Shown here: one piece after another, positions 1 to 64,000 of the stretch
How positions within the stretch are numbered: position 1 is the stretch's first letter
Layout of the letters: every line of letters begins with the position of its first letter
The notes under the pieces: generated by a model
Databases searched by the model: none
What the model saw: the letters and a program-made list of their open reading frames with translations, nothing else
What the model was told of the DNA's origin: nothing
Translations under genes and position numbers: made by a program
DNA from: an uncultured Phycisphaeraceae bacterium
Lineage (GTDB): Bacteria > Planctomycetota > B15-G4 > JADJEK01
DNA: 64,000 nucleotides
Reading direction: 5' to 3'
Assembly (NCBI GenBank): GCA_964649825.1
Contig: CAZYQW010000086.1
Location: 21,027 to 85,026 of the forward strand

Positions 1-1038
1 GAGGTCGAGCAACCGCACGACGGCGTCGCAGCGGCGGCCGCGGAGCCAGCCGCCGGGGAACCGCACGAGCAACGGCACCCGCACTTCCTCCTCGTAGAGC
101 GTCAGGCCGTGGCCCACGTAGAGTTCGTGATCGAGGAACGCCTCGCCGTGGTCCGAGGTGATGATGACGAGCGTCTCGTCCAGGATGCCGAGAGTCTCGA
201 GGTCGCGAAGCAGCTGTCCGACGTACTCGTCGACGAACCGGATGGTCGCGTCGTACACGTCGACGATCGCGGCCACGGAGTCGTACTGATCGAGCCCGAG
301 ATACTCGTGCGCGTTCAGCGAGCGCACGTAGTCCATCGCGCCCTCGGCGCGACCGGCATCGGGGACGACGGGTTCGGTGCCGGCCAACGCGCGACGGTAG
401 CGATCCTCGGCGTAGTACGGCCCGTGCGTGTCGAACGTGTGCACGAAGAGGAAGAACGGCTCGTCGCGATGGATGGAGATCCACTCCCGAACGTCGCGAC
501 CGAAGCGCCGGAAGCCGTTCGCCTCCTGGCCCCCGGGCGCGCGAGTGTCGTGGTACACGTCGAAGCCCTGATCGAACCCGAACGTCGCCTTGACGAACCC
601 GCCGTCGGTGAAGGCGGCGGTACGGAATCCGGAGTCCCGGAGCAGCTCCGCCATCGTCACCATGCGGTCGGGCAGTCGGTCGTCCAGGTAGACCACTCCA
701 TGCGCGCGCGGGTGCAGTCCGGTGAACATCGTCATGTGGGACGGCAGCGTGTAGGGAGCCTGGGCCATCGCGTTGGTGAACGTCACCGCGGACTCCGCGA
801 AGCGCTCGAGGTTCGGCGACGTCGGTCGGGGGTAGCCGTAGACGCTCAGATGGTCTTGGCGCAGCGTGTCGAGCGAGATCAGGATCACGCGCGTCGCGCG
901 CCGCGCCTCGCCGTCCGCGCCGCCGTCGGACCGGGGCCGGTTCAGGACGAACGTCAGCCCGATCGACGCGAGCACGAGCGCGGTGGCCGCCGCAACGTGC
1001 GTGAACGATGGAACCGCGGCGTCGCGGGAGGCGATCAT
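1..1038 (-). CDS. Sulfatase-like hydrolase/transferase of the alkaline-phosphatase superfamily. It is partial, with the C-terminus lying beyond the window start.
   Basis: The minus-strand translation starts MIASRDAAVPSF with ATG at 1038. It contains ILISLDTLRQDH near the N-terminus and LVIITSDHGEAFLDHELYVGHG near the C-terminus, both typical of the sulfatase family. The long plus-strand ORF at 109-1131 is its antisense shadow. Confidence 0.65.
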   Translation of the reverse strand, partial: MIASRDAAVPSFTHVAAATALVLASIGLTFVLNRPRSDGGADGEARRATRVILISLDTLRQDHLSVYGYPRPTSPNLERFAESAVTFTNAMAQAPYTLPSHMTMFTGLHPRAHGVVYLDDRLPDRMVTMAELLRDSGFRTAAFTDGGFVKATFGFDQGFDVYHDTRAPGGQEANGFRRFGRDVREWISIHRDEPFFLFVHTFDTHGPYYAEDRYRRALAGTEPVVPDAGRAEGAMDYVRSLNAHEYLGLDQYDSVAAIVDVYDATIRFVDEYVGQLLRDLETLGILDETLVIITSDHGEAFLDHELYVGHGLTLYEEEVRVPLLVRFPGGWLRGRRCDAVVRLLDL

Positions 1039-1087
1039 TCGGAGACCAATGGATGGAACCGTGCGAGTTACGGCCAGGATAGGCTTG

Positions 1088-2305
1088 TCAGACGAATCCC
1101 GCGAGCTTCGCGATCGAGTTCGACGCCTTGAGCTTGCCGAGGGCTCGCACTTGGAGCTGACGGACGCGCTCGCGCGAGACGTTCATCAGGCGACCCACCT
1201 CTTCGAGCGTCTTCGGCGACCGCGTGCCCAGACCGTAACGGTGCTCCAGGATGATCCGCTCCGAATCAGTGAGCAACCCGAGCACCTCGCGGATGCGACG
1301 GTGCAGGAGGGGCCGCTCCCAGTCGTGGATCACGGGCGCACGCTCCTCGGCCGGGAGCGAGGCGCCGAGGGGGTCGTCGCTGTCGCCGTTGGTTCCGACG
1401 TCGAGCGATCGCGTCGCCCGCTCGGTCTCGAGCAGGTGGCCCACGACCTGCGGCGAAAGGTCGAACGCCTTCGACACCTCGCGCAGGGACGTCTCTTCGT
1501 TGCGCCGCGGGATCTGCCCTTCGCGCCGCAGCCTCCGCATCTTCTGCTGGAGGTAGTTCGGAACGCGGACGATCCCCTTGCTCGAAGCGATCGCCCGCTC
1601 GATGGCCTGGCGGATCCAGAAGGTCGCGTAGGTGCGGAACCGGACGTTCTTCTGCCAATCGAACTTCTCGACGGCTCGAATCAACCCCGCGTTCCCCTCC
1701 TGGATCAAGTCGAGCACCGGCACGCCATAGGTGCGGTACGCCGCGGCCGCCGTCACGCCGACGTGGAGGTTGCGCTCGATGAACTCGGCGCGCACGACCA
1801 GGTACTCGGCGCACGCGCGCCGCACGTCATCTTGGGCCCGCGGATCGGTGGGCACGGCGCCGAACACGCCGTCCGCCTGCTCGATCAGCGCGCCGGCCCG
1901 GCTGCTCTCCAGAATGTCGCGGGCGGCGCGGATCCCGATACCGGCCGCGAGCAGCGCCTTGTGGAAGCGGCGGCGCACGAACTCGAGCCGTCGCGCGAGC
2001 CGCACCTCGTCGTCGCGCTCCATCCGCGGAATCGTGCTGATCTCGCGGATGTACGTGGCGAGGGGCTCGCTCCGAGGGATCCCCTTCAACAGGAACTCGA
2101 AGCCCGTCGCGTCGCGGCCAGCCGCCGGCGCGAGGGGACCGTCGCTTCGCAGCTCGACTCCGCGAAGGTCGGTGACGAGGCGCACCACGTGCGTCTCGAA
2201 CGAGCGGTTCGCCGCGTTCGTGAGGAGGTCGTCGACCTCGGAGTGGGTCGCGAAGCCTCGCTCGCGTACCTTCGCCAGCAGGCGGTTTCGTCCGACAGCA
2301 GTCAT
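1088..2305 (-). CDS. RNA polymerase sigma-70 family sigma factor (RpoD/RpoS-like, regions 2-4).
   Basis: The 405-aa ORF contains DLIQEGNAGLIRAVEKFD, YATFWIRQAIERAI and a C-terminal helix-turn-helix (RIILEHRYGL...TLEEVGRLMNVSRERVRQL). Confidence 0.85.
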   Translation of the reverse strand: MTAVGRNRLLAKVRERGFATHSEVDDLLTNAANRSFETHVVRLVTDLRGVELRSDGPLAPAAGRDATGFEFLLKGIPRSEPLATYIREISTIPRMERDDEVRLARRLEFVRRRFHKALLAAGIGIRAARDILESSRAGALIEQADGVFGAVPTDPRAQDDVRRACAEYLVVRAEFIERNLHVGVTAAAAYRTYGVPVLDLIQEGNAGLIRAVEKFDWQKNVRFRTYATFWIRQAIERAIASSKGIVRVPNYLQQKMRRLRREGQIPRRNEETSLREVSKAFDLSPQVVGHLLETERATRSLDVGTNGDSDDPLGASLPAEERAPVIHDWERPLLHRRIREVLGLLTDSERIILEHRYGLGTRSPKTLEEVGRLMNVSRERVRQLQVRALGKLKASNSIAKLAGFV

Positions 2306-2321
2306 CGAGGCGCTCCCGAGC

Positions 2322-2798
2322 TCACAACACTGCCTTCAAAGCATCGGGCGTGGAGCCGCCCGCGATCCGCTTCCAGCAGTCATGGCACGCCGAGTCGTAG
2401 AGCTTGGCCTCGCATCCGTCGCACTCGGACAGCGTGGCCTCGGCGCGTTCGAGATCGTCGAGCGCGCGCTCCAACGTCTCGATCCGCTTGCGGACCTGCG
2501 CCGCCCCGAACACGACCTTTCCCCGCAACCGAGCCATCACTTCGAACGCGATCTCGCCGGGCCGAGCCAGGCGCTGGAACTCGCGGATCTCGTCGAGGGA
2601 GAAACCGACCTCCTTCAGGCCGATCACGGCGCGCAGACGTTCGGCTTGATCCGCGGCATAGAGGCGGAACCCGCCGGTCGAACGCTTGGCCGAGCGGATC
2701 AGTCCGAGGTCCTCGTAGAAGCGGACGGTTCGAGTCGTGACGTTCGCGGCTCGAGCGACGTCGCCGATCTGAACCAAGTTCGTCGATTCGCGTTTCAT
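2322..2798 (-). CDS. MerR-family transcriptional regulator with a C-terminal Cys cluster. It lies 16 nt upstream of the sigma factor gene on the same strand.
   Basis: From the internal Met the protein reads MKRESTNLVQIGDVARAANVTTRTVRFYEDLGLI, a MerR helix-turn-helix. The C-terminus reads CDGCEAKLYDSACHDCWKR. The track ORF start at 2939 is probably too far upstream. Confidence 0.7.
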   Translation of the reverse strand: MKRESTNLVQIGDVARAANVTTRTVRFYEDLGLIRSAKRSTGGFRLYAADQAERLRAVIGLKEVGFSLDEIREFQRLARPGEIAFEVMARLRGKVVFGAAQVRKRIETLERALDDLERAEATLSECDGCEAKLYDSACHDCWKRIAGGSTPDALKAVL

Positions 2799-2857
2799 GT
2801 CGTCGTTCACTTCGCGCCTTGCGGGTCGAATCCTGAGATCGTCACGGACAGTACCGA

Positions 2858-2877
2858 CATTGACGTTAAAGTCAATG
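2858..2877. promoter_or_regulatory. Perfect 7-6-7 inverted repeat CATTGAC-gttaaa-GTCAATG in the MerR upstream region. It is a candidate MerR-type operator.
   Basis: The sequence was read directly. It sits 60 nt upstream of the MerR start in a locally AT-rich stretch. Confidence 0.4.
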
Positions 2878-3237
2878 TTTGTTCGATCCGGGCGCGGGCG
2901 CAGCTCTCGACGGTCGGCCGTTGTATGTCCATAACGCAATACTCATTAGAACCTTACGATCCACCATCGAGGAGGCCGTCAGTCCGTCGGGTCCCTCCGA
3001 TGCGGAGGAGACGTCCCCGTCTGCCGTGTCGCGTAAGTGAAACATCAGGCGACGACGAAATTCCGGAACCTCGAAGCCCCACGTTCCGTCCTACGCGTCT
3101 CCCCTGGGCCTGCTCCGGCACGCACTGTTCTCGCGAGAAGAAGCCCTCGCCGGAAAGGGACCGGGTAGAAGGGAACGGGCCAGCCAGCTCGTTCCCTTCG
3201 CCTTTCCTCCCTCATTTCCGCGCAGTCGCGTCCGCCG

Positions 3238-4044
3238 GTGGCGCTAACATCCCGCCAAAACGCGTTCGGGAATCGAAACAAGGTGCCATCCAGACCCAAG
3301 ACTGCCATTCTGCTCGTGGCGGGACGAGCCCGTCGGCTCGGCCGCTTGACCGACGACCGGCCGAAGTGCTTGCTCCGGGTCGGAGCGCGCACGTTGATCG
3401 AGTATCAGATCGACGCCATGAGGAACGCGGGCATCGAGCGTTTCGTCATCGTGACCGGGTACCGGGCCGCGATGGTCGAGGCCGTCGTGGGCCGGGGAGC
3501 CGAGTACGTGAGGAACGAGATCTTCGACCGTACGAACTCCCTCTACTCCCTCGCCCTCGCCCTGCCTCGCGCGCGGGACGGCTTCGTGCTGACGAACGGG
3601 GACGTGCTGTTCCACCCGCGGCTGCTCGAGGCCCTGATCGAAGGCCCCCACCGAGACGCCCTCCTCTACGAGCCGGGCGAAGAGCTCGGTGACGAGGAGA
3701 TGAAGGTACGGATCGAGGACGGCCGTGTCACCGCGATGGGCAAGAGCCTCCCCGCCGGCAGCTACCACGGCGAGAACCTCGGCATCCTGAAGTTCTCCGC
3801 GGCCGGGGCGAGCCGGCTCGAGGCGGCCGCGCGCGACCTCGTCGAGAGCCGCGACGTGAACGCGTGGGCCCCGAAGGCGGTCGACATGATGTGCGGCGAT
3901 CATCCCGTCCACGCGGTCTCCTCGCGCGGCCTGTCGTGGATCGAGATCGACTTCGAGGAGGACCTCGAGCGCGCCCGACGCACGGTCTGGCCGCAGATCG
4001 AAGCGGACGCGGTCACCCCGCGCGAGCGCCCCGCCGATCTTTGA
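3238..4044 (+). CDS. Sugar-phosphate nucleotidyltransferase (NTP_transferase, LicC/MobA-like).
   Basis: The N-terminus reads KTAILLVAGRARRLGRLTDDRPKCLL, a GxGxR nucleotide-binding loop. An alternative GTG start lies at 3283. Confidence 0.65.
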   Translation: MALTSRQNAFGNRNKVPSRPKTAILLVAGRARRLGRLTDDRPKCLLRVGARTLIEYQIDAMRNAGIERFVIVTGYRAAMVEAVVGRGAEYVRNEIFDRTNSLYSLALALPRARDGFVLTNGDVLFHPRLLEALIEGPHRDALLYEPGEELGDEEMKVRIEDGRVTAMGKSLPAGSYHGENLGILKFSAAGASRLEAAARDLVESRDVNAWAPKAVDMMCGDHPVHAVSSRGLSWIEIDFEEDLERARRTVWPQIEADAVTPRERPADL

Positions 4045-4062
4045 TCGCAGCGGACGGCGGCA

Positions 4063-4539
4063 TCAGAACAAGGGGGGATGCTCCCACGCGTGGATCTGAA
4101 GGATGATGTGGTAGATCGTCAGCATCGCGTAGAACGTGAACCCGACGGCAATCGATGCTCGCGCGTAGCGGAAGTTCTTGTGGAGCATCACGAACAGCAC
4201 GCAGACCGCCGTCAGTCCACCCTTGATCAGGACGAACTCGATGTTGCCCTGGGCGATCATCCATCGGGCGATCGGGTTCAGCTCCTCCCCGCCTTTGCGC
4301 AGGTAGAAGAGCGTGGCGACGGAGTCGAACACGGTGAACGTGTAGAAGATCAGGAGCAGGATCACGAGCCGCGTGGAATAGACGTCGACGAACGTCCCCT
4401 CGCGCGCGGGACCGGGAGCGGGACCACGTCTCTTCCCGCCGAAGAAGGTGTAGCGGGAGAGCACAGGGGTGGGGCGCGCCCGGCGATCGGTTCGCGGCGG
4501 ACCGCCATCCGGTGAATGGTAGATCGGAAGCTCGGACAT
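4063..4539 (-). CDS. Small polytopic membrane protein (DUF5658-like hypothetical).
   Basis: The ORF starts at ATG 4539 (MSELPIYHS). It contains YTFFGG, three hydrophobic helices, and noticeably AT-richer codon usage. The N-terminal extension on the track is Arg-rich noise. Confidence 0.5.
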   Translation of the reverse strand: MSELPIYHSPDGGPPRTDRRARPTPVLSRYTFFGGKRRGPAPGPAREGTFVDVYSTRLVILLLIFYTFTVFDSVATLFYLRKGGEELNPIARWMIAQGNIEFVLIKGGLTAVCVLFVMLHKNFRYARASIAVGFTFYAMLTIYHIILQIHAWEHPPLF

Positions 4540-4757
4540 GGCTCCCATCCTATCGGTCGGCCGAACCGATCGACTGGAGCGGTCTCGAAGCCCCGCCGAT
4601 GGTTTCGCGCGACCCCGAGCCTCCCCCTCGCGGCATGACCGCATCCATGACCGCTTGGACCCGTCGGTCCGATTCTTCGCGGGCCGCGAGGAACCGGACC
4701 ACTGGGAACCGCACGGATGGCGACCCGCTGCCGCCTCGCACGGTACGATCGCCGCCC

Positions 4758-6347
4758 ATGTCGCTTCCCCGCCTCGCTCCGCTGCTCCCGGCTCTCCTCG
4801 GGGTCCTGGTCTACCTGAACGCGGTGAACGCCGAGTTCGTCTACGACGACCTCTCCTACGTGCAGGAGAACCCATCGGTGTCCGGCGAGGCGCCGATCTT
4901 CAGCGAGGCGCTCCCCCCGCACCGCAAGGATCTCGGACTCTACCGGCCGGTAACGGTGTCGACCTATCGCTGGACCCACGCTCGGTTCGGACTCGATCCG
5001 TTCGCGTTCCATCTCGTCAACGTGATGCTCCACGCGGCCGCATCGGCCCTCGTGTTCGCAGCCGGTGTGCGGCTGGGAGCAACGCGCGCGGTCGCGCTCG
5101 CCGGCGCGTCGATCTTCGCCGTCCACCCGATCCACGTGGAGGCGGTGGCATGGGTCGTTGGGCGGGCCGAGATCCTCTGCACGTCGTTCGCGCTCCTCGC
5201 GCTGGTGACGTTCGGCCGCCCCGGCGACCGGCGCGGCGCACTCCGCGCGATCCTGGCCGCCGCTTTCTACGCGCTGGCCGCCCTCGCCAAGGAGACCGCC
5301 CTGCCGTTTCCGGCCCTCCTCTTCGCGCTCGACGTCGCGTCGCGGGGCCGCGCGTCGATCCGCACGTGCGTCGCGAGGCAGGTTCCGTTCGCGGTCGCCT
5401 GCGGCGCCATCGTCGCCGCGCGCATCGCGGTGCTCGACCAGTTCGGACCCTCCGTCGCGGGCGTGCCGTTCCTCGACTCGCTCGACGTCCTCGACCGCCT
5501 CGCGCTGGCTCTGATCGTGATCGGCAAGTCTCTGGAGCGCTTCGTCCTGCCGACCTCGCTCACCATCTATTACGACACGAAGGACTTCCAGGGCGCGACG
5601 CCGCTCCTCGTCGGAATCGCGCTCGGAGCGGCGGCCGTGCTCCTGGCGTGGAAGAGCCGCGCCCCCGTCGTTCGGAGCGGCCTGCTGCTCGTCGGAGTCG
5701 GCCTGCTGCCGTTCCTCCATCTCGTCCCCATCGGATCGATCTTCGCGGATCGCTTCGTCTACCTGCCGAGCGCCGGAGCGTGCCTCGTGCTCGCCTACCT
5801 GCTGTTCCGAGCCGGCCACCGGTTCGGCGTGGTGGCCACGGTCGGCGTGACGCTCCTCTTCGGTGGAATGACGCTGGCCCGAAACCCCGCGTTCCACACG
5901 ACGTTCCGCCTGTGGGAGGACGCGGCCGGGGCCGACCCCACGTCCGCGATGCCGCAGTTCCAGCTCGGCATGATGTACAAGCGGGCCGGCCTCTTCGACT
6001 ACCAGAGCGAGCGCCGCAAGGGGGCTCTTCATCACTGGCAGGAGGCGCTCCGGCTCGACCCGACGTTTCCGTTCGCCGCGCAGGCGAACGTCGAGCTCGG
6101 CGAATACGCGGCGGGGACGATCGGCGACGCCGAGATGGCCGCGCGCCACTACCGCGCGGCGCTGGCGGTGGCGCCGGACTACATCGACGCGATGCTCGAC
6201 CTCGCCGTCCTCCACCGCACGGGGATCGTGACGAGAACGAGCGCCGCGGAGCTCCTCGAGAGGGCGACGCTGGCCGGCCCGGACGAGCGTCAACGCGGGA
6301 TCATCGCGTTGCTCCAGAACGAGATCGACGCGTCCGGAGACGGTTGA
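4758..6347 (+). CDS. Membrane glycosyltransferase-like protein with C-terminal TPR repeats (PMT_2/TMTC-like).
   Basis: The ORF starts at ATG 4758 (MSLPRLAPLLPALLGVLVYLNAVNAEFVYDD). It has multiple TM helices followed by TPR-like repeats. Confidence 0.65.
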   Translation: MSLPRLAPLLPALLGVLVYLNAVNAEFVYDDLSYVQENPSVSGEAPIFSEALPPHRKDLGLYRPVTVSTYRWTHARFGLDPFAFHLVNVMLHAAASALVFAAGVRLGATRAVALAGASIFAVHPIHVEAVAWVVGRAEILCTSFALLALVTFGRPGDRRGALRAILAAAFYALAALAKETALPFPALLFALDVASRGRASIRTCVARQVPFAVACGAIVAARIAVLDQFGPSVAGVPFLDSLDVLDRLALALIVIGKSLERFVLPTSLTIYYDTKDFQGATPLLVGIALGAAAVLLAWKSRAPVVRSGLLLVGVGLLPFLHLVPIGSIFADRFVYLPSAGACLVLAYLLFRAGHRFGVVATVGVTLLFGGMTLARNPAFHTTFRLWEDAAGADPTSAMPQFQLGMMYKRAGLFDYQSERRKGALHHWQEALRLDPTFPFAAQANVELGEYAAGTIGDAEMAARHYRAALAVAPDYIDAMLDLAVLHRTGIVTRTSAAELLERATLAGPDERQRGIIALLQNEIDASGDG

Positions 6348-6946
6348 GCGGGCGACGGGTCGTCATGGGAGGGATCGAAGCCCGCGAGCCCGACCACGAA
6401 GTCGAGGATCTCGTCGAGCCGCACCTCGGCCGCGGCACCGATCAACGCGAGGTGCGCCTCGATCCCGACGTCCCAGCGGCCGCGCGAGTCGGGCGGGAAC
6501 GTCATGCGGTTCCCGCCGAGCGGAGCCGCGTCGGTCTCGCAGTAGTAGAAGGTCGAGATCCCGAGCTCGGCGCGCCGCTCGCTCCAGAGGCCGCCTTCAC
6601 GCCGGCACCACCCAAGGCCGTACTTCCTCAGCTCGAACCCGCCGGCCCACGACTCGGGCCGCCCCATCGACCCCGCGCCCAGCGCGATCCACTCGGTGAC
6701 GCGGGCGTGCGCCAACAACCCCGGACCCACCCCGATCCGCAGCGAGAAGAGGTCGATGAGATCGAGTCCGCGCGCGGAGAGCCACTCGCCGACGTCGCCG
6801 CGCCCGCCCGATGCGGCGCCCGGGGAGGACGTCGGCTCCGTCGTCGGCGGCTCGACCTCGTCGACCACCGCGCACCCCGCGACGGCGACGGTGACGAGCG
6901 CGAGCAGGATCGATCGCCGAGCGTCCCTGTGGACGAAGACGTGCAT
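6290..6946 (-). CDS. Hypothetical lipoprotein.
   Basis: The ORF starts at ATG 6946. The signal peptide with lipobox reads MHVFVHRDARRSILLALVTVAVAGC. Its 3' end is convergent with and overlaps the TPR-glycosyltransferase gene by 57 nt. Confidence 0.5.
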   Translation of the reverse strand: MHVFVHRDARRSILLALVTVAVAGCAVVDEVEPPTTEPTSSPGAASGGRGDVGEWLSARGLDLIDLFSLRIGVGPGLLAHARVTEWIALGAGSMGRPESWAGGFELRKYGLGWCRREGGLWSERRAELGISTFYYCETDAAPLGGNRMTFPPDSRGRWDVGIEAHLALIGAAAEVRLDEILDFVVGLAGFDPSHDDPSPAQPSPDASISFWSNAMIPR

Positions 6947-7092
6947 GTGGACGAAGATAAGGACCCGGTGCGGCGTCCAACCACTGTTTTCTTCGCGGGC
7001 TCCCTTGGCACCCGATCGCACCGAACGCTCTTGCGCGCGACGGTTGCCGGCGCCGATCAGAACTCGATAGAGTCGCGTCGAAAGGTGTGGCG

Positions 7093-8077
7093 CATGATCC
7101 TCGCCGGAGACATCGGAGGGACGAACGCGCGACTCGTGCTCCTCGAGCGCGGGGGGCGGCCGACCGAGTTCGTGCACGAGCGGCGCTACCGGACCCGCGA
7201 GCACGCGTCGCTCCGGGCCGTCATACGAAGGTTCCTGGACGAGGTCGGGGCCGGACCGACGAGCGCCGCCGCGTTTGGATTCGCGGGGCCGGTGTTCGAG
7301 GGACGCGCCCACGCCACGAACGCCGACTGGGTCATCGACGCGATCCAGATCTCGGCCGCGCTGGACGGCATCCCCGTGCAGATCGTGAACGACCTCGAGT
7401 CGACGGGGCTCGGCATCCCCCACCTCGTGCCGGATCGACTGCTCACGCTCCGCGCCGGCGAGCCGTACGAGCGCGGCAACGCCGCCTTGATCGCGGCGGG
7501 GACCGGGCTCGGCGAGGCGATCCTCGTCCGTGACGGCGGCGGCTTCCGACCGATCCCGTCGGAGGGTGGCCACTCCGACTTCGCACCGCTCGACGAAGAG
7601 CAGGACGATCTCCTGCATCACCTCCGCGCCGACCTCGGCCGCGTCGACGCCGAGCACGTCCTGTCCGGTCCGGGCCTCGCGCGGATCCACGGGTTCCTCC
7701 TGGCCCAGCCCGGCGCGCACGAGGAGCCGTCGGTGTTGGCGCGGATGCAGCAGGAGGACGTCGCGCGCGTCGTGTCGGAGTCGGCGCTGGCCGGCCGCTC
7801 GGAGCTCTGCGACCGCGCGTTGCGGCTCTTCTGCCGCGCCTACGGGGCCGAGGCCAAGAACCTGGCCCTCAAGGCGCTCGCGACCGGCGGCATCTTCATC
7901 GGCGGCGGCATCGCGCCCAAGATCGCCCCCGCCCTCGCCAACGGCGCGTTCCTCGCCGCGTTCGACGATCATCCAGCGCTCCGACCGGTCCTCTCACGGA
8001 TCCCCGTCCGCGTGATCCTCGAGGAGAACACGTCGCTCATCGGCGCGGCCGCCCTCGCCCTCTCGCTCGCGGGCTGA
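7093..8077 (+). CDS. glk: Glucokinase.
   Basis: The N-terminus reads MILAGDIGGTNARL (ROK/Glk ATP-binding motif). It is the 3' third of the artefactual 1179-aa ORF at 4538-8077. Confidence 0.85.
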
Positions 8078-8109
8078 GTCGGAGTTACGAATCGTTGACG
8101 AACGAAGAA

Positions 8110-8140
8110 GAGGCCTCGTGCGAGACTCGCGCGAGGCCTC
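8110..8140. terminator. GC-rich hairpin (GAGGCCTCG...CGAGGCCTC) lying between the glk 3' end and the tRNA-Glu 3' end. It is a possible bidirectional terminator.
   Basis: A 9-bp perfect stem was read in the sequence. It has T-rich flanks on both strands. Confidence 0.4.
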
Positions 8141-8150
8141 TTGGATCGTC

Positions 8151-8227
8151 TGGTAGCCCCAACGGGATTCGAACCCGTGTTTGATGGCTGAGAACCATCT
8201 GTCCTGGACCAGGCTAGACTATGGGGC
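8151..8227 (-). tRNA. tRNA-Glu (anticodon CUC).
   Basis: The reverse complement reads GCCCCATAGTCTAGCCTGGTCCAGGACAGATGGTTCTCAGCCATCAAACACGGGTTCGAATCCCGTTGGGGCTACCA. It has D- and T-arms (GGTTCGAATCC), a TTCTCAG anticodon loop and an encoded CCA. Confidence 0.85.
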
Positions 8228-8392
8228 CGTGTCCGAGCGGGGATGTTCCTCGCTCGGATGGTCAGTGTCAAGCCCGCCGCCGGGATTGGGCCGAAACTTC
8301 TCGGAGTTTCCGGCTCGCACCCGGCGCGGGGACCGACGACGTGGCGACGCCGGACACGGCGGCCCTTCGACGGGCGCGAGCGGACGGACGAC

Positions 8393-10324
8393 GTGAAACC
8401 AGCTGCCATCATCGCGATTCTCCTTCTCTTGTTCGGCGCGGCCGCCTACGTCTTCCTGATGGACGGCACGGAAGACCCCGGAGAGGATCCCGCGAGTTCA
8501 TCGAGCGCGATCGACGGGACCGGACCGACGGCGACGCGGACGGCGCAGAAGGCCCGCGCCGGGCGCGAGGAACGGCCGCCCGCCGACTTCCCCGACGTGG
8601 TGGCCCCGCCCGAACCGGCGGAAGCGTTCGTGGAGGAGAAGGGAACCCCCGAGACCGGCGTCACGGGCGTCGTGCTCTCCCCGACCGGCAGCGCGGTCCG
8701 GGACGCCGTCGTCACCTGCTACCGGCGCGAGAGCGAAGGGGACCTGCTTCGGTACTCGTCGACGCGCGTGAAGGAAGCGGTGACGACCAACGCCCGCGGC
8801 GGGTTCGAGATCGTCGGGCTCACCGGCGGGTCGGACTACGCGCTGCGCGTCGATCACGGATCGTTCGCCACGGCCGAGGTTGCGGGCATCGAGATCGAGG
8901 AGGGCCGGATGGTCCGCGTCCCCGACGTGGAGATGAAGGGTGGCGTCACGATCAGGGGAAACGTCACGCGACCGAGCGGCGCCGCCCTGGCGCAGGCGAT
9001 CGTGGCGGCGGCGAACTTGATGGACCCGGCGCGCGGCATCGTCCGCCAGGCCCTGACCGATCAGGACGGTGCCTATCGGCTCGAGAACCTGACGCCCGGG
9101 ATCTACGAGCTCAGCGCGCGCGCGGTGGGCACGCAACACCAGAAGACCGGTGCCGTTCATCTCCTGAACCCGCGCGAGGAGAACCGCCAGGACTTCGTCC
9201 TTCCCGACGGACTCGAGCTCTTCGGCCGAGTGTTGGAGCCGGGCGGCGAACCGGTGGCCGGCGTGCGCGTCACGGCCTCGCCCCTGCGGGGCGCCACCCA
9301 ATCGCCGGTCACGACGACGACGCGCTCCGACGGCTGGTTCCGCGCGGACGGGCTCGGCTCCGGCGAGTACCGGCTCGTCGTCGAGAAGCAGGGCTACATC
9401 TCGATCCAGAGGCCGCGCGAGGCGGCGGACGGCCGGGCCCGCCAGTTCACGCTCCATCGCACAGCGGGCGTGACCGGATTCGTGGTCGACCCAGGCGGCG
9501 AACCCATCACCCGGTTCTGGATCCGCGCGCTGCAGGTCGACACCGGCGGCAATCCGGTCGGACAGCGCGGAGAGATCGAGGCGGTGAAATCGAAGGACGG
9601 CTCGTTCACCGTCGAGGATCTCCCGCCGGGCCGGTACGCGATCCAGTCGTACGCCGACGGCTATGCGCCGACGATGTGCCGCTGGTTCCAGATGCAGAAC
9701 CAGTACATCCACGGAGTGAAGATCCGGATGGACCCGGAGTCGTCGATCACCGGGCTCGTCACCGACGCATCGGGTGCACCGTTTCCCGACGCGACGGTTC
9801 GCTTGCTCGACAACGCCTACCGCGACATGCCGAACGCACGGCTCCTGTTCGGCCGGTACTCGCGCCTGGGCAAGACGAAGACCGATGAGCTCGGACGCTA
9901 CACGTTCCAGTCGATCGGAGCCGGCACGTACCAGGTGCAGGCGAGCGCGCCGGATCGGCTCTCCGTCAGCCAGCGCGACGTCGTGGTCGAGACGGCGAGC
10001 CGCAAGGAGCTCGACCCGCTCGTTCTCACGGAGGGTGGCCACCTGACGGGAACCGTCTTCGGGGCCAGCAACGTCCCCGCGAACGGGGCGCGCGTGACGG
10101 TCTCGACTCCCGAGGACGGAGTGATCGCCGAGGTCCGTGCGAACGACCGCGGCGAGTTCTCCATTCGGAATCTGCGTCCGGGCGCGTACCGGCTCAGCGC
10201 GATCGGCGCCCAGGCGGCGGCCCAGAACATCTTCGCGGCCGCGATCCAGAGCACCCGCAGCGTGACCGACGTCAACGTCGTCGAGGGTCAGTCGATCCCG
10301 ATCACGATCTATCTGAACTCCTGA
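8393..10324 (+). CDS. Membrane-anchored protein with multiple carboxypeptidase-regulatory-like (CarboxypepD_reg/Cna-B type) beta-sandwich repeats.
   Basis: The proposed GTG start at 8393 gives VKPAAIIAILLLLFGAAAYVFL as a signal-anchor. Repeats of the form GxVxDxxGxPxxxAxVxL...GxYxxxxLxPGxYxL recur throughout. The start is uncertain. Confidence 0.55.
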   Translation: MKPAAIIAILLLLFGAAAYVFLMDGTEDPGEDPASSSSAIDGTGPTATRTAQKARAGREERPPADFPDVVAPPEPAEAFVEEKGTPETGVTGVVLSPTGSAVRDAVVTCYRRESEGDLLRYSSTRVKEAVTTNARGGFEIVGLTGGSDYALRVDHGSFATAEVAGIEIEEGRMVRVPDVEMKGGVTIRGNVTRPSGAALAQAIVAAANLMDPARGIVRQALTDQDGAYRLENLTPGIYELSARAVGTQHQKTGAVHLLNPREENRQDFVLPDGLELFGRVLEPGGEPVAGVRVTASPLRGATQSPVTTTTRSDGWFRADGLGSGEYRLVVEKQGYISIQRPREAADGRARQFTLHRTAGVTGFVVDPGGEPITRFWIRALQVDTGGNPVGQRGEIEAVKSKDGSFTVEDLPPGRYAIQSYADGYAPTMCRWFQMQNQYIHGVKIRMDPESSITGLVTDASGAPFPDATVRLLDNAYRDMPNARLLFGRYSRLGKTKTDELGRYTFQSIGAGTYQVQASAPDRLSVSQRDVVVETASRKELDPLVLTEGGHLTGTVFGASNVPANGARVTVSTPEDGVIAEVRANDRGEFSIRNLRPGAYRLSAIGAQAAAQNIFAAAIQSTRSVTDVNVVEGQSIPITIYLNS

Positions 10325-11583
10325 GCCGGCGCCGCCGCCGGCCTCGCGGCGTCGACCGCGGTCGGATCGCCGGCCGCGCGGGCCAGATCGACCGCCACCG
10401 CGACTCCCTTCTCGAAGATCGGATCGTACCCGTTCGCGTACGGGACCACGAAGTCGACGTCATGGTCCGGCGGCACGCCGACCCCCTCGAGGTTGACGTC
10501 GCCGACCGGAACCGCGACCCCCGCGAGCTCGAGGTAGGAGCCGTCCGGCAGCGGATGGAACATCGCTCCCAGCACGGCCCCCTCCGTCCGCTGCCCCACC
10601 AGACGGCCGAGGTTCGCCTCGCGAAAGCGGTACGCCAGGATCTCCTTGGCGCTGCGGGATCGATCGTCGATCAGCAGGACCACGGGTCGCGTCCAGCGCG
10701 GCTCGGCCGGGGGGAGGCCGCGGAGCCGCCGGCCGAGTCCACGCCCCCCACGAAAGACATCGAGGATGCGGCTCGCGACGTCGCTGAAGCCGCCGCGGCC
10801 GCGCACGTCCAGGACGAGGGCGTCGCAGTCCGCGAGCGGCCCGGTCACGGCCGCTTCGAGCGCGTCGTCGGCGCCTCGCGAGCAGAACCAGAGGTGAAGG
10901 GTCCCGATCCGAAAGCCGTCCTGCTCGACGATCGAGACGCTGTTCCGCGCCGCGTCGACCGCGTTCATCCGCCGCGGCCGGATCGTGGTCTCGCGTCGCG
11001 AGGCCGCGTCGGCGTTCGTCTGGATCAGAAGCCGGAGCGACGTTCCCTCCTCCGCGCGCAGGAAGAAGAGCGCCGGCCCCGGCAAGGCGGGATCGTACCC
11101 TGCGTCGACGACGGCCGGACTCTCGTCGAACGGAACCCCGTCGATCGCGACGATCCGGTCGCCGACCAGGAGGCCAGCGGCATCTCCAGGGCCCCCTTCG
11201 TAGATCCCGCGCACGAAGTAGCGGCCGGGGAGCGACTCCTCGACGAGGAGCCCGTACGTGAGGGTCGGACGGTTGGTGAGCTCCGCCATCACCCCCCGGT
11301 AGACGTCGCCGTCGATGATCGTGGTGTGGGACGCGCGCAGCTCGGCCAGCATCTCGAGCAGGAGCGCCCGCACGCGGCGATCCGACTCGGCGCGCAGCAC
11401 GAGGGGGCGATAGATCTCCCGCACTTCCTCCCAGTCGACGCCGTGGTGCTCGTCGTCGTAGAAGGCGCGCTCGACCGTCCGCCAGACCGCGTCGAAGAGC
11501 TTCGCGTCGTCCGCGCCGGGCCGGGCCGCCGGCGTGAGCGCGAGCAGGAGGACCAGCGGGAGAAAGAGCGTGACGTGGGGCAT
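10309..11583 (-). CDS. S41-family C-terminal processing peptidase (tail-specific protease) with a PDZ domain.
   Basis: The signal peptide reads MPHVTLFLPLVLLLALTPAA. The PDZ segment reads GLLVGDRIVAIDG. The S41 catalytic region reads VVLLIDDRSRSAKEILA. A GAGAGGA ribosome-binding site precedes the ATG. Confidence 0.85.
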   Translation of the reverse strand: MPHVTLFLPLVLLLALTPAARPGADDAKLFDAVWRTVERAFYDDEHHGVDWEEVREIYRPLVLRAESDRRVRALLLEMLAELRASHTTIIDGDVYRGVMAELTNRPTLTYGLLVEESLPGRYFVRGIYEGGPGDAAGLLVGDRIVAIDGVPFDESPAVVDAGYDPALPGPALFFLRAEEGTSLRLLIQTNADAASRRETTIRPRRMNAVDAARNSVSIVEQDGFRIGTLHLWFCSRGADDALEAAVTGPLADCDALVLDVRGRGGFSDVASRILDVFRGGRGLGRRLRGLPPAEPRWTRPVVLLIDDRSRSAKEILAYRFREANLGRLVGQRTEGAVLGAMFHPLPDGSYLELAGVAVPVGDVNLEGVGVPPDHDVDFVVPYANGYDPIFEKGVAVAVDLARAAGDPTAVDAARPAAAPAQEFR

Positions 11584-11810
11584 GGCTGGTTTCCTCTCGG
11601 TGGAGCCGGGGTCGTCCGATGCGCCGGATCGCCCCGACCAGAGACGGACGAATCGATCCCGCTGTTGGACGTCATCGCTTGGCGCCCCGGCCGGAGGCGT
11701 GGTACTCTTGGGCTCGTTCAGGGAAACGCCCGCCGGCCCGCGGCCCGCCCGACGCCGATCCGGTTCGGTGGAGACAACGCGGCTTCTCCCTCCGGGAAGT
11801 CCGAAGGACG

Positions 11811-12365
11811 ATGAGCATGAGCGATTCCGCGGCCACTCCCAGCGGTTCCACCGATCGTCAAGATCGAGTCAACGGAGCGGCAGGGCCTCGCCACGAGAGA
11901 CCATCCGATCGCCCCCTCCCGCCGTTCCGGACGTTCCTCTGCTCGGACTCCGAGATTCGCGAGCTCTTGCGCGATCATCGCTCGATCGCGATGGTCGGCC
12001 TCGACGACGACCCCGAGAACCCGTCCTATCAAGCCGCGCTCGAGCTGAAGCAGCGCGGGTATCGGGTTCTGCCCGTCCACCCCGATGGCAAGGTCGTGTT
12101 CGGCCTCCCGGCCGCGCCGAGCCTCGCCGCGATCCGCGAGAAGGTCGAGATCGTCGCCGTGCTGCCGCCGACCGACGCGGCCATGGCGCTCGCCGAGCAG
12201 GCGGCGTCGATCGGGGCGTTCGTCTTCTGGCTCGAGTCGGGTCTCGCCGACGCCCGGGCCGCGTATCAGGCGCATAAGAACGGTCTCGCCGTCGTGCTCG
12301 ATCGCAGCCTCCTCCGCGAGTACGAGATGCACTTCCCGGACGACGAGCTCGGTTATCCGGGTTGA
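11811..12365 (+). CDS. CoA-binding domain protein (YccU/CoA_binding_2-like).
   Basis: The ORF starts at ATG 11811 (MSMSD). It contains IAMVGLDDDPENPSYQAALELKQRGYRVLPVHP, a Rossmann-type CoA-binding fold. Confidence 0.65.
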   Translation: MSMSDSAATPSGSTDRQDRVNGAAGPRHERPSDRPLPPFRTFLCSDSEIRELLRDHRSIAMVGLDDDPENPSYQAALELKQRGYRVLPVHPDGKVVFGLPAAPSLAAIREKVEIVAVLPPTDAAMALAEQAASIGAFVFWLESGLADARAAYQAHKNGLAVVLDRSLLREYEMHFPDDELGYPG

Positions 12366-12384
12366 CGTCCGATCGACGTCCGGC

Positions 12385-13857
12385 TCAACGCGCGGGCCGC
12401 AGGTCGACGATCCGCTTCTCCTTCATCTCGGTCTCCAGACCGATGCGATGGATCAGCTCGTCGAGCGGTTCGATTCGCACCTCGTTCGGCTGGATCTCGC
12501 ACCTCATCTGGATGCGCCGGCCCAGGCCGGCGGCGAAGTCGGACGACACGCTCGTCCCTTCCTTCAATGCGATCACGACGACGAGCTGGTCGACCTCGTA
12601 CGGGTCATCGTCCTTCTTGCGGATCTCGACCTGCCACTCCTCGATCTCCGGTGCGTCCGAGAGGAGGGAGGAGAGCTCGTTCAGGTTGACGAGCGTGCCC
12701 TTCACCTTCTTCAGGTCCATCTCCCGGATGTTCGACACCCGGGTGATGTTCGAGGAGAGGATCGGCAGGTACCCGCCGAGCAACGGCACGTGCTCGATGC
12801 GCATCCCCCCCTTCACGAGGTCGCCGGTTCGATAGCGGATGACGACCGTACCGCGGCCGTCGAGCGGCGTGTAGACGAGCTCACCGTCGGCGTCGTTGGG
12901 CAGGACCTCGCCCGTGTCGGGATCTATGATCTCGAACACTCCGAGATCCGGATAGAGATGGTACCCGCCGCCCGGGTTGTGCGGACTCTCCGAGAACGCC
13001 ATTCGCGCCTCGGTGAAGCCGTACGTCCCGAACACTTTCACGTCCTTCGCGCCGAGCTGTCCGAGAACCTGGGCCATCTTCTCGCGCAGACCGTCCGGGA
13101 TGCGTTCCGCCCCGAGCACCACCCGCTTGATGTGAGGAAGGCTCGTCCCGCTGCGCTGCGCGCGGCGGAGGACGTGGTAGATGAACGACGGAACGCCGAC
13201 GATCACCTCGGCCTTCATCCGTTCGATCACCTGGATGCTCGCCTCGGTTCCTGTGACCCGCCCTCCGCCGGTGCCGACCACCATCACGCCGTGCGCGAAG
13301 CCCGCCATCTGTACCTGCCAGAACGCAAGGTGCGGCGCGTACGGGAACAGATTGATCGTCTTGGCGTTCGCGTCCATGTCGATCACCTGGAGGATCCGCG
13401 ATCCGGCCAGCTTCAGGATCTCGACGTCGTGCAGCGTGTAGAGGAAGGGGGTGGGCCGCGCCGAGCGTCCGGTGGTCGCGGTCATGAAGATCGGCCGATA
13501 CTCGCGCTCGACGCGGGAACGCGCGCGCTCAGGCCCCCCCATCACGCGATCGATCATCAGGGCCGCCTTCTGGTGCAGCGGCGCGTACGCCCGCAGAAGC
13601 TCCTCGGTCGGCTGCAGGATGAAGTCGCGCGAACGCTCGGGGTTCTCGGGCGTGGGGAGGAGGTCGGCCTTGGTCGTGAAGGGGATCCGCTTCAGGTCGG
13701 CGACGCCCCTGATCTGCTCGACATCGATCCGGTGCTCCTCGAACAGCCGCCGATAGTGGGGACTGTACGGCTGGACCTGCCCACAGAGGAAGTTGCGGAG
13801 CCGACGGTCCATCGACTCCCTCACTTCGTCCGCGTTCTTCAGTCCGAATCCGCTCAC
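12385..13857 (-). CDS. Phenylacetate-CoA ligase-like adenylate-forming enzyme (PaaK/F390-synthetase/CapK family).
   Basis: The 490-aa ORF contains FMTATTGRSARPTPFLYTLHD (P-loop-like adenylation motif), YGFTEA and GDL motifs. Confidence 0.75.
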   Translation of the reverse strand: MSGFGLKNADEVRESMDRRLRNFLCGQVQPYSPHYRRLFEEHRIDVEQIRGVADLKRIPFTTKADLLPTPENPERSRDFILQPTEELLRAYAPLHQKAALMIDRVMGGPERARSRVEREYRPIFMTATTGRSARPTPFLYTLHDVEILKLAGSRILQVIDMDANAKTINLFPYAPHLAFWQVQMAGFAHGVMVVGTGGGRVTGTEASIQVIERMKAEVIVGVPSFIYHVLRRAQRSGTSLPHIKRVVLGAERIPDGLREKMAQVLGQLGAKDVKVFGTYGFTEARMAFSESPHNPGGGYHLYPDLGVFEIIDPDTGEVLPNDADGELVYTPLDGRGTVVIRYRTGDLVKGGMRIEHVPLLGGYLPILSSNITRVSNIREMDLKKVKGTLVNLNELSSLLSDAPEIEEWQVEIRKKDDDPYEVDQLVVVIALKEGTSVSSDFAAGLGRRIQMRCEIQPNEVRIEPLDELIHRIGLETEMKEKRIVDLRPAR

Positions 13858-13965
13858 GTCGAATGCATCGGCAGTTTCCGACCTCGAACCGGAGGGTCGC
13901 CCATCTCGGGCTTACCGTTCGTGCAAGAGAACCCGGGATCTCCCGCGAGACTCCCGGGGGGAGCC

Positions 13966-14673
13966 TCAAACCTCCCGCGTATGCTCGACCTGGAACTGAG
14001 CGGTCACGCGCTTGATCTCGTCGAGCGTGTTCGAGATGCGGAAGACGTGCGGAACCGCGCGGATCAGATCGCGGTTGGTGGCGTTCGTGATCTTCAAGGT
14101 GCCGAAGCCGAGGAACAGCTCGAGCGCGTCCTCGATCTCCTTGCTGAACGCGACGTTCTCGGTCGGGTACGACTGCGCCTCGCCGATCCACTTGTCATGG
14201 ATCACCACGTGGTTCGGCTCGATCACGATCACGAACGACCGGCGGTCGATCCAGACGAAGAGGAAGACGACCGCCCAGATGATCGACACCAGCAGGTAGA
14301 ACGTTCCGTTCATCTCCGGATTCAGGGTGCCGAGGAAGCCGGTCACGCTCGAGAGCACGTCGAAGTGGCTCAGGATGAACCCCAGGATCACGAGGCTGAA
14401 CAGGATGATCACCGTCTTCCCGAACTTCAGATCGAAGAAGAGGATCAAGTAGTTCACGAGCAGGAACCACATGTAGACCCGGCCCACCGCGGCCGGCGAC
14501 CATTCGAGCCACTGCACGAAGACGTAGCACCAGAGGCCGAGAATGGCGGTGGGGTACATCAGCACGGCTTGGTTGAAGGGGCGGATCAGCACGTGCTCGC
14601 GGCCCTGGACCGACTGCCTGATCGCGGTCAGGTTGTCGATGACGCCGAGAAGCCGGTAGAAGAAGTTCAACAT
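13966..14673 (-). CDS. Membrane protein with a C-terminal bacterial PH-like domain (bPH_2/DUF304-like).
   Basis: The protein has four hydrophobic helices followed by the segment HVVIHDKWIGEAQSYPTENVAFSKEIEDALELFLGFGTLKI. Its codon usage is much lower in GC than the neighbouring genes. Confidence 0.5.
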   Translation of the reverse strand: MLNFFYRLLGVIDNLTAIRQSVQGREHVLIRPFNQAVLMYPTAILGLWCYVFVQWLEWSPAAVGRVYMWFLLVNYLILFFDLKFGKTVIILFSLVILGFILSHFDVLSSVTGFLGTLNPEMNGTFYLLVSIIWAVVFLFVWIDRRSFVIVIEPNHVVIHDKWIGEAQSYPTENVAFSKEIEDALELFLGFGTLKITNATNRDLIRAVPHVFRISNTLDEIKRVTAQFQVEHTREV

Positions 14674-14897
14674 CCGATCCCTCCGCCGCGAGCACCGGAA
14701 CTACGGCGCTGCGCCTGATTTGAGAAGCTGGAACGGTGACGGCAAGCGGCGATTCGGATTTACGGCGCTCGCCATTCGAGCCGGCCTACGATCCATCGCG
14801 TCGTTCATTCGGCCACGTCGTTCATTCGGCACGTCGTTCATTCGGGCTTCGCAGCACGCGAGCTGGAGATCGAACGGTGCAGCGGCCGAGCGGGGTT

Positions 14898-14973
14898 GGT
14901 ACCGGGGGGCGGATTCGAACCGCCGACCTGCGGGTTATGAATCCGCCGCTCTTACCAACTGAGCTACCCCGGC
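14898..14973 (-). tRNA. tRNA-Met (anticodon CAU). It could alternatively be tRNA-Ile2 that reads AUA after lysidine modification.
   Basis: The reverse complement reads GCCGGGGTAGCTCAGTTGGTAAGAGCGGCGGATTCATAACCCGCAGGTCGGCGGTTCGAATCCGCCCCCCGGTACCA. It has a TAGCTCAGTTGG D-arm, a TTCATAA anticodon loop, a GGTTCGAATCC T-arm and an encoded CCA. Confidence 0.8.
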
Positions 14974-15348
14974 GCCAAAGCGGGAAGAGGATGGCCTTGG
15001 CTCCCGCCCGTGTCAATCGTCTGCGTGCGGGGAAAACGGGCGCCGAGAGCCGGGCAGGCCCGTCGCCGACGCGCCGTTCGATGCCGGCGCGGGCGAACGC
15101 GAGCATGACGTAAGTCATTTCTGAATAGGTCATTGAGCGACGACCTTTTCTTTTTTTGTGCGAGCTTGACCGAGATCGCACGGGGGGTTATTTCTTTAGG
15201 GCGTTCGGTGGAAATGGATCGAAACGTCCATCGAACCATGGATCTTTGAAAACTCATCCGGCCAGGGTTGTGTGCCAACACGTAAAAACACCATTCCTTC
15301 TTCTTCTTCCCCTTTTCCCGAAATCCTTGGTCGGATGACTTTTACGAC

Positions 15349-15395
15349 GAAACGCCCGCTCCCTCGATCGTAGGGCAGCGGGCGTTTCTCGTCTC
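15349..15395. terminator. Strong hairpin (AAACGCCCGCTCCCT-cgatcgt-AGGGCAGCGGGCGTTT) immediately 3' of ruvC. On the plus strand it is followed by TTTCTCGTCTCG.
   Basis: A 15-bp near-perfect stem was read in the sequence. The U-tract is weak on the ruvC (minus) transcript and better on the plus strand. Confidence 0.4.
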
Positions 15396-15397
15396 GT

Positions 15398-15946
15398 TCA
15401 CCGCCCGCGACCGCGGCGCACGCGGCCCCCTCCCACCCGCAGAGCAATGATCTCGTTCGCGGCGCCATAGAGCGCAAGCGTTCGCCGACGTTGCGAATGA
15501 CAGATCGCGACCGCGAGCGCGTCGCTCACGTCGGTCGGGCTCGGGCACTGCTCCAATCCCAGAAGCGCGGTCACCATCTCCCCCACTCGGTCCTTTTTCG
15601 CGCCACCATGACCGACCACCGCTTTCTTCACCTCGGCCGGCGCGTACTCGAAGATCTCGCGGCCCGCTTCCGCCGCGCAGAGCAACGCCACGCCCCGCCC
15701 CTCGCCGAGCGCGATCAAGGACGCGGCGTTTCGACCGAAGAACGCGCGCTCGATCACGATCACGTCCGGTCGAGTCCGTTCGATCGCCGCCCGCAGGTCG
15801 ACTCCGATTCGCGCGAGCCGGCGCGGCAACGGATCGCGAGCTGGTGCCTGCACGCAACCCGCCTCGACGAGCGTCAACCGCCCGCCGTCCTCGATGACGC
15901 CGAACCCGACGACCCGCGTCCCGGGATCGATTCCGAGAATCCGCAT
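15398..15946 (-). CDS. ruvC: Holliday junction resolvase RuvC.
   Basis: The N-terminus reads MRILGIDPGTRVVGFGV. The ORF has a short basic C-terminal tail. Confidence 0.85.
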   Translation of the reverse strand: MRILGIDPGTRVVGFGVIEDGGRLTLVEAGCVQAPARDPLPRRLARIGVDLRAAIERTRPDVIVIERAFFGRNAASLIALGEGRGVALLCAAEAGREIFEYAPAEVKKAVVGHGGAKKDRVGEMVTALLGLEQCPSPTDVSDALAVAICHSQRRRTLALYGAANEIIALRVGGGRVRRGRGR

Positions 15947-16059
15947 GCCAAACCCGCCACCACCGCCGCGCTGCGCGGAGCATCATAGGCGACGAGATCC
16001 GGAAGCCGAACGATCGCGTGCCGCGAACCGTCGCGCACGGGCTCCCGTATGATCGCGTC

Positions 16060-16794
16060 ATGCCCGAACTCCTCCGCCCCCATCCGCACGTCGCCGCGAT
16101 CGTCGTCGCAGCCGGGTCGGGCCGCCGCATGGCGGCGGGCGAGAACAAACTGTTCCTTGCGCTCGACCAGCGTCCGATCCTGGCCCATACGGTCGAGGCT
16201 CTCGCACGCACGGGGCGCTTCGACGTGCTGGTGCTCGTGATTCGCGAGGACGAGCGAGCCCGAGTGGACGCGATCCTCGCCGCGATCGAGGCGCCGCTGC
16301 CTGAGATTCGATTCGCGATCGGCGGGGCCGAACGGGCGGACTCCGTGTCGAGCGGCGTTGCCGCCGCCGGCGACGCGGACGTCGTGATGATCCACGACGG
16401 TGCCCGGCCGTTCGTGTCGCGGGCGCTGGTCGAGCGCCTCGTCGACGCCGTCGACCGGCTCGGAGCCGCCATCCCCGCGCTCCCGGTCGCCGACACGCTG
16501 AAGCGTGTCGAGGGCGAGCGGATCGTCGCGACCGTCGATCGTCGGGGCCTGTACCGCGCGCAGACGCCGCAGGCGTTCCGGCGCGAGCTGCTCCAGGCCG
16601 CGATGATCGAGCGCGACGGCGCCGGCGATGCACCGACCGACGACGCGGCCATCCTCGAGGCGGCCGGTCGCGCCGTCGCGATCGTCGACGGAGACGCGAT
16701 GAACCTGAAGATCACGACGCCCGACGACCTTCGTCTCGCGCGACTCTACCTCGCCGCGTTCGAACGCGAAGAGGACCACGGAGGTGCGCGGTGA
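16060..16794 (+). CDS. ispD: 2-C-methyl-D-erythritol 4-phosphate cytidylyltransferase.
   Basis: The ORF starts at ATG 16060 and reads AIVVAAGSGRRM...GENKLFL, the IspD signature. The stop overlaps the ispF start (ATGA). Confidence 0.85.
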   Translation: MPELLRPHPHVAAIVVAAGSGRRMAAGENKLFLALDQRPILAHTVEALARTGRFDVLVLVIREDERARVDAILAAIEAPLPEIRFAIGGAERADSVSSGVAAAGDADVVMIHDGARPFVSRALVERLVDAVDRLGAAIPALPVADTLKRVEGERIVATVDRRGLYRAQTPQAFRRELLQAAMIERDGAGDAPTDDAAILEAAGRAVAIVDGDAMNLKITTPDDLRLARLYLAAFEREEDHGGAR

Positions 16795-17282
16795 GCGACG
16801 CGAACCTCCGCATCGGCATCGGCTGGGATCGTCACCGCCTCGAGCCGGGGCGGCCGCTCAAGCTCGGCGGCGTCGAGATCGCGCACGACAAGGGGCTGGT
16901 GGGGCAATCGGACGCGGACGTGCTGCTCCACGCCGCGATCGACGCGATCCTCGGCGCGAGCGGCGACGACGACCTCGGCACGCTGTTCCCGGACGACGAT
17001 CCGGCGAACGCCGGCATCGACTCGATGGTGCTCGCCGAGCGCGTCATGCGACGGACCGCGGCCCGCGGCTTCCGCCTGCTGTCGCTCGACGCCGTGTTGC
17101 TCGCGGAACGACCCCGGATCAAACCGCACCGCGGCGCGATGCGCGCGAACCTCGCCGAGCTGTTCCGTCTCCCGGTCGACCGCGTGAACGTGAAGGCGAA
17201 GACCGGCGAGAAGGTCGGACCGGTCGGCGAGGAGCAGGTGATCGAGGCGACGGTCGTCGCCCTCGTCACGTTCGACCACTGA
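16791..17282 (+). CDS. ispF: 2-C-methyl-D-erythritol 2,4-cyclodiphosphate synthase.
   Basis: The N-terminus reads RIGIGWDRHRLEPGRPLKLGGVEI, followed by SDADVLLHAAIDAILGA. Confidence 0.9.
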   Translation: MSDANLRIGIGWDRHRLEPGRPLKLGGVEIAHDKGLVGQSDADVLLHAAIDAILGASGDDDLGTLFPDDDPANAGIDSMVLAERVMRRTAARGFRLLSLDAVLLAERPRIKPHRGAMRANLAELFRLPVDRVNVKAKTGEKVGPVGEEQVIEATVVALVTFDH

Positions 17283-17328
17283 ACACGCGCCTCGGGCCCC
17301 GCCGCCGCCGGCCGCGCCCGTTTCGACG

Positions 17329-18084
17329 TCACCCGGCCAGCGCGCGCGCCACGCCGTCGACGATCGATGCAGCGACCATCTTCCGGTACGCGTCCGTGTT
17401 CAGCCGAGCCGCGTCCTCGCGGTTCGTGAGGAACCCGCACTCGACGAGCACGGACGGTCGTCGATGACCGGCGAGCACCCGATAGTCGGCGCGCTGCATC
17501 GACCGCGTCTGGATTCCCGCGCGGCCGGCCGACGCCAGGATCGACCGTGCCGTCCGCTCGCTCGTGCCGAGGGCGCCGCGCGCGATGAACACGCCGAGCC
17601 CGGCGGCCGACGCCCGCGCCGCCGAGTCGGCGTGGATCGAGACGAGCAGGTCCGCCCCGGTCCGCTCCGCGGTCGCCGCGCGCGCGTCGAGCTCGATGAA
17701 CGTGTCGTTGTCGCGCGTCATCACCACGTTCGCACCCAGCGCCCGGAGCCGCGCCGACACCTCCTTCGCGATCGCGAGCACGATCTCCTTCTCCGGCCGC
17801 GGGGACAGGTTCCTCGCGCCGGGGTCCTTGCCGCCGTGGCCGGCGTCGACCACGATCGTTCGGCCCGCGATCGTCGGCTCCGTGCCCGCCAGCGGCCGCG
17901 TCGGAAACTCGGGCAGCGGCGGCAGCTCGGGGATCGCCTCGGGCTCGGGCACCGGTCGCGGCCGATCGCGCGTCGCCAGCCTGGACGCGGTCGGCTCGAT
18001 CGGCTCCACCACGACGGGCGTGGTGCAGGCGGAGATCGCGAGGAGAAGAAGGAAGGCGCCGCTGGCGCGAACACGATCGAGCAT
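17329..18084 (-). CDS. N-acetylmuramoyl-L-alanine amidase (Amidase_3, AmiC-like) lipoprotein.
   Basis: The signal peptide with lipobox reads MLDRVRASGAFLLLLAISAC. The Amidase_3 motifs read IVVDAGHGGKDPGA and LLVSIHAD. Confidence 0.8.
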   Translation of the reverse strand: MLDRVRASGAFLLLLAISACTTPVVVEPIEPTASRLATRDRPRPVPEPEAIPELPPLPEFPTRPLAGTEPTIAGRTIVVDAGHGGKDPGARNLSPRPEKEIVLAIAKEVSARLRALGANVVMTRDNDTFIELDARAATAERTGADLLVSIHADSAARASAAGLGVFIARGALGTSERTARSILASAGRAGIQTRSMQRADYRVLAGHRRPSVLVECGFLTNREDAARLNTDAYRKMVAASIVDGVARALAG

Positions 18085-18095
18085 GCGAGAGGACC

Positions 18096-18917
18096 TCACG
18101 GTAGCTCGGACAAGTTGCGAAGGCGGTCCGCGAACGTCTCGATGACACCGTCATCCGGTGCTGCCGTCATCCCGCTCACTTCGCCGAGGTAGGGCACGGA
18201 GAACACTCGTGCTCCGCACGCCCGCGCCGCGAGCGCGTCATCGAACACCGAGGGCGGTCCCGCCGTCGGCCGCCCGCCGGTCAGATAACTACGACCTCCG
18301 ACGCAGCGGGCAAACTGTTTTCCGGACTCGAGGGGACGAACCCGGACGAACGCTGGAAACGCGACTCGCGGCCCCCACCCGTCCACCGCCGGTCGTCCGG
18401 CCGCGCGGCGCGCCGCGAACCGGTCGTCCGCTCCGCGAACGAGGACGCACCGGTCGCCGTCGCCGCCGCCGTTCGTGTCGCGGCTCGATTCGGTGGCGCC
18501 GAGGTAGGTCGGATCGAATGCGCCGGGAAGGCAAGCCGCGGGTCGGTCCCGGCGGTCCACGAGCCGTCGCTCCGCGACCGGGACGGTCGTGGCGACGGCG
18601 TCGGCCGCGCGCGCGATCCAGCGCGTCCGGACCGGCACGCCATCCGGCTCGTCCACGACCGGCGCGCTCCAGACGACCGTGCGGGCCCCGAACCGGCGCA
18701 ACAGATCGAGGGTGGACGGCTCCTCGCGTGCGGGCTGGACGAGCAGCACGAGACGTGGACGGAACGAAGCGCTCCACGCCGGCAGCTCGATCGTCGGGTC
18801 GCGCGACGCGGGGTGGTCGAACAGGAGCGCGTCCCACCCGATCGCGCGCGCCGCCGCGAGGAGCTGCGGCCCCTCGAACCGCGGCGACGCGCAGGGCGCC
18901 GAGATGAGGGTCCTCAT
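18096..18917 (-). CDS. Hypothetical protein, possibly glycosyltransferase-like.
   Basis: The ORF starts at ATG 18917 (MRTLISAP). It overlaps the downstream amidase and the upstream GT4 gene by 4 nt, implying operon membership. No motif I can name securely. Confidence 0.4.
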   Translation of the reverse strand: MRTLISAPCASPRFEGPQLLAAARAIGWDALLFDHPASRDPTIELPAWSASFRPRLVLLVQPAREEPSTLDLLRRFGARTVVWSAPVVDEPDGVPVRTRWIARAADAVATTVPVAERRLVDRRDRPAACLPGAFDPTYLGATESSRDTNGGGDGDRCVLVRGADDRFAARRAAGRPAVDGWGPRVAFPAFVRVRPLESGKQFARCVGGRSYLTGGRPTAGPPSVFDDALAARACGARVFSVPYLGEVSGMTAAPDDGVIETFADRLRNLSELP

Positions 18918-20077
18918 CGCCCGCTCCGGACGCCGAGGGCGCGAACCCGTTCGTACGCGGCCTCCACGTCGAGCGCCTGGCGAGCGAGCGAGAACCGCTC
19001 CTCGGAGCGACGCCGCCCCGCGGCGGCCATCCGGCGGCGGAGCGCCGCGTCGCGGGCCACCTCGACGAGCGCGGCCGCGAGCGCGCCGACCTCCTCGTCG
19101 ACCACGAAGCCCGTCTCCCCGTGCGCCACGATCTCGGGCAACGGCGGCCGGCGCGTCACCACCATCGGGAGCGACGCGGCGACGAGCTCGCGCGCGGCGC
19201 GGCACGAGGCGTCCGAGCCGGGCACGAGGAAGAGTCCGAAGTCGAGCGCGGCGACGACCGCGTCGTACGACTCTCCCTCACGGTAGCCGGCGAGCACGAC
19301 GTGGCGTTCGAGCCCGAGCCGCTCGATCGGCCGGACCGCGATCTCCTCGAGGTGGGTGCCACGACCAATGACGACGACGCGCAGCGACGGAGCCGCCTCG
19401 ACCGCCCGCGCCAGCGCGTCGAACAGGAGCTCGTACCGGCGGTGTCGTTGCACGCGAGCCACGATGCCGCCGACCACCTCGTCGTCGGAGAGCCCGAGTT
19501 CGGCCCGCGCCGCGGCTCGCAACGGATCGAGACGCGCGCGCGCGAACCGCTCGACGTCGACGGCGCCGGCGATCACGAACCGGCGCTCGATCGGCACCTC
19601 CTCCCGGACGGCGACCGCGACGGCCGCGGCGTCGGAGGCCGCGATCACGCCGTCGGTCAGTCGACGGAACGCGAGCCGTCGGCGCCATCCCCCCTCGACG
19701 TCCGGTCCTCCGTAGACCGTCCGCACGACGACCGCTCCCGTCCGCGCGCGACGCGCCGCCGCACCGGCCAGCAGGTGGTCGTTCAGGAGGTGCGCGTGGA
19801 TCACGTCGAAACGCCGCTCGCGAACGACCTCGACGAGGCGGCGCACGTCCCGCACGCCGGAGATCGGATGGAGGTGCTTCTGCAGGCGCAACCCGGAGAG
19901 CACTTCGAGGCCGTGCCGCTCCGCCTCGACGCGCACGCGGTTCTCGAGGTCCGGATACGGGCAGCGGCCGCACGCGAAGTCGACCGAGTGACGCAGGGCG
20001 AGCATGGCCGCGAGCCGGACCGCGGGCTCGGCCGGGCCGGTCCACTTCCAGTTGGAGAAGGCGTGGAGGATCCTCAC
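18914..20077 (-). CDS. Family 4 glycosyltransferase (Glycos_transf_1).
   Basis: The proposed GTG start at 20077 gives VRILHAFSNW. The GT4 C-terminal motifs read ESYDAVVAALDFGLFLV and VAHGETGFVV. It overlaps the kinase gene stop by 4 nt. Confidence 0.7.
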   Translation of the reverse strand: MRILHAFSNWKWTGPAEPAVRLAAMLALRHSVDFACGRCPYPDLENRVRVEAERHGLEVLSGLRLQKHLHPISGVRDVRRLVEVVRERRFDVIHAHLLNDHLLAGAAARRARTGAVVVRTVYGGPDVEGGWRRRLAFRRLTDGVIAASDAAAVAVAVREEVPIERRFVIAGAVDVERFARARLDPLRAAARAELGLSDDEVVGGIVARVQRHRRYELLFDALARAVEAAPSLRVVVIGRGTHLEEIAVRPIERLGLERHVVLAGYREGESYDAVVAALDFGLFLVPGSDASCRAARELVAASLPMVVTRRPPLPEIVAHGETGFVVDEEVGALAAALVEVARDAALRRRMAAAGRRRSEERFSLARQALDVEAAYERVRALGVRSGR

Positions 20078-21750
20078 GGCGCTCCTCGCACCGCGTCCGG
20101 CGACGGCGCGCCGATCGTCCTCGTCGCCCGCGCCCGCGTTCTTGCGCGGACGTCGCGCGCGACGTCGCGACCACGACAGGCGGGGACGTCGCGGCGCAGA
20201 CGGCGCAGCACCCGCAGGCGCACGCGCGCCGGGACCGACGGCGCGACGTCGTTCACTTGCGAGAGCCCCCGCAGAATCTGTTCGCGAAGCGGCGGACGGC
20301 CGAACGTGATCCCGTCGAAGTCGACGAGCCACGCGCGAGCGCCGTCCGCGTCGATCCGCACCATGAGATTCTTCGGCGAGAGGTCGTTCGCGCGCACGTC
20401 GCTGGAGAAGACGGCGACCAGCAGCTCGGCCACCGCGTCGGCGAGTTCACCCGCGCGCTCCTCGAGGTCGCCGCCCGCGCCGACGCGGAACGATAGGACC
20501 GAGAGCGGCTCGGCTCCCTCGACTGCGTCCATCACGACGATCGATCGATCCGGCGTCTTCAGCCACGCGACGACGCGCGGAACCGGCAGCCCGCGCACGA
20601 GGAGCGCGTGTCCGGCCTCGTACGCGCGGCCGCCGCGACCCTGCGTCCATCGCCCGCGCGGCGAGCGCCGTCCATCGCCCTCGTAGACCTTCACCGCGAA
20701 CGCCGCACCGCCCGCCGCGGCGATCGCGACGGCCGAACGACGGCCGAGCGCCCGCGCCGCGGCACCGCCGGCGGCGATCGCGGCGCGGGCGCTCGCGATC
20801 GCCGCGAACAAGGTGGTCTCGTCCACCTCACGGCGACGAAAGCCGCGCACGCCCCCGCACCGAACCGCTGCGAAGCCGGAGCTCTCTCGAGTCGCGCGGC
20901 GTGATCGACTCGCGAGGCGACGCCGCTCCCGTCGCCGCAGCGCGTGCGCGACCGCGGCCCGCCAGCGCGCGACCTCCGCGACCGGCCGCCCCGCCGCGAG
21001 CACGTACGCGGCGACCGCGTCGTCGTCGTCCGCGCGATCGAGCGCGTGACGCAACGTGTGGAGGAGATCGGCGAGCGCGAGGACGCGCCGGCGCGTCGCG
21101 ACCCGCGACCCGCGGACCACGCGGTGCAGGTCGATCACGTGGAGAGGACCGCCGTCGCCCTCGTTCCCGCGTTCGACCAGGAGGTTGCCGCCGTGGAAGT
21201 CCCGGTGGTCGAACCCGCGGGCGTGCAGGGCCGCGAGCAGGTCGGCTGCGCGACGCACCCACCGGCCCTTCCTCTCGCCCGCGCCGTCGCCCGGACGGAA
21301 CCGAGCCTCGAGGAAGCCGCCCAGCGGCACCGCTCCCGGCACCGCCCGGAGCGCGAACAGCGACCACTCACGCCTCCCGCGGATCGTACGGCTCCCGCGC
21401 GCCAGCGGCTCGGGGACGAGGAACCCTTCGCGACGGAGCGCCGTCGCCGTCGCCCACTCGCGCTCGGCGCGATCGCGTCCCACCAGCGCCTTCACTGCGT
21501 CCGCGGTTCCGGCGACGCGGTAGTGCTTGACGATCCACGCGCCGTCCGCGCTCGGGAGCTCGAACACGCAGCGTCGCGGGTTCTCCTTCAGGACGCGCCC
21601 CCCGTGCGCCGCCGGATCGAGCAACGCGTCGACCGAGAGCCCGGCCGCCGCGAGCGCCCCGCGCACGACGTTGAGATGCTCGCCCCGCGGCCCGCGGTGG
21701 AGCTCGAGGTCGTCGTGGTCGTGGGCGGGCGGGTCGCGGCCGTCTTGCAT
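20074..21750 (-). CDS. Tandem two-domain lipopolysaccharide kinase (Kdo/WaaP/InaA family).
   Basis: There are two kinase cores. The N-terminal half reads HARGFDHRDFHGGNLLVE...LHVIDLHRV. The C-terminal half reads ANDLSPKNLMVRIDADGARAWLVDFDGI. Confidence 0.6.
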   Translation of the reverse strand: MQDGRDPPAHDHDDLELHRGPRGEHLNVVRGALAAAGLSVDALLDPAAHGGRVLKENPRRCVFELPSADGAWIVKHYRVAGTADAVKALVGRDRAEREWATATALRREGFLVPEPLARGSRTIRGRREWSLFALRAVPGAVPLGGFLEARFRPGDGAGERKGRWVRRAADLLAALHARGFDHRDFHGGNLLVERGNEGDGGPLHVIDLHRVVRGSRVATRRRVLALADLLHTLRHALDRADDDDAVAAYVLAAGRPVAEVARWRAAVAHALRRRERRRLASRSRRATRESSGFAAVRCGGVRGFRRREVDETTLFAAIASARAAIAAGGAAARALGRRSAVAIAAAGGAAFAVKVYEGDGRRSPRGRWTQGRGGRAYEAGHALLVRGLPVPRVVAWLKTPDRSIVVMDAVEGAEPLSVLSFRVGAGGDLEERAGELADAVAELLVAVFSSDVRANDLSPKNLMVRIDADGARAWLVDFDGITFGRPPLREQILRGLSQVNDVAPSVPARVRLRVLRRLRRDVPACRGRDVARDVRARTRARATRTIGAPSPDAVRGAP

Positions 21751-21931
21751 GGTCTCGATCGCGGACGGTTCTTGTCCGACTCGCCCGAAGTATGGACGTC
21801 GGCTGGGACGTTCACAACCGCGATCGCGCCGGCGGCGCCGAGCCGATCGACCCGGCGTCGACGCTCGCCGAACGGGTCACCCCTCGACTTCCGGATCCCG
21901 CCCTCCTCGTCGACGCTCTACGATCCCTCCC

Positions 21932-23050
21932 ATGTCCCTGCCGATCCGCAGCCTTCATCTCGACACCGAGCGTACGTGGCGCGGCGGCGAGCAGCAGGTG
22001 CTCTACCTCGTCGACGGCCTCCGGCAACGCGGTCACGTGGCCGAGGTGGTCGGCCCCCCGGAGTCGCCGTTCGTGAAGCGGGCGCGCGAGGCCGGGGCGG
22101 TCGCGCACGAGGTTCCGCTGCGGGGCGAGCTGAGCCCGCGCGCCATCCGCCGGGTCGCGGCGATCCTGAAGGCCGGCGCGTTCGATCTGATCCACGCCCA
22201 CACCTCCCACGCGCACGCGATCGCGGCGATCGCGGCACGGCTCGCGCGACCGGCCCGCTGCGTCGTCTCGCGTCGCGTGGACTTCCCGATCCGGAGGGGC
22301 CCGTTCAGCCGCATGAAGTACCGCTTCGGCGTCGACCGCTACGTGGCGATCTCGCGAGCCGTGCGCGACGTCTTGGTTGGAGGCGGAGTGAACGAGGAAC
22401 GGATCCGGGTCGTGCCGAGCGGGATCGACCTCGCGCGCCTCGACGCGGCCGACGCGGAGTCGATCACGCGCGAGTTCGGCATCCCGCCCGGCGCCCGAGT
22501 CGTCGGCTCGCTCTCGTGGTTCGCGGGGCACAAGGGTCTCGAGCACTTCGTCGATGCCGTTCCCGCCGTCGCGGCGCGACACCCCGACGCGTGGTTCTTC
22601 CTCGTCGGCGACGGCGAGGAGCGCGCCGCCATCGAGGACCGGGCGCGCCGGGTCGCGCCCCACGCCCGCATCCGTTTCCCCGGCTTTCGGAAGGACGCGC
22701 TTTCGTTCCTCGCGCGCTTCGACGTGGTCTGCACCCCATCCGTCCTCGAGGGTCTGAACACGACGAACCTCGACGCACTCGCGCTCGGCCGGCCGGTCGT
22801 CGCCACCGCGGTCGGCGGGATCCCGGAGGCGGTGATCGACGGCGAGACCGGGCTCCTCGTCCCCCCCTCCGCTCCGGCCGCGCTCGCCGCCGCGATCGAG
22901 CGGCTCCTCGACGAACCCGAGCTCGGCGCCCGTCTCGGCGCGGCGGGGCGGGCGCTCGTCGAGCGACGGTTCACGAACGACGCGATGGTCGAGGGGACGC
23001 TCGAGGTGTACCGCGAGCTGCTTCGAGCCGGACCGACCGGCGGCGGCTGA
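21932..23050 (+). CDS. Family 4 glycosyltransferase (WaaG/RfaG-like). It is transcribed divergently from the LPS-kinase operon.
   Basis: The ORF starts at ATG 21932 and reads MSLPIRSLHLDTERTWRGGEQQVLYLVDGL. The C-terminus reads EGLNTTNLDALALGRPVVATAVGGIPE. Confidence 0.8.
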   Translation: MSLPIRSLHLDTERTWRGGEQQVLYLVDGLRQRGHVAEVVGPPESPFVKRAREAGAVAHEVPLRGELSPRAIRRVAAILKAGAFDLIHAHTSHAHAIAAIAARLARPARCVVSRRVDFPIRRGPFSRMKYRFGVDRYVAISRAVRDVLVGGGVNEERIRVVPSGIDLARLDAADAESITREFGIPPGARVVGSLSWFAGHKGLEHFVDAVPAVAARHPDAWFFLVGDGEERAAIEDRARRVAPHARIRFPGFRKDALSFLARFDVVCTPSVLEGLNTTNLDALALGRPVVATAVGGIPEAVIDGETGLLVPPSAPAALAAAIERLLDEPELGARLGAAGRALVERRFTNDAMVEGTLEVYRELLRAGPTGGG

Positions 23051-23054
23051 CGGA

Positions 23055-23140
23055 TGGGTTCACGACGACGAACGACGCAGAGATCGGCGACGAGCAACCG
23101 CCAGGCGTGGGGCGGGCCCGAATCGATCGGGGTTACCCGG
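23055..23140. repeat. Copy A of a conserved ~80-nt non-coding element (GGGTTCACGACGACGAACGACGCAGAGATCGGCGACGAGCAACCGCCAGGCG...), upstream of the gene at 23345.
   Basis: It aligns at roughly 90% identity, by eye, with 46465-46550. Both copies sit in 5' intergenic regions of secreted-protein genes. Confidence 0.5.
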
Positions 23141-23344
23141 GCCGCCGAGGCGGCGTATCATGGCGACCGCACCCACCGGCGCGGGGCGCGCGAGGAGTGG
23201 TGGTGCGATTCGCTCGGAAACCCGCGGTATCGTTGAAGCGGCATCGACGCTCGGCGCACGGGGCGGCGACGCCGACCGATCGCAACCGCCCCCGAGCCTC
23301 CCGATAGGCGCGCGCCGGAAGGCGGTCGGCGCGGCTATCATGCT

Positions 23345-25267
23345 GTGATGCGTTTCCTGCTGCCGTTCCTCCTCCTCGCGATCGCCGTCCTGACCGCGTT
23401 GTTCCTGTTCCGCGCCGGTGACGCCGAACGCCCGCGCGACGACGCCGGGCGCGTCGACGGGGTCGACGCGACGCAACCGGACGTCGAAGCCCCGCCGAAC
23501 GGGCCGATTCGCGCGTCGGATCCGGAGCGGGTCTCCCTCTCGCCGGGGACGACTGCGCCCAGCGGCCGCGCGCCCGCGGGAGCCGAGGGCAGCGTCGGGA
23601 GCGGCCTCTCCGGTCGGGTCACGAGCATGGACGGACGACCGATCACGGGTGCGCGGGTCGAAGCGCTCGAGGAACAGAGGAGCCTGCTCACCCTCCGCAC
23701 CCCGCTCGGAATCGAGACGGCGACCGACGGCGCGGGACGGTTCGGGCCGCTCGATCTCGCTGGCCCGCTGCCGGTCGCCCTGCGGGTGAGCGCGCCGGGA
23801 TACGCGACGACGACCGTCGGACCGTACGCGCCGGAGCGCGCGGTCCCGATTCCCGACGTACGGCTCGATGACGGGTTCGTCCTCGCCGGAACCGTCCGCT
23901 CGGACGTCGACCTCGCGCCGGTCCCGGGCGCGCGCGTCATGGTCCATCTCGACCCGCCGCGGGCGGGGCTCGGTACCGGCGCTCTCTTCGCCGAGCAGTC
24001 GACCGAGACCGACGCCGCTGGCCGCTACCACGTCGACGGCCTCGGCTACCGCCAGTACCGCGTCGAGGCCGCCGCCGACGGCTTCGCTCCGACCTCGGTC
24101 TCGCGGACGTTCCTCGTGCAGCGGCACCAGAAGGAGATCGAGCTCGACCTCGCTCTGCAACCGGCCACCCGCGTGCTCCACGGCGTCGTGCGCACGAGGG
24201 GCGATGAGCCGCTCGGCGGCGCGCGGGTCCTGGCGCGGTCGATGGGCGGCGCGCGGGACCAGCCCGCCGCCGCTGCGACGTCGTCCGCCGACGGGAGCTT
24301 CACGCTCACCGGCCTCGCGGACGCGCCCTACGAGGTGAGCGCGACGGCGACGGGCTACGTGCTCGGTCGGCCCGTCGAGGTGCGGCCCGGGCCGGAGGCG
24401 ATGGAGCTCGTGCTCGACGAATGCGGCCGGATCGCGGGACGGGTCCTCGCGGCGGGCGGTCGGGCCGCGGAGCGCGCGATCGTGGACTTGGTCCACCTCG
24501 GCGACGGGGCCGAGAGAACGGTGAGGTCGATCGGCACCGGCGCCGGCGGGACGTTCGCGCTCGAGAACGTCCCGCCCGGCCGCTACCGGATCGACGCGAA
24601 GGCGGACGGCTCGGTCGCGGTCCAGGGCACGGGGTTCGACCTCGACCCGGGCGAATCGATCGAGGATGCGGTGGTGCGGCTCGGACGCGGCGGTCGCGTT
24701 CGGGGCCGCGTCGTGGACGATGGCGGGCGACCGATCGCCGACGCGATGATCGATCTCTTCCCATCGGACACCGACCGCACGACTCCGGTGACCGAGTCGG
24801 CGTTCCTGGAGGCGACCGCGCGGCGACGCTCGACGTCAGCGAGCGACGGCACGTTCGTGCTCGACGCGGTGCCGGAGGGCTCGTTCGTGGTGCGCGTGGC
24901 GGCGGACGCGCGGGCGACGACGTGGAGCGACGCAGTCGTCGTCGACGGGAGCGACACCGCGACGGTCGGCGACGTCGCGCGCGGCGCCGGCGCGACCCTC
25001 CGCGGCGTCGCGCTCGACGAGGACGGCCTGCCTCTTCCGCGCGCGCGGGTGGAAGCGCGCTCGACGGACGCCGGCCACGCGGAGACCGCATGGACCGCCG
25101 CGGACGGCACGTTCGCGATGGAGCGCCTGCCCGGCGGACGGTACGAGATCACGTTGCCGATCGAGGATCCGACCGACGTCTTCCGCTATCGCAGCCGAGC
25201 GGAGGCCGACGTCCCGGCCGGCGGCGACGTTGCCGTGACCGTACGCCGCGAGCGACGGTCGGGCTGA
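23345..25267 (+). CDS. Signal-anchored protein with multiple carboxypeptidase-regulatory-like beta-sandwich repeats. It is a paralog of the gene at 8393-10324.
   Basis: The N-terminus reads MMRFLLPFLLLAIAVLTALFLF. It has the same recurring GRVxxxxGxPxxxAxV...GxYxV repeat pattern. Confidence 0.6.
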   Translation: MMRFLLPFLLLAIAVLTALFLFRAGDAERPRDDAGRVDGVDATQPDVEAPPNGPIRASDPERVSLSPGTTAPSGRAPAGAEGSVGSGLSGRVTSMDGRPITGARVEALEEQRSLLTLRTPLGIETATDGAGRFGPLDLAGPLPVALRVSAPGYATTTVGPYAPERAVPIPDVRLDDGFVLAGTVRSDVDLAPVPGARVMVHLDPPRAGLGTGALFAEQSTETDAAGRYHVDGLGYRQYRVEAAADGFAPTSVSRTFLVQRHQKEIELDLALQPATRVLHGVVRTRGDEPLGGARVLARSMGGARDQPAAAATSSADGSFTLTGLADAPYEVSATATGYVLGRPVEVRPGPEAMELVLDECGRIAGRVLAAGGRAAERAIVDLVHLGDGAERTVRSIGTGAGGTFALENVPPGRYRIDAKADGSVAVQGTGFDLDPGESIEDAVVRLGRGGRVRGRVVDDGGRPIADAMIDLFPSDTDRTTPVTESAFLEATARRRSTSASDGTFVLDAVPEGSFVVRVAADARATTWSDAVVVDGSDTATVGDVARGAGATLRGVALDEDGLPLPRARVEARSTDAGHAETAWTAADGTFAMERLPGGRYEITLPIEDPTDVFRYRSRAEADVPAGGDVAVTVRRERRSG

Positions 25268-25288
25268 AGATCGAGGAGCGTCAAGTCC

Positions 25289-26104
25289 GTGAACCACGCC
25301 TTCCGCATCGGATCCCTGCTCGGAGTCACGATTCGGGTGCACGTCATCTTCGTGCTCCTGGTCGCGGCGATCGTCATCCAGACGGCGATCGCCACCAACC
25401 TGACCTTCGCGCTCGCCGTCGCGGTTCGGCTCTTCCTCCTGTTCTCGTTCGTCGCCCTGCACGAGCTCGGCCACTCGATCGTAGCCCAGGCGCATGGGAT
25501 ACGCGTCTTCGACATCGTGCTCTGGCCGCTCGGCGGGATGGCGCGTCTCGAGCGGCTGCCGGAGAATCCCGCCGTCGAGTTCAAGATCGCGATCGCCGGT
25601 CCGGCCGTGAACTTCTTCCTCGTCCTCCTCTTCCTGCCGCTCCACCTGGCGGTGGGCGGGGCGCTGTCGTTGGACGCGGCGGAGCTGATCGGGGGCTCGC
25701 TCCTCGGCTACGCGGTCGTCGTGAACCTGACGATGGGCGCGTTCAACCTCGTTCCCGCGTTCCCGCTCGACGGCGGCCGGGTCCTCCGCGCCGCGCTCGC
25801 GCGCCGCGTCAGCTACCTGCGCGCCACCCGCGTCGCGGTCTGGTTCGGCCGCGCGCTCGCGGTCGGCATGGCCGCGTTCGCGGTGGTGGAGACCGACTCG
25901 GCGAGCATCCTGTTCATCGCCGTGTTCGTCTGGTGGATCGGCGGCCAGGAGCTCCGCGCGGCCGAGGTGCGCGCCGCGTTCGGGCGCGGCGACGCCGGCG
26001 CGATCGACCCGACGTTCGCGCCCGGCGCGCGGCGATTCCTCGTCCTCGACAGGCCCGACGATCGAGCGCGCCCCCAGCCGGAACGGCCCGGGAGCCGCGG
26101 GTGA
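25289..26104 (+). CDS. M50-family (site-2-protease-like, SpoIVFB-type) intramembrane metalloprotease.
   Basis: The zinc-binding motif LHELGHSIVA (HExxH) sits inside a TM helix. The second zinc-ligand segment reads NLVPAFPLDGGRV. There are about 6 TM helices. Confidence 0.8.
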   Translation: MNHAFRIGSLLGVTIRVHVIFVLLVAAIVIQTAIATNLTFALAVAVRLFLLFSFVALHELGHSIVAQAHGIRVFDIVLWPLGGMARLERLPENPAVEFKIAIAGPAVNFFLVLLFLPLHLAVGGALSLDAAELIGGSLLGYAVVVNLTMGAFNLVPAFPLDGGRVLRAALARRVSYLRATRVAVWFGRALAVGMAAFAVVETDSASILFIAVFVWWIGGQELRAAEVRAAFGRGDAGAIDPTFAPGARRFLVLDRPDDRARPQPERPGSRG

Positions 26105-27015
26105 GTCGTCGTCGAAGGCTCGTCTGGCTGGTCGGCGGCGCGGCCGGGTTGGCCGCCGTCTTCTTCGCCGCGCTTGCGTTCGTGATCGCGACGAACCACC
26201 TCCGCGGCGACGTCGCCGCGCCCGAGTCGCTCGTCACCGAGGGAGCGCGCGCCGGCGGCTTCGAGCGCGTGGAGTTCAAGACCGACGACGGCTTGACGTT
26301 GCGCGCCGACCTCATCGGCGACGCGCAGAAGCGCCCCGTCGTCCTGTTCGGCCACGGCTACCGCCACCGGCGACGTCAAGGCGACCCGCTCGCGCGAGCG
26401 CTCCTCCTGCGAGGCTACGCGGTGCTCCTGTTCGACTTCCGCGGAAGCGGAGCCAGCGACGGCCGTTACACCGGCGCCGGCGCGATCGAAGCGCCCGACG
26501 TCCGCGCGGCGATCCGCTTCCTTCACGGGGCGCGCGGCGTTCCGCTCGAACGGATCGCGTTTGTCGGCTACTCGATGGGCGCGGCGGCCGGCCTGCTCGC
26601 CGCCGACGCGCTCGCCGCGCTTCCCGCCGTCGTGCTGATCGCGCCTTACACGCGGCTCACGGAGACCTACGAAGCACGCACGCTTCGGTTCGGCCACCTG
26701 CCGCTCGACCCGTGGTTCGCGCCGTCCGTATCGATCCTCTCCTGGCTCCTCGACGTCGACGTCCGTTCGGTGCGCCCGATCGATGCCGCGAGCCGACTCG
26801 CCCGAACCAGCGTCCTTCTGATCGGAGCTCCCGACGACTGGCGAGCACCGGTGGACGGCCTGCGCGAGATCGCCGGGTGCGTCGGACCGACCGCGACGCT
26901 CGCCGTCGTCGCGACCGGCGGGCACTTCGACCTCGCCCGACTCGGCGACGACGTACAAGCGCTGACGATCCGCTTCCTCGATCACCACTTCACTCCACGT
27001 CCGATGAGCCGATGA
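26101..27015 (+). CDS. Alpha/beta-fold hydrolase (abhydrolase, dienelactone hydrolase/S9-like) with an N-terminal TM anchor.
   Basis: The proposed GTG start at 26101 overlaps the M50 stop. The nucleophile elbow reads GYSMGAAAG, preceded by VVLFGHGY. Confidence 0.7.
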   Translation: MSRRRRLVWLVGGAAGLAAVFFAALAFVIATNHLRGDVAAPESLVTEGARAGGFERVEFKTDDGLTLRADLIGDAQKRPVVLFGHGYRHRRRQGDPLARALLLRGYAVLLFDFRGSGASDGRYTGAGAIEAPDVRAAIRFLHGARGVPLERIAFVGYSMGAAAGLLAADALAALPAVVLIAPYTRLTETYEARTLRFGHLPLDPWFAPSVSILSWLLDVDVRSVRPIDAASRLARTSVLLIGAPDDWRAPVDGLREIAGCVGPTATLAVVATGGHFDLARLGDDVQALTIRFLDHHFTPRPMSR

Positions 27016-28835
27016 TCCTCGCCGCTCTCCTCACCAGCCAGGTTTTCGTCGCCCCGCTCGCCGCCGCGGAGCATCCGTGCGCGGAGTGCCACGCGGCGAT
27101 CGTGCAGACCTACGCGAACCACGGAATGGCGCGGGCGCTGTACGAGCTCGACGCGGGGACGGTCGACGCCGTCGCGGGTTCGGCGCGGCTCGATCCGAAG
27201 GGCGGCTACACGTACCGCGTCGAGCGGAGCGAATCGGGCGCGCGGCTGGTCGAGGAGAAGGCCGGGCCGGCCGGGTTCGACGACCACCGTTCGTCGCAGC
27301 GGATCCGCGCCGTCATCGGCCGCGGCCACTTCGACCGCTCGCTCGTCACCGAACACGAGGGGCGGCTCTTCTTCGCTCCGGTGGAATGGTCGACGACCGC
27401 CGGCCTCGTGCTCGCGCCCCATCAAGAGCTGACGCCGCACACGCGCCTCGGGCAGCCGGTCACCGGCGAGTGCCTCGCCTGCCACTCCGACTTCGAGCCG
27501 CCGTCGACCTACCCGTTGAATCTCGCGCCGGCCGCCCCGCTCGCCGGGATCGACTGCGCGGGCTGCCACGGCGACCCGTCGCGCCATCTCGAGGAGGCGG
27601 GCGAGCGCGGCACGATCACCCCCCTCGGCGCCCTTCCGCCGGAACGACAGCTCGACGTCTGCGCCAGGTGCCACCTGCAGGGCGACGCGCGCATCGATCT
27701 GCGCGGTCCCGGAGCCGAACGGTTCGCGCCCGGCGACGACTTGTTCGCGACGCGCGCTGCGTTCGTCCCACGGCGGCCCGGCGACGAGTTCGGGTTCGTG
27801 AGCGCCGTGGAACGGCTCGCGCTCTCGGCCTGCTTCACCGCGTCCGACGGTCGGCTCGCGTGCACCGTCTGCCACGACCCCCACGAGTCGGCGATCGGCA
27901 CCGCGGCGAAGATCGATCGAAGCTGCCTGGGCTGCCACGCCCCCGCCGACTGCGGACGCGAGCTCCGAGACGAGCGGGCCGATCGGAACGGCTGCGTCGA
28001 GTGCCACATGCGGAAGGCGGGTCCGTTCGACCTCCGACACGTCACGATCACCGATCACTTCATTCGGAAGCGTTTCGCCGCGCCGTCGTGGCCCGATGAG
28101 ATCCGCGTGCACGCTGCGGAGGACGGCGACCTCGTCCGGTTCCGCTGGCCCGGCGCGTCGAGCGATCCCCTCGAGGACGACGGCGCGCTGGCCATGGCGC
28201 TGATGCATCTGGGTCACGCCGGGCGAGCCATCGAGACGTTCGAGCGAGTCATCGACGCCGGCGTTCCCGATTCGCTGTCACGCTTGCCGCGCTTCCACTT
28301 CATGCTCGGCCGCGCCCTCGAGGCCGCGGGACGGCCCGCCGACGCGGAACGCGCGTACGAGACGACGCTGGGCCTCGCGCCTGGCGACCCCGAAGCATCC
28401 GTCAACCTCGGCCTCCTCCTCGCGTTGAAGGGGGACGAGCGGGCGCGCGCGGTGCTCGACGCAGTCACGACGTCGCATCCGCGGGCCGCCGCGCCGTGGC
28501 GCAACCTCGCGGTGCTCGCCTCGCGCCGGCGCGACGCGGATGAGTTCGAGCGGTCGATCACCGAGGCGCTGCGGCGAGACTCCGACCTTCCGTCGGTCTG
28601 GCTCCAGCTCGGCGGATTCCAGATCGACCGCCGCGACTACGCGGCGGCCGCGCACGCGCTGGAGGAAGCGCGGCGGCGCGATCCGGACCTCGCCGGGCTC
28701 TACTCACGCCTCGGCGTCGCCCGGTTCGAGACCGGCGACCGCCGCGGCGCGCGCCGCGCCTTCGAGGAGGCGCTGCGGCGCGATCCGGACGATCGGCTCG
28801 CGCGCGCGGGGCTCGCGCGGTCGGGCGGAGGATAG
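27012..28835 (+). CDS. Heptaheme c-type cytochrome fused to C-terminal TPR repeats.
   Basis: The ATG at 27012 overlaps the hydrolase stop. There are seven CxxCH motifs (CAECH, CLACH, CAGCH, CARCH, CTVCH, CLGCH, CVECH) and a signal peptide MILAALLTSQVFVAPLAAA. The C-terminal third is TPR-like. Confidence 0.75.
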   Translation: MILAALLTSQVFVAPLAAAEHPCAECHAAIVQTYANHGMARALYELDAGTVDAVAGSARLDPKGGYTYRVERSESGARLVEEKAGPAGFDDHRSSQRIRAVIGRGHFDRSLVTEHEGRLFFAPVEWSTTAGLVLAPHQELTPHTRLGQPVTGECLACHSDFEPPSTYPLNLAPAAPLAGIDCAGCHGDPSRHLEEAGERGTITPLGALPPERQLDVCARCHLQGDARIDLRGPGAERFAPGDDLFATRAAFVPRRPGDEFGFVSAVERLALSACFTASDGRLACTVCHDPHESAIGTAAKIDRSCLGCHAPADCGRELRDERADRNGCVECHMRKAGPFDLRHVTITDHFIRKRFAAPSWPDEIRVHAAEDGDLVRFRWPGASSDPLEDDGALAMALMHLGHAGRAIETFERVIDAGVPDSLSRLPRFHFMLGRALEAAGRPADAERAYETTLGLAPGDPEASVNLGLLLALKGDERARAVLDAVTTSHPRAAAPWRNLAVLASRRRDADEFERSITEALRRDSDLPSVWLQLGGFQIDRRDYAAAAHALEEARRRDPDLAGLYSRLGVARFETGDRRGARRAFEEALRRDPDDRLARAGLARSGGG

Positions 28836-28885
28836 AGGCGCGGGCCGAGAGATGGGTCGGCCGATCCGGTTCGTTCCTCCGACCG

Positions 28886-31834
28886 TCAGCGGCGCGAGGC
28901 CTCGATCGACTCGAGCCGAGCGCGGAGCGCCGCGACCGACGCGTGGCCGGAGCCGAGCTCCGCGGCCCAGCGCTCGATGACCCCACGAAGCAGGTCGATC
29001 GCGTCGGCGTGTCGTTCGAGCTCGACGAGGGTCTCGGTGGCGCGGGCGATCGCGAACGCGGCCCGCCCGTCGTCCGCGCCGAAGGCGGATTCCAGTCGCC
29101 GCGCCGCTTCGCTCCACCGACGGACGGCTTCGTCGTGGTCGCCCTCTCGAACGAGGAGCTCGGCGATGGTCAGTTGGAGGATCGTGACCTGCGGATGATC
29201 GTCACTCAGCCGCGACCGTATCGCCTCGAACCCGTCCCGCAGATACTCCGCCGCCTCGGCCACCCTCCCGCGATACAGGATCACCCGCCCCAACGCGAAC
29301 CGCGCGACGGCGGTCGTCAGGTGGCCGTCGCCCAAGGTCTCGCGCGAGAGATCGACCACGTCGCGGTAGATGCGCTCTCCTTCTGCGAGCCGGCCGCCGA
29401 ACGAGATCGCGTCGCCGAGCTCCGACATGTGTCCGACGAGGGCCGGGTGACGGTCGCCGAGCTGCGCCGCGAGACGCGTGATCCCGTCCCGCAGGGTCGA
29501 CTCGGCCTGGTCGAAGCGCCCCGCGGCGAGATCGATCGCGCCGCGCATGAGGAGCCCCTCGACGACCTCCGCGTTGTCGGCGCCAAACGCCGCGGTCGCG
29601 GCCGCGAGAAACGCGTCGCAGCACGCCGCGGCTTCATCGAAGCGGCCCATGTCGCGGAGCAGCGCAGCCAACGTCTGGCGCGCGTCGAGCGCCAGCGGAT
29701 GTGTCTCGCCGTGCGCGGCGACGAGGGCGTCGGCCGCCAAGCGCAGCTCGATCAGGGCCGCGTCGTAGCGGCCCGCCTCTCGCAACGCCCGCGCGAGGGC
29801 GGCGCGCGCGGCGGCGACGTCGGGATGATGGGCGTCGAACCGGGCCGACACGACCGCGAGGTTCGACTCGAGCATCAAAACCGCCTCGTGCGGCCGCCCC
29901 TCCTTCAGACGGAGATTCGCGACGGACGACGCGACGGCCCGCGTGTGATAGTGCTCCGCACCGAGCCGGTTCACGAGCGTCGCATAGCAAGCACCGAGGA
30001 GAGCGTCCGCCTCCTCGATCCGTCCCTGCGCGACGAACGCGTCGCCCAGGAGCTTGTCGATCCACGAAGCCAATTCGGTCCCCGCCGCCGCCGGCCCGAT
30101 CGCCAGCAGCCGTCGCTCCGCCGCCCCCGCGTCCGAGCGCAGGAGGTCGAGGTGCGCCAGGTCGAACGCCACGTGCACGAACTCGTCCGGATCCGGCGCG
30201 CCGGCCGCGGCGTAGCCGGCCTCCGCACGGAGGAGCAGCGGTTCCGCTGCGTCGAGCCGCCCATCGCTCAACAAGGCCGCCCCGAGCCGCCGGCGGCACT
30301 CGTGCGTACGCGGATCGTCGTCGCCGTACGCGCCGATCGCAAGCTCGAGGGCCCGTCGCAGCTCGGGCTCCGCACGGTCGAACGCCCCGAGCGCGACGTA
30401 CGCGGCGCCGGCCGTTCCGTGCACGCGGATCGCCGCGGCCGGGGCGCCGGCGAACGCGGTCGGGATCATCGGCACCGCCCGGTTCAAGACGTCCTCGACG
30501 CGCGCGTCCCGCCCGAGGTCGTCGCCGTCGACCGAGAGGATCATGTCGTGGAGAAAGCGGCTCACGTCATCCGCCTCGCGCCGGGCCCGCTCGGCGAGGG
30601 CGGCCTGGCGACCCGCCTCGCGCGCGTGAGAAACGGCGAGGAAGAGCCCCACCAGCAGCGCGAGCAGCGTCGTGGCGGCTCCGACGACGAGCGCCCGATG
30701 CAGGGCGACGAACCGCGCCGCTCGTCGTTGCCACTCGAGCGGCCGGGCGGCGATCGGGTCGCCGGCCACGATGGCGCGCAGGTCGCGAGCGAGCTCGACG
30801 GCCGACGGATAGCGATCGTTCGGGTCCTTGCGCAGCGCCTTCTCGACCACCGTCTCGAGGTCGCCGGAGAACGCTCGGTCGACGTCGCCGAGGCGCGGCG
30901 CGTCCTCGTGCACGATCCGATGCAGCGCGTCGGAGAACCGTTCGGGATCGAGGGACAGCGGCGGCCGACCCGCGAGCAGCTCGAACAGCAGCACGCCGAG
31001 CGCGAACACGTCGCTTCGTGCGTCGACGTCGCCGGCGCGACCCGACGCCTGCTCGGGGCTCAGGTACGCGAGCGTGCCGAGGATCTGACCGGCCGACGTG
31101 AGCGTCGCGGTTCGCTCGGGTCGGAGGATCCTCGCCACGCCGAAATCGACGATACGTGGGTCTCCGCGCCGGTCGACGAGCACGTTCGATGGCTTCAGGT
31201 CGCGATGGACGACGCGCTGGACGTGGGCGTGGGCGACGCCCTCGGCCACCCGCCGCATCAAATCGAGGCGCGCCCGCACCTCGAGTCGGTTCTCCGCCAC
31301 GTGACGATCGAGCGGGAGACCGTCGACCTTCTCGAGCACGAGGAACGGGTGGAGGATCTCCCCGATCGGGGCGAACCCCGCGTGATGGATGCGCGCCACG
31401 AACGGATGATCGAGCCGCGCGAGCGCGTCCGCCTCGCGGCGAAATCGCTCGAGCACCGACGGGTCCATCGCCGGCGCGCGGAGGAGCTTCAGCGCCACCC
31501 GCCGCCGGGGCGTCTCCGACTCGACTTCGAAGACGGTGCTCGCGGCGCCATGCCCGAGGATCGAGACGACGCGGTAGCCCGCGATCGCCTCGGGCAATGC
31601 GTCGAGGGCAAAGTCCCCCGAGCCCTCGAGCACGCCGGTCCAGGCGCCCGCCGGCACCAACGTCGCGTCGAGCGGGCTCGCGACCCCATCTTCGGCCAGC
31701 AGCTTCCGCACCTCGTCGGCGAGCGCGGAATCGTCCTCCCGCAAGGCGGCGAACAGCCGCTCGCGCTCCGACGCCGGGAGCGCTGCCGCTCGGTCGAACA
31801 AGGCCCGGAGGCGGCGGGGTCGATCCAGCGTCAC
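28886..31834 (-). CDS. Ser/Thr protein kinase (Hanks type) with one TM helix and an extracytoplasmic TPR region.
   Basis: The proposed GTG start at 31834 overlaps the ECF sigma stop by 4 nt. The kinase motifs read VALKLL, VVHRDLKPSNVLV, DFGVAR and GTLAYLSPE. A TM segment (LVVGAATTLLALLVGLFLAV) is followed by about 550 aa of TPR-like repeats. Confidence 0.8.
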   Translation of the reverse strand: MTLDRPRRLRALFDRAAALPASERERLFAALREDDSALADEVRKLLAEDGVASPLDATLVPAGAWTGVLEGSGDFALDALPEAIAGYRVVSILGHGAASTVFEVESETPRRRVALKLLRAPAMDPSVLERFRREADALARLDHPFVARIHHAGFAPIGEILHPFLVLEKVDGLPLDRHVAENRLEVRARLDLMRRVAEGVAHAHVQRVVHRDLKPSNVLVDRRGDPRIVDFGVARILRPERTATLTSAGQILGTLAYLSPEQASGRAGDVDARSDVFALGVLLFELLAGRPPLSLDPERFSDALHRIVHEDAPRLGDVDRAFSGDLETVVEKALRKDPNDRYPSAVELARDLRAIVAGDPIAARPLEWQRRAARFVALHRALVVGAATTLLALLVGLFLAVSHAREAGRQAALAERARREADDVSRFLHDMILSVDGDDLGRDARVEDVLNRAVPMIPTAFAGAPAAAIRVHGTAGAAYVALGAFDRAEPELRRALELAIGAYGDDDPRTHECRRRLGAALLSDGRLDAAEPLLLRAEAGYAAAGAPDPDEFVHVAFDLAHLDLLRSDAGAAERRLLAIGPAAAGTELASWIDKLLGDAFVAQGRIEEADALLGACYATLVNRLGAEHYHTRAVASSVANLRLKEGRPHEAVLMLESNLAVVSARFDAHHPDVAAARAALARALREAGRYDAALIELRLAADALVAAHGETHPLALDARQTLAALLRDMGRFDEAAACCDAFLAAATAAFGADNAEVVEGLLMRGAIDLAAGRFDQAESTLRDGITRLAAQLGDRHPALVGHMSELGDAISFGGRLAEGERIYRDVVDLSRETLGDGHLTTAVARFALGRVILYRGRVAEAAEYLRDGFEAIRSRLSDDHPQVTILQLTIAELLVREGDHDEAVRRWSEAARRLESAFGADDGRAAFAIARATETLVELERHADAIDLLRGVIERWAAELGSGHASVAALRARLESIEASRR

Positions 31835-32367
31835 CGCACGCCCTCGGCGCCGAGCTCGCGTCCGAGCCACGCCCGCGCAAAGCGCCAGTCGAGATCGACG
31901 GTGCGCGGCGAGACGCGAAGGACGGCCGCCGTCTCGTCGACCGAGAGCCCACCGAACCATTTCAGCTCCACGACTCGGGCCGCGCGCTCGTGCTCGCGAC
32001 CCAGCCGGTCCAGCGCCTCGTCGAGGGCGAGGAGGTCGGCAGTCGACGTCTCGCGCGCGCCGTCCGCCGCCACGAACTCGAGGCGAACGCGATCACCGCC
32101 TCGCTTGGCCGCACCGCGCCGCCTTGCATGGTCCACGAGAACCTCGCGCAGCGTGCGCGCGGCCAGAGCCAGGAAGTCGCCCCGCGCGACCCAAGCCGCT
32201 TCATTGCGCCCGAGCAGCTTCAGGAACGCCTCGTGCACGAGCGCGGTCGACTGTAGGGTATGTCCGGGCCGCTCGCGCGCGAGCGCCCGACTCGCGAGAC
32301 CACGCAAGCACTCGTAGACGATCGGCGTCCACCACCGGGCGTCGGAGCGAGTCGAATCGTGAGACAT
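31831..32367 (-). CDS. ECF sigma factor of the Ser/Thr-kinase-associated type (Sigma70_ECF/PF07638-like).
   Basis: The 178-aa ORF reads LVHEAFLKLL (region 2) and has a C-terminal region-4 helix-turn-helix (LSVDETAAVLRVSPRTVDLDWRFARAWL). It is translationally coupled to the kinase gene. Confidence 0.7.
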   Translation of the reverse strand: MSHDSTRSDARWWTPIVYECLRGLASRALARERPGHTLQSTALVHEAFLKLLGRNEAAWVARGDFLALAARTLREVLVDHARRRGAAKRGGDRVRLEFVAADGARETSTADLLALDEALDRLGREHERAARVVELKWFGGLSVDETAAVLRVSPRTVDLDWRFARAWLGRELGAEGVR

Positions 32368-32545
32368 CGCCGCTCAGACTATCACGAGCGGTTCCTTTTC
32401 CGGCCTCCGCTCGTCGGGCGCCGCGAATTGGGCGTGACCCGCGAAGGAACCCGGGATTCCATTGCGTCGCCCCCCTGGTTTCATCGCTTCGAGCGACCAT
32501 CCGTCGCGTCGTCCTTACTGAATCGCTCGCCTAAAGGAGGCACCT

Positions 32546-34192
32546 GTGCATACACATCCATCCCTGGTCGCCGGATCGCTCTCGCTCGTCATCGCCGCGG
32601 TGGCCGCCGCCGGCGAATCGTTGCATTCGTACACCGGCATCTCGCCCGACTTCGGGGCGGTGACGGCGGGGATCGGCGACTTCGACGGCGACGGCCGGTC
32701 CGACTGGGCGATCACGTCGTATCACTCGGTCATCGTCTACTCGGGCGCGACCGCGGCGGGGCTGGCGGTCCTCACCGGCCTCCCGGGCGAGGGATTCGGA
32801 GCGGACATCGACGGGATCGGCGACGTGAATCTCGACGGGTTCGCGGATCTGGTCGTTGGTGCGCCGAACCACCTCGTCGACTTCGTGGAGGGGGGCGCCG
32901 CCTACGTCATCGCGGGGGGCACGGGTGCGACGCTTCGCGTGCACCTCGCCACGGAGGCCGACGAGTTCTACGGCCGGCGCGTGGCCGGCGCTGGCGACGT
33001 CGACGCCGACGGCTACGTCGATTACCTGATCGGGGCTCCCTACGCCGACGCGACCGTGGCGGGCTCCAACGAGGGGCGCGCCGAGCTTCGCTCGGGCAAG
33101 GACGGGACGAGCCTGAAGGTGTTCACCGGGACGCTCGGGGGGGTCTACGTCGGCTCCGACGTGACCGGCGTCGGCGACGTCGATCAGGACGGGCACGGCG
33201 ACTTCGCGATCTCCGCCAGCCGCGAGATCGACGCGTTCGGCCAGCGAGTCGGCGCAGTGCGGGTCTACTCCGGGGCGACCGGGACCGCGACCTGGACGCA
33301 GTACGGAACCGTCGTGAACGGAGCGTTCGGGACGGTCATCGATGGAGTCGGCGACGCGAACGGCGACGGCGTCCCCGACATCGTGGTGGGCGCTCCGTAC
33401 GCGAACGGATACCGGGGCTTCGCGCGCGTCCTCTCGGCCGGCAACGGCGCCATCCTCCACCACGTCGACGGAGACGGACCGAACGACCTGTTCGGCATCC
33501 GCGTGGCCGGCGCCGGCGACACGACCGGCGACGGCCGAGCGGAGTTCCTCGTCGCGGCCTCGGCGTTCCCGCTGCTGCCGCCGGTGGAGCCCGCCTACGC
33601 GCGCCTCTACTCCGGTGCGACCGGCCAGGTCGTGCGCCAGTTCGACGCGATGGACGACAACGAGCTGATCGGCGCCGGCGCGGATGGCGTGGGCGACGTC
33701 GACGGGGACGGACTCGCCGACGTGATCATCGGGCGGCCGCGCGTGCCGTTCTCCGGCGGCGACCCCGGCGCGGCGGACGTCCATCGGGGATGCCCGTCCG
33801 CCGTCGTCGCGTTCGGCGCGGGCTGCGCAGGGAGCGGCGGGTTCGTGCCGAAGCTCGCCCTCGACCATTGCATGTTCCCCGGCGGAACGACGACGTTGAC
33901 GATCGCGGACGGGCTCGGCGGATCGACCGCGCTCGTCTTCATCGGAGCGGGACAGTCCTCGGTGCCGCTCGGCGGGGGCTGCTCGTTCCTCGTGAGCGTG
34001 TTCCTCCCCGCGCCGGTCGCGCTCCTGCTGTCGCCGGGTGGCCCCGGCGCCGGCGGCGTCGCGGTTCCGATCTCGCTGCCGTCGCAGATCCTATCGTCGT
34101 GGCAGGCGTCGCTGCAGGCGTTCGTCATCGACGCGGCGTCGCCGATCGGCGTCGCGGCGACGAGCGGGCTCGCGGTCGCGTACGACGGGTAG
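32546..34192 (+). CDS. Secreted FG-GAP/VCBS beta-propeller repeat protein with a ~130-aa C-terminal module shared with the protein at 59074-60864.
   Basis: A GTG start is preceded by AAGGAGG. The signal peptide is followed by at least 7 repeats of DxDGDGxxDxxxGAP. The C-terminus reads GAGCAGSGGFVPKLALDHC... Confidence 0.7.
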   Translation: MHTHPSLVAGSLSLVIAAVAAAGESLHSYTGISPDFGAVTAGIGDFDGDGRSDWAITSYHSVIVYSGATAAGLAVLTGLPGEGFGADIDGIGDVNLDGFADLVVGAPNHLVDFVEGGAAYVIAGGTGATLRVHLATEADEFYGRRVAGAGDVDADGYVDYLIGAPYADATVAGSNEGRAELRSGKDGTSLKVFTGTLGGVYVGSDVTGVGDVDQDGHGDFAISASREIDAFGQRVGAVRVYSGATGTATWTQYGTVVNGAFGTVIDGVGDANGDGVPDIVVGAPYANGYRGFARVLSAGNGAILHHVDGDGPNDLFGIRVAGAGDTTGDGRAEFLVAASAFPLLPPVEPAYARLYSGATGQVVRQFDAMDDNELIGAGADGVGDVDGDGLADVIIGRPRVPFSGGDPGAADVHRGCPSAVVAFGAGCAGSGGFVPKLALDHCMFPGGTTTLTIADGLGGSTALVFIGAGQSSVPLGGGCSFLVSVFLPAPVALLLSPGGPGAGGVAVPISLPSQILSSWQASLQAFVIDAASPIGVAATSGLAVAYDG

Positions 34193-34274
34193 GGCCGACG
34201 CGCGGGCCGAGAGCTCGCGCGCGCCGCGACGACGGCGTAGACTCCGCTCGTGACCTGAACGCGCGGAGCACGTC

Positions 34275-35531
34275 GTGACGAACCCCTCGGTCGACGCCGA
34301 TCGCCTCTATCAGTCGCTGGACGAACTCGGCCGGATCGGCGCGTTCGAGGACGAGACGACCGGCCTCGTCGGCGTGCGACGCCTCGCGCTGACCGACGCG
34401 GACGCGGACGGGCGCAACCGGGTCGTCGCCTGGATGCGGGACGCGGGGCTCTCGGTCTCGATCGACGCGATCGGCAACGTCTTCGCCGAGCGACCGGGCG
34501 CGGACCGGTCGCTGGCGCCGGTCATGGTCGGCTCGCACATCGACTCCGTCCCGACGGCGGGACGATTCGACGGGACGCTCGGGGTCCTCTCCGGTCTGGA
34601 GATCGCCCGGCGCCTGAACGAGCTCGACCGCTCGACGCTCCGGCCGCTCGTCATCGCGTTCTTCACCGACGAGGAGGGCTGCCGTTTCGGCACCGACATG
34701 CTCGGCAGCGCGGTCGCGACCGGTCGGATGCGGCTCGAGGACGCGTACGCGCTGACCGACCGCGAGGGCCGCTCCGTCGGCGAAGAGCTCGAGCGGATCG
34801 GCTTCCTTGGCGCGGAGCCGGTCGGGCAGCGACGGCCGCACGCGTACGTCGAGTGTCACATCGAGCAGGGGCCGATGCTCGTGAACGAGCGCGTCGACGT
34901 CGGCGTGGTGACCGGGGTGCAGGCGATCTCCTGGATCGAGGCGTCGTTCATCGGACGCTCGGCGCACGCGGGCACCACGCCGACGTCGTACCGCCGCGAC
35001 GCGGGGCTGGCCGCGGCGCGCGTCAACGTTCGTCTGCGCGAGATGGTCGACTCGGGCGACTACGGCGAGCTCCGCGCCACGATGGGCGTGCACCGGCCGC
35101 ACCCCGGCGTGGTGAACGTGATCCCGGGCCGGTTCCTCGCCACCATCGACCTCCGCAATCCCGACGACGCGATGATGGAGCGCGCCGAACGGGACGTGAT
35201 CGCCTACCTGGAGGAGCGCGAGCGCGACGATCGCGTCGAGGTCCGCTTCCGCCGGACCGCGAAGACCGGGATGGTGCCGTTCGACCCGCGCATGCAGGCG
35301 TTGATCGACGAGGTCGCGGGCGCCCGCGGACTCTCCCGCCGCCCGATCCTTTCCGGCGCAGGGCACGACGCCCAGGAGTGGGCCCCCATCTGCCCGACCG
35401 CCATGGTCTTCGTCCCTGGCGAGCACGACGGCATCAGCCACAATCCACGCGAGCTCTCGACGAAGGAGCAATGCGAGCACGGCGCCAACGTGCTGCTCGA
35501 CGCCGTGCTCACGCTCCTCGACGAGGAGTGA
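34275..35531 (+). CDS. M20-family amidohydrolase (allantoate amidohydrolase/N-carbamoyl-amino-acid hydrolase type).
   Basis: The ORF starts with GTG. The metal-ligand motifs read GSHIDSVPTAGRFDG and FFTDEEG. Confidence 0.75.
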   Translation: MTNPSVDADRLYQSLDELGRIGAFEDETTGLVGVRRLALTDADADGRNRVVAWMRDAGLSVSIDAIGNVFAERPGADRSLAPVMVGSHIDSVPTAGRFDGTLGVLSGLEIARRLNELDRSTLRPLVIAFFTDEEGCRFGTDMLGSAVATGRMRLEDAYALTDREGRSVGEELERIGFLGAEPVGQRRPHAYVECHIEQGPMLVNERVDVGVVTGVQAISWIEASFIGRSAHAGTTPTSYRRDAGLAAARVNVRLREMVDSGDYGELRATMGVHRPHPGVVNVIPGRFLATIDLRNPDDAMMERAERDVIAYLEERERDDRVEVRFRRTAKTGMVPFDPRMQALIDEVAGARGLSRRPILSGAGHDAQEWAPICPTAMVFVPGEHDGISHNPRELSTKEQCEHGANVLLDAVLTLLDEE

Positions 35532-35777
35532 CGGCGCGCTCGATCCGACCACGATCGTCGGCTTCTCGGTCCGGATCGATCGGAGTCTCCGTTCATCGGT
35601 CGCATTCGAGTCAGGAGATCGACCATGCGACCTGCTCGGCCACGAACCTCGCTCGTGAGTTCCCTCCTCGTCCTCGCCGCGTTCTCGGCGCTGCTCGCCT
35701 CGGAGCTGGCGGGCCAGGTCGCGGCCCCGGGTTCTTCCGAACCAGAGCGTCCGCCGCTGAGCGGCCGTCGCGACACC

Positions 35778-38636
35778 TCACGGCGCGTCGAGCACGCCGA
35801 GGAGCCGCCGCGCGCCGCGATGGTCGGGGTCGACCCGGAGCACCTGCTCGACCAGGGTCCTCGCGTGGCGGAGGGCGCCGTCGGCGACGGCGTCCTCCGC
35901 CACCGCCGTCCACGCGTCCAGGTCGTCCGGGTGCTCGGTTCGCCAGCGCCACGTCGCCTCGCGGCGAAGCCCGTCCGCTGGACAGACGCCGCGCACGAAA
36001 CGGAACGTCAACGGGGTCGGCGACGACGCGCGCAAGAGCTGCGCGCACGCGGCGGCGAGTCCGCCGTCCTCGTCGGTCGCGAGCCCCGCGGCGTGGACCA
36101 GGCTAACGTGCGCCAACGGAAAGACCGAGTCGCGCTGGGCGGCCACGAGGAACTCGCGGGCCGCCGCGGCCCGATCGCCGCTCCGGCTGCGACACCACGC
36201 GCGCACGAACGCCATCGTTCCGTCCTCGTTGCTCGCGACGACGCGGTCCAGCGCCGACAGCATCGACTCCCGCGCCTTCCCGAGCAGAAGGACCGAGAGG
36301 GCCGCCGCGGTCGTGTCCCTCCAGTCCCGCGCCACCGACGGCGGAATCCGGAAGAGCGCCTCGGCGAGGCCGTCCTCCATGCCCGCGCTGGCGGTCGCGG
36401 CGAGCCCCGCGAGCGGCACGGCGAGGCGCATCACCGCGTCGAGCTTGGACGGCTCCTCGCCCAACACGCGATGCATCGCCTGCTCCTCGATCACCCGCGA
36501 AGCCTCGGTCACGTTCGCGAGCACGCCGAGCAACGCCCGCAGGATCCCGAGGGCGGACTCGCTCACCCGCGGGTAAGCGTCGACCAGCGCGGCGAGGTTG
36601 CTTCCCTCGACCACGGCCCGGCACCCGAGCTCCACGAACTGCGCCGACGGATCATCCGGGTACAACCGGCGATACTCCCGCGCCGCCTGGAGCGCGCGGG
36701 ACGGATGACCGGTCAACAGCAGCGTCGGCGCGAACATCTCGTTCGCGCGCCGATGACGGGAGTCGGCGGCGAGCGCTCGCTCGAGGTGGAGCCTCGCGGA
36801 CGCGGCGTCGCTCGCGAGCAGGGCGGCCGCGTACTCGGCGTCCGCCGCGTCCAGCCCGCCGCACGCGACGGCGTCCGCGACGAGCTCGAGGTGTCGCGGC
36901 TCGGCCGCGCGCTCCAGGTGCTCCCGCGTATGATCGCCGCGCAGGAGCAGCGTCTTCGCGAGATGGGGTCCGAGCTCGGCCGCCGAGAACCCGGCCAGCT
37001 CATCGATCGCGGCGCGCGCCCGCGCCAGCGCGCCCGCGCCTTCCCACGCCTCGATCTCGGACACGCGGATCCCGATCTCGTCGGCGCAGCCCCGGGCCCG
37101 CGCCTCCGCGTACCGCGCGTGCGCTTCCTCCCAGCGCCCGTAGAGCGCCGCGCGCAGCCCGAGGTTGAAGCTCTCCTCGGCGCTCTTCTGCGCCAGCTCG
37201 TCCCGCGACAGGACCGCGTCCTGCTCGCGAGCCCGCGCGACGTTTCGCTCGCCGCGGATGGCGAAGAGCGCGACGATGACGAGGCCGGTGATCAACGCCA
37301 TCGAGACCGCGGCCGAGACCGCGAGGGGCCGGTTCCGGACCATCCACTTCCGCAGCTCCGCCCACGGGCCCTCCTCGTAGGCGGCGACGACCCGTTGCTC
37401 GAGGAACGCGCGCAGGTCCTCGAGCAGACTGGTCATGCTCGGGTACCGATCGTCCACCCTCCACGCCATCGCCCGTTCGCAGACCGCCACCAGCTCCGCG
37501 GGCGCGTTGCCGGCCTTCGTCGCGAGCGGCGTCGGCGGGCCGCGCCGGGCCAACGCCAGCACGTCGGCCGCCGTCCGAGATTCGCCGCCGTCCAGGTAGG
37601 GCGCGTGGCCCGCGAGCAGCTCGTACAGGATGGCCCCGAACGCGTAGACGTCGGTGGCGGGGCCGATCCGATCGAGGTCGCCCGCGGCCTGTTCCGGCGC
37701 CATGTACGGGGCCGTCCCGACCGCTTCCCCCGGGTCGGTCCGGAGCGGCGAGCCGCGCTCCTCGACCAGAGCGTCGGCCCGCGTCGAGGTGACGCCGGAC
37801 GATGCCGAAGGCGAGCCGTCGGACACGAGCCGCGCGAGGCCCCAGTCCACGACGTACGTCTCTCCGAAGCGCCCGACCATGACGTTCTCCGGTTTGAGGT
37901 CGCGGTGGATCACGCCACGAGAGTGCGCGAACGCGAGCGATTCTCCGGCGCGTAGAAGGACGCCGAGCACCCGGGCTCGATTCCAGCCCTCGACGCCGCT
38001 CCTCGTCTTCGCGAGGACCGCGCGCAGGTCCTCGCCGGAGACGAGCTTCATCGCGTAGAAGACCCGGCCGTCGCGCGTGCCGACGTCGTGGACCGGGACG
38101 ATTCCGGGGTGGTCGAGCTGCGCCGTGACCTGCGCCTCCTCGAGGAATCGCCCGAGGCGGCGTCCGTGCTCGACGTCGCCGGGACGCCCCATCTCGTCGC
38201 TCATCATCTTCAACGCGACGGCGCGCCGGAGGTCGACGTCGAACGCGTGGTACACCTCGCCCATGCCGCCTCGTCCGAGGACCCCGTCGAGCACGTACCG
38301 GGGCTCGCCCGCCGCTCGCGAGCGGACCCGTTCCAGGAGGGCCGCCCACGTCGATGGGTCGCTCGGGTCGCCCTCGACGACCACTCGTCCGGGTTCCCCC
38401 CCGGCCGGCGCGGGCGAGGACGGCGACAGAGCGTCCCACACCAGCCCTTCGTACGCTCCCCAACCCGTCGCCAGCTCGCGGAGCGCCTCGGCATGCTCCG
38501 GGTAGCGGGAGGCCACCGACTCGATCGATCCTTGCTCGCCGCGTTCCCGCGCGGCCAGGTACTCGAGGAACGCGTCCTCGAGCGACGCCCCGTCCGGTCG
38601 ATCACCACCCGAGGCTTCATCCGCTGAAGAACGCAC
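35778..38636 (-). CDS. Ser/Thr protein kinase with a TM helix and a large C-terminal helical/TPR-like region.
   Basis: The kinase motifs read VALKMM, VIHRDLKPENVMV, DWGLAR and GTAPYMAPE. The TM segment reads LAVSAAVSMALITGLVIVALFAI. The start is uncertain. A GTG at 38636 is preferred over ATG 38732, because the interval contains 11-bp tandem repeats that are unlikely to be coding. Confidence 0.75.
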   Translation of the reverse strand: MRSSADEASGGDRPDGASLEDAFLEYLAARERGEQGSIESVASRYPEHAEALRELATGWGAYEGLVWDALSPSSPAPAGGEPGRVVVEGDPSDPSTWAALLERVRSRAAGEPRYVLDGVLGRGGMGEVYHAFDVDLRRAVALKMMSDEMGRPGDVEHGRRLGRFLEEAQVTAQLDHPGIVPVHDVGTRDGRVFYAMKLVSGEDLRAVLAKTRSGVEGWNRARVLGVLLRAGESLAFAHSRGVIHRDLKPENVMVGRFGETYVVDWGLARLVSDGSPSASSGVTSTRADALVEERGSPLRTDPGEAVGTAPYMAPEQAAGDLDRIGPATDVYAFGAILYELLAGHAPYLDGGESRTAADVLALARRGPPTPLATKAGNAPAELVAVCERAMAWRVDDRYPSMTSLLEDLRAFLEQRVVAAYEEGPWAELRKWMVRNRPLAVSAAVSMALITGLVIVALFAIRGERNVARAREQDAVLSRDELAQKSAEESFNLGLRAALYGRWEEAHARYAEARARGCADEIGIRVSEIEAWEGAGALARARAAIDELAGFSAAELGPHLAKTLLLRGDHTREHLERAAEPRHLELVADAVACGGLDAADAEYAAALLASDAASARLHLERALAADSRHRRANEMFAPTLLLTGHPSRALQAAREYRRLYPDDPSAQFVELGCRAVVEGSNLAALVDAYPRVSESALGILRALLGVLANVTEASRVIEEQAMHRVLGEEPSKLDAVMRLAVPLAGLAATASAGMEDGLAEALFRIPPSVARDWRDTTAAALSVLLLGKARESMLSALDRVVASNEDGTMAFVRAWCRSRSGDRAAAAREFLVAAQRDSVFPLAHVSLVHAAGLATDEDGGLAAACAQLLRASSPTPLTFRFVRGVCPADGLRREATWRWRTEHPDDLDAWTAVAEDAVADGALRHARTLVEQVLRVDPDHRGARRLLGVLDAP

Positions 38637-38649
38637 GGGACCTCCTCCT

Positions 38650-38681
38650 CCGCTCGAGTTTCCGCTCGAGTTCCGCTCGGC
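38650..38681. repeat. Tandem 11-bp direct repeat (CCGCTCGAGTT x2 plus a partial copy) in the divergent region between the kinase and ECF sigma genes.
   Basis: The sequence was read directly as tCCGCTCGAGTTtCCGCTCGAGTTCCGCTCGG. The unit length is not a multiple of 3. Confidence 0.4.
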
Positions 38682-38872
38682 GTGCCGCCGCGAGCGACCG
38701 ACCCTCCGCCGAGAAACTCTGGCAGAATCCACGTCCGGTGCGCCGCGCCGCCACGTTCATTGGGGGCAGGACGCGTCCGACGGCTTCGAGACCGCGGAAA
38801 GGAGCGCGCGTGCCCGGCCAGGATCCTACCCCTTCACCCGCCGAGCGGCATGAAACCCCTTCTCGCGACCGC

Positions 38873-39511
38873 ATGGAGACCGACGAGTTCCTCGGTCTCT
38901 TCCAGCGCGCGAAAGAGGGCGACCTCGACGCCTTCGAGCGGATCTTCGAGCGGTGCTACAACACGGTCCTCGCGATCGTTCGCCGCCGGCTGGGGGCGCG
39001 GATGCGCGAGGTCGTCGAGTCCGGCGACGTGCTCAACGACGTCATGGTGCGGGCGATCCAGAACTTCTCCGGCTTCGACGTCGGCAACCGGACCGAGCTG
39101 CTCGCGCTCTTCGTGCACATGGTCAAACAGGGGATCACGGACGCCGCCCGCTACCACGGGGCGCAGAAGCGAGACCGCGACCGCGTGCGCGCGCTCCGGC
39201 ACGTCACCGAGTCGATCGCCAGCGGCCGCCTCGTCCTCGAGCCGGCCGCGGACGCGCCCGCCATCCTCGACCACCTCTCGCGCGAAGAGGAGAAGGAGAT
39301 CGCGAAGCAGTGCCTCGCCGAGCTCGACCCGACCGACCGGGCCGCGATCGAGTCCCGCACGATCCACGCGGACGCGAGCTGGGACGAGATGGCCGCGCTC
39401 CTCGGTGCGCCGAGCGCGGACGCCGCCCGTCATCGAGTCCAACGCGCCATGATCGCGCTGAAGAAGCGCTACGACCGAGCGAGGGGCGGCGATCGTCCTT
39501 CGGATTCTTGA
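38873..39511 (+). CDS. ECF sigma factor, Ser/Thr-kinase-associated type (second copy).
   Basis: The ORF starts METDEFLGLFQRAKEGDLDAFERIFERCYNTVLAIVRRRL and has a C-terminal region 4 (LDPTDRAAIESRTIHADASWDEMAALLG). It is divergent from the kinase at 35778. Confidence 0.7.
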   Translation: METDEFLGLFQRAKEGDLDAFERIFERCYNTVLAIVRRRLGARMREVVESGDVLNDVMVRAIQNFSGFDVGNRTELLALFVHMVKQGITDAARYHGAQKRDRDRVRALRHVTESIASGRLVLEPAADAPAILDHLSREEEKEIAKQCLAELDPTDRAAIESRTIHADASWDEMAALLGAPSADAARHRVQRAMIALKKRYDRARGGDRPSDS

Positions 39512-39535
39512 TTCGTGTTTCCAGAGGAGAGACCC

Positions 39536-39907
39536 ATGAAGCGCTTTCTGACCCTAGCGATGCTCGCGATCCTCGTTGGCAGTGCCACCGGATCGATGTC
39601 GTTCTTTCGGCCCGGTGGAAACGCCGGGACCAGCTCGCCACCCAACGGTGTCTACAGTGGCAAGGTCCACGTCCGCGGCCAGTCCTACTACGTCGTCGGT
39701 CACGTGAAGATCCAGGGGATCGACTCGCTCGTCCCGGGAACGCTCTGCATCTCGTTCGACGAGGCATCACTCGATCCCATGGAGAAGGCTACGCTCGAGC
39801 GCGCGACGTTGCCCGGCTCCGGGTACGAGAACGTCGAGGTGGGCATCGCCCCCGAACCGGGCATGCCCGGCACGCCGACGGTTCGCTGGGTCGATCCGTT
39901 GCCGTAG
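39536..39907 (+). CDS. Small secreted hypothetical protein.
   Basis: A GGAGAG ribosome-binding site lies 5 nt before the ATG. The signal peptide reads MKRFLTLAMLAILVGSATG. It sits immediately downstream of the ECF sigma gene. Confidence 0.5.
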   Translation: MKRFLTLAMLAILVGSATGSMSFFRPGGNAGTSSPPNGVYSGKVHVRGQSYYVVGHVKIQGIDSLVPGTLCISFDEASLDPMEKATLERATLPGSGYENVEVGIAPEPGMPGTPTVRWVDPLP

Positions 39908-39945
39908 ATCGAAGCGCACGGCATCCAGGACGCTACGCTGTCGCC

Positions 39946-40707
39946 ATGCCCGAACTCCGTTCGCCGCGCCCCGTCTACCTGCCGCGTCTGCTCTCCAAGT
40001 ATGGATTCTGCTCGCGGAAGGAGGCGGAGCGGCTCGTCATCGACGGGCGCGTGGCGGTGAACGGCGTCACGCGCCGCAACGTCCTGTTCGAGGTGCGGCC
40101 GGGCCGAGATCGAGTCACCGTCGACGGTGCGGCGATCGCGCCGGCCGCGCCCATCGTCGTGAAGATGCACAAGCCGGTCGGCGTCGTGACGACCATGAAG
40201 GACGAACGCGGGCGCGCATCGGTGAAGGACCTCCTCCCGCCGGACCTCGCCGGGGTGATGCCGATGGGAAGGCTCGACCGCGACACGTCCGGGCTGCTCC
40301 TCCTCGGCAACGACCACGACCTGGCCAACCTCGTGGTCGGCGATCGATCCCGCGTCGAGAAGCTCTACCGCGTCACCGTGGCCGGTGCCCTCGACGACTC
40401 CCGGCTCGCACCGCTGCGTCGCGGAATCACCCTCGACGGCGAGCGCTGTCGTCCGGCGCGGGTTCGCGTCCAGCGCGTCGTGGACGGCGCCGTGGTGGTC
40501 GAGGTCGTGCTCGTCGAGGGGAAGAACCGCCAGATCCGACGATCGTTCGCGGCGCTCGGGCTCGAGGTCGTCCAGCTCGAGCGCCTCGCGGTCGGTCCCG
40601 TGGCCCTTGGAGACCTCGCGCCGGGCGAGGTCTGCCGCCTCGCCGCCGCGGAGCTCGCGGCGCTCCGCCTCGCCGCCGCGGCGGAGCGCGGACGAGACCG
40701 CGAGTAG
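39946..40707 (+). CDS. Pseudouridine synthase (RsuA/RluB family, S4 domain plus PseudoU_synth_2).
   Basis: The catalytic Asp loop reads GRLDRDTSGLLLL. The N-terminal S4 motif reads LLSKYGFCSRKEAERLVIDGRVAVNG. Confidence 0.8.
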   Translation: MPELRSPRPVYLPRLLSKYGFCSRKEAERLVIDGRVAVNGVTRRNVLFEVRPGRDRVTVDGAAIAPAAPIVVKMHKPVGVVTTMKDERGRASVKDLLPPDLAGVMPMGRLDRDTSGLLLLGNDHDLANLVVGDRSRVEKLYRVTVAGALDDSRLAPLRRGITLDGERCRPARVRVQRVVDGAVVVEVVLVEGKNRQIRRSFAALGLEVVQLERLAVGPVALGDLAPGEVCRLAAAELAALRLAAAAERGRDRE

Positions 40708-40789
40708 GGCGGTCGTTCCGAGCCCGACGTCCACCGCCTCGATCTCGACGCCGGGTTCGAGCGAGCGCGGACCCGACCGCCGAATCCCC

Positions 40790-41227
40790 CTACGCGCGTC
40801 CCGCGAACTGCTCGACCCGCGCAACGTACCGCGGGAACAGATCGAGCGCGGAGCGAACCGAGTGGAGCACGATCTGGTCGTCGATGCGATCGTACTCGTG
40901 GACGAGTCGGTTGCGTAGGCCGGCGGACGGCGCGAGAGACCGCGCGAGGCTCTCGTCGAGCACTCCGATGCCGGCGAGTGCAATGAAGCTCGTGAAGAGA
41001 TCGTCGGGCGCGACCGCTCCGGAGGCAACCAACATGTGGGCATTCAGGTCGACCGCCGCGTCCACGATCTCCTGGAGCAGGCGCTCCGTCGCCTTGCGTC
41101 GATACACGTCCGCGGCGTACGCCTCGACGGAGAGCTCCTTCATCGGCTCGAGCAGGCGGAGGTTCTGCGTGATCCTCTCCAGCTTGCGAAGAACGATGTC
41201 CTGCTCCAGGGGAGACATCTCGCTCAT
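40790..41227 (-). CDS. HepT-like (DUF86) toxin of a HepT/MntA toxin-antitoxin pair.
   Basis: The C-terminal Rx4HxY motif reads RNRLVHEYDRID. The 145-aa ORF overlaps the upstream nucleotidyltransferase gene by 4 nt. Confidence 0.75.
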   Translation of the reverse strand: MSEMSPLEQDIVLRKLERITQNLRLLEPMKELSVEAYAADVYRRKATERLLQEIVDAAVDLNAHMLVASGAVAPDDLFTSFIALAGIGVLDESLARSLAPSAGLRNRLVHEYDRIDDQIVLHSVRSALDLFPRYVARVEQFAGRA

Positions 41228-41652
41228 GTCCGAGGCGCGGGGTCGAGCCCGCGATCGGCCAGGTACTTTCGAATCCCCCGATGACGCGACGCACGGAGCT
41301 TCGACGTGTCGTTGTACCGCCGGAGCGCGAGGCTCGCGAACGAGGCGAACGCTCCCGCCTCGGACTCGTGCAGCGCGATTCCGTAGCGGGCGATCGCCAT
41401 CGCCAGCAGCGGAGTCGTGCGGCGGACGTCGACCACGTCGACCCGCCCGCTTCCGAGTCGGTGCATGATCTCGGCCTCCAGCTCGGCGACGTCGCCGTCC
41501 ACGAGAACCGCGAGGTCGACGTCGCTGTCCGCCCGCGCCGTCCCCTTCGCGTGGGATCCGAACAAGACGATCAAGCCGACCTCGGGACGATCGAAGATCG
41601 GTGACAGACGACGCCGGATGTCGTCCTTGCTGATCGGAGGCTTCGTCGGCAT
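41224..41652 (-). CDS. MntA-like minimal nucleotidyltransferase antitoxin.
   Basis: The nucleotidyltransferase motif reads LFGSHAKGTARADSDVDLAVLV (GSx9-13DxD). Confidence 0.8.
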   Translation of the reverse strand: MPTKPPISKDDIRRRLSPIFDRPEVGLIVLFGSHAKGTARADSDVDLAVLVDGDVAELEAEIMHRLGSGRVDVVDVRRTTPLLAMAIARYGIALHESEAGAFASFASLALRRYNDTSKLRASRHRGIRKYLADRGLDPAPRT

Positions 41653-41811
41653 GGTGCGTCCGATGGTAGCTGGCGCGGGTCGTGGCGGGAAGTCTCGGGC
41701 GGCGGAGGGGACGGCGCGAGGCGGCCCAAGGCGTACGGAGTGCGGGCGCGGCCGGCGATCGGTCTCGCCGAACTCGACTCGGGACCGGCGCCGTTCGCGA
41801 AACGGCGACGC

Positions 41812-41823
41812 GGGGGGGGGGGG
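41812..41823. repeat. Homopolymeric G12 tract.
   Basis: It was read directly as cGGGGGGGGGGGGc, in ORF-poor DNA upstream of the TA pair. Confidence 0.6.
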
Positions 41824-42620
41824 CGCGCGAAGAACGAAGACTGGGCGCGACGGGCAGCGTCGTCGGCCGGCACGCGCGCCGCTCGACATCCGCGACGATG
41901 CTCCTGCCGCTCGGGACCGCACCGCAGACCGCGATGCCGATCCTGCGACACGTGACAGCGAGATGACGATGACGCGCGACGTTCGGACGCGGATCGACGC
42001 CACAGGTCTCGCCGTCGACCCTCGAGCGCGCCCGACGGAGCGGCCACGAGCACGCCGGCGCTCGTGACGCGCAAGTCGGCCTTTCGAGCCGCCGTTCAGG
42101 AGACGAGCAGCTCGAAGATCGCGTGCGGCGACGTCGCCGCGTCGAACGGCGCGCGCGCGTAGTCACCGCGGACTGCCGTGACGCAAAACCCGGAGTCGGC
42201 CGCGTAGGGCGACGTCGTCGTCGTGGGGCTCTCGTCCACGACCGCGCACGCGCCGATCGACTTCTACTCGGGGACGCTGCTCCTCGGCGGGTCGATCGAT
42301 TTCGCGATGCTCGCGGTGATCGGCGTCACGAGCAACGACTGATCGACTCCCGTCTTCATCGTCGATCTCGGGCCCGGAGTGCAGAGCCGGACCGTCCACC
42401 TGAAGACGTTCCACCTCGGGCCGAGCCCGGCGGCAGCGATCGCTCCGTTCTCGGAGGGAATCCTGCTCGACGACTCGTTCTGACGAGCGAACGCGCTCAG
42501 CGCAACGCGAGCGTGATCGGTCCCAACGGGAGCGCACGGGCGCTCCCGCTGCCGAGCAGCTCGCTCGTCTGCTCCACGACCGCCCTCTGAACGACCGCAG
42601 CGGCAAGTCTCGCGCCGAGA

Positions 42621-44078
42621 TCAAAACCCGCTCAACTGCGTCGTCGCCTCCATCAACCCGGCGATCGCCGTCATCGCGGCCGGCGACAGCGTCCCCGTCA
42701 GGAACGCCGGGAACAAGTCGACGGCCTCCTGGTCGTCGAGCGGCAGGTAGTACGCTTCCTCGACGTACGCGCCGCCGATCGAGCGGCGGTGGTACGTGTA
42801 CGCGCCGTCCGTCATGCATCGCAGGTGGAGGTCCTTCGCGGGCGCCGCGGTCGGACTCGGCTCGTACGGCCCTTTCGGTTTGAACCGCTGGCTGAACGCG
42901 AACGGACGTCCCGACGGCGCGGCCGGATCCATGATGAGGTGCATGAAGCTCACGCTGTCCGACGGTCCCGCGAGGGTGACGAGGCCCGCGTCCGCGCCGG
43001 TGACCGCCGCCACCGTGGCCCATACGTCGGCGCCGCTCACGAGCTGACCGCACGTGCTGCCTGGGTGGTTCACGAGGGGACCCGTCACGACCATCGGGAC
43101 GCGGACGCCGAGTCGATGGACCGACCCCTTGGCGTGCGTCGGATCGAACGGCGCCTCGACGAGCTCCATCGGCGTGCCGTTGTCCGCGAGCACGATGATC
43201 ATCGTCTGTTCCCGCACCGCCGGAGCGATGCCCGCGATGAGGCGGCCGAGCTCGGTGTCCGTTGCTTCGATCATCCAGTCGTACGCGGAGACGGCGGACG
43301 GTCCGTCGCCGAGGTCGTCCCCGGGCGCGTAGCCGGCCGCCGTGATCTGCTCCGCGGTCGCGGGCGAGACCGTCGTGAGCGGCGGGACCTGCCACGGGGC
43401 GTGCGGCGGGTTGAAACCGACGTACGCGAAGAACGGCCGGGGCTGGGCGTTGATCCAGGTCAACGCGTCGCTCCGCACCACGCTCGCGCTGAACGTCGTC
43501 TCGTCGAACGGGCCGTCCACGCTGCCGACGTGCTTTTTCTTGGTACCCGAGGCGTCGCTCGCGACCTTGGCCCAGGAATAGTGGTTCGATACGTTCCCCA
43601 TCGGTCCCACGAAGCGCTCGTACCCGTTCGAGATCGGGTGCATTCGGTTGGACTTCCTCGTCAGATGCCACTTCCCGAACGCGCCGCGCGCGTAGACCGG
43701 CGCCGGCGCGACGAAGCCGTCCCTCAGCAGCTCGGCGATCGTCGCTTCCTTCGACGGAAGGGACAACTCGGACCCGGGGTTGGCACCCATCCCCGTGCGG
43801 AACGCGTAGCGGCCGGTCTGCACGAGGGCTCGGGTCGGTCCGCAGAGCGGGTTGACGTACGCGTTCGTGAACAGCACGCCCGACTCGCGCAGCGCGTCGA
43901 ACGTCGGCGTGGGCGGAAACGAGACGCCCTGACCGTACGCCTTCAGCTTCTCGGTCCCGACGTCGTCCAGGAGCACGACGAGCACGTTCGGCCCGTCGGT
44001 CGCGCTCCTCTGCGCATCGGCGGCGGACGAACCCGCGACGACGACCACCGCCCAGAGAATCCCCAGTCGATGCAACAC
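42621..44078 (-). CDS. Arylsulfatase (formylglycine-dependent sulfatase).
   Basis: The active-site CxPxR reads NPLCGPTRALVQTGRY. An AGGAGG site sits 6 nt before the GTG at 44078. The signal peptide reads LHRLGILWAVVVVAGSSAADA. Confidence 0.8.
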   Translation of the reverse strand: MLHRLGILWAVVVVAGSSAADAQRSATDGPNVLVVLLDDVGTEKLKAYGQGVSFPPTPTFDALRESGVLFTNAYVNPLCGPTRALVQTGRYAFRTGMGANPGSELSLPSKEATIAELLRDGFVAPAPVYARGAFGKWHLTRKSNRMHPISNGYERFVGPMGNVSNHYSWAKVASDASGTKKKHVGSVDGPFDETTFSASVVRSDALTWINAQPRPFFAYVGFNPPHAPWQVPPLTTVSPATAEQITAAGYAPGDDLGDGPSAVSAYDWMIEATDTELGRLIAGIAPAVREQTMIIVLADNGTPMELVEAPFDPTHAKGSVHRLGVRVPMVVTGPLVNHPGSTCGQLVSGADVWATVAAVTGADAGLVTLAGPSDSVSFMHLIMDPAAPSGRPFAFSQRFKPKGPYEPSPTAAPAKDLHLRCMTDGAYTYHRRSIGGAYVEEAYYLPLDDQEAVDLFPAFLTGTLSPAAMTAIAGLMEATTQLSGF

Positions 44079-44346
44079 CCGTACCTCCTGCCCGCTCGCG
44101 AGCCTGCGCGCCGGACCAAGCTCAGCGGCGCCGGCCTCCGATTCTCGCGCGCCGCGGCCCGAGCGGCAACGGACGCGTGGCTCCGTTCCTTCTCGACGAC
44201 CGACTCGACTCGCGAGGAAGCTCCAGGAGACACCGATGCAATCGAGGCGATCGGGGCCGACCACGACCTGGGTGACGACACCGAACGGCCGGGCCGCGGC
44301 CGAGCGGGAAGACGCCCCGCGGACCCCGCGCGGCGCCGGCCTCGGG

Positions 44347-44748
44347 CTACGCGGTCTTGCGGGCGAGCGTCAGCGCAGCGACGTGCTTGCGCACTACTTC
44401 GACGAGCTGCTTCGGCTCGAACGGCTTGCGCATGTACTCGTCGGCGTTGCGATCTCGCGAACCTCGCTCTCCGCGGTTCATCTCCCGCGCGCTGAAGATC
44501 ACGACCGGGGTGTCGCGCGTCGCGTCATCCGTCTTCAGCCGCTCGAGGGTTTCCCACCCGTCGAGGCCCGGCATCATGATGTCGAGCAGGATGACGTGCG
44601 GGCGGCACTCCCGCGCGCGCTGGATTCCATCCTCGCCGCTCGCCGCGGTGATCACCTCGAGCCCGTCGGCCTGAAGCACCATCGCGGTCGATTCCACGAT
44701 CCAAGGGTCGTCGTCGATCACCAAGACTCGGGCGTTGGGCAGCGCCAT
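44347..44748 (-). CDS. Single-domain response regulator (CheY-like receiver).
   Basis: A GGAGGAAGC site precedes ATG 44748. The receiver motifs read RVLVIDDDPW (acid pocket) and HVILLDIMMPGLDG (phospho-Asp). The track N-terminal extension is discarded. Confidence 0.75.
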   Translation of the reverse strand: MALPNARVLVIDDDPWIVESTAMVLQADGLEVITAASGEDGIQRARECRPHVILLDIMMPGLDGWETLERLKTDDATRDTPVVIFSAREMNRGERGSRDRNADEYMRKPFEPKQLVEVVRKHVAALTLARKTA

Positions 44749-44990
44749 GCTTCCTCCGTTGTCGTCACACGCGGGTGTTCCGGATCCCTGAACATGGCCG
44801 ATGGTATCACCTGAGCCCGAACCGAAGATGAATCGACTGCTACCCTTTTTCGGCTGCGCGACGCCGATCGGGCCGTTCGGCCCGCATCCTGCGCCCCGCG
44901 CGATCTCGCTCGATGCACTCAACGTTTTCTCGGACAACGACTTCGAGTCGCCTCACTCGAGCCCGAGAGCGATCGTCCTGAACCTCTTTT

Positions 44991-46280
<1,290 letters not shown>

Positions 46281-46464
46281 CGATCATCCTCCGTCGACGT
46301 CACCCGAACATCATCCCGGACGATTCACGCCCGTCCCGCGAGAAACGGAGCGGCGCGGGAGCACAACCCCTTACTTGGACCGACAGACCCATTGCAAGGA
46401 TTTGGAGCGAGCTTCCCTCGCGGAGTGATCGTCGTCGAGATCCAGGAGTGAGGAGGAGATCGAC

Positions 46465-46550
46465 CCGGGTGGGTTCTCGACGACGAACGACGCAGAGATC
46501 GGCGACGAGCACCCGCCAGGCGCGGGACGGGCGGGAATCGTTCGGGATCA
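46465..46550. repeat. Copy B of the conserved ~80-nt non-coding element (GGGTTCTCGACGACGAACGACGCAGAGATCGGCGACGAGCACCCGCCAGGCG...), upstream of the gene at 46721.
   Basis: It aligns, by eye, at roughly 90% identity with 23055-23140. Confidence 0.5.
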
Positions 46551-46720
46551 TAGGTCCGTTCGCCGCGCAACTCAGCACGACGCGAAGTGGTCGCCGCGAC
46601 AACCACGCGAGGCGCGGGAGAACGCCGTCGCGGAAGGAGACCCGGCGGCGAATCGGCCTGCTATGCTGCGCGCGAACGAGAGCGGACCAGCCCACAACCG
46701 TCCCGCGAAGGAGGAATACC

Positions 46721-47974
46721 GTGTCGTCACTATCGATCCGAGCATGCGTCCTGGCCGCGCTGTCCGCAGCCGTCGCGTCCGCCCATCCCGTCGATGTCGA
46801 CAAGGAGCTGTGGATCCGCGACCTGTCGGTGTTGGACGATCCGATCCGCACCGTCTACGTCGAGAACCCGCCTACCCCATCGCACGGCGCGTGGAGCTTC
46901 GGGCGCCTGATGGAGAACATGGCCGGCACGCACGACGTCTCCGACTTCGTCATCCACCTCTTCCAGGAGTACGAGACGACCCAGACGATCAACGGGTGGT
47001 CGATCCCGCCGCGGCCGGGCATGCTGCAGCAGGTCATCCAGCCGTGGATCGACGCGAGCAAGGCGAATGGCGTCAACGGTCTCGACTTCACCATCGCACC
47101 GTTCGCGCTGACCGGCATCGTCAACCGGATCGACCTGCGCGGGAACGGCTCGTACGGGACGACCACCAGCGGCGGCGAGGGTCGGATCATCTTCAGCGCG
47201 CTCACGGGCGGCTCCGCCACGATCATGACCGTCATCTTCGAGTACGAGCTGCTGGCCGACTCTTGCGAGGACGTCCTGGGGTGGGCCGAGGCGTGGCACG
47301 CGCTCGGCGCGATTCCGTTCGGCCCGGCCTATAACGCGGCGCTCGAAGACCTGGTCGACCGGTTCGCCGGCAAGAACGTCGCTCCCGGCCGGCCGAACGG
47401 CAGCGCGCTCGCCCAGTTCCGCAGCAACGAGCTCGCCGGCGAGTTCCCCTGGCAGTGGCGCGAGTTCCAGCTCACGCCGACCACCGGCTGGCTCGACCAG
47501 GTCACGGTGGCGCAAACGCCGCAGACCGTCATGAACCAGACCAAGGCGCTCCGGGACTACGTCAACCAGAACGAAGCGGCGATCTTGAACGGCACTCATC
47601 TGGTCCCCCTCCAGTTCCAGGCGGCGCCGTTCCGCGGCGGCAGCTCGGACGGCGAGGACAATGGGCTCCGCGCGCACTTCCGCGCCGAAGGGATCCTGAA
47701 CAACGACGCCCGACACCTGTTCTCGCTGAGTACGTGCGTCGCCTGCCACACGGACGAAACGGGGACCGGGTTCTTTCACGCGTTCCCGCGCTCACCGGGC
47801 CAGACGACGCTGCTGTCCGACTTCCTGACCGGCACCACGATCGCCGACCCGGTCGACCCGACGAAGAAGCGATCGTTCAATGACCTGAAGCGCCGCGTCG
47901 CCGACCTCGAGAAACTGTTGAAGTCGACATGCAGCGAGCTCGCGTCCGAGAAGCCGCTGCTGCGCGTGCACTGA
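46721..47974 (+). CDS. Secreted hypothetical protein with a single CxxCH heme-binding motif.
   Basis: An AGGAGG site sits 6 nt before the GTG. The signal peptide reads VSSLSIRACVLAALSAAVASA. The heme motif reads STCVACHTDETG. Its GC content is lower than that of its neighbours. Confidence 0.55.
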   Translation: MSSLSIRACVLAALSAAVASAHPVDVDKELWIRDLSVLDDPIRTVYVENPPTPSHGAWSFGRLMENMAGTHDVSDFVIHLFQEYETTQTINGWSIPPRPGMLQQVIQPWIDASKANGVNGLDFTIAPFALTGIVNRIDLRGNGSYGTTTSGGEGRIIFSALTGGSATIMTVIFEYELLADSCEDVLGWAEAWHALGAIPFGPAYNAALEDLVDRFAGKNVAPGRPNGSALAQFRSNELAGEFPWQWREFQLTPTTGWLDQVTVAQTPQTVMNQTKALRDYVNQNEAAILNGTHLVPLQFQAAPFRGGSSDGEDNGLRAHFRAEGILNNDARHLFSLSTCVACHTDETGTGFFHAFPRSPGQTTLLSDFLTGTTIADPVDPTKKRSFNDLKRRVADLEKLLKSTCSELASEKPLLRVH

Positions 47975-48065
47975 CCGCGCCCTTTACTTTCCGGATCCAC
48001 GTCGTTCGGCATCTGGACGCGGCGACCTCGACTGACCCAGCCCGGTTCCGTCCAATTCCGCGCCG

Positions 48066-49037
48066 TCAGCACGCGGCCGCCGCGTCCTTCGCGAAGTAGG
48101 TCAACACGAAATCCGCCCCCGCTCGCACGATCCCCGTGAGCGACTCCATCATCACCCGGTCGTGATCGAGCCACCCGTTCGCCGCCGCTGCCTTCAGCAT
48201 CGCGAACTCCCCGCTCACCTGATACGCGGCGATCGGCACGTCGAACCTCCGCCGCGCGTTGGCGATCACGTCGAGGTACGGCATCGCGGGCTTCACCATG
48301 ATCACGTCGGCGCCCTCTTCGACGTCGAGCGCGATCTCGGCCATCGCCTCGCGGCCGTTCGGCGGGTCCATCTGGTAGGTGCGCCGGTCGCCGAACCGCG
48401 GCGCCGAGTCGGCGGCGTCGCGGAACGGGCCGTAGAAGCCCGAGCAGTACTTCGCGGCGTAGGAGAGGATGGCGACGTCGTCGAAGCCGTTCTCGTCGAG
48501 CGCGCGTCGGATCGCGGCCACGCGGCCGTCCATCATGTCGGACGGAGCGACGACGTCGGCGCCGGCCTTCGCGTACGCGACGGCGGCCGCTGCGAGGCGC
48601 GGGAGCGTCGGATCGTTCAGGACTTCCTCCCCGCTCACGATGCCGCAATGACCGTGGTCCGTGTATTCGCAGAGGCACACGTCGGCTATCACGACCAGGT
48701 CGGGGCACTCGGCCTTCAGCGCGCGGATCGCCTGCGGCACGACGCCCTCGGGGTCGTCGGCACCGTTGCCGGCGCCGTCCTTCTCCGGCGGCAGGCCGAA
48801 CAGGATCACGCCCGGCACGCCCAGCTCGAACGCCTCGACCGCGTCCTCGACCAGCGGCTCGACCGATTGACGGTGGACGCCGGGCATCGACGGCACCTCG
48901 TGGCGCACCCCCTCGCCGGAGCAGACGAACTGCGGGTAGATGAAGCGATCGGGCGTGAGACGGGTTTCGCGCACGAGGCGCCGCACTCCTTCGGAGGCGC
49001 GCAGTCGACGCAGTCGTCGGTCGGGGAATCCCACCAT
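48066..49037 (-). CDS. hemB: Porphobilinogen synthase (delta-aminolevulinate dehydratase).
   Basis: The ORF starts at ATG 49037 and reads [25 protein letters not shown]. It contains [14 protein letters not shown], the SYAAKY Schiff-base lysine, and [10 protein letters not shown]. Confidence 0.9.
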
Positions 49038-49063
49038 GATCTCCTTTGCGAAGCGGACGATGA

Positions 49064-49831
49064 TCAGCGTTCGACGCGGCCGGCCCGAAGCGCGGCGTCG
49101 GCGAGCGCGGACAGCGCGGCGCTCGATGACGCGGCGGCCACTCGCACTCCGAGCCTCGCCAGCGCGGCCGAGGCGGTCCGGCCGAGAACCACCTGCCTCG
49201 ATCCGGAGAGACAGGCTCGCGCGCGCGCCGGACCGATCGCGGCGACGAGCGCGCTCACCGCCGAGCCGGACGCCCATGTCACCACATCGATGGTCTCGTT
49301 CAAGAGCTGCCGCTCCATCGCCTCCGCCGCGGCCACGCCGGCGAAGACGGTCCGGTACGCGATCACCTCGGTGACGAGCGCCCCGCGCCGCTCGAGCGCG
49401 TCGGGCAGCACGCGCCGCGCCTGGTCGCCGAGCGGCAGGAGGACGCGGCGTCCGCGGAGCGGGCCCGAGCGCTCGAGCGCACCGACGAGCCCGTGCGCGT
49501 CGGCGCGCTTCGGCACGATCGCGACGGTGAGACCGACGTCGCGAAGCCGTTCCGCGGTGCGCGCGCCGACCGCGGCGAGCGCCGGTCCGGCGAGCGATGG
49601 TGCGGGGCTCATGCGGCCGGCGGCCGCCAGGAGGGACTCCACCGCGTGGCGGCTCGTGAAGGCGACGAGGTCGAACGACGCGAAGGTTCGCGCCGCCGCG
49701 TCGAGCCGGGCGGGGTCGCGCGGAGCCGCGATGCGAAGCAGAGGATGCACGGCCACGACGGCGCCGCGGTCGGAGAGGAGGCGCGTCAGCTCGCCGTCGT
49801 CGTCGGGCCGGGTGACCACGACGACGGTCAT
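49064..49831 (-). CDS. hemD: Uroporphyrinogen-III synthase.
   Basis: The ORF starts at ATG 49831 and reads [19 protein letters not shown]...[12 protein letters not shown]. It sits in the hem operon between hemC and hemB. Confidence 0.7.
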
Positions 49832-50745
49832 CGGCCCCCTCCGCGCCGGAGGCCGGCGACGAGCGCGGCGCCGACCTCCGCCCCAACGCCGGCCGCGGCG
49901 GCGACGGCGCCCTCCAGCCCGCGCTCGACCCGCACCTCGAGATCCTCGCTGAACAGGACCGCGCGGAGCCGAAGGCGATCGCCGTCGACCTCGGCGTGCG
50001 CGCCGAGCGGCAACGAGCAACCGCCTCCCGCCGCGAGCAGCACGGCTCGCTCGGCCGTGACCGCCGCGCGGGTCCAGGGGTCGTCCAGCCGCTCGCGCAG
50101 GAACTCGGCGACCTCGTCGTCGCGCGACTCGACGGCCAGCGCGCCCTGGCCCGGAGCGGGAAGCACGACGTCGAGCGCGAACGTCTCGATCGCCTCGGCG
50201 CCGCGACCAAGCCGGTCAAGGCCCGCCATCGCCAGCACGATCGCGCCGAACTCGCCGTCCCGGAGCTTCCGGATCCGCGTGTCGACGTTGCCGTGCACCG
50301 GGACGAAGTCCAGATCGGGCCGCCGGAAACGCATCTGCGCGACGCGGCGCGGAGATCCGGTCGCGACGCGCGCCGCGGGGGCGAGCTCCGCGAAGCACGG
50401 ACCGTTCGAGAGCAACGCGTCGCGCGCGTCGGCCCGCGGCGGGATCGCCGCGATCGTCAACCCGTCCGGCACCTCGGCCGGGAGGTCCTTCAACGAATGG
50501 ACGGCGAAGTCGATCCGGCCGTCACGGAGCGCCTCCTCGAGCGCGCCGGTGAAGAGCCCCTTCGGCAGGGACCGGCCGGGCGCGATCGGATGTTCCTGCC
50601 GGCGGTCGCCCTCGGTTCTCACGAGGACCGTCTCGATCTCGATCGCCGGATCCGACGCACGGATCGCGTCGGCCACGTGGCCGGACTGCGTTCGCGCGAG
50701 CAGGCTTCCCCGCGTTCCGAGCCGGAGCCGCCGCGGTGCCGTCAC
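49828..50745 (-). CDS. hemC: Hydroxymethylbilane synthase (porphobilinogen deaminase).
   Basis: The proposed GTG start at 50745 gives [15 protein letters not shown]. The protein contains HSLKDLP and the cofactor Cys region [11 protein letters not shown]. Confidence 0.85.
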
Positions 50746-52025
50746 TTCGACTCGTCCTCGTCGAGCTCGAACAGCTCGCGCAGCGTCTTGGCGAATCCAC
50801 CTAGACGCTCGCCGCCCCCCTTCAGCCGCCGCGTCGGGGTCTGGAGGAGCTTGTCGATCAGGACCCTCGAGAAGAGCTCGACGGACTCGTGGTGCTCCTT
50901 CGGGATCCGCCCGATCGCGCGCGCGAGCTCCCGGCCGCGGATCGAGTCGAAGCGTCCATGGAGCTGGCGGAGCAACGGGTCGAGCTCGCGCGCGGCGCCC
51001 CACCAATCCGCGAACGCCGCGAGCTCGCGCTCCACGAACCGCAGCACGCGCGGAACCTCGCCCTCGCGCCGCCGGCGCGTAGCGTCGGCGAGCGCCTCCA
51101 GGTCGTCGAGGTCGTAGAGGAACACGTCTCCGAGGTCGGCCGCGGCGGGATCCACGTTGCGCGGCACGCCGACGTCGATGAGGAGGAGGTGAGGTCCCTC
51201 GCGCCCGCGCATCGCGCGCGCGACGTCATCCGCCGCGAGGACGTAGTCGCCGCCGCTCGGCGCGGCCGCGGCCAGGACGATGTCGGCCTCGTGCAGGCGG
51301 CGGTAGGCGTCTTCGCGCGGCAGCGCGTGGGCGCCGATCCGCTCGGCGAGATGCGTCGCGCGCTCGATGCCGTGCCCCGTGATCCAGACCCGCGCGACGC
51401 GCCGCTGCTTCAACGCGCGCGCGACCGTTCCCCCCGTCTCGCCGGCGCCGATCAGCAGCACGGTCCGCCGCTCGAGGTCGTCGAACACCTTCGCCGCGAG
51501 GTCCACCGCGATCGACCCGATCGAGGCGGCACCGGCCGAGATCCGCGTCTCGGTGTGCGCCCGCTTCGCCACGCGGAACGACGCGGGGAACAGCCGCCGG
51601 AACGTGGGGCCGACCGATCGGAGCTCCACCGCCTCGTCGTACGCGTCGCGCACCTGGGCCAGGATCTGGGTCTCGCCGAGCACCATCGAGTCGAGCCCGG
51701 CCGCGACCGACAACGCGTGCGCCACCGCCTCTCGCCCGTCGAACGTCACGAACGTCCCGTCGGGAAGCTCGCGGCCCGGGTCCTTGAGGTCGCGGAACGC
51801 GTCGACCAAGCGCGCGGCCGGCAGCGCGTCCTCGGACCCCGGCTCACCGGCGGCGTAGACCTCCGTCCGGTTGCACGTCGACAGGACGACCGCCTCGCGG
51901 ACGCCGTCGACCCCGAGCACGCGCCGCGTCACCTCGGCCCGATCGGGGACGTCCAGGGCGACGCGCTCGCGCACCTCGACCGAGGCGGTGCGATGCGACA
52001 CGCCGACGACGGCGATGCTCCTCAC
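50742..52025 (-). CDS. hemA: Glutamyl-tRNA reductase.
   Basis: The proposed GTG start at 52025 gives VRSIAVVGVSHRTASVEVRERVAL. The protein contains the catalytic VLSTCNRTEVY, the NADPH motif LLIGAGETG, and GVPRNVDP. Confidence 0.85.
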   Translation of the reverse strand: MRSIAVVGVSHRTASVEVRERVALDVPDRAEVTRRVLGVDGVREAVVLSTCNRTEVYAAGEPGSEDALPAARLVDAFRDLKDPGRELPDGTFVTFDGREAVAHALSVAAGLDSMVLGETQILAQVRDAYDEAVELRSVGPTFRRLFPASFRVAKRAHTETRISAGAASIGSIAVDLAAKVFDDLERRTVLLIGAGETGGTVARALKQRRVARVWITGHGIERATHLAERIGAHALPREDAYRRLHEADIVLAAAAPSGGDYVLAADDVARAMRGREGPHLLLIDVGVPRNVDPAAADLGDVFLYDLDDLEALADATRRRREGEVPRVLRFVERELAAFADWWGAARELDPLLRQLHGRFDSIRGRELARAIGRIPKEHHESVELFSRVLIDKLLQTPTRRLKGGGERLGGFAKTLRELFELDEDESK

Positions 52026-52828
52026 GACGGGCTCCAGAACGGATGATCGGTGCGCCCGAGCGAGTAGAGCACGGCGATCATCAGGGTTCCCGCGAGAGGG
52101 ATCCACATCACGCGGATCCCGCGCCAGCCGAGCAGGAACCGGCTGAGGACGTCGGCCGCGAACAGCACCCACAACGCCGCGGCGAAAATCACCTTCGGGT
52201 CGCCCGGCACGCCGCCCTGGAAGGAGGCGAACGTGAAGAACCCGATGACGAGCCCGAACGTGAGCGCTACGAAACCGACGCGGACCGACACCGACGACTT
52301 CGTCTCGAGGGTCGAGAGGGACGGCAGGCGATCGAACCAGAAGCCGATCCGCCGCTGCTTCATGACGCGGTAGAGGATGTGGTACAGCAGGCTGTAGACG
52401 CCGGCGACCGCGAACGCCGCGTACGCGATCAGGACGAAGCCGCCGTGCAGCTCGGCGAACGCGCGCTCCCGTGGGCGCGGCGCCTGCGTCGGCGCGCTCG
52501 GCTCGATGAGCTGCCCGCCGAGGTCGAGCAGGCACGCGATGAGCACGAGGACCAGCACCTTCGCCTGATCGGTCGCGCCGGGGCGGAAGCCGAAGATCAG
52601 ATGGAGCGCGAGGAAGAGCGCGACGATCCCCATGCCGCCGCCGGTCCCCGACACCGGACAGAGGCCCGGCTCGAGGAAGGTGGCGACGCGCGTCACCACG
52701 GCGGCGACGATCAGGACGAGCACGGAGTAGCGCGAGACCGCGCCGCGACGTCGCAGGTCGAGCGCGGCGGCCACCGCCGCCGCCGCGAACAGGACGCTCG
52801 GAACGAACGTGGCCAACCGATCGATCAA
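52022..52828 (-). CDS. Cytochrome c assembly family membrane protein (CcsA/ResC-like). Its position corresponds to HemX of the Bacillus hemAXCDBL arrangement.
   Basis: The 268-aa polytopic membrane protein overlaps the hemA start by 4 nt. Its C-terminus is W-rich (FAAALWVLFAADVLSRFLLGWRGIRVMW). Confidence 0.65.
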   Translation of the reverse strand: MIDRLATFVPSVLFAAAAVAAALDLRRRGAVSRYSVLVLIVAAVVTRVATFLEPGLCPVSGTGGGMGIVALFLALHLIFGFRPGATDQAKVLVLVLIACLLDLGGQLIEPSAPTQAPRPRERAFAELHGGFVLIAYAAFAVAGVYSLLYHILYRVMKQRRIGFWFDRLPSLSTLETKSSVSVRVGFVALTFGLVIGFFTFASFQGGVPGDPKVIFAAALWVLFAADVLSRFLLGWRGIRVMWIPLAGTLMIAVLYSLGRTDHPFWSPS

Positions 52829-52912
52829 GGCTTCTCGTGCTCCGGTTCCGTGCGTGTCAGAACGGATAGAGCGTACGCGGCGCCCGTTCCCCGCGGTAGC
52901 GGGAAGCCGCGG

Positions 52913-53302
52913 TCAGAGCGGATCGACGACCGCCTTCAGCGCGCGCTCGGTGCTCGCGTGGACCGAGAGGAATCGATCGAGCTGCATCATGTGGAGAAGC
53001 TTCTGGACGAACTCGCAGACCCCCGCGATCGCCAGGGATCCGCCCGCGTCGGCGATCTGATGATGCATGGCGATCAGCGTCCCGACTCCGCACGAGTCGA
53101 TCCGCTCGACGGCCGACAGCTCGAGGACGAACGCGCGATGGCCCTCGAGCAGCGCGTCCGAGATGGACGTTCGGAGGCGCTCCTTCAGCGAGTCCGACAC
53201 GTCGTAGTTCAGAAAGCGGCTGCGCAGGATCACCTCGACCGCCGCGCCGTCCGCGACGACGCGGGTCGAGAATCCCGTCCCAGTCGAACCTTCCTGATCC
53301 AT
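52913..53302 (-). CDS. STAS-domain anti-sigma-factor antagonist (SpoIIAA-like).
   Basis: The ORF starts at ATG 53302. It reads FVLELSAVERIDSCGVGTLIAM, with the conserved phosphorylatable Ser in DSxG. Confidence 0.7.
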   Translation of the reverse strand: MDQEGSTGTGFSTRVVADGAAVEVILRSRFLNYDVSDSLKERLRTSISDALLEGHRAFVLELSAVERIDSCGVGTLIAMHHQIADAGGSLAIAGVCEFVQKLLHMMQLDRFLSVHASTERALKAVVDPL

Positions 53303-53424
53303 GGCCCCGATCTCCAATGGGTCCGAACCGCGAGCCGTTTCGCCCCCGAAACTGCTCTCGACTCTTCGGCCAGGAATGGATCGAAAACTGAGACCAAACT
53401 CGGGGGCTGATCCCGGTCGCGCCG

Positions 53425-55215
53425 TCACGCGACCGTGTCGGCTTCCTCGATCGGCACGTTCATCTGCCGGAAGATCTCCCGCGTGCGCGATCCGAGGAAC
53501 GCCCGCACTTCTCCCGTCGTGGAGAACGACATCACCCGCCGCGCGGCCGCCTCCGCCTCCTTCAGCGTGACGGCGCGGATCAGCCGGCCGACGCCGGTCA
53601 CGTAGTGCCGCGCCATCGAGAAGCGGCGCAGACCCAGCCCGAGCAGCACCAACGTGCAGTAGAAGCTTCCCGCCATCTCGCCGCAGAGCGATACCGGCTT
53701 GTTCACCGCCCGGGCCGCATCGATGACCATCTGCAGCGCCCGCAGCACGCTCGGATTCAGCGGCTGCGAGAGGTTGGCGACGCGAGCGTTGTTGCGGTCG
53801 ACCGCGAGCAGGTACTGGATCAGGTCGTTCGAGCCGATCGAGATGAAGTCCACCTCGCGCAGGATCGTCTCGACGGCCAGCACGGCGGCCGGCACCTCGA
53901 TCATCGCCCCGAGCGGCACGTTCTCCGCGGCGGGGATCGCGCGACGCCGCAGGTCCTTCTTCACGTCGTCGACGAGCGCCGAAGCGCGACGGACCTCGTC
54001 GACGGTGGTGATCATCGGCAGCATGATCCGCACGTTGCCGTGCGCCGACGCGCGCAGCAGCGCGCGAACCTGCGCGATGAAGAGGTCCGGCCATTCGTCG
54101 CTGATTCGGTAGCCGCGCCAGCCGAGCGCGGGGTTGTCCTCGTCCGACACGCGGAAGTACGGGAGACGCTTGTCGCCGCCGATGTCGATCGTCCGGAACA
54201 CCACCTCGCGCGGCGCGGCCCGCTCGGCCACCTTGCGGTAGACCTCGAACTGCTCGTCCTCGGAGGGGAACGACGCGCGGTCCATGTAGACGAACTCGGT
54301 CCGGTAGAGGCCGATCCCGGCGAGGTCGCCGAGGTCGTCCGGCATGACGTCGCCCGCGTTCTCGACGTTGACGAAGATCTCGACCTCGGTGCCGTCCTTC
54401 GTCACGGCGGGGAGCGCGGGCCCGGCCTCGAGGGCCTCGCGCATGCGATCGAGGAGCGCGGCGCGACTCCGGTAGCGTGCGAGCGTCTCGTCGGTCGGGG
54501 CGACGACGATCGTCCCCTCGCGACCATCCACGATCGTGCGCTGGCCGCCGTGCTCGACGAGCCGCTTCACGTCGCGCACGCCGGTGACGGCCGGAATACC
54601 GAGGGCCCGCGCGAGGATCGCGGCGTGCGACGCCTTGCCCCCCGTCTCCGTGATGATTCCGGCGAGACGGCGCCGGTCGAGACGAGCCGCGTCGGACGGA
54701 AACAGCTCCTTCGTCACGAGGATGTACGGGCTGTCGGGGGTGGCGGCGATCTCGTCGGCGCCCCGGCTCAGGTTCTGGAGGATCCGACGCCCTACGTCAC
54801 GGACGTCGGTGGCGCGGTCGCGCGCGAGGGGGTCCTCGAGCCGCGCGAACGCCGCGCTGTAGCGCCGCACGAGCGCCGACACCGCGGCCTCCGCGTTGAT
54901 CCCCTCGTCCCGCACCGCCTTCTCGATCTGCTCCTCGAAACCGGGGTCCTCGAGGATCTGCAAGTGGACGAGGAAGATCCGCGCGTCGTGCTCGCCGACC
55001 TTCTTGATCGCCTCCTCGCGGGTCCGCGCGAGGTCGCTCCGGGCGAGAGCCAGCGCCGTCTTCAGCCGCCTCAGCTCGCCGGGGATGGCGGCGGGCAGCA
55101 CGCAGTACGCCGGCGCGTCGAGGGGGAACGACTCGGCTACGGCGAAGACGGGGCCGATCCCGATCCCGTGCGAGACCGGAATGCCACGGATGATCTTCTC
55201 GCCGCCGCCCGCCAT
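53425..55215 (-). CDS. ptsI: Phosphoenolpyruvate-protein phosphotransferase (PTS Enzyme I).
   Basis: The phospho-His region reads GGKASHAAILARALGIPAVTG. The PEP-utilising motifs read GLYRTEF and SIGSNDLIQY. Confidence 0.85.
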   Translation of the reverse strand: MAGGGEKIIRGIPVSHGIGIGPVFAVAESFPLDAPAYCVLPAAIPGELRRLKTALALARSDLARTREEAIKKVGEHDARIFLVHLQILEDPGFEEQIEKAVRDEGINAEAAVSALVRRYSAAFARLEDPLARDRATDVRDVGRRILQNLSRGADEIAATPDSPYILVTKELFPSDAARLDRRRLAGIITETGGKASHAAILARALGIPAVTGVRDVKRLVEHGGQRTIVDGREGTIVVAPTDETLARYRSRAALLDRMREALEAGPALPAVTKDGTEVEIFVNVENAGDVMPDDLGDLAGIGLYRTEFVYMDRASFPSEDEQFEVYRKVAERAAPREVVFRTIDIGGDKRLPYFRVSDEDNPALGWRGYRISDEWPDLFIAQVRALLRASAHGNVRIMLPMITTVDEVRRASALVDDVKKDLRRRAIPAAENVPLGAMIEVPAAVLAVETILREVDFISIGSNDLIQYLLAVDRNNARVANLSQPLNPSVLRALQMVIDAARAVNKPVSLCGEMAGSFYCTLVLLGLGLRRFSMARHYVTGVGRLIRAVTLKEAEAAARRVMSFSTTGEVRAFLGSRTREIFRQMNVPIEEADTVA

Positions 55216-55224
55216 CGCTTCGCC

Positions 55225-56562
55225 TCAGGAGAGTCGGGTCAGCAGGAGGTCGGACAACCCGTCCAGGTTGACCCGCTCCTGCGCCATCGAATCGCGGTCG
55301 CGCAGCGTCACGCTGTTCGTCGCCGCGGTCTCGCCGTCTATCGTCACGCAGAACGGCGTGCCGATCTCGTCCTGGCGGCGGTACCGCCGACCGACCGCGC
55401 CCGACTCGTCGTAGAAAACGGTGAAGCGACGCCGCAGGTCCTCCTCGATCTGCCGCGCCCGCTCCGGCATCCCGTCCTTCTTGACGAGCGGGAAGACCGC
55501 GACCTTCATCGGCGCGAGCCGAGGGTGCAGGTGGAGGACGGTGCGCGCGTCCTTCTCGAGCTCCTCCTCCTCGTAGGCGTCGACGAGGAACGCGAGCGTC
55601 GCGCGATCGACGCCGGCCGCCGGCTCGATCACGTACGGGTGGTAGTGCGTCTTCGTCTGGTCGTCGAAGAACTTCATGTCGCGGCCCGAGTGCTCCTCGT
55701 GCTGCTTCAGGTCGAAGTCGGTGCGCGACGCGATCCCCTCGAGCTCGCTCCAACCGAACGGGAACTCGTACTCGACGTCGACGCACGCGTTCGCGTAATG
55801 CGCGAGCTCGTTCTGCTCGTGGTCGCGGATTCGCAGCTTCTCCTTCTTGATGCCGAGGTCGACGTACCACTGGAAGCGCTGGTCGCGCCAGTACTCGTAC
55901 CACTTCCTCCACTCGTCGGGCGGCGCGAAGTACTCCATCTCCATCTGCTCGAACTCGCGCGTGCGGAAGATGAAGTTGCCCGGCGTGATCTCGTTGCGGA
56001 ACGACTTTCCGATCTGCGCGATCCCGAACGGCGGCTTGACCCGCGAGCTGTTCAGCACGTTCGCGAAGTTGATGAAGATCCCCTGCGCGGTCTCGGGACG
56101 CAGGTAGCAGACCGCCGCCGAGTCCTCGACCGGGCCCATGTGGGTCTTGAACATCAAGTTGAACTGACGCGCCTCGGTGAAGTGCCCCGCCTCCTGGCAC
56201 TTCCGCGCGGCGCGGCCCTTGTACGCCTTGTTCGCGCACATCGCGTCGTCGAGGTGGTCCTCGCGAAAGCGGGCCTTGCACTCGCGGCAGTCGACGAGCG
56301 GGTCCGAGAACCCCGACACGTGCCCCGACGCGTTCCAGACCTGGGGGTGCTGCAGGATCGCCGAGTCGAGCCCGACGACGTCGGAGCGACGCTGGACCAT
56401 CGCGGTCCACCAGGCATCCTTCACGTTCCGCTTCAACTCGACCCCGAGCGGCCCATAGTCCCAACAGGACGCCTGCCCGCCGTAGATCTCGCTCGCCGGA
56501 AACACGAAACCGCGGCGCTTGCACAGCGAGACGATCTTGTCCATGACGTCCGGAGCGGGCAT
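55225..56562 (-). CDS. glyQS: Glycine--tRNA ligase (alpha2 dimeric type).
   Basis: An AGGAGAAC site precedes ATG 56562. The ORF reads MPAPDVMDKIVSLCKRRGFVFPASEIYGG. The class II motifs read FRNEITPGNFIFRTREFEQME and GVDR. GC content is lower here. Confidence 0.9.
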   Translation of the reverse strand: MPAPDVMDKIVSLCKRRGFVFPASEIYGGQASCWDYGPLGVELKRNVKDAWWTAMVQRRSDVVGLDSAILQHPQVWNASGHVSGFSDPLVDCRECKARFREDHLDDAMCANKAYKGRAARKCQEAGHFTEARQFNLMFKTHMGPVEDSAAVCYLRPETAQGIFINFANVLNSSRVKPPFGIAQIGKSFRNEITPGNFIFRTREFEQMEMEYFAPPDEWRKWYEYWRDQRFQWYVDLGIKKEKLRIRDHEQNELAHYANACVDVEYEFPFGWSELEGIASRTDFDLKQHEEHSGRDMKFFDDQTKTHYHPYVIEPAAGVDRATLAFLVDAYEEEELEKDARTVLHLHPRLAPMKVAVFPLVKKDGMPERARQIEEDLRRRFTVFYDESGAVGRRYRRQDEIGTPFCVTIDGETAATNSVTLRDRDSMAQERVNLDGLSDLLLTRLS

Positions 56563-56787
56563 CCGCGTTCTCCTGATGAAGGGTGATGAGGCGATGAAAG
56601 GATGATGAACGACGATGAGGGATGAAATCCAGCCCATGATTCAACGGTTCCGCGGTCGCAAAGCAAGCATCGCGGGCCGAGACGCACACGGACGCCGAGG
56701 CGTCCCCGTGCGCCGCACCGCTTCGACGCATTCCTGATCGCTCCGTTGGTTCGTACGATGTCCCGATTCGAACGCCGGAGGACGACC

Positions 56788-58425
56788 ATGCTCGCACGAT
56801 CGATCGGTCTCGTCACGCTCGCCGGGCTCGGCGCGTGCGGAACGCTTGGAATCGGAGGAATGAACGACATCGACGCTCGCCTGGCCAAGTTCGCCCCCGT
56901 GCGCATCCAGGCCGACCTGTCCGATCTCCCCGCGTCGGAGCGGGAAGCGCTCGACCACCTCGTCGCGGCGGCCAAGCTGATGGAGCCGATCTTCCTCCGG
57001 CAGGCGTGGCACGAGAACCCGCGGCACGCGGAGACTCTCGACGGCCCGGCGCGCGAGCTGTTCTTCATCCACGCTGGTATCTGGGACCGCATCGACGAGG
57101 AGCCGTTCGTCGGATCGACGCCGCGGCCCGAGGTCGCCGGCTTCTACCCCGCCGACCTCACGCGCGAGGAGTTCGATGCGTACGTCGCGGCGCACCCGGA
57201 GCAAAAGGAGGCGCTGGAGAGCCTGTTCACGATCGTCGTGCGCGACGGCACGGGACTCCGCGCGATCCCCTACTCCGAGGCATTCGCCGAGTGGCTCGTG
57301 CCGGCCGCAGAGCACCTACGAGCCGCCGCGCGCGTCACCCGGAACGAGTCGCTGCGCCGCTTCGCCGACAGCCGCGCCGCCGCGTTCCTGTCCGACGACT
57401 ACTACCAGAGCGACGTGGACTGGATGGACCTCGACGGACTGGTCGAGATCACGATCGGGCCGTACGAGACGTACGAGGACCGTCTGTTCGGCTACAAGGC
57501 CGCGTTCGAGGCGTTCGTGACCGTGGCCGACAAGACGGAGAGCGCGCGGCTCGAGCTCTACAAGTCCGAGCTGCCGATGATGGAGCAGAACCTCCCGATC
57601 CCGGACTCGATGAAGAACCTGGATCGCGGCAGCGAGTCGCCGATCCGCGTGGTCGACGTCTACTACGCGTCGGGCGACACGCGCGCCGGCGTGCAGACGA
57701 TCGCGTTCAACCTGCCGAACGACGAGCGCGTGCGCGAGGCGAAGGGGAGCAAGAAGGTGCTCCTGCAGAACGTGATCGAGGCGAAGTACGGCGGGATCCT
57801 GCAGCCGATCGCCGTTGCGATGCTCGTGCCCGAGCAAATCGATCTCGTGACCGCGGACGCGTTCACGAACCAGACGCTCTTCCACGAGCTGTCGCACGGG
57901 CTCGGTCCAGGACGGATCGTGAAGGACGGCCGCGAGACCGAGGTGCGCCTCGAGCTGAAGGACCTCTATTCGCCGCTCGAGGAAGCGAAGGCCGACATCA
58001 TGGGCGTCTACAACCAGCTCCTGATGGTGGAGAAGGGCCTGATGCCCGCCTCGACCACGGAGACCCTCTACCCGACGTGGCTCGCCGGCCTGTTCCGCTC
58101 GATCCGTTTCGGCGTGGAGGAGGCGCACGGCAAGGCGAACATGATCCAGTTCAACTACATGCAGGACCACGGCGCGATCGCGCGCGACCCCACGACCGGC
58201 CGCTACCGGGTCGACTTCGACAAGTTCGCCGACGAGACGAGGAACCTGGTCCGCGACATCTGCGTGCTCCAGGCGAACGGCGACTACGACGGTACGCTCG
58301 AGTTCCTCCTCGAGTACGGCGAGATGGGCGACGAGCTGATGCGCGACCTGACGCGGCTCGAAGGGATTCCGGTCGACGTCCGCCCGATCTACGACCCCGA
58401 CGAGGCGATGGCCGGGCACGGATGA
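56788..58425 (+). CDS. DPP III-like (M49-related) zinc metallopeptidase lipoprotein with an HExxH-variant motif.
   Basis: A GGAGGA site precedes ATG 56788. The lipobox reads MLARSIGLVTLAGLGAC. The zinc motifs read TLFHELSHGLGP and EEAKADIMG, which resemble the M49 HExxGH/EECRAE pair. Confidence 0.6.
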   Translation: MLARSIGLVTLAGLGACGTLGIGGMNDIDARLAKFAPVRIQADLSDLPASEREALDHLVAAAKLMEPIFLRQAWHENPRHAETLDGPARELFFIHAGIWDRIDEEPFVGSTPRPEVAGFYPADLTREEFDAYVAAHPEQKEALESLFTIVVRDGTGLRAIPYSEAFAEWLVPAAEHLRAAARVTRNESLRRFADSRAAAFLSDDYYQSDVDWMDLDGLVEITIGPYETYEDRLFGYKAAFEAFVTVADKTESARLELYKSELPMMEQNLPIPDSMKNLDRGSESPIRVVDVYYASGDTRAGVQTIAFNLPNDERVREAKGSKKVLLQNVIEAKYGGILQPIAVAMLVPEQIDLVTADAFTNQTLFHELSHGLGPGRIVKDGRETEVRLELKDLYSPLEEAKADIMGVYNQLLMVEKGLMPASTTETLYPTWLAGLFRSIRFGVEEAHGKANMIQFNYMQDHGAIARDPTTGRYRVDFDKFADETRNLVRDICVLQANGDYDGTLEFLLEYGEMGDELMRDLTRLEGIPVDVRPIYDPDEAMAGHG

Positions 58426-59021
58426 CCGGCGGCGCGGGCCAGGATGACGTCGCGCGCGCGGTCGGCGGCGACGAGGCGGCGCTCTCGCGGCTGCTGCTGC
58501 GGCACGCCGTTCGGATCCGTCGCTCCATCACGATCGTCCTGCCTCCTCGGCTTCGCGCGCTCCTGTCCGAAGACGACGTCCTGCAGCAGACGTTCACCGA
58601 CGCGTTCCTCGACGTCGACCGGTTCACCGGCGCCGGCGAGGAGGCGTTCGCGGCCTGGCTCGCGCGCCTCGCTCGGAACAACCTGCAGGACGCGATCCGC
58701 GCGCTCGACGCCGTGAAGCGCGGCGGCAAGGAGGCGCCCCGCGCCGACGATGCGAATTCGTTCGAGACGTTGTTCGTGAACCTGCTCGCGCGTACTCGCA
58801 CCACGCCGAGCGGACACGCGGTGCGCGAGGAGATGATCGCGTCGATGCGGGACGCGATCGATCGCCTTCCCGCCGATCACGCTCGCGTCGTCCGGCTCTA
58901 CGACCTGGAATCGCGCCCGATCGCCGAGGTCGCGGCCGCCCTCGGACGGAGCGAGGGCGCGACGTTCCTGCTGCGCCACCGCGCGCATCGCCGGCTGCGG
59001 GACATGCTCGGGGGAGGGTGA
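58422..59021 (+). CDS. ECF sigma factor, Ser/Thr-kinase-associated type (third copy).
   Basis: The ATG overlaps the peptidase stop (ATGA). The ORF reads AVGGDEAALSRLLLRHAVRIRR, has a region 4 (LYDLESRPIAEVAAALGRSEGATFLL), and is similar to the two other ECF sigma copies in the window. Confidence 0.7.
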   Translation: MTGGAGQDDVARAVGGDEAALSRLLLRHAVRIRRSITIVLPPRLRALLSEDDVLQQTFTDAFLDVDRFTGAGEEAFAAWLARLARNNLQDAIRALDAVKRGGKEAPRADDANSFETLFVNLLARTRTTPSGHAVREEMIASMRDAIDRLPADHARVVRLYDLESRPIAEVAAALGRSEGATFLLRHRAHRRLRDMLGGG

Positions 59022-59073
59022 CGGCGCCGACGCGCTCACGACCGCGCGGCGGGACCGGACCTCGTCGTCGCGG

Positions 59074-60864
59074 CTACGGGATCGTGATCCGCACGCCGTT
59101 CGTGTTCGAGAAGCCGAGCGGGATCGCGCCGGCGTCGATGATGAACGCCTGCATCGCCACCGAGACCGACAGGTTCAGCGCGACCGGGATCGCGCCCGGG
59201 ATCGACACCGCGCCGTTTCCGGCGCCGCTGCCGCCGAAGGTCAGCCCGATCGGGCCGGGGAGGAACGGGAACACGTTCGCCACGCAGCCGAACCCGATCT
59301 CGACCGACGCCGGCTGGAGCCCGAGGAAGAGGAGCCCCGTCGCGCCGCCGACCGCGTTCGTGACCGAGAGCGTCACCACCGATCCCTTGGTCGTGCAGCC
59401 GTCCAGGTCGAGCACCGGCACGAACCCGCCGGAGCCGACGCAGCCCGTTCCATAGGAAACCGTCTGGCTGCACTGGCGCTCGTGCGCCCCCATGTCGACG
59501 ACCGGCGCGATGCCGACGCCCGTGTCCGCCGCGTTCACCTCGTCGGAGAAGCGCGGCTGACCGCCCCCGTCGGTCGGCGTCGGCTCGAGCTGGTTCGCGT
59601 CGCCGTCGAGATCGAGCGCGTCCGCGGGAACCGCCGTCCCGTCGCCCGCGTCGACGCACGGCGAGAGCAGGCCCAGGCGCAGGTCGTCGTCGCCGGTCCC
59701 CACCACGTCGTCCGCGCCGTCCGCGTCGAGGAAGAGCGGGTCGAGCCCGACGTTCGTTCCGCCGAGCGCGCCGGTGAGCCCCTGGATGCAGGAGCGGTCG
59801 ACGACGCTCGGCTCCGGGCCGAGCTGGATCTGCGCCGCCTCGCTCAGGACGCCGGACGTCGAGTTCCCCCACAGGATCGAGTTGGTGAGCTGCGTCGCCA
59901 CCCGGAGGAACACGTTGTCCGCGAGCAGGCCGCCCGCCTTCGCGGTCGACACGTTGCCGGCGAAGGTGCAGAGCGCGACGGACAGCGCGACGGGCGCCGT
60001 GAACGAGTCGCCGATGACGTACGCGCCGCCGCCGCCGTCGACCGCGGAGTTGCCGCTGAACCGGCAGTTCACGAGGGTGGCGTCGCCGACCGCGCAGAGC
60101 CCGCCGCCGAGGCCGGTCGAGTGGTTGCCGGCGAACGAGCAGCCCGCGAGGGTGACGTCGCCCGCGTAGAGACCGCCGCCAAGCGCGCCGCCGGCGCTCG
60201 CCCCGGCCCGGTTCTGCTCGAACGCGCAGTAGATCAACGCCGGCGTGCCGGCGCCGACGGCCGCCATGCCGCCTCCGATCGCGCCGAACCCGTCGCCGAC
60301 GAGGTTGTCGCGCACGCGGCAGTTGCGAAGCACGGGGCTCGACGAGACCGAACGAACCCCCGCCCCTTCGTTCGGCGCGGCGTCGTCGTGCCCGCCGCGG
60401 ATCGAGAACCCGTCGAGGGTCGTGGCGCTTCCCGCCGCGCTGAACGTCACCACGTTCAGGCTGTTGTCGCCGCGGTTCGCGAACGCGGGCCCGTCGTCGC
60501 CGGAGAGGTCGCCGGACAGGATCGTCTGATCGAACAGCCCGGCGCGCTGCGCGAGCGTCGCCTCGACGCCGGAGAAGCCGCCGAAGACGGCGACGCCGTC
60601 CGGGATGAGGAACGTCGCGGAACGATCGAGCGGAGTCCGACCGCCGCCGGCGTCCGGCCGATAGGTCCCCGCCGCGACCCACACTTCGTCGCCCGCCGCC
60701 ACCACGGAGAGCGCGTCCTGCAGCGCGGTGAACGCGTCGGTCCACGACGTCCCGTCGTTCGCCCCCATCGCGGAGTCGTCGACGAAGTGGGTCGCGGCGC
60801 CGACCGCGCCGGTCGCGAGGCTGAGGACGAGGACGGCGAGGACGCACGAGCGCCGGTGTCGCAT
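59074..60864 (-). CDS. Secreted right-handed parallel beta-helix repeat protein with a C-terminal module shared with the FG-GAP protein.
   Basis: The ORF starts at ATG 60864. The signal peptide reads MRHRRSCVLAVLVLSLATGAVGAA. Repeated segments such as NxxxGGGxxxxGxxxLxxCxFxGN are typical of pectate-lyase-like beta-helices. The C-terminus reads GTGCVGSGGFVPVLDLDGC... Confidence 0.65.
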   Translation of the reverse strand: MRHRRSCVLAVLVLSLATGAVGAATHFVDDSAMGANDGTSWTDAFTALQDALSVVAAGDEVWVAAGTYRPDAGGGRTPLDRSATFLIPDGVAVFGGFSGVEATLAQRAGLFDQTILSGDLSGDDGPAFANRGDNSLNVVTFSAAGSATTLDGFSIRGGHDDAAPNEGAGVRSVSSSPVLRNCRVRDNLVGDGFGAIGGGMAAVGAGTPALIYCAFEQNRAGASAGGALGGGLYAGDVTLAGCSFAGNHSTGLGGGLCAVGDATLVNCRFSGNSAVDGGGGAYVIGDSFTAPVALSVALCTFAGNVSTAKAGGLLADNVFLRVATQLTNSILWGNSTSGVLSEAAQIQLGPEPSVVDRSCIQGLTGALGGTNVGLDPLFLDADGADDVVGTGDDDLRLGLLSPCVDAGDGTAVPADALDLDGDANQLEPTPTDGGGQPRFSDEVNAADTGVGIAPVVDMGAHERQCSQTVSYGTGCVGSGGFVPVLDLDGCTTKGSVVTLSVTNAVGGATGLLFLGLQPASVEIGFGCVANVFPFLPGPIGLTFGGSGAGNGAVSIPGAIPVALNLSVSVAMQAFIIDAGAIPLGFSNTNGVRITIP

Positions 60865-61175
60865 CGGGGGCTCCAGTTGGGTTCCAGGCTTCAGCTTCTT
60901 CGCGTGCCGCGAAGAACTTGAAGCATATCCACCCGACACGTGACCGCGTCCTCAGGCGCACACGTGGCGTGTGCTTCCTCGGTTGCGGTCCTACCGCGTT
61001 GGGTCGATCGGGGTCGAGTCGATGATGGGCTCGGAAGAGTAACTCATGGGTCGCGCGGCGGACAGACGTCGCCTGCGGATCGCGCCTTCGGCCGCCGCGG
61101 CCCCGGCGGCGCGAAAAAGGACGAGATCCGCGTAAGCGCCCCGGCCCGACTACGCTTCTCCGATCGGAACGACCC

Positions 61176-64000
61176 ATGAAGCTGCCCCACGACGCCTCCG
61201 ACTCGGGATCCCGCGACGCCGACCTGATCCGCGCCGCGCAGGACGACGCCCGGGCGCTGCGAGGGGCGGGGAACGAACGCCGGGCTCCGATCGGCGCGAT
61301 CCGCTTCCCCGGGTACGTCGTCGAGGCGGAGATCCACCGCGGCGGCCAGGGCGTCGTCTTCCGTGCCCGCCAGGAGGGCACCGGACGGCCGGTCGCGATC
61401 AAGCTGCTCCACGGCGGGCCGTTCGCGGGCGACCGCGAGCGGGTCCGGTTCGAGCGCGAGGCGCAGATCCTGGCGCGCCTCAAGCATCCGAACATCGTCG
61501 CGATCCACCACACCGGGCAGTCGGGCGAGGCCGGAGGCGGCGCCTACTTCGTGATGGACCACGTGGACGGCCGGCACCTCGACCGGTACGTGGAGGAGAC
61601 CCGGCTCGCCCCGCGCGCCGTCGTCGTGCTGTTCGAGAAGATCTGCGACGCGGTCCACGCCGCGCACCTCCACGGAGTCATCCACCGCGACTTGAAGCCG
61701 AGCAACATCCGCGTCGACGCGCGCGGCGAGCCGCACGTGCTCGACTTCGGCCTGGCGAAGAGCACGAGCGCCCTGCCGGACCGAACGCCGCCCGTGACCG
61801 ACCCGGGACAGTTCATCGGCTCGCTGCCGTTCGCGAGCCCCGAGCAGGCGGCCGGCGACGGCGGCGCGGTCGACCTGCGGACCGACGTGTACGCGATCGG
61901 CGTGATGCTCTACGTCTGCCTGACCGGCGCGCATCCGTACGACGTCTCCGGGCCGTTGAAGCGCTCCCTCGACAACATCCTGAACGCCGCGCCGGCGCCG
62001 CCGGCGCGACTTCGCCCCGACGTCGACGACGACGTGGCGAGCATCGTGCTCCGCTGTCTCGAGAAGGACCCGCGCCGCCGATACCAGGGCGCCGGCGAGG
62101 TCGCGCGCGACCTCCGCCGCTTCCTCGACGGCGAACCGGTGGACGCGAAACGCGACCGCGCCTTGTACGTCATCTCACGGACGCTGTCCCGCTACCGCAT
62201 GCAGGTCGGCCTCGCCCTCGGGTTCGTCGGAGTGATCGCGGCCGGACTGGTGACGGCGCTCCTCCTTTGGAGCGTCGCGGCGCGCGAACGCGACGCCGCG
62301 TACGAGGCGGGGCTCGCCGCCGACGCGGCTCGCGCCGCGGCCGAGCGCAAGCAGCAGGACCTCGCGCGCCAGCTCTACTTCCACCGGCTGCTCGCGGCGC
62401 AGGTCGCGCTCGACGACGGAAACGTCGCGCGCGTGCGCGAGCTCCTCGATGAAAGCCCGGCCGAGCTCCGCGGCTGGGAGTGGCGGCACCTGGCGTGGAT
62501 GGCCGACCGCTCGGCGCGCACGTTCGTGGCCGGCCGTCCGTTGCTCTGCGTCGACGTGTCGCCGGGAAACGATCGGATCGCGGCCGGCGACGCCGACGGC
62601 GCCCTCCACGTATGGAACGCGATGAGCGGCGCGGTCCTCGACGCACGGCCGCGCCACGACGGCGCGATCCACGGAGTTCGATTCGGTCCCGGCGAGCTCG
62701 TCGCCACCGCCGGCGAGGACGGCGTGGTCCGAGTGACGGACGCGGTCCGCGACGTCACGCTCCCCGGCGCCGGGAGCGAGGTGCGCTGCGTGACGTTCAC
62801 GAACGACGGCGGCGTCGTCGCCGGCGACGACGGCGGCCGCGGCTTCCGGTGGGACGTCGCGACGTCGCGCGAGCTCGCGCGCCGCGAGCTCGGGGGCTCG
62901 ATCCTATCGATCGTCTCTCATGCGATGACGAACGAGGTGCTCGCCGCTGGACGGGACGGCGCGGTGTTCGCGCTCGACGCGGCCACGCTGGAGGTCCGCC
63001 GCGAGGTCGCGCGGCTCGACGCGGGCGTCACGAGCCTCGCGCTCCACGAATCCTCCGGCACCCTCGCGGCCGGCATGGTCAACGGCACGGCCGCGATCAT
63101 CGATCTCCCGAGCGGAGCCGAACGCGGCCGCGTCCGCGCGCACGGCGAGTGGGTGCACGCGGTGTCGTTGAGCGCGGATGGGCTCTTCCTCCTGACCGCC
63201 GGCGCCGACCACACGGTGATGGCGTGGAACGTACGCACGCTGGATCGCGACCGGACGTACCGCGGTCCCACCGACCGCGTCTTCGGCGTCCGCTTCCTCG
63301 CCGACGGCAGGAGCGTCGTCTGCGCGTCTCTCGACGGCACGGTCCGCCTCTTCGACCGCGACGCCGCCGATCGCGCGCGGGTGTTCCAGAGCCACGATGG
63401 ACAGGTCTGGTGCGCCGACTTCGTCGACGCCGGACGCACGTTCGTCGCGGGCGGATCGGACGGTCGACTGCGGCGGTTCGACACGCGCGACGTCACCGGC
63501 GTGCCGCTCGCCCGGCGCGCCCACGACGGGGCCGTGACCTCGCTGGTCGTCGATCGGGCCGAAGAGGTCGTCGTCGCGGCGGGCGCCGACGGACGGGTCA
63601 AGCGCTTCCGCCTCCCCGAGCTGCGGCCGGACGGCGAGCTCTTCGCCGGCGGAGCGTGGATCCACGCGCTCGCGCTGTCGCCGGACGGCGGCACGGTGGC
63701 CGTCGCCTCGCACGACTCGACGGTGCACCTGGTCGCGGCTCGCGACGACGGCGCGCCTCCGCGCCTCCTGGCCACGCTCGAGCGCCGGCCGTACGCGATC
63801 GGGTTCGCCCGCGGCGGCCAGGAGATCGTGGTCGGCGACGCGGCGGGACGGCTCGTTCGCCTCGACGCGAGCCGCGGTGTCACGCGGTCGATCGATCCCG
63901 TCCACGACGGCGTCATCTGGTCGCTCGCGGTCGCCCCCGACGGCGCCACCGTGGCGACCGCATCGGCCGACGGCACGGCGACGATCATCTCGCTCGACGA
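61176..64000 (+). CDS. Ser/Thr protein kinase fused to a TM helix and a WD40 beta-propeller. It is partial and continues past the window end.
   Basis: The kinase motifs read VAIKLLH, VIHRDLKPSNIRV, DFGLAK and GSLPFASPEQ. The TM segment reads VGLALGFVGVIAAGLVTALLLW. Multiple WD-like repeats follow (DGxxxVWN, DxxVRLFD and similar). It is absent from the ORF track because no stop codon is reached. Confidence 0.8.
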   Translation, partial: MKLPHDASDSGSRDADLIRAAQDDARALRGAGNERRAPIGAIRFPGYVVEAEIHRGGQGVVFRARQEGTGRPVAIKLLHGGPFAGDRERVRFEREAQILARLKHPNIVAIHHTGQSGEAGGGAYFVMDHVDGRHLDRYVEETRLAPRAVVVLFEKICDAVHAAHLHGVIHRDLKPSNIRVDARGEPHVLDFGLAKSTSALPDRTPPVTDPGQFIGSLPFASPEQAAGDGGAVDLRTDVYAIGVMLYVCLTGAHPYDVSGPLKRSLDNILNAAPAPPARLRPDVDDDVASIVLRCLEKDPRRRYQGAGEVARDLRRFLDGEPVDAKRDRALYVISRTLSRYRMQVGLALGFVGVIAAGLVTALLLWSVAARERDAAYEAGLAADAARAAAERKQQDLARQLYFHRLLAAQVALDDGNVARVRELLDESPAELRGWEWRHLAWMADRSARTFVAGRPLLCVDVSPGNDRIAAGDADGALHVWNAMSGAVLDARPRHDGAIHGVRFGPGELVATAGEDGVVRVTDAVRDVTLPGAGSEVRCVTFTNDGGVVAGDDGGRGFRWDVATSRELARRELGGSILSIVSHAMTNEVLAAGRDGAVFALDAATLEVRREVARLDAGVTSLALHESSGTLAAGMVNGTAAIIDLPSGAERGRVRAHGEWVHAVSLSADGLFLLTAGADHTVMAWNVRTLDRDRTYRGPTDRVFGVRFLADGRSVVCASLDGTVRLFDRDAADRARVFQSHDGQVWCADFVDAGRTFVAGGSDGRLRRFDTRDVTGVPLARRAHDGAVTSLVVDRAEEVVVAAGADGRVKRFRLPELRPDGELFAGGAWIHALALSPDGGTVAVASHDSTVHLVAARDDGAPPRLLATLERRPYAIGFARGGQEIVVGDAAGRLVRLDASRGVTRSIDPVHDGVIWSLAVAPDGATVATASADGTATIISLD

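What the first reader, a model, noticed from the sequence alone, without database searches (positions are those of the whole stretch)
32546..34192. A ~130-aa C-terminal module shared by two otherwise unrelated secreted proteins (FG-GAP propeller and parallel beta-helix)
The C-termini of the FG-GAP protein (GAGCAGSGGFVPKLALDHC...TTTLTIADGLGGSTALVFIGAG...GGGCSFLVSVF...SLQAFVIDAASPIGVAATSG) and of the beta-helix protein at 59074-60864 (GTGCVGSGGFVPVLDLDGC...VVTLSVTNAVGGATGLLFLGLQ...GFGCVANVF...AMQAFIIDAGAIPLGFSNTNG) align over their whole length with conserved Cys positions. A portable C-terminal domain on secreted proteins with different passenger folds is the hallmark of a sorting or anchoring signal, or of a shared binding module. 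It does not look like PEP-CTERM, LPXTG or a typical T9SS CTD. Both genes neighbour ECF/kinase modules.
Basis: seen in the sequence. Interest (0 to 1): 0.55.

Follow-up and report, generated by a model that had tools for sequence, protein, structure and literature searches.

The report
Uncatalogued C-terminal tag on secreted proteins
Two unrelated secreted proteins in this window end in the same ~133-residue beta-sandwich domain, which belongs to a very large, uncatalogued family that always sits at the very end of exported proteins of high-GC planctomycetes, as a surface-sorting or anchoring tag would, though no such function has been tested.

Summary
The last ~133 residues of the FG-GAP protein (32546-34192, +) and of the beta-helix protein (59074-60864, -) are 42% identical (BLASTP E 2e-25), with conserved Cys, Gln and Asp.

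This is not low-complexity similarity. An exhaustive profile search finds 7,870 cluster representatives (2,507 at E<=1e-10). AlphaFold gives a confident all-beta model (pLDDT 93).

In 164 of 164 proteins and 98 of 98 genomic copies the domain occurs once and ends 0-4 residues before the stop codon. About 88% of full-length carriers have a signal-peptide-like N-terminus. Passengers in 95 carriers span 64 Pfam families. Carrier genomes hold at least 9-16 loci each and are nearly all 63-75% GC Planctomycetota, including cultured Engelhardtia mirabilis.

It is not PEP-CTERM, LPXTG, an outer-membrane beta-signal or a T9SS CTD by sequence. The best reading is a new lineage-specific C-terminal sorting or surface-retention domain. 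No flexible linker or cleavage motif precedes it, which favours a retained domain over a cleaved one.

Function and partner machinery remain inferred. The ECF/kinase adjacency holds in the window but is not a family trait.

The parts
32546..34192 (+). Gene A: 548-aa exported protein = signal peptide, seven-bladed FG-GAP beta-propeller, then the C-terminal domain (CTD1)
   Evidence: ORF. FG-GAP PF01839, 7 stretches, E 9.5e-26. The full-length AF2 model has pLDDT 89.2 and pTM 0.85, with a propeller at about residues 25-413. Foldseek matches integrin alpha headpieces at E 8e-21. An AAGGAGG Shine-Dalgarno sequence lies 7 nt before the GTG at 32546.
32546..32611 (+). Predicted Sec signal peptide of gene A (residues 1-22, MHTHPSLVAGSLSLVIAAVAAA)
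   Evidence: Hydrophobic N-terminus read from the sequence. It is the only segment with pLDDT below 50 in the full-length model. There is no lipobox Cys. The cleavage site is not predicted by any tool (inference).
33782..34189 (+). CTD1 copy A (residues 413-548): ~133-aa Ig-like beta-sandwich, four conserved Cys, ends 2 residues before the stop codon
   Evidence: BLASTP and tblastn. AF2 model pLDDT 93.3, 10 strands. Family profile.
59074..60864 (-). Gene B: 596-aa exported protein = signal peptide (MRHRRSCVLAVLVLSLATGAVGA), right-handed beta-helix, then CTD1
   Evidence: Beta_helix, DUF1565 and Chlam_PMP matches. The product is identical to P0024, independently called on a Logan contig.
59077..59481 (-). 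CTD1 copy B (residues 462-596 of the 596-aa product), ends at the stop codon
   Evidence: P0024 domain at 463-595, E 1.5e-39 in the exhaustive profile search.
28886..32367 (-). Context only, not part of the module: ECF sigma gene (31831-32367) plus Ser/Thr kinase-TPR gene (28886-31960), divergent from gene A
   Evidence: PF07638 E 4.4e-46; Pkinase E 3.7e-41 plus TPR_12. This adjacency is not conserved in the family.
58422..59021 (+). Context only: ECF-type sigma factor gene, convergent with gene B. A Ser/Thr kinase-WD40 gene starts at 61026 (+) on the other side
   Evidence: Sigma70_r2, Sigma70_r4 and Sigma70_ECF matches; Pkinase plus WD40.

Best explanation
CTD1 is a member of a large protein-domain family that is absent from current catalogues. 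It is a ~133-residue, probably disulfide-stabilised Ig-like beta-sandwich that forms the last domain of Sec-exported proteins in high-GC Planctomycetota, including Engelhardtia mirabilis of the Saltatorellus clade.

Proposed mechanism (inferred, not shown). After Sec export and folding in the oxidising periplasm, this common domain is recognised by one shared partner, either an outer-membrane export component or a fixed cell-envelope component. That recognition delivers and/or holds many different ligand-binding passengers (FG-GAP, Kelch, WD40, DUF4394 and DUF6923 propellers, beta-helices) at the cell surface.

No flexible linker or cleavage motif precedes the domain, and the full-length model is rigid. 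I therefore favour a retained anchoring/docking domain over a cleaved leader of the T9SS type.

Shown here: the domain is real; its position is strictly terminal and single-copy; carriers have signal-peptide-like N-termini; passengers are diverse; genomes carry many paralogues; the family is lineage-restricted; no curated family matches.

Inferred: surface localisation, the existence of a partner, and retention versus cleavage.
For: - Terminal rule. 164 of 164 proteins have exactly one full domain whose envelope ends 0-2 aa from the C-terminus. 98 of 98 genomic copies end 0-4 aa before a stop codon.
- Export. 105 of 119 full-length representatives (88%) have a signal-peptide-like N-terminus by a simple hydrophobicity heuristic. 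C15 and C67 are present together in 158 of 164 and lost together in the other 6, which fits a disulfide and an extracytoplasmic location.
- Portability. 64 Pfam families occur among the passengers of 95 carriers, and none covers the CTD.
- Paralogy. Lower bounds per genome are 16, 12, 11 and 9 loci, and roughly one locus in five holds 2-3 CTD genes in tandem.
- Lineage restriction. Nearly all 79 genomic loci are from Planctomycetota MAGs of 63-75% GC, plus Engelhardtia mirabilis Pla133.
- Constraint. The CTD is more conserved than the propeller in 14 of 14 full-length homologues of gene A. Non-structural residues Q111 and D116 are 99% conserved.
- Fold. Confident Ig-like sandwich, pLDDT 93.3. 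This is the same fold class as the T9SS export signal (PMC4804311).
- Retention. There is no low-confidence linker between propeller and CTD (blocks 401-420 have pLDDT 81-88; pTM 0.85), and no conserved motif upstream.
Against: - No partner or machinery gene was found. Neighbour clustering in 79 loci gave only abundant families (sulfatase-like proteins, kinases).
- No localisation or processing data exist for any member.
- A terminal position alone cannot separate a sorting tag from a docking or ligand-binding module.
- Most invariant residues are Gly or Pro, which are probably structural.
- The domain is larger (about 133 aa, 10 strands) than T9SS CTDs (60-100 aa, 7 strands).
- A rigid junction is unlike cleaved export signals.
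- The signal-peptide call is a heuristic, not SignalP.
- Only the best 150 of 7,870 hits could be inspected, so internal or tandem copies among distant members are not excluded.
Confidence: 0.5

Rival explanations
1. CTD1 is a shared ligand-binding module, CBM-like or lectin-like, that binds an external substrate, prey surface or matrix rather than directing the protein's own localisation. It would give many different surface or secreted proteins a common binding specificity.
For: - Q111, D116 and N127-G128 are conserved polar residues that could form a binding site.
- The junction is rigid and not obviously cleaved.
Against: - No sequence match to any curated CBM or lectin family at E<=10.
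- Passengers are mostly propellers and beta-helices that are themselves binding scaffolds, not enzymes needing a targeting module.
- CBMs commonly occur internally, N-terminally or in tandem, from general knowledge. Here 262 of 262 inspected copies are single and terminal.
Confidence: 0.25
2. CTD1 is a cleaved outer-membrane export signal in the strict T9SS sense. A dedicated translocon recognises it and a sortase-like protease removes it, possibly with covalent attachment of the passenger to a surface glycolipid.
For: - Same logic as the T9SS CTD: extreme C-terminus, Ig-like sandwich, conserved last strands, many cargoes per genome, unrelated passengers (T9SS features from PMC4804311).
Against: - No match to Por_Secre_tail, TIGR04183 or TIGR04131.
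- Hosts are Planctomycetota, whereas T9SS is described as confined to Bacteroidetes (PMC4804311, PMC10515386).
- No flexible linker before the domain.
- No candidate protease or translocon in the neighbourhoods.
Confidence: 0.15
3. CTD1 is a structural accessory without a targeting role. It could be a stalk like the integrin thigh domain, an oligomerisation domain, or an intramolecular folding or stabilising cap like pre-peptidase C-terminal domains.
For: - Full-length gene A resembles the integrin alpha headpiece (propeller plus Ig-like thigh), Foldseek E 8e-21, with alignments of about 600-650 columns against about 590-residue chains.
- The predicted junction is rigid.
Against: - A stalk with nothing after it (no TM helix, no lipid anchor) connects to nothing.
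- The same domain follows beta-helices and many other folds, so it is not a propeller-specific cap.
Confidence: 0.08
4. The resemblance is chance or compositional: Gly/Ala-rich translation of a 71% GC genome.
For: The genome is 70.8% GC and the domain is Gly-rich.
Against: - E 2e-25 with composition correction.
- 2,507 representatives at E<=1e-10.
- Co-varying Cys pair.
- pLDDT 93.3.
- High GC3 (0.91-0.94) confirms that both frames are coding.
Confidence: 0.01

Closest known systems
T9SS C-terminal domain (CTD; Por_Secre_tail PF18962 / TIGR04183 type A, TIGR04131 type B) of Bacteroidota
   Same: It sits at the extreme C-terminus of Sec-exported proteins with unrelated passengers, has an Ig-like beta-sandwich fold, is present in many cargoes per genome, and is lineage-restricted (PMC4804311).
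   Different: - No sequence similarity.
- About 133 aa and 10 strands with two probable disulfides, against 60-100 aa and 7 strands.
- No flexible linker.
- Hosts are Planctomycetota.
- No PorU, PorV or Sov-type machinery was identified, and cleavage is unknown.
Integrin alpha headpiece (FG-GAP beta-propeller followed by the Ig-like 'thigh' domain)
   Same: Gene A as a whole has a seven-bladed FG-GAP propeller directly followed by a rigidly attached Ig-like sandwich, Foldseek E 8e-21.
   Different: - The bacterial protein stops after the sandwich: no calf domains, no TM helix, no beta subunit.
- The same sandwich also follows beta-helices and about 60 other families.
- The CTD alone does not retrieve thigh domains.
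TM-type C-terminal sorting signals (PEP-CTERM/exosortase, LPXTG/sortase, GlyGly-CTERM/rhombosortase and relatives)
   Same: A C-terminal tag shared by many exported proteins of one lineage. An exosortase gene and a rhomboid gene each occur once near CTD1 genes, so such systems exist in these genomes.
   Different: No PEP or LPXTG motif in 164 of 164 proteins, no hydrophobic helix followed by a basic tail, and a globular 133-aa domain instead of a ~25-aa signal.
ML (MD-2-related lipid-recognition) domains: MD-2, NPC2, Der p 2, GM2 activator
   Same: Similar size (about 130-160 aa) and a disulfide-containing beta-sandwich. They are the top Foldseek PDB hits, with probability 0.95-0.99. A lipid-binding cup would offer a membrane-anchoring mechanism.
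Dockerin or pre-peptidase C-terminal (PPC) type C-terminal modules (recalled from general knowledge, not tested here)
   Same: Terminal modules added to many different secreted proteins, either to dock them on a cell-surface scaffold (dockerin) or to assist secretion (PPC).
   Different: Different folds and sizes, no sequence match in Pfam, and no cohesin-like partner identified.

Membership tests
T9SS CTD (type A/B) | Sequence match to PF18962 Por_Secre_tail, TIGR04183 or TIGR04131 | tested here: not met
   None of 21 isolated CTDs matches in Pfam at E<=10. None of 3 isolated CTDs matches in NCBIfam at E<=10. The whole proteins give none either.
T9SS CTD (type A/B) | Located at the extreme C-terminus of Sec-exported cargo | tested here: met
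   164 of 164 proteins and 98 of 98 genomic copies. 88% have a signal-peptide-like N-terminus.
T9SS CTD (type A/B) | Seven-stranded Ig-like beta-sandwich of 60-100 residues (PMC4804311) | tested here: inconclusive
T9SS CTD (type A/B) | Host encodes T9SS machinery (Sov/SprA, PorV, PorU, GldKLMN); CTD cleaved by PorU | not testable with these tools
   Whole genomes could not be scanned. Hosts are Planctomycetota, whereas T9SS is described as Bacteroidetes-specific (PMC4804311, PMC10515386). No such genes appear in the neighbourhoods.
PEP-CTERM / exosortase | PEP motif, hydrophobic TM helix and Arg-rich tail in the last ~25 residues | tested here: not met
   PEP occurs in 0 of 164 tails. 122 of 164 have no K/R in the last 8 residues. 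No PF07589 or TIGR02595 match.
LPXTG / sortase | LPXTG motif, TM helix and basic tail | tested here: not met
   LPxT[GA] occurs in 0 of 164 tails.
Outer-membrane beta-barrel / autotransporter C-terminal signal | C-terminal aromatic residue (beta-signal) and a beta-barrel fold | tested here: not met
   The last residue is Phe in 1 of 164; most end in P, Q or E. The fold is a sandwich, not a barrel.
Known carbohydrate-binding modules | Profile match to a curated CBM or lectin family | tested here: not met
ML (MD-2-like lipid-recognition) domain | PF02221 match, or a close fold match with a lipid cavity | tested here: inconclusive
   No Pfam match. Foldseek E>=2.9e-3, TM 0.36-0.46. A cavity could not be inspected because model coordinates are not returned.
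CTD1 (the new family defined here) | About 133 aa with consensus C-x-G-x4-YGxGCxGSGGFxP...GC...LGG...GC...GxGxGxG...Q-x4-D...NG; single copy; ends within 4 aa of the C-terminus | tested here: met
   Both window copies carry all the motifs. P0024 (gene B) scores E 1.5e-39 against the profile.
Integrin-alpha-like FG-GAP propeller (gene A passenger) | Seven FG-GAP repeats forming a beta-propeller | tested here: met
   PF01839, 7 stretches. Model and Foldseek hits to integrin alpha V, alpha 5 and alpha 4 at E 1e-20.

The most novel reading that the evidence does not exclude
CTD1 marks the cargo of a previously undescribed protein-sorting or surface-display pathway of Planctomycetota of the Saltatorellus/Engelhardtia type. 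It would be a functional counterpart of the T9SS CTD, evolved independently, with its own still unidentified outer-membrane receptor or anchor. It would serve thousands of propeller and beta-helix surface proteins in a lineage noted for shape-shifting cells. CTD2, seen in neighbouring genes, might be a second cargo class, as with T9SS type A and type B.
Probability: 0.35. Interest if true: 0.8.

Novelty: new variant of a known kind. Interest (0 to 1): 0.6.

Why it matters
Portable C-terminal sorting domains such as the T9SS CTD, PEP-CTERM and LPXTG each led to the discovery of a dedicated secretion or anchoring machine, and each lets surface proteomes be predicted from sequence.

Here a family of at least 7,870 sequence clusters has no Pfam, NCBIfam or PDB entry, and it behaves positionally like such a tag in a deep-branching, poorly understood planctomycete lineage.

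If the tag function is confirmed, three things follow:
- It would define the surface or secreted proteome of these organisms, mostly integrin-like propellers and adhesin-like beta-helices.
- It would give a handle for finding the machinery by phylogenetic profiling.
- It would provide a display tag for a cultured host, Engelhardtia mirabilis Pla133.

If it proves to be only a binding module, it is still a large new domain family worth curating.

Tried and rejected
1. Known-family assignment. These gave nothing for the CTD: Pfam on whole proteins and on 21 isolated CTDs, NCBIfam and a PDB sequence profile search at E<=10.

3. Word-indexed homologue search. It was run twice, with 2-sequence and 72-sequence profiles, and returned only 19-22 short proteins, all named 'hypothetical protein'. 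The exhaustive search was far more informative.

4. Cluster look-up gave no source names. The exact look-up of gene A's contig failed, so the organism of the window is inferred, not read.

5. Conserved neighbour or machinery. All-against-all clustering of genes in 79 loci found only sulfatase-like proteins, kinases and a few small families. An exosortase and a rhomboid each appear near a CTD1 gene once and were judged coincidental.

6. ECF/kinase linkage was rejected as a family trait, despite one more example in L083.

7. Conserved linker or cleavage site upstream of the CTD: none found.

8. Homology between CTD1 and the neighbouring CTD2 domain. hhalign probability was only 18.6%, with one weak cross-hit. 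This is left open.

9. Literature. The Saltatorellota preprint does not mention C-terminal domains, secretion or FG-GAP. The searches run found no paper describing this domain.

Full report
**Observation**

The window is 70.8% GC. Gene A (32546-34192, +, 548 aa) has seven FG-GAP repeat matches. Gene B has beta-helix, DUF1565 and PMP-repeat matches. The correct product of gene B is the 596-aa protein from the ATG at 60864 (MRHRRSCVLAV...). It is identical to database protein P0024, called independently on another assembly.

BLASTP aligns the last ~133 residues of the two proteins at 42% identity, E 2e-25, with only two gaps. Nothing else in the proteins aligns. tblastn finds exactly two copies in the 64 kb. 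The observation and its coordinates are confirmed.

**Is it more than low complexity?**

Yes. A 21-sequence profile searched exhaustively against 1.84 billion cluster representatives found 7,870 proteins at E<=1e-3, 2,507 at E<=1e-10 and 241 at E<=1e-30.

The consensus over 164 members is:
C.G....YG.GCaGsGGfvP.L...GCp..G....l.i..gLGGs.A.l..Gl.qa..P.g.GC.Llv.P.lp....lpL.G.GpG.G........P........t.Qafv.Dpg.p.G...tNG

Q111 and D116 are 99% conserved. C15 and C67 occur together in 158 of 164 members and are lost together in the other six, as expected for a disulfide.

AlphaFold2 on the isolated domain gives an all-beta model with mean pLDDT 93.3, pTM 0.87 and ten strands.

**Anatomy of the family**

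- Position and copy number. In all 164 proteins in hand there is exactly one full domain, and its envelope ends 0-2 residues from the C-terminus. In 98 of 98 full copies found by six-frame search of 79 genomic loci it ends 0-4 residues before a stop codon.
- Export. 105 of 119 full-length representatives start with a signal-peptide-like hydrophobic segment, by my own simple heuristic. Genes A and B both do, without a lipobox.
- Passengers. Those of 95 representatives hit 64 different Pfam families: three FG-GAP families, DUF4394, DUF6923, Beta_helix, Kelch, WD40, PQQ_2, LDL-receptor YWTD and others. No Pfam family covers the C-terminal domain.
- Junction. No conserved linker or motif precedes the domain. 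The passenger's last strand is followed within a few residues by the first conserved Cys.
- Constraint. In 14 of 14 full-length homologues of gene A the C-terminal domain is 2-13 percentage points more conserved than the propeller.

**Distribution**

A pattern scan of one genome per GTDB species returned 110 confirmed matches. Among the 80 kept, nearly all are from 'Planctomycetota bacterium' MAGs, plus the cultured Engelhardtia mirabilis Pla133 (ORF). All loci are 63-75% GC.

Lower-bound counts per genome are 16, 12, 11 and 9 loci for four MAGs. Roughly one locus in five contains two or three CTD genes in tandem.

Engelhardtia belongs to the Saltatorellus clade. Its genomes are ~70% GC and rich in Ser/Thr kinases carrying WD40 or TPR arrays (PMC11032199). 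That matches the window, which holds three such kinases and two ECF sigma factors. The window's organism is therefore inferred to be a planctomycete of this kind. It could not be read from a record.

**Comparison with what is known**

Pfam (2025 copy), NCBIfam (June 2026) and PDB sequences give no match for the isolated domain, even at E<=10. This covers Por_Secre_tail/TIGR04183, PEP-CTERM and LPXTG models and all CBM families in Pfam.

Direct tests on the C-terminal tails:
- PEP motif in 0 of 164 and LPXTG motif in 0 of 164.
- No K/R in the last eight residues of 122 of 164.
- A terminal Phe in 1 of 164.

TM-type sorting signals and the outer-membrane beta-signal are therefore excluded.

The T9SS CTD is the closest functional analogue. 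It is a C-terminal Ig-like sandwich that serves as an outer-membrane export signal (PMC4804311). It differs in four respects: it is shorter (60-100 aa, 7 strands), it is joined by a flexible linker, it is cleaved by PorU, and it is confined to Bacteroidetes.

**Full-length model of gene A**

The model has pLDDT 89.2 and pTM 0.85. Residues 1-22 are disordered (the signal peptide), a seven-bladed propeller spans about 25-413, and the sandwich spans 418-546. There is no low-confidence linker: blocks 401-420 have pLDDT 81-88.

Foldseek matches integrin alpha headpieces (propeller plus thigh) at E 8e-21. This is an architectural analogy for the FG-GAP carriers only, since the same domain follows beta-helices and many other folds.

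**Mechanism**

The strict single-copy terminal rule, export signals, passenger diversity, many paralogues per genome and lineage restriction are the signature of a sorting or anchoring tag. They are not typical of ordinary binding modules, which also occur internally and in tandem (that comparison rests on general knowledge).

I therefore rank a shared sorting/surface-retention domain first, at 0.5. Within it, a retained docking/anchoring domain is more likely than a cleaved leader, because the junction is short and rigid.

The rivals are:
- a substrate-binding module (0.25);
- a strictly T9SS-like cleaved signal (0.15);
- a structural accessory (0.08).

Chance similarity is excluded.

None of the functional statements is shown. 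No partner was found in the neighbourhoods, and no experimental data exist for any member.

**ECF/kinase context**

This is true for both window genes, and one more case was seen: in L083 an STK-TPR gene lies directly upstream of an FG-GAP_2 plus CTD gene. But only 1 of 79 loci has an ECF sigma like the one beside gene A, and only 3 of 79 have a kinase, within the up-to-3-kb flanks. Given the kinase expansion of this clade, the adjacency is best treated as coincidence or a local regulon, not a property of the domain.

**Novelty and verdict**

This is a real, very large family absent from every catalogue searched here, with the behaviour of a C-terminal sorting/anchoring domain in a phylum where none of this type is described. 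I file it as a new variant of a known kind (portable C-terminal beta-sandwich tags) and not as a member of the T9SS CTD family. Interest 0.6. It would rise to about 0.8 if a dedicated pathway is demonstrated.

Noticed in passing
L046 1837-2934(-), L048 2-316(-), L074 3434-6082(+), L079 3317-4852(+): A second, different domain (CTD2) also ends exactly at the stop codon, in genes adjacent to CTD1 genes. Consensus...GKxYxxLGSaSGTsPGxxLxGxxLPLNxDxY...NP...GxLDxxGxAxAxFxLPP...HAxxVxD...SNxxxVxLLP. It has no NCBIfam match (Pfam was not run on it). hhalign against CTD1 is weak (18.6% probability over the last 46 columns), and there is one weak cross-hit (P0010, 2e-5). It could be a sister cargo class.
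   Followed up: partly
P0002, P0008, P0009, P0011, P0012 (about 210 aa each): These are minimal family members: a signal peptide, two copies of a Gly-rich motif (GGGFxLxW... / GGxFxLDGGFWPGVC), then CTD1. The N-terminal motif has no family match apart from a sub-threshold CPR-pilus PamT hit.
   Followed up: no
L081 8086-10528; L083 9078-10477: The 'short' CTD1 proteins P0001 and P0015 overlap the 3' end of an upstream passenger gene (DUF7948; FG-GAP_2). They are probably frameshifted halves of one gene in low-coverage assemblies, so some stand-alone CTD proteins in databases are artefacts.
   Followed up: partly
L082 10854-11654; L081 11426-12340: An exosortase EpsH gene lies 3.7 kb from a CTD1 gene, and a rhomboid-family protease gene lies next to another. 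These are single cases. They show that other sorting systems coexist in these genomes, with no evidence of a link.
   Followed up: no
window 32446-32468 and 32532-32545: Upstream of gene A, in the 178-bp divergent region shared with the ECF sigma gene, there is a GGAAC-N14-CGTC sequence reminiscent of ECF-type promoters, and a strong AAGGAGG ribosome-binding site 7 nt before the GTG start. The promoter reading rests on resemblance only.
   Followed up: no
window 28886-31960(-), 35778-38756(-), 61026-63998(+): Three large Ser/Thr kinases (one with TPR, one with a WD40 propeller) lie within 64 kb, plus two ECF sigma factors. This is consistent with the kinase expansion reported for the Saltatorellus clade.
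   Followed up: partly
window 8192-10321(+) and 23237-25264(+): Two paralogous ~700-aa proteins are each built of about six CarboxypepD_reg (transthyretin-like) repeats. They lack CTD1.
   Followed up: no
window 40793-42166(-); 26712-28832(+): One ORF has a C-terminal HepT-like ribonuclease domain, possibly over-extended at its 5' end. Another combines a cytochrome c7-like motif with TPR repeats. Both are ordinary chromosomal content and unrelated to the finding.
   Followed up: no
L005, L009, L012, L018, L020, L022, L023, L029, L045, L048, L051, L057, L072, L074 and others: CTD1 genes often lie in tandem, two or three within about 6 kb, suggesting local duplication or domain shuffling of cargo genes. 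In the window the two copies are 25 kb apart on opposite strands.
   Followed up: partly

Follow-up and report, generated by a model that had tools for sequence, protein, structure and literature searches.

The DNA between a HepT/MntA toxin–antitoxin pair and a neighbouring sulfatase gene most likely contains one lineage-specific (orphan) gene that is no longer intact, flanked by a spacer on either side. Together with the toxin pair, the region probably comprises four unrelated and mostly ordinary things: a toxin–antitoxin operon, a 411-nt spacer with a run of G, a broken orphan gene with a possible inversion, and a spacer with a hairpin. Throughout, the window refers to the whole 64-kb stretch of DNA that was analysed. 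Because the mntA start codon occupies 41650-41652, the gap between mntA and the sulfatase gene begins at 41653, and its 968 bases (41653-42620) fall into three parts. The first-pass annotation had described the gap as about 1 kb without a convincing open reading frame (ORF). No gene is indeed called there (zero calls in 41796-42620 or 41653-41839 on two Logan contigs), but the stretch is not uniform, and its truly non-coding part comprises only 411 bases. None of eight candidate ORFs from the gap was on record in a 15-billion-protein collection, and no paralog of the stretch was found elsewhere in the window. The features of the region are as follows.

40790-41227, minus strand: hepT, HEPN/DUF86 RNase toxin, 145 aa (Pfam PF01934, E=1.4e-23)
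40892-40915, minus strand: RX4HXY motif RNRLVHEY, HepT residues 105-112 (regular-expression match)
41224-41227, minus strand: ATGA, in which the mntA stop (TGA) is shared with the hepT start (ATG), read directly from the sequence
41224-41652, minus strand: mntA, minimal nucleotidyltransferase antitoxin, 142 aa (PF18765, E=1.3e-13; PF01909, E=6.7e-10)
41515-41559, minus strand: GSX10DXD catalytic motif GSHAKGTARADSDVD, MntA residues 32-46 (regular-expression match)
41653-42063: non-coding spacer, 411 nt, from mntA (leftward) to the orphan remnant (rightward), without codon periodicity
41812-41823, plus strand: run of 12 G (12 C when read on the mntA strand) that lies 160-171 nt upstream of where mntA starts (run-length count)
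42064-42483, plus strand: orphan coding remnant of about 139 codons, broken by in-frame stops and facing the sulfatase gene (periodicity p=8e-11)
42141-42159: left arm of a 19-nt inverted repeat, 17/19 complementary (repeat search)
42160-42242, minus strand: inter-arm segment, 83 nt, stop-free on this strand (translation)
42243-42261: right arm of the 19-nt inverted repeat (repeat search)
42340-42342, plus strand: in-frame TGA (translation)
42484-42620: spacer, 137 nt, from the remnant stop to the sulfatase stop
42527-42548: hairpin of 9 bp with 8 G-C pairs and a 4-nt loop (inverted-repeat search)
42621-44078, minus strand: sulfatase gene, 485 aa, with a GTG start and an AGGAGG ribosome-binding site (PF00884, E=5.9e-33)

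The hepT and mntA pair

Judged by domains, motifs and relatives of solved structure, the pair is a canonical, ordinary type VII toxin–antitoxin module of the HepT/MntA kind with nothing unusual in either protein. HepT scored 83.3 bits against PF01934 (cut-off 23.5) and 97.3 bits against the NCBIfam equivalog HepT_toxin NF047751 (cut-off 60), and its top relative of solved structure was 7ae9_A, "HEPN toxin" (E=3.3e-21). MntA scored 51.3 bits against PF18765 (cut-off 26.9), 39.7 bits against PF01909 (cut-off 21) and 82.3 bits against MntA_antitoxin NF047752 (cut-off 60); its top relative of solved structure was 7ae2_B, "MNT antitoxin" (E=1.5e-8), and the closest MntA in the databases shared 62% identity. 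The first-pass annotation had recognised the canonical MntA-HepT organisation, and the domain, NCBIfam, motif and structure matches all bear this out. Both motifs that it had named were located by regular expression, GSX10DXD in MntA (present in 0.5% of shuffles) and RX4HXY, as defined in PMC7641770, in HepT (present in 0.75% of composition-preserving shuffles). The HepT motif RNRLVHEY aligned with GLRNRLVHEYDDID of 7ae9, which is the same motif. The 4-nt overlap of the two genes was likewise found, as ATGA. On the minus strand, the antitoxin gene mntA (41652-41224) lies upstream and is followed by the toxin gene hepT (41227-40790), and Logan contig L001 carries identical calls for both genes.

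The same two domains are found in the HEPN/MNT system of Aphanizomenon flos-aquae (PDB IDs 7AE2, 7AE6, 7AE8 and 7AE9) and in SO_3166/SO_3165 of Shewanella oneidensis (PDB IDs 5YEP, 6M6U and 7BXO). In both of these type VII systems, as in the present pair, mntA comes first and overlaps hepT, the RX4HXY and GSX10DXD motifs are present, and both proteins are shorter than 150 aa (PMC7641770). The present pair differs from them only by sequence divergence, and its host belongs to an uncultured high-GC lineage. In the type VII HEPN/MNT system, Y104 of RX4HXY takes three AMPs and GSX10DXD is needed (PMC7641770; the mechanism is also treated in PMC13000451). The present mntA-hepT is a chromosomal type VII operon on the minus strand with mntA first. 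By analogy with characterised homologs, the GSX10DXD centre of MntA would use ATP to place AMP units on HepT Tyr112, the predicted AMP acceptor, beside the RX4H RNase site. The RNase of HepT modified in this way would be silenced, and a lapse of the modification would lead to RNA cleavage by HepT and to a stop of growth.

The orphan remnant facing the sulfatase gene

The segment 42064-42483 most likely represents a single plus-strand gene that has lost its integrity. The GC content by codon phase over 42020-42483 was 0.90/0.61/0.57 (p=8e-11), and the frame is the one whose codons start at coordinates congruent to 1 mod 3. Codon scores and 3-periodic Markov scores preferred the plus frame from 42188 to 42500; in the left part (42064-42140), the two strands scored nearly equally. 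Three in-frame stops (TAG, TAG and TGA) interrupt the plus frame, and they were reproduced in an independent Logan contig. The protein-like peptides that the first-pass annotation had quoted as interrupted by stops belong to this same frame and are separated by a single TGA (42340-42342), past which the coding-like signal goes on up to 42480. This TGA showed no sign of being a selenocysteine or read-through codon in the form of a SECIS-type Rfam match or a redox motif. No recognisable ribosome-binding site was found at GTG 42064. Transcription of the former gene, of about 420 nt, would have pointed away from mntA, in the direction of the sulfatase gene.

The first-pass annotation had regarded an empty BLASTX search as evidence against its own reading, and no homolog was found in any frame tried. 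The remnant plus frame had no match in 5.8 billion proteins or, in an exhaustive HMMER search, among 1.84 billion representatives (E up to 0.001). The minus-frame translation of 42096-42560 had none in the 5.8-billion-protein set (E up to 10), and a six-frame Pfam scan of 41653-42620 returned no family at E up to 1. For the reconstructed 139-aa protein, nothing was found in Pfam or among plasmids, the sole match in the PDB had E=1.6, and the phage matches, all at E ~0.1, spanned two annotated genes. No genome of a close relative was present in the collections searched (GTDB species genomes and JGI metagenomes): the best match of the neighbouring pseudouridine synthase had 57% identity in the former (a Phycisphaeraceae MAG without synteny) and 46% in the latter, and the sulfatase had no relative in the JGI metagenomes. 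Because no homolog was found in any frame, it is composition that marks the remnant as a probable gene. In its coding periodicity, its in-frame stops and its lack of a gene-finder call, the remnant resembles an ordinary orphan pseudogene; in contrast to such cases, it lacks the intact homolog that usually serves as proof, the collections searched containing none. The earlier proposal of an eroded gene or mobile element is supported for the decayed gene, given the coding periodicity and the in-frame stops, but not for the mobile element, which is considered below.

The arrangement of the stops suggests a repeat-bounded inversion within the remnant. The two arms of the 19-nt inverted repeat, one of only 7 such pairs in the 64 kb, enclose both plus-frame TAGs (42160-42162 and 42205-42207), each of which is the antisense of a Tyr codon. 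When 42141-42261 (121 bp) was inverted in silico, both TAGs disappeared and the plus frame was open from 41956 to 42339. The inversion also raised the margin of sense over antisense from 0.15 to 0.30 bits per codon, so that 42064-42480 scored like a real gene (0.30 vs 0.32-0.44 bits per codon for three real genes). TGA 42340 persists in either orientation of the segment. The most economical history would be one inversion of the 121-bp segment between the 19-nt repeats, which would have put the two antisense Tyr codons in frame as TAG, and one nonsense TGA. With the stops set aside, the codon usage between the arms favoured neither strand. The inversion is only suggestive, because the antisense frame that shares the wobble positions is often open in this 71% GC DNA (0.015 stops per codon) and because inverted repeats within periodic sequence are usually in phase anyway. 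The window and Logan contig L082 have the segment in the same orientation, and four reconstructed 92-aa products of the opposite orientation were not on record among assembled proteins. A MITE-like insertion between the arms was considered and rejected: the segment keeps the codon phase of its flanks and has no other copies in the window.

An unlikely alternative history is that the one plus-strand gene was broken by three separate nonsense mutations (TAG, TAG and TGA) and no inversion. Three stops in one frame, a continuous periodicity and an antisense frame that is frequently open by chance would agree with it. However, it requires three nonsense hits without any frameshift, where a GC3 still at 0.90 indicates little other decay, and it leaves to chance that both TAGs, as antisense Tyr codons, are placed exactly between the arms of a rare inverted repeat and that the inverted version has the better score.

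To the same degree, we doubt that the stretch contains two or three real small genes instead of a pseudogene. The ORFs concerned are as follows.

42096-42239, minus strand: 47-aa ORF with a GTG start, not on record as a called gene and without a homolog
42223-42342, plus strand: 39-aa ORF with a GTG start
42379-42483: perhaps a 34-aa ORF with a GTG start

In the Markov model, the plus frame was favoured from 42188 on and the minus frame between about 42000 and 42240, all three ORFs begin with GTG, and their very high GC3 (0.92-0.98) does not look decayed. However, the two main ORFs overlap by 17 nt head-to-head, which leaves no room for promoters, and have no clear ribosome-binding site; none of the three is called by the annotation on record and none has a homolog. 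A single former gene fits better than small genes, because the coding signal runs past both stops in one common phase.

The spacers and the G-run

The spacer upstream of mntA (41653-42063) had no Rfam match, shuffles folded at least as well as its RNA (z +2.3 and +0.2), and neither a sigma-70-like promoter nor a terminator was found in it. Incidentally, no stop closes the mntA frame across C12. An N-terminally extended MntA, with the frame open to GTG 42003 and C12 translated as PPPP, was rejected because codon periodicity was absent in 41653-42019 (p=0.77). The 411 nt are a non-coding spacer that contains the G12/13 run. In the 137-nt spacer on the other side of the remnant, the hairpin could serve as a terminator in both directions; a U-tract is absent, and the spacer as a whole did not fold significantly (z about -1.2). 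For the sulfatase gene beyond it, a called gene that matches exactly confirms the start. An exact look-up of HemL gave no match, probably because Logan contig L082 ends within that gene.

The run of exactly 12 G that had been reported at 41812-41823 agrees with our count. After it, the longest run of G or C in the 64 kb has 7 bases, and the decay of run lengths (0.24 per base), when extrapolated, leads to an expectation of 0.005-0.01 runs of at least 12 per window. The tract has one base more in each of the two independent Logan contigs (G13) than in the window (G12), and each contig ends at it. With 12 bases (13 in the Logan contigs), it exceeds the length for slippage of about 8 or more. The tract may be unstable and slip readily in vivo, during sequencing or in both, and the earlier suggestion of a slipped-strand hotspot is consistent with the different lengths in the assemblies and the contig breaks at this site. 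The difference between 12 and 13 G may also have a purely technical cause in sequencing or assembly.

Homopolymeric tracts of poly-C or poly-G act as contingency loci in the promoters of opc and porA in Neisseria and of fim in Bordetella. The present tract resembles them in its length (12-13 G/C) and in its location, a classic one, upstream of genes in the spacer that separates divergently oriented coding sequences; it also differs by one base between two assemblies. In contrast to those loci, the starts of mntA and of the remnant are 160 and 240 nt away, the tract is known from assemblies alone, and the bacterium that carries it is environmental (71% GC), not a host-adapted pathogen.

The proposed inversion has a counterpart in intragenic invertons that create premature stops, which are documented (Chanin et al., bioRxiv 10.1101/2023.03.11.532203). 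As in those, short inverted repeats are present inside the coding sequence of the remnant, one orientation has in-frame stops and the other restores an open frame. Unlike those, the remnant is an orphan gene with an extra TGA, one orientation is observed, and there is no invertase among 20 large ORFs of the window. Instead of switching reversibly, the segment may have been inverted once, by a mutational accident.

Programmed switching, in which the G12/13 tract, the 121-bp segment or both would form a phase-variation device for the orphan gene or the toxin operon, is improbable on this evidence. The variation of tract length between assemblies, its position, the geometry of the inverted repeat and the precedent of premature-stop invertons speak for such a device. 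However, no promoter was located, the tract is far from both starts, TGA stays in frame whichever way the segment lies, no invertase is nearby, the second orientation is not on record, and homopolymers are well-known trouble spots of sequencing and assembly. Still somewhat less credible is the stronger proposal that the tract and an invertible 121-bp segment are both switches and that the expression of the orphan gene, and possibly of HepT/MntA, varies from cell to cell.

Origin and meaning of the region

The first-pass annotation had proposed that the toxin pair was carried on a mobile element that is now eroded, the kilobase being the remnant of this element, or of a gene on it, that brought the pair into the chromosome. 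Toxin–antitoxin modules do often move, the closest MntA homologs occur in quite different neighbourhoods, and the stretch includes a broken coding sequence. However, no genes of an element, no bracketing repeats and no common flanks were found, and we regard the proposal as scarcely probable. The six-frame Pfam scan revealed no transposase, integrase or other family, no recombinase is encoded by any of 20 large ORFs examined in the window, and plasmid and phage DNA gave no match. A unit bracketed by terminal or direct repeats was not seen (40000-45000 contains only short repeats of low identity), the nearest tRNA is at 14897, and no compositional break was observed, GC and GC3 resembling the rest of the window. 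The loci of the closest MntA proteins (L083-L087; at most 62% identity) have unrelated contexts without blastn or tblastn similarity to the stretch, and transcription of the remnant leads away from mntA. The remnant and the toxin pair lie side by side without belonging to a single element.

A false join, in which the G-run would mark the fusion of two unrelated contigs and the gap would be an assembly artefact, can be dismissed as very improbable: although both Logan contigs stop at the run and L082 terminates in a C15G13 palindrome typical of poly-G artefacts, the join is real because L001 passes the run with 16 specific bases that match the far flank exactly, and the 95-kb contig of a second assembler, from which the window was taken, likewise spans the run.

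Beyond annotation, the region has little significance. What the analysis usefully corrects is the view of the "gene-poor kilobase": it consists of a normal spacer and a broken gene specific to the lineage, and a mobile element has left no scar there. The G12/13 tract, at which short-read assemblies break and whose length varies from one to another, is a minor point of interest. If the inversion proved reversible, the range of intragenic invertons, which were described in gut Bacteroides, would grow to include this distant lineage.

The toxin-antitoxin pair and its neighbours

The first-pass annotation had read two overlapping genes as a HepT/MntA pair. Their positions and lengths are:

41227 down to 40790, minus strand: hepT, 145 aa
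41652 down to 41224, minus strand: mntA, 142 aa

This reading was borne out by family matches, by both expected motifs and by the 4-base overlap ATGA at 41224-41227, which contains the mntA TGA and the hepT ATG. HepT matched Pfam PF01934 (E=1.4e-23) and the NCBIfam model HepT_toxin (97.3 bits, cut-off 60), and MntA matched both PF18765 and PF01909 as well as MntA_antitoxin (82.3 bits, cut-off 60). The motifs, GSHAKGTARADSDVD at MntA residues 32-46 and RNRLVHEY at HepT residues 105-112, were each found in <1% of composition-preserving shuffles. The closest solved structures were 7ae9_A ('HEPN toxin', E=3.3e-21) for HepT and 7ae2_B ('MNT antitoxin', E=1.5e-8) for MntA, followed by the 'HepN family' and 'Mnt family' chains of 5YEP. 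Judged by sequence, the pair is a Class I HEPN/MNT module as defined in PMC7641770, currently named type VII HepT/MntA (PMC13000451). MntA would transfer AMP units onto the tyrosine beside the RX4H site of HepT, and this modification would block the RNase. On the hepT side, the pseudouridine synthase gene contains a perfect 17-nt direct repeat (CCGCCTCGCCGCCGCGG; 40635-40651 and 40665-40681), with its copies 30 nt apart, where it encodes the alanine-rich C-terminal tail.

The intergenic kilobase and its G-run

Between the mntA start and the stop of the sulfatase gene lie 968 bases (41653-42620), in which gene calling for the Logan assemblies reported no gene. Based on GC content per codon phase (overall GC of the window, 70.8%), this gap was split into three parts. 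The left part, 41653-42019, showed no periodicity (0.72/0.74/0.76, p=0.77), and neither did 42487-42620 (p=0.14), whereas 42020-42483 showed a strong single-phase periodicity (0.90/0.61/0.57, p=8e-11), similar in strength to that of hepT (p=1e-17) and mntA (p=1.6e-9). Read from mntA towards the sulfatase stop, the gap consists of 411 bases of spacer, what is most likely a broken orphan gene, and a further spacer of 137 bases. Of the roughly 1 kb that had been described as eroded, 42020-42483 is indeed coding-like with in-frame stops, but the 411 bases are a non-coding spacer. The non-coding left part gave no Rfam match, no promoter-like or terminator-like site was found in it, and its RNA folds were not unusual (z +2.3 and +0.2). 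The right spacer, between the remnant stop and the sulfatase stop, contains one feature:

42527-42548: 9-bp hairpin with 8 G-C pairs

The true sulfatase start is GTG 44078, with AGGAGG ahead of it. A canonical G-quadruplex motif (GGGTCGTGGCGGGAAGTCTCGGGCGGCGGAGGGG) at 41677-41710 (plus strand) is one of only five in the 64 kb with both strands counted; it sits on the template strand, 25-58 nt ahead of the mntA start.

The 12-G run noted earlier is real in the window, with exactly 12 G at 41812-41823. The longest other G or C run in the 64 kb is 7. Run counts drop by a factor of 0.24 per added base, from which 0.005-0.01 runs of at least 12 are expected per window, or roughly one per several-megabase genome. 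Two independent contigs from the Logan assembly of SRR10083321, L001 and L082 (SRR10083321_271262), cover the locus, and the G-run is the terminus of both. L001 is identical to window 34790-41839 except for 13 G in the run, and L082 is identical from the run (41812) to 45486, but with 13 G after an artefactual C15. At this C15-G13 end the homopolymer runs palindromically into its reverse complement, which has the look of an assembly artefact. Because 16 specific bases past the run in L001 match the far flank in the window, the join across the run is real. The run length (12 vs 13) is uncertain or variable, and both slippage in vivo and homopolymer trouble in sequencing or assembly fit. When the tract is 12 C's long, the frame of mntA has no stop upstream as far as GTG 42003 and reads the tract as PPPP, giving a 259-aa ORF (41224-42003, minus strand); with 13 it would not stay open. 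We took this ORF as chance because the extension lacks coding periodicity. A 7-bp palindrome (CGCCGTT/AACGGCG, 5-nt loop; 41789-41807) lies 4 nt from the run and folds no better than shuffles.

The coding-like stretch and its in-frame stops

Within the remnant (42064-42483), wobble positions coincide between a minus frame and the plus frame whose codons start at coordinates congruent to 1 mod 3. We scored the strands by codon log-odds and a 3-periodic second-order Markov model trained on 21 confident window genes; the plus frame was preferred at about 42188-42500 and the minus frame at about 42000-42240. The two peptides quoted in the first-pass annotation both lie in the plus frame, with TGA 42340-42342 between them. 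Further plus-frame stops are TAG 42160 and TAG 42205, antisense of minus-frame Tyr codons (GAC TAC GCG and CCC TAC GCG). All of these in-frame stops are identical in L082 and are therefore not errors of one assembly alone. An inverted repeat, one of only seven of such quality and spacing in the 64 kb, encloses both TAGs:

42141-42159 and 42243-42261: inverted repeat arms, 19 nt, 17/19 complementary, 83 nt apart

In-silico inversion of 42141-42261 gave a single open plus frame, 41956-42339, whose first start codon is GTG 42064, with no visible ribosome-binding site. After inversion, the sense-over-antisense margin of 42064-42480 was 0.30 bits per codon instead of 0.15, compared with 0.32-0.44 in three real genes. 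The most economical reading is a single former gene on the plus strand, about 139 codons long, that may have been disrupted by one inversion plus a single TGA. However, repeats within periodic sequence tend to fall in phase, and in this genome the antisense frame is commonly open (0.015 stops per codon). Once the stops are set aside, codon usage between the arms favours neither strand, and the left 77 bases of the remnant score equally on either strand. None of four reconstructed inverted-orientation products is on record among assembled proteins. We consider the inversion model tentative, a little short of an even chance. A plain pseudogene, in which the TGA and both TAGs would be three nonsense mutations, seems unlikely, given that both TAGs lie between the repeat arms. 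Real small ORFs, which the strand preference changing along the remnant might suggest, are similarly improbable; a collection of about 15 billion proteins lists none of the eight candidate ORFs in the gap.

Relatives and origin of the region

The homology search proposed for the decayed gene came back empty: searched against 5.8 billion proteins, neither the minus-frame nor the plus-frame translation had a match at E up to 10. An exhaustive HMMER pass with the plus frame found none at E up to 0.001 among 1.84 billion representatives, a six-frame Pfam scan of the gap was empty, searches of Pfam, PDB, plasmids and phages with the reconstructed protein gave no match, and the window holds no paralog of the stretch. 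The collections searched contained no close relative of the host lineage and no genome near enough for locus comparison. The S4/pseudouridine synthase reached at best 57% identity in 185,579 species genomes, in a Phycisphaeraceae MAG without synteny, and 46% in JGI metagenomes, where the sulfatase had no relatives.

Toxin-antitoxin modules often arrive by horizontal transfer, and this pair may well have done so at some time, but there is no sign that the adjoining kilobase travelled with the pair. The proposal that the stretch is the remnant of a mobile element carrying the pair found no support: no repeats bracket the unit, GC and GC3 of the gap match its surroundings, 20 large window ORFs have housekeeping or envelope roles and include no recombinase, and transcription of the remnant would lead away from mntA. 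The nearest MntA homologs, at most 62% identical, follow a GH9 cellulase gene or sit by themselves among unrelated genes, and their flanks have nothing in common with the gap stretch and no homopolymer. One homolog, P0004 (58% identical; contigs L083 4001-4408 and L084 593-1000), has no partner gene: the distance to a convergent gene is just 173 nt, too short for a HepT, which makes this homolog either an orphan antitoxin or part of a degraded pair.

Elsewhere in the window, two large plus-strand proteins (8192-10324 and 23237-25267) each carry about six CarboxypepD_reg repeats, and two Ser/Thr kinases (28886-32092 and 35778-38732) have TPR-rich tails; both kinds of protein are typical of Planctomycetota-like genomes. 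Several large ORFs have no Pfam family (13966-14700, 46112-47974, 49816-51117 and 39515-39907). A tRNA with a four-base anticodon (cgcg), called by ARAGORN at 19022-19112 (minus strand), lacks Rfam tRNA model support and is probably a spurious call within coding sequence.

The HepT/MntA pair adds one more routine member to a very large family; of the features described here, only the G12/13 tract and the segment bounded by the repeats could become interesting.

What the first reader, a model, noticed from the sequence alone, without database searches (positions are those of the whole stretch)
46465..47974. Second copy of the element together with a lower-GC secreted CxxCH protein inserted between hemB and hemL
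The heme-biosynthesis genes on the minus strand run hemX-like, hemA, hemC, hemD, hemB. hemL lies on the same strand further along, and a plus-strand gene interrupts the run. That gene encodes a ~417-aa secreted protein with a single c-type heme motif (CVACH), a strong AGGAGG-GTG start and noticeably lower GC. Copy B of the conserved element precedes it. Placement inside a heme operon suggests a heme-dependent or heme-handling function. The GC difference suggests the gene was acquired.
Basis: partly seen in the sequence, partly recalled or inferred. Interest (0 to 1): 0.5.

Follow-up and report, generated by a model that had tools for sequence, protein, structure and literature searches.

The report
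Uncharacterised secreted CxxCH protein in heme operon
A gene for a secreted protein of unknown function, probably carrying one covalently bound heme, has been inserted with a small repeat element between two heme-synthesis genes of an uncultured planctomycete. The location is a lineage-specific accident, but the protein belongs to a large, unnamed family whose predicted fold matches no solved structure.

Summary
A plus-strand gene (46721-47974, 417 aa, AGGAGG-N6-GTG, signal peptide, one CVACH) interrupts a minus-strand hemX-like/hemA/hemC/hemD/hemB...hemL run. It is preceded by the second copy of an 81-nt repeat.

Two parts of the interpretation fail.
- The lower GC (0.670 against a gene mean of 0.704) comes only from codon positions 1 and 2. 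GC3 (0.916) is above the window mean, so composition gives no sign of recent foreign origin.
- Position in the heme operon says nothing about function. The three nearest relatives have hemB directly followed by hemL. Homologues of the gene in six other genomes lie in six unrelated contexts, never near hem genes.

So the 1.8-kb segment is a lineage-specific insertion.

Best reading: a secreted c-type haem protein of a new fold, with no invariant sixth ligand. The "element" is part of a ~240-nt repeat bounded by terminal inverted repeats.

The parts
46721..47974 (+). CDS of the 417-aa secreted CxxCH protein (GTG start, TGA stop)
   Evidence: Homologues begin at the same N-terminus. GC by codon position is 0.62/0.47/0.92.
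46709..46714 (+). Shine-Dalgarno sequence AGGAGG, six bases before the GTG
   Evidence: Read from the sequence.
46721..46783 (+). Signal peptide (residues 1-21, ...AVASA|HP)
   Evidence: Sequence inspection. All family members have N-terminal hydrophobic leaders, and some have a lipobox.
47735..47749 (+). Codons for C339-V-A-C342-H343, the putative covalent haem attachment site
   Evidence: Invariant in 263 of 263 aligned family members.
46310..46551 (+). Full copy of a ~240-nt repeat bounded by inverted repeats. Arms are 46310-46340 and 46521-46551; the inner stem is 46429-46443 / 46472-46486.
   Evidence: The arms are 31 nt and 90% complementary. Homologous to three elements in metagenome Ga0224508.
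46466..46546 (+).
   Evidence: 90% identical to 23051-23131. A 34-nt core is identical in both.
23051..23131 (+). Copy A, a 5'-truncated copy. It starts right after the stop codon of a GT4 glycosyltransferase gene and lies ~215 nt upstream of a CarboxypepD_reg-repeat protein gene.
   Evidence: nhmmer matches only model positions 141-198.
48066..49037 (-). hemB (porphobilinogen synthase)
   Evidence: Pfam ALAD, E = 1e-146. Start codon read.
44991..46280 (-). hemL (glutamate-1-semialdehyde 2,1-aminomutase), with its own GGAGG seven bases upstream of the ATG
   Evidence: TIGR00713, E = 4e-180, above cut-off. Sequence.
49064..52912 (-). Upstream part of the hem cluster: hemD (stop at 49064), hemC (stop at 49828), hemA (stop at 50742) and a HemX-like Cytochrom_C_asm gene (52022-52912). 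Exact start codons were not determined.
   Evidence: Pfam HEM4, Porphobil_deam, GlutR_N/Shikimate_DH/GlutR_dimer and Cytochrom_C_asm.
44347..44937 (-). Response-regulator gene downstream of hemL, used as a synteny anchor shared with relative L093
   Evidence: Pfam Response_reg. Same position in L093.
47964..47990 (+). Weak terminator-like hairpin with a T-rich tail, overlapping the stop codon
   Evidence: 1 found against 0.8 expected in shuffles, so it is not evidence on its own.

Best explanation
What it is. The 46721-47974 gene encodes a Sec-exported ~43-kDa protein of a large, unnamed extracytoplasmic family. I propose that it carries one covalently attached (c-type) haem at C339/C342, with H343 as the proximal ligand.

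How I think it works (inferred).
- After export, the cytochrome c maturation system attaches haem to the CxxCH.
- The haem sits between the short C-terminal segment (about residues 325-417) and the large alpha/beta N-terminal body.
- The N-terminal body supplies invariant charged residues (R136, D138, R155, E174, R234, R247, R331).
- No His or Met is universally conserved as a sixth ligand, so the distal face is probably open or weakly ligated. That suits a catalytic or ligand-binding haem better than a simple electron carrier.
- Fusion of the domain to lectin, discoidin, CARDB and Ig modules in longer relatives points to action at the cell surface or on extracellular polymers.

Why it is here. 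Its position between hemB and hemL comes from a lineage-specific 1.8-kb insertion into an ancestral hemX/A/C/D/B/L operon of an uncultured planctomycete. The insertion also holds a ~240-nt repeat bounded by inverted repeats. It does not indicate a role in haem synthesis. One consequence follows: hemL, cut off from hemB by an antisense gene, must now be transcribed from a promoter inside 46281-46720.

Shown: gene anatomy, motif invariance, family size and architectures, absence of any known family or fold match, and the insertion.
Inferred: haem attachment, the open distal site, an enzymatic role, and the new hemL promoter.
For: - Gene, Shine-Dalgarno sequence, signal peptide and CVACH.
- C339, C342 and H343 are invariant in 263 of 263 domain hits drawn from clusters at 50% or lower identity. 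L130, R136, D138 and R247 are also invariant (28-sequence alignment).
- The best candidates for a sixth ligand are only partly conserved: H353 70% (Q 26%), H332 75%, H193 73%, M64 70%.
- Family size: 2826 clusters at E <= 1e-3 and 1587 at E <= 1e-30. The ~390-aa domain always matches nearly end to end, alone or inside proteins of up to 2738 aa.
- Fused modules: Laminin_G_3, CARDB, Big_6/7/13, F5/8 type C, choice-of-anchor X and an M36-protease-associated region.
- No Pfam, NCBIfam, PHROG or PADLOC model matches.
- Insertion: L093 has the same gene order with a 3-nt hemB-hemL gap, and L092 and L094 have hemB directly before hemL. About 24 of 80 distant loci have hemL directly after hemB, and none carries this gene.
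- Homologues lie in unrelated contexts.
- Host: the best named GlyRS relatives (82%, 76% and 70% identical) are all Planctomycetota MAGs.
Against: - No significant similarity to any cytochrome c family. The cytochrome c555 hit at E = 0.0012 is the sum of three ~5.8-bit matches to a trimeric construct. The single domain scores E about 2.
- Pfam Haem_bd and Cytochrome_CBB3 appear only at E = 0.09-0.25, in 1-2 of 28 members.
- Haem attachment is inferred from a five-residue motif.
- No conserved gene neighbour gives a functional clue.
- A cytochrome c maturation system could not be confirmed from a 64-kb window.
Confidence: 0.55

Rival explanations
1. The CxxCH is not a haem site. C339 and C342 form a redox-active or structural disulfide, or together with H343 and E346 they bind a metal ion (Zn, Cu or Fe). 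On this reading the protein is a non-haem extracellular enzyme or binding protein.
For: - No significant match to any cytochrome family or fold.
- E346 and T347 just after the motif are 97% and 95% conserved, which could complete a metal site.
- Other Cys pairs typical of secreted proteins are present: C182 and C404 are each found in about 45% of members.
Against: - Absolute invariance of all three residues in exactly the C-x-x-C-H spacing, in an exported protein, is the signature used by bacterial haem lyases. This rests on established knowledge of Ccm and Ccs substrate recognition.
- A structural disulfide is rarely 100% conserved together with the adjacent His across about 2800 clusters.
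Confidence: 0.25
2. The protein is functionally tied to haem synthesis or handling, for example haem export, scavenging or sensing. On this reading it was recruited to the hem cluster for co-regulation.
For: - It lies physically between hemB and hemL and shares a 440-nt divergent control region with hemL.
- It has a possible haem-binding motif.
Against: - It is on the opposite strand.
- It is absent from the hem clusters of the three nearest relatives and of 80 further hemB loci.
- Six homologues (43-78% identical) lie elsewhere, with no hem genes within 8 kb.
Confidence: 0.07
3. The arrangement with the gene between hemB and hemL is ancestral, and relatives lost the gene. On this reading there was no insertion.
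For: The nearest available relatives are only 68-74% identical in hemL and hemB, so the branch is long.
Against: - The contiguous hemB-hemL pair is found across many phyla, including Bacillota, Acidobacteriota, Chloroflexota and Verrucomicrobiota.
- It is also found in all three nearest relatives, so independent precise losses would be needed.
- The segment also contains a mobile-looking repeat.
Confidence: 0.05

Closest known systems
Monohaem c-type cytochromes and c-type haem enzymes with an open distal site (class I cytochromes c such as Aquifex c555 / Hydrogenobacter c552; cytochrome c', cytochrome P460)
   Same: - It is exported.
- It has a single CxxCH preceded by a short helix (model helices 328-336 and 339-342).
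- The weak local alignment to c555/c552 covers the N-terminal helix, the CxxCH and a following 'FL.G' segment.
- Like c' and P460, it has no conserved sixth ligand.
   Different: - At 417 aa it is four to five times larger.
- The CxxCH lies near the C-terminus, behind a ~300-residue alpha/beta body.
- No statistically significant sequence or fold match was found.
Planctomycete PSCyt/PSD-type secreted proteins (Pfam PF07635, PF07583, PF07627 and associated DUF158x families)
   Same: They are large families of exported planctomycete proteins of unknown function built around a CxxCH motif. The host here is a planctomycete.
   Different: - No match to any of these Pfam models, even at E <= 10.
- The family is not confined to Planctomycetota. 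Members come from Myxococcaceae, Competibacteraceae, Sulfurifustis and Hydrogenedentota.
hemAXCDBL operon of Bacillus subtilis and many other bacteria
   Same: The same gene set and order are present on one strand: a HemX-like Cytochrom_C_asm gene, hemA, hemC, hemD, hemB and hemL. L074 (Sporosarcina) and L093 show the contiguous form.
   Different: - Here the HemX-like gene precedes hemA.
- A 1.8-kb antisense insert separates hemB from hemL.
MITEs (miniature inverted-repeat transposable elements)
   Same: - The upstream element is ~210-240 nt and non-coding.
- It is bounded by 27-31-nt terminal inverted repeats.
- It is present at several unrelated intergenic sites, in either orientation relative to neighbouring genes.
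   Different: - The inverted-repeat sequence differs between the window copy and the metagenome copies, while an internal 34-nt core is identical.
- Target-site duplications could not be established.
- The plus strand folds 15-30 kcal/mol more stably than the minus strand in the metagenome copies, which hints at an RNA-level role.
- No parent transposon was identified.

Membership tests
c-type cytochrome / c-type haem protein | CxxCH haem-attachment motif, conserved across homologues | tested here: met
   CVACH at residues 339-343. C, C and H are invariant in 263 of 263 sequences.
c-type cytochrome / c-type haem protein | Export to the compartment where haem is attached (signal peptide or membrane anchor) | tested here: met
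   N-terminal n/h/c regions with ASA|H. Homologues have leaders or lipoboxes. This is sequence inspection only; no dedicated predictor was run.
c-type cytochrome / c-type haem protein | Sequence or fold similarity to a recognised cytochrome c class | tested here: not met
   - Pfam and NCBIfam give no hit.
- A PDB profile search scores a single cytochrome c552 domain at E = 2.3.
c-type cytochrome / c-type haem protein | Covalently bound haem demonstrated | not testable with these tools
   Needs haem staining, a pyridine haemochrome spectrum or mass spectrometry.
c-type cytochrome / c-type haem protein | Cytochrome c maturation system (Ccm or CcsBA) present in the genome | tested here: inconclusive
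   Only 64 kb is available. The one Cytochrom_C_asm-family gene (52022-52912) occupies the HemX position of the hem operon, so it cannot be counted as CcsA.
Planctomycete PSCyt / PSD families | Match to PF07635, PF07583, PF07627 or the associated PSD models | tested here: not met
   No Pfam family at E <= 1 for the protein, and none of these at E <= 10 for 28 members.
Member of the haem-biosynthesis operon | Same strand as, and co-transcribed with, the hem genes | tested here: not met
   The gene is on the plus strand. All hem genes are on the minus strand.
Member of the haem-biosynthesis operon | Conserved co-location with hem genes in other genomes | tested here: not met
   - Absent from L092-L094 and from 80 hemB loci.
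- Six homologues have no hem neighbours.
Recently acquired foreign gene (genomic islet) | Deviating composition at synonymous sites | tested here: not met
   GC3 is 0.916 against a window gene mean of 0.891. Total GC is only 1 sd below the mean.
Recently acquired foreign gene (genomic islet) | Break of conserved synteny relative to related genomes | tested here: met
   Relatives have a 3-155-nt hemB-hemL spacer. The window has 1785 nt.
MITE (the upstream element) | Terminal inverted repeats bounding a short non-coding unit | tested here: met
   The window copy has 31-nt arms, 90% complementary. L086 and L087 have 27-28-nt arms.
MITE (the upstream element) | Multiple dispersed copies at unrelated sites | tested here: met
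   One full and one truncated copy in the window, plus three copies on three contigs of Ga0224508. The genome-wide copy number is unknown.
MITE (the upstream element) | Target-site duplication and a related autonomous transposon | tested here: inconclusive
   Flanks were inspected. A TA or TAG duplication is possible at L087 and L088 but not clear at L086 or in the window. No transposase gene was found nearby.

The most novel reading that the evidence does not exclude
The gene represents a widespread family (about 2800 clusters at 50% identity) of extracellular haem-c enzymes that has not been described. It would have a fold absent from the PDB, with a single c-type haem that has an open distal site lined by invariant Arg, Asp and Glu residues. 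It would act on extracellular substrates, for example by oxidising polymers or detoxifying small molecules, as suggested by fusions to lectin, discoidin and CARDB modules. Separately, the upstream repeat may be a structured RNA rather than a plain MITE.
Probability: 0.35. Interest if true: 0.65.

Novelty: new variant of a known kind. Interest (0 to 1): 0.4.

Why it matters
The heme-operon context is a red herring, so the finding does not reveal a new heme-synthesis or heme-handling component.

What remains is still useful.
- This is a large family of secreted bacterial proteins with an absolutely conserved haem-attachment motif.
- It has no Pfam or NCBIfam model, no characterised member and no solved structural relative.
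- Defining it would add a protein family and probably a fold. It could also uncover a new extracellular redox activity in Planctomycetota, Myxococcota and several proteobacterial groups.

The locus also gives a clean natural example of a canonical, translationally coupled hemB-hemL junction split by an antisense insertion. That split forces hemL onto a new promoter next to a mobile-looking repeat.

Tried and rejected
- **Family libraries.** Pfam, NCBIfam, PHROGs and PADLOC scans of the protein gave no hit. A Pfam scan of 28 members at E <= 10 gave only noise.
- **PDB by sequence profile.** The apparent cytochrome c555 hit (E = 0.0012) is an artefact of a three-fold repeated construct.
- **Function from gene neighbourhood.** Six homologue loci share no neighbour. 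FG-GAP proteins are nearby in two of them and in the window, but they are not adjacent and not consistent.
- **Recent foreign acquisition inferred from GC.** Rejected on GC3.
- **Element as a known RNA.** Rfam returned only two tRNAs at gathering threshold, and only noise (E about 2-5) in 46250-46760. The 101-nt segments fold no better than shuffles.
- **Element as a small ORF.** Both copies can be read as M/V-GSRRRTTQRSATS..., but only one of the base differences between the copies is synonymous. Rejected.
- **Element as a DGR template/variable repeat pair.** Rejected: only some of the differences are at adenines, the element lies outside any CDS, and no reverse transcriptase was seen among the window ORFs scanned.
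- **More element copies.** A 30-mer gave 0 hits in the GTDB representative genomes. nhmmer over the window plus 1.4 Mb of fetched loci found no further copies.
- **Close relatives through hemB.** The best genome-contig hits were only about 65% identical, so the nearest relatives had to be reached through hemL homologues.
- **Names.** A cluster-member look-up returned no annotation.
- **Literature.** One full-text search gave nothing relevant to this family.

Full report
**1. What is at the coordinates**

The window is 70.8% G+C. The gene runs from 46721 to 47974 on the plus strand. It starts with GTG, six bases after AGGAGG (46709-46714), and ends with TGA, giving 417 codons. The longer ORF listed from 46448 is an upstream extension through non-coding sequence, because all homologues start at the same N-terminus as the 46721 start.

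The product begins MSSLSIRACVLAALSAAVASA|HPVDV. By inspection this is a Sec signal peptide with an ASA cleavage motif. It contains a single CxxCH (CVACH, residues 339-343, nt 47735-47749).

The minus strand carries these genes:
- a Cytochrom_C_asm (HemX-like) gene at 52022-52912
- hemA (GlutR_N, Shikimate_DH and GlutR_dimer domains)
- hemC (Porphobil_deam)
- hemD (HEM4)
- hemB at 48066-49037 (ALAD, E = 1e-146)
- after the plus-strand gene, hemL at 44991-46280 (TIGR00713, E = 4e-180) and a response regulator at 44347-44937

**2. GC content**

The gene has 0.670 GC against a mean of 0.704 (sd 0.032) for 32 genes of the window. That is z = -1.05, rank 5 of 32. The deficit lies entirely in codon positions 1 and 2 (0.62 and 0.47), which reflects amino-acid composition. 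GC3 is 0.916, above the window mean of 0.891. Composition therefore gives no evidence of recent foreign origin.

**3. Is it an insertion?**

Yes, as far as available genomes allow. No close relative exists in the collections, so I reached the nearest ones through hemL homologues, which are 66-70% identical.

- L093 carries the HemX-like gene, hemA, hemC, hemD, hemB, hemL and a response regulator on one strand, with 3 nt between hemB and hemL. This is the window's order without the intervening segment.
- L092 and L094 also have hemB directly before hemL, with gaps of about 115 and 155 nt.
- Among 80 more distant hemB loci from many phyla, about 24 have hemL directly downstream. None contains a homologue of the target gene.

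Homologues of the target gene were located in six other genomes. They are 78, 75, 63, 58, 57 and 43% identical by tblastn. They lie in six different neighbourhoods with no hem gene within 8 kb.

The 1785 nt between hemB and hemL (46281-48065) are therefore a lineage-specific insertion. The location carries no functional information about the protein. As a consequence, hemL can no longer be translationally or transcriptionally coupled to hemB. It must use a promoter inside 46281-46720, although no sigma-70 consensus was detected there.

**4. The protein family**

The protein matches no model in Pfam, NCBIfam, PHROGs or PADLOC. Yet it has more than 441 word-sharing homologues, all annotated 'hypothetical'. 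An exhaustive profile search found 2826 clusters at 50% identity (E <= 1e-3), of which 1587 score E <= 1e-30.

The ~390-residue unit nearly always matches end to end. It occurs alone (about 420 aa, as here) or inside proteins of up to 2738 aa. In those longer proteins it is fused to these modules:
- Laminin_G_3
- CARDB
- Big_6, Big_7 and Big_13
- F5/8 type C
- choice-of-anchor X
- a region associated with M36 proteases

These are all extracellular or surface modules. Named sources include Planctomycetota, Myxococcaceae, Competibacteraceae, Sulfurifustis and Hydrogenedentota.

In an alignment of 267 domain hits, C339, C342 and H343 are present in all 263 sequences that cover the columns. L130, R136, D138 and R247 are equally invariant. 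R155, E174, R234, R331, E346 and R392 are at least 97% conserved.

No His or Met is universally conserved as a potential sixth ligand. The best candidates are H353 at 70% (Q in 26%), H332 at 75%, H193 at 73% and M64 at 70%. C182 and C404 each occur in about 45% of members, including this protein, and may form a disulfide.

**5. Fold**

A PDB profile search seemed to hit cytochrome c555 at E = 0.0012. That value is the sum of three ~5.8-bit matches to a covalently linked trimer, and the single c552 domain scores E = 2.3. The local alignment (helix, CxxCH, 'FL.G') is suggestive but not significant.

**6. Most likely mechanism**

The protein is exported, and the C-x-x-C-H spacing is absolutely invariant. 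Bacterial haem lyases recognise essentially this motif in unfolded exported substrates, which is established knowledge of the Ccm and Ccs systems. The best-supported reading is therefore a c-type haem protein of a new fold.

Three features favour a catalytic or ligand-binding haem acting outside the cytoplasm over a soluble electron shuttle:
- there is no invariant distal ligand
- there is a cluster of invariant Arg, Asp and Glu residues
- the domain is fused to carbohydrate-binding and adhesion modules

These steps are inferred, not shown. The main rival reading is a non-haem metal or disulfide site.

**7. The 'element'**

The 81-nt repeat (46466-46546 and 23051-23131, 90% identical) is real. 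Its 34-nt core gave 0 matches in 100 shuffles of the window.

In copy B it is the right-hand part of a larger unit, 46310-46551. That unit is bounded by 31-nt inverted arms that are 90% complementary, and it has an inner stem at 46429-46443 / 46472-46486.

A 24-mer of the core hits three contigs of one JGI metagenome, Ga0224508. Each of these copies has the following properties:
- It is about 210-235 nt long and intergenic. In L087 it is packed between the stop codon of a nusB-like gene and the start codon of ftsY.
- It has its own 27-28-nt terminal inverted repeats.
- It lies in either orientation relative to its neighbours.

Copy A is 5'-truncated and begins right after the stop codon of a GT4 glycosyltransferase gene.

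The element has no Rfam match. No further copies were found in the window or in 1.4 Mb of other loci. It behaves like a MITE.

Two features hint at something more, possibly an RNA-level structure:
- the internal core is far better conserved than the inverted repeats
- the plus strand folds 15-30 kcal/mol more stably than the minus strand in the metagenome copies

With only four sequences the covariation (14 compensated pairs) cannot separate an RNA structure from co-evolving inverted repeats. The element is not a dedicated control element of secreted-protein genes.

**8. Host**

The best named homologues of the window's glycyl-tRNA synthetase (82%, 76% and 70% identical) are all from Planctomycetota MAGs. 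The 100%-identical proteins come from an NCBI contig of 95,172 nt and from sample SRR10083321.

**9. Verdict**

The insertion is real and a haem cofactor is plausible. The GC argument and the 'operon context implies haem function' argument do not hold.
- The lasting interest is the protein family itself. It is large, extracytoplasmic and motif-invariant, with no family model, no characterised member and no solved fold relative.

Noticed in passing
window 46310-46551; L086:943-1154, L087:303-513, L088:1709-1916: The ~210-240-nt repeat bounded by inverted repeats has a 34-nt core that is identical in both window copies and largely shared (24-nt exact match) with copies in an unrelated metagenome (Ga0224508), while the terminal inverted repeats differ. 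Six stem pairs show compensatory changes between the window and metagenome versions. The plus strand is 15-30 kcal/mol more stable than the minus strand in the metagenome copies. It could be a MITE with a functional RNA core, or a new small-RNA family.
   Followed up: partly
window 46281-46720: The left arm of the repeat starts 29 nt upstream of the hemL start codon. The insertion cut hemL off from hemB, so the element may now supply or border the hemL promoter. No sigma-70 consensus was found there.
   Followed up: partly
L003 (Logan SRR10083321 contig; P0006): A 73-75%-identical homologue of the target protein comes from the same sequencing run as the window's own gene, next to a Ser/Thr kinase gene. 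It may be a paralogue in the same genome or a gene of a co-occurring relative.
   Followed up: no
window 8192-10324 (+) and 23345-25267 (+): Two paralogous secreted proteins are built from about six CarboxypepD_reg repeats. The second lies downstream of element copy A.
   Followed up: no
window 40790-41150 (-): A HepT-like ribonuclease domain (PF01934, E = 3e-22) occupies the C-terminal third of a long mechanical ORF. It is probably a small HepT/MNT toxin-antitoxin module between the pseudouridine synthase gene and the sulfatase gene.
   Followed up: no
window 28886-32092 (-), 35778-38756 (-), 61026-64000 (+): At least two large Ser/Thr protein kinase genes are present (28886-32092, with TPR repeats, and 35778-38756). 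A 139-nt inverted match at 71% (30982-31120 / 61776-61914) suggests the unannotated ORF at 61026-64000 may share a conserved domain with the first of them.
   Followed up: no
window 32522-34192 (+); L089, L090: An FG-GAP repeat protein lies about 12 kb from the target gene. FG-GAP proteins, each beside a 288-aa protein with no Pfam match, also lie within 2-7 kb of the target homologues in L089 and L090. The association is weak and non-adjacent.
   Followed up: no
window 8154-8228 (-), 14900-14973 (-): Two tRNA genes are the only Rfam matches in the window at gathering threshold.
   Followed up: no

What the first reader, a model, noticed from the sequence alone, without database searches (positions are those of the whole stretch)
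56788..64000. Third ECF sigma is stop/start coupled to an M49-like HExxH peptidase and lies near a kinase-WD40 gene
The sigma gene start (58422) overlaps the stop of a lipoprotein zinc peptidase. That peptidase resembles DPP III (M49) but carries HELSH rather than HELLGH. Coupling of an ECF sigma to a periplasmic peptidase gene is unusual. Two kb away, across a convergent beta-helix protein gene, a kinase fused to a WD40 propeller begins (61176) and runs off the window. Together these may form a dispersed ECF-STK module in which the peptidase has a regulatory or processing role.
Basis: partly seen in the sequence, partly recalled or inferred. Interest (0 to 1): 0.5.

Follow-up and report, generated by a model that had tools for sequence, protein, structure and literature searches.

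The report
Kinase-controlled sigma gene behind ordinary peptidase
The sigma factor gene does overlap the end of a peptidase gene, but the peptidase is an already characterised short bacterial DPP III, and the sigma most likely answers to the nearby membrane kinase, so this is an unusual gene order, not a new regulatory system.

Summary
All stated coordinates and features hold up. The peptidase (56788-58425) has a lipoprotein-type signal, HELSH and a second zinc motif EEAKAD. It matches the solved Caldithrix abyssi DPP III (HEISH, 6EOM) at E=7e-163, so the pentapeptide variant is already known.

The sigma (58422-59021) overlaps the peptidase stop by 4 nt (ATGA). In all seven homologue contexts where the next gene could be identified, a Ser/Thr kinase gene with WD40 or TPR repeats follows directly. 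No anti-sigma gene is present.

The window's kinase (61176 onward, 1030 aa in full) falls in the kinase group that partners this sigma family. Its kinase domain is 45-49% identical to partner kinases and 30-38% to other kinases. The dispersed sigma-kinase module is therefore supported.

A regulatory role for the peptidase is not supported. Of 160 DPP III loci scanned, 145 have at least 700 nt after the gene, and only two close relatives (L003, L093) carry the sigma there. A sister genome (L002) keeps ptsI-glyS-peptidase without sigma or kinase.

Most likely the sigma is made by read-through from the peptidase promoter and switched on by phosphorylation.

Verdict: new member of a known kind; interest is low to moderate.

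The parts
56638..56787 (+). Intergenic region between divergent glyS and the peptidase gene. It holds a -10-like TACGAT at 56754-56759.
   Evidence: Relatives L093, L003 and L002 carry TAGGAT at the matching place, including L002, which has no sigma. The consensus sigma-70 scan found no promoter here. This is a weak inference only.
56788..58425 (+). Lipoprotein-type DPP III (M49), short bacterial HEXXH subgroup, 545 aa
   Evidence: PF03571 at 57.6 bits against a cut-off of 21. Matches 6EOM at E=7e-163 over residues 27-540 and 5ZUM at E=2e-125. The same 545-aa protein is in the source's gene calls.
56827..56838 (+). Lipobox LGAC, with Cys17 as the predicted lipidated residue
   Evidence: Read from the sequence. 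A lipobox Cys is also present in L093 (TPSC), L003 (FASC) and L002 (ATSC). CaDPP III has a signal peptide at 1-18 followed by Cys19 (PMC5805324).
57883..57897 (+). First zinc motif HELSH (pentapeptide form of HEXXGH)
   Evidence: Aligns with HEISH of 6EOM and HELMH of 5ZUM.
57979..57996 (+). Second zinc motif EEAKAD (the EEXK/RAE/D motif of M49)
   Evidence: Aligns with EECKAD of 6EOM.
58422..58425 (+). ATGA overlap of the sigma start and the peptidase stop
   Evidence: L003 has GTGA at the same junction. L093 has no gap but also no canonical in-frame start.
58422..59021 (+). ECF sigma factor, 199 aa, of a kinase-associated planctomycetal family
   Evidence: Pfam r2 and r4 hit. Best NCBIfam model is TIGR02984 at 108 bits, below its 183.75 cut-off. 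Homologues are followed by kinase genes.
58566..58577 (+). Region 2.2 motif SEDD, at the position of the canonical DAED
   Evidence: The family column pattern is [S/D]-x-D-D. Acidic residues are kept, unlike the ECF43 motif STTA (PMC8999054).
58794..58811 (+). Ser/Thr cluster TRTTPS in the sigma2-sigma4 linker, a candidate phospho-acceptor
   Evidence: Family motif T-x-[ST]-T-P-S-R. S/T at residue 128 in 68/72 sequences, P at 129 in 69/72, S/T at 130 in 71/72. The analogy is to the linker phosphosites of EcfK (PMC13147305).
59074..60864 (-). Secreted beta-helix protein, 596 aa, convergent with the sigma and divergent from the kinase. It interrupts the usual sigma-kinase adjacency.
   Evidence: Weak Pfam Beta_helix, Chlam_PMP and DUF1565 hits. 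The N-terminus MRHRRSCVLAVLVLSLATGAVGA looks like a signal peptide. It is not conserved at this position in L003 or L173.
60865..61175 (.). 311-nt divergent intergenic region, so the kinase operon has its own promoter region
   Evidence: No consensus promoter was found.
61176..64000 (+). Membrane Ser/Thr kinase with an extracytoplasmic WD40 region (first 941 of 1030 aa), the probable cognate kinase of the sigma
   Evidence: Pkinase at 131.6 bits, plus WD40. VAIK 61392-61403, HRDLKPSN 61683-61706, DFG 61743-61751, transmembrane helix 62205-62282. The full protein is P0123. L175 overlaps the window end at 99.95% identity; there the gene ends 268 nt past the window and an exported esterase-like gene follows 5 nt later.

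Best explanation
This is a Ser/Thr-kinase-controlled ECF sigma module whose sigma gene has become separated from its kinase gene. The sigma gene now sits as the second gene of a two-gene operon behind an ordinary exported DPP III lipoprotein gene.

Proposed working:
- The peptidase promoter gives steady transcription, and the 4-nt ATGA overlap couples translation of the sigma to that of the peptidase (inferred).
- The sigma has no anti-sigma partner. Its activity is set after translation by the membrane kinase encoded 2.15 kb downstream (inferred).
- That kinase senses something outside the cytoplasm through its WD40 region and phosphorylates the sigma. The conserved TRTTPS cluster in the sigma2-sigma4 linker or Ser49 of the SEDD motif are the likely sites. 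Phosphorylation would change binding to RNA polymerase (inferred by analogy with EcfP/PknT and EcfK/PknS).
- The peptidase itself is a peptide-trimming enzyme with no role in the signalling.

Shown here: the gene anatomy, the family memberships, the kinase adjacency in homologues, and the narrow distribution of the peptidase-sigma junction.
For: 1. The peptidase is a full-length close homologue of two solved and assayed HEXXH DPP III enzymes (PMC5805324 and PMC9820243).

2. Sigma homologues P0002, P0005, P0010, P0018 and P0028, and the sigma in L174, are each followed directly by a kinase-WD40 or kinase-TPR gene on the same strand. No anti-sigma-like ORF follows the window sigma; only 52 nt separate it from a convergent gene.

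3. The window kinase domain is 45-49% identical to those partner kinases. It is 30-38% identical to non-partner kinases, including the two others in the window. Its second-closest homologue, P0125, sits directly after a sigma that is 51% identical to the window sigma.

4. An exported 270-280-aa esterase-like gene follows the kinase in the window's organism (L175), and in L173, L174 and L089. This ties the window kinase to the same conserved module.

5. The peptidase-sigma junction occurs only in L003 and L093 among 160 DPP III loci. L002 keeps ptsI-glyS-peptidase without sigma or kinase.

6. A TAGGAT/TACGAT element upstream of the peptidase gene is present whether or not the sigma is there.

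7. The linker motif T-x-[ST]-T-P-S-R is nearly invariant in the sigma family.
Against: - The zero-gap junction is kept in three lineages whose peptidases are only 65-70% identical. Co-expression may therefore be selected, and a functional link cannot be excluded.
- The sigma-kinase pairing rests on correlation. The genome has many kinases and ECF sigmas, three of each within this window's 64 kb.
- L003 shows no kinase within 5.4 kb after its sigma.
- Monophyly of the three peptidase-linked sigmas is unresolved. Bootstrap support is 87/200, against 102/200 for a rival placement of P0010.
- Cotranscription is not shown. The consensus scan found no promoter or terminator of note.
- Region 2.2 keeps three acidic residues (SEDD), so the ECF43 logic of being inactive until phosphorylated need not apply.
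Confidence: 0.6

Rival explanations
1. The peptidase is a working part of the circuit. Either it is the main output of the sigma (a positively autoregulated peptidase-sigma operon), or it makes or destroys a periplasmic peptide cue that the kinase's WD40 region reads.
For: The tight junction is conserved in three lineages. The peptidase, the kinase sensor region and the esterase-like protein are all predicted to lie outside the cytoplasm.
Against: No sigma lies next to the gene in over 140 other DPP III loci. L002 keeps the peptidase and its upstream element without the sigma. In homologues the module is sigma-kinase with no peptidase. DPP III acts on short peptides and is not a site-1-type protease (PMC5805324).
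Confidence: 0.15
2. The sigma and the nearby kinase are not partners. The sigma is an orphan, controlled by another kinase elsewhere in the genome or only at the level of transcription, and the kinase's proximity is chance in a kinase-rich genome.
For: An opposite-strand gene and a 311-nt promoter region separate the two genes. The window alone holds three kinases. L003 has no kinase within 5.4 kb of its sigma.
Against: The window kinase belongs to the partner-kinase group of this sigma family and carries the module's downstream esterase-like gene. L003's contig (29,231 bp) appears to hold an orthologue of that esterase-like gene: P0245 is listed on a contig of the same length. L003's large minus-strand gene is 51% identical to the gene that sits just before the kinase in L173.
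Confidence: 0.17
3. The overlap is an annotation artefact, and the sigma really starts elsewhere.
For: L093 has no canonical start codon in the sigma frame at the junction.
Against: There is no other in-frame start near 58422. The 199-aa length fits homologues of 200-210 aa, and the alignment covers region 2.1 from residue 10 or so. An independent gene call gives the same protein. L003 has GTGA at the same place.
Confidence: 0.03

Closest known systems
Caldithrix abyssi DPP III (PDB 6EOM) and Corallococcus DPP III (PDB 5ZUM): the roughly 550-aa bacterial M49 subgroup with a pentapeptide HEXXH
   Same: Full-length homology (E=7e-163 and 2e-125). The pentapeptide zinc motif (HELSH against HEISH and HELMH). 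The second motif (EEAKAD against EECKAD). The size. An N-terminal signal peptide followed by Cys.
   Different: The host is a mesophile-like, high-GC Planctomycetota genome. Here the gene's stop overlaps an ECF sigma gene, which is not seen in Caldithrix-type loci (L004-L013). Activity was not assayed.
Kinase-associated ECF sigma groups: ECF43 (EcfP/PknT, EcfK/PknS) and the planctomycetal groups ECF59-62 and ECF217
   Same: An ECF sigma with no anti-sigma gene. The family is consistently encoded next to a Hanks-type kinase with repeat sensor domains. It has conserved Ser/Thr positions in region 2.2 or the linker (PMC7826278, PMC8999054, PMC13147305).
   Different: The sigma is not adjacent to its kinase. 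A convergent gene lies between them, and the sigma is operonic with a peptidase gene. Region 2.2 keeps acidic residues (SEDD), unlike ECF43. The exact ECF group was not assigned, and TIGR02984 scores below its cut-off.
The canonical ECF-kinase pair in the same window (sigma 31831-32367, kinase-TPR 28886-31960, minus strand)
   Same: The same two-component logic, in the same genome.
   Different: It belongs to a different ECF group: PF07638 at 4e-46, and the finding's sigma detects no similarity to it by tblastn. Its two genes are adjacent or overlapping, which is the usual arrangement.

Membership tests
Peptidase family M49 (DPP III), HEXXH subgroup | First zinc-binding motif HEXXGH or HEXXH | tested here: met
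   HELSH at residues 366-370, aligned to HEISH of 6EOM.
Peptidase family M49 (DPP III), HEXXH subgroup | Second zinc motif EEX(K/R)A(E/D) | tested here: met
   EEAKAD at residues 398-403, aligned to EECKAD of 6EOM.
Peptidase family M49 (DPP III), HEXXH subgroup | Family profile above the curated cut-off, and full-length homology to a solved member | tested here: met
   PF03571 at 57.6 bits against 21. 6EOM at E=7e-163, residues 27-540 against 31-553.
Peptidase family M49 (DPP III), HEXXH subgroup | [quoted passage not shown] | not testable with these tools
   Needs an enzyme assay, for example with Arg-Arg-2-naphthylamide.
ECF (group 4) sigma-70 factors | Only sigma2 and sigma4 domains, about 200 aa | tested here: met
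   Sigma70_r2, r4 and r4_2 hit with no r3 or r1.2; 199 aa; TIGR02937 at 57.2 bits against 42.9.
Kinase-associated ECF sigma factors (general) | A Hanks-type Ser/Thr kinase gene conserved in the neighbourhood | tested here: met
   Directly adjacent in all 7 homologue contexts where the next gene could be identified. In the window it lies 2.15 kb away across one gene and belongs to the partner-kinase group.
Kinase-associated ECF sigma factors (general) | No co-encoded anti-sigma factor | tested here: met
   52 nt separate the sigma stop from a convergent 596-aa secreted protein gene. No small membrane ORF is present.
Kinase-associated ECF sigma factors (general) | The sigma is phosphorylated by the kinase | not testable with these tools
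   Needs a kinase assay or phosphoproteomics. The candidate sites TRTTPS and Ser49 are inferred only.
ECF43 specifically | Region 2.2 lacks the acidic DAED residues (for example STTA) | tested here: not met
   The window has SEDD and the family pattern is [S/D]-x-D-D. It is therefore not filed as ECF43.
NCBIfam TIGR02984 (Planctomycetaceae sigma-70 subfamily 1) | Score above the curated cut-off | tested here: not met
   108 bits against a cut-off of 183.75. This is the best-matching model, but the sigma is not a member by the curated rule.
Hanks-type Ser/Thr kinases | Catalytic motifs: the VAIK lysine, HRDLKxxN, DFG and APE-like | tested here: met
   VAIK at 73-76, HRDLKPSN at 170-177, DFG at 190-192, SPE at 221-223; Pkinase at 131.6 bits.

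The most novel reading that the evidence does not exclude
The exported DPP III lipoprotein shapes a periplasmic peptide signal that the kinase's WD40 region senses. The kinase then phosphorylates the sigma, and the peptidase-sigma operon closes a feedback loop. That would make this a peptide-processing input to a kinase-controlled ECF sigma, a type of coupling not described so far.
Probability: 0.06. Interest if true: 0.6.

Novelty: new member of a known kind. Interest (0 to 1): 0.25.

Why it matters
It adds a natural case in which a kinase-controlled ECF sigma is expressed from a foreign, housekeeping-type operon and encoded apart from its kinase. This fits the view that such sigmas are regulated after translation and need no autoregulated promoter.

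It also points to a nearly invariant T-x-[ST]-T-P-S-R linker motif as a testable phospho-acceptor in a planctomycetal sigma family that has not been studied experimentally.

The peptidase itself adds nothing new beyond another member of the HEXXH DPP III subgroup.

Tried and rejected
- Rfam scan of 55000-64000 at E<=0.1 found nothing.
- The consensus promoter and terminator scan of 56500-61400 found no promoter, and only one weak terminator-like site inside glyS.
- The repeat search found only GC-rich chance repeats and the internal repeats of the beta-helix gene. There are no mobile-element ends around the sigma or the beta-helix gene.
- The search for a shared ECF-type promoter upstream of sigma homologues gave only varied TAnnnT-like elements and no common -35/-10 pair. 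Alignment of the four regions upstream of the peptidase gene showed no element specific to the sigma-bearing genomes.
- I rejected the idea that the beta-helix gene belongs to the module. It has no homologue at this position in L003 or L173, where a YfhO-like membrane protein gene lies instead.
- I rejected the idea that the whole sigma-to-kinase block lies between the peptidase and mqn genes in this genome. L175 shows GDSL-lipase and PMT genes after the esterase-like gene, not mqnE/mqnC.
- Looking up the full kinase P0123 by exact sequence found nothing on record. The downstream sequence came from L175 instead.
- Bootstrapping did not resolve whether the window sigma is sister to the L003 and L093 sigmas.

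Full report
**Observation**

The window is about 70% G+C. The genes around the finding are:
- ptsI, 53425-55215 (-)
- glyS, 55225-56637 (-)
- a 545-aa peptidase, 56788-58425 (+)
- a 199-aa sigma factor, 58422-59021 (+)
- a 596-aa secreted beta-helix protein, 59074-60864 (-)
- a kinase-WD40 gene from 61176 (+) that runs off the window

The peptidase stop (TGA, 58423-58425) and the sigma start (ATG, 58422-58424) overlap as ATGA. The source assembly's own gene calls contain exactly these proteins, including a 1030-aa kinase that starts at 61176.

**The peptidase**

It passes the Pfam M49 threshold (57.6 bits against 21). It aligns over its whole length with two solved bacterial DPP III enzymes: Caldithrix abyssi (6EOM, E=7e-163) and Corallococcus (5ZUM, E=2e-125). 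HELSH (57883-57897) aligns with HEISH and HELMH. The second zinc motif EEAKAD (57979-57996) aligns with EECKAD.

The published work on these enzymes describes a large subgroup of roughly 550-aa bacterial M49 proteins with a pentapeptide HEXXH. It shows that they have DPP III activity (PMC5805324, PMC9820243). The variant is therefore real but already known.

The N-terminus has a lipobox (LGAC, Cys17). Close relatives have one too, and the Caldithrix protein has a predicted signal peptide at 1-18 followed by Cys19. An exported lipoprotein is the likely form, but this could not be checked with a dedicated predictor.

**The sigma factor**

It has sigma2 and sigma4 domains only. Its best NCBIfam model is the planctomycetal TIGR02984, at 108 bits and below that model's cut-off. 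The closest database relatives are 45-55% identical and come mostly from Phycisphaerae-type assemblies.

I looked at the genomic context of P0002, P0003, P0005, P0006, P0010, P0018 and P0028, and of the sigma in L174.
- P0002 (seen at two places), P0005, P0010, P0018, P0028 and the L174 sigma are each followed on the same strand by a Ser/Thr kinase gene with WD40 or TPR repeats.
- At P0003 and P0006 the contig is too short to identify the next gene.
- No anti-sigma gene appears in any of these contexts.

This is the signature of the kinase-associated ECF groups: ECF43, ECF59-62, ECF217 and others (PMC7826278). For the ECF43 members EcfP and EcfK, direct phosphorylation by the neighbouring kinase has been shown (PMC8999054, PMC13147305).

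The window sigma is not of the ECF43 type. At the DAED position of region 2.2 it has SEDD, and the family pattern is [S/D]-x-D-D. The family does have a nearly invariant Ser/Thr cluster in the sigma2-sigma4 linker, T-x-[ST]-T-P-S-R, which reads TRTTPS in the window (58794-58811). EcfK is phosphorylated in its linker, so this cluster is a reasonable candidate acceptor. That is inference only.

**Is the nearby kinase the partner?**

The window holds three kinase genes.
- The kinase domain of the one at 61176 is 45-49% identical to kinases that sit directly after homologues of this sigma. It is 30-38% identical to other kinases, including the two others in the window.
- Its second-closest database homologue, P0125, is directly preceded by a sigma 51% identical to the window sigma.
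- A Logan contig from the same sample (L175) overlaps the window end at 99.95% identity. It shows that the kinase ends 268 nt past the window and is followed after 5 nt by an exported 279-aa esterase-like gene.
- The same esterase-like gene follows the kinase in L173, L174 and L089.

The window kinase therefore carries the hallmarks of this module. It has all catalytic motifs, one transmembrane helix (residues 344-369) and a long WD40 region that would lie outside the cytoplasm.

I conclude that the sigma and this kinase are probably cognate. They are separated here by a convergent beta-helix gene and a 311-nt promoter region.

**How conserved is the peptidase-sigma junction?**

I scanned 80 DPP III loci from species-representative genomes and 80 from metagenomes with a profile of the sigma family. 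Of these, 145 have at least 700 nt after the peptidase gene.
- Only L003 (peptidase 70% identical; GTGA overlap) and L093 (65% identical; no gap) have a sigma at the peptidase stop.
- Both also keep glyS upstream.
- L002, with a peptidase equally 70% identical and the ptsI-glyS-peptidase order intact, goes straight on to mqnE/mqnC-like radical-SAM genes. It has neither sigma nor kinase.
- L003 and L093 sigmas are firmly sister (200/200 bootstraps). Whether the window sigma joins them ahead of the kinase-linked P0010 is unresolved (87/200 against 102/200).

In L003, a large YfhO-like gene on the minus strand follows the sigma. Its homologue in L173 (51% identical) lies just before the closest homologue of the window kinase. 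An orthologue of the esterase-like gene is also listed on a contig of the same length as L003's. A split sigma ... kinase layout may therefore be shared by this small lineage, with different genes in the gap. This last point is stitched from different assemblies and is not proven.

**Mechanism**

The best reading has four parts.
- The peptidase gene is an ordinary peptide-scavenging gene with its own promoter region. A TAGGAT/TACGAT element there is shared by relatives with and without the sigma.
- The sigma gene landed behind it in one lineage and is made by read-through and translational coupling.
- Activity of the sigma is set by the WD40 kinase through phosphorylation.
- Upstream regions of the sigma genes in this family show no shared ECF-type promoter. 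That fits sigmas that are controlled after translation.

None of the transcription or phosphorylation steps could be tested here.

**Rivals**

A functional role for the peptidase, as an output or as a signal processor, stays possible because the junction is conserved in three lineages. The distribution data argue against it. Chance proximity of the kinase is made unlikely by the partner-group and esterase-gene evidence. A mis-called start is unlikely.

**Verdict**

- The module idea is supported.
- The peptidase variant is already known.
- The proposed regulatory role of the peptidase is unsupported.

This is a new member, with an unusual gene order, of the known class of kinase-associated ECF sigma systems.

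Noticed in passing
window 28886-32367 (-): A canonical ECF-kinase pair. An ECF sigma (PF07638, E=4e-46) at 31831-32367 is directly followed, or overlapped, by a kinase-TPR gene at 28886-31960. It is a different ECF group from the finding's sigma (no tblastn cross-hit).
   Followed up: partly
window 35778-39511: A third kinase gene (35778-38732, minus strand) has about 600 C-terminal residues with no Pfam domain. It is divergent from an ECF-like ORF in the distal half of 38354-39511 (+), with PF07638 at E=1e-8.
   Followed up: no
window 59077-59479 (-) and 33782-34177 (+): The C-terminal 130 or so residues of the beta-helix protein are 42% identical to the C-terminus of an FG-GAP repeat protein encoded next to the other ECF-kinase pair. 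The shared domain has no Pfam or NCBIfam match. It may be a common anchoring or export domain of proteins controlled by these sigmas.
   Followed up: no
L175 2391-3230 (just past the window end; also L173 5274-6086, L174 11122-11949, L089 about 11163-12608): An exported 270-280-aa alpha/beta-hydrolase ('predicted esterase / dienelactone hydrolase') gene follows the WD40 kinase, 5 nt after its stop in the window's organism. It recurs after the closest kinase homologues and may be a third conserved component of the module.
   Followed up: partly
sigma family alignment; window 58794-58811: A nearly invariant linker motif T-x-[ST]-T-P-S-R in the 72 aligned family members: S/T at position 128 in 68/72, P in 69/72, S/T at position 130 in 71/72. 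I found no description of it in the papers read.
   Followed up: partly
L093 3145-3275: The sigma reading frame after the peptidase stop has no ATG, GTG or TTG before residue 36 of the alignment. An ATT overlaps the TGA, and a TTG lies in another frame. This could be a non-canonical start or a frameshift error in the metagenome contig.
   Followed up: no
L002 5279-8222 and L173 6223-10368: The menaquinone (futalosine-pathway) genes mqnE/mqnC are 72-74% identical between the two loci. They follow the peptidase directly in L002, but follow kinase-esterase in L173. In the window's organism they are not at this place. This indicates local rearrangement around the module among relatives.
   Followed up: partly
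window 1088-2335 (-): A larger sigma-70 family gene with regions 1.2, 2, 3 and 4. It is a primary-like or group 2/3 sigma, not an ECF.
   Followed up: no
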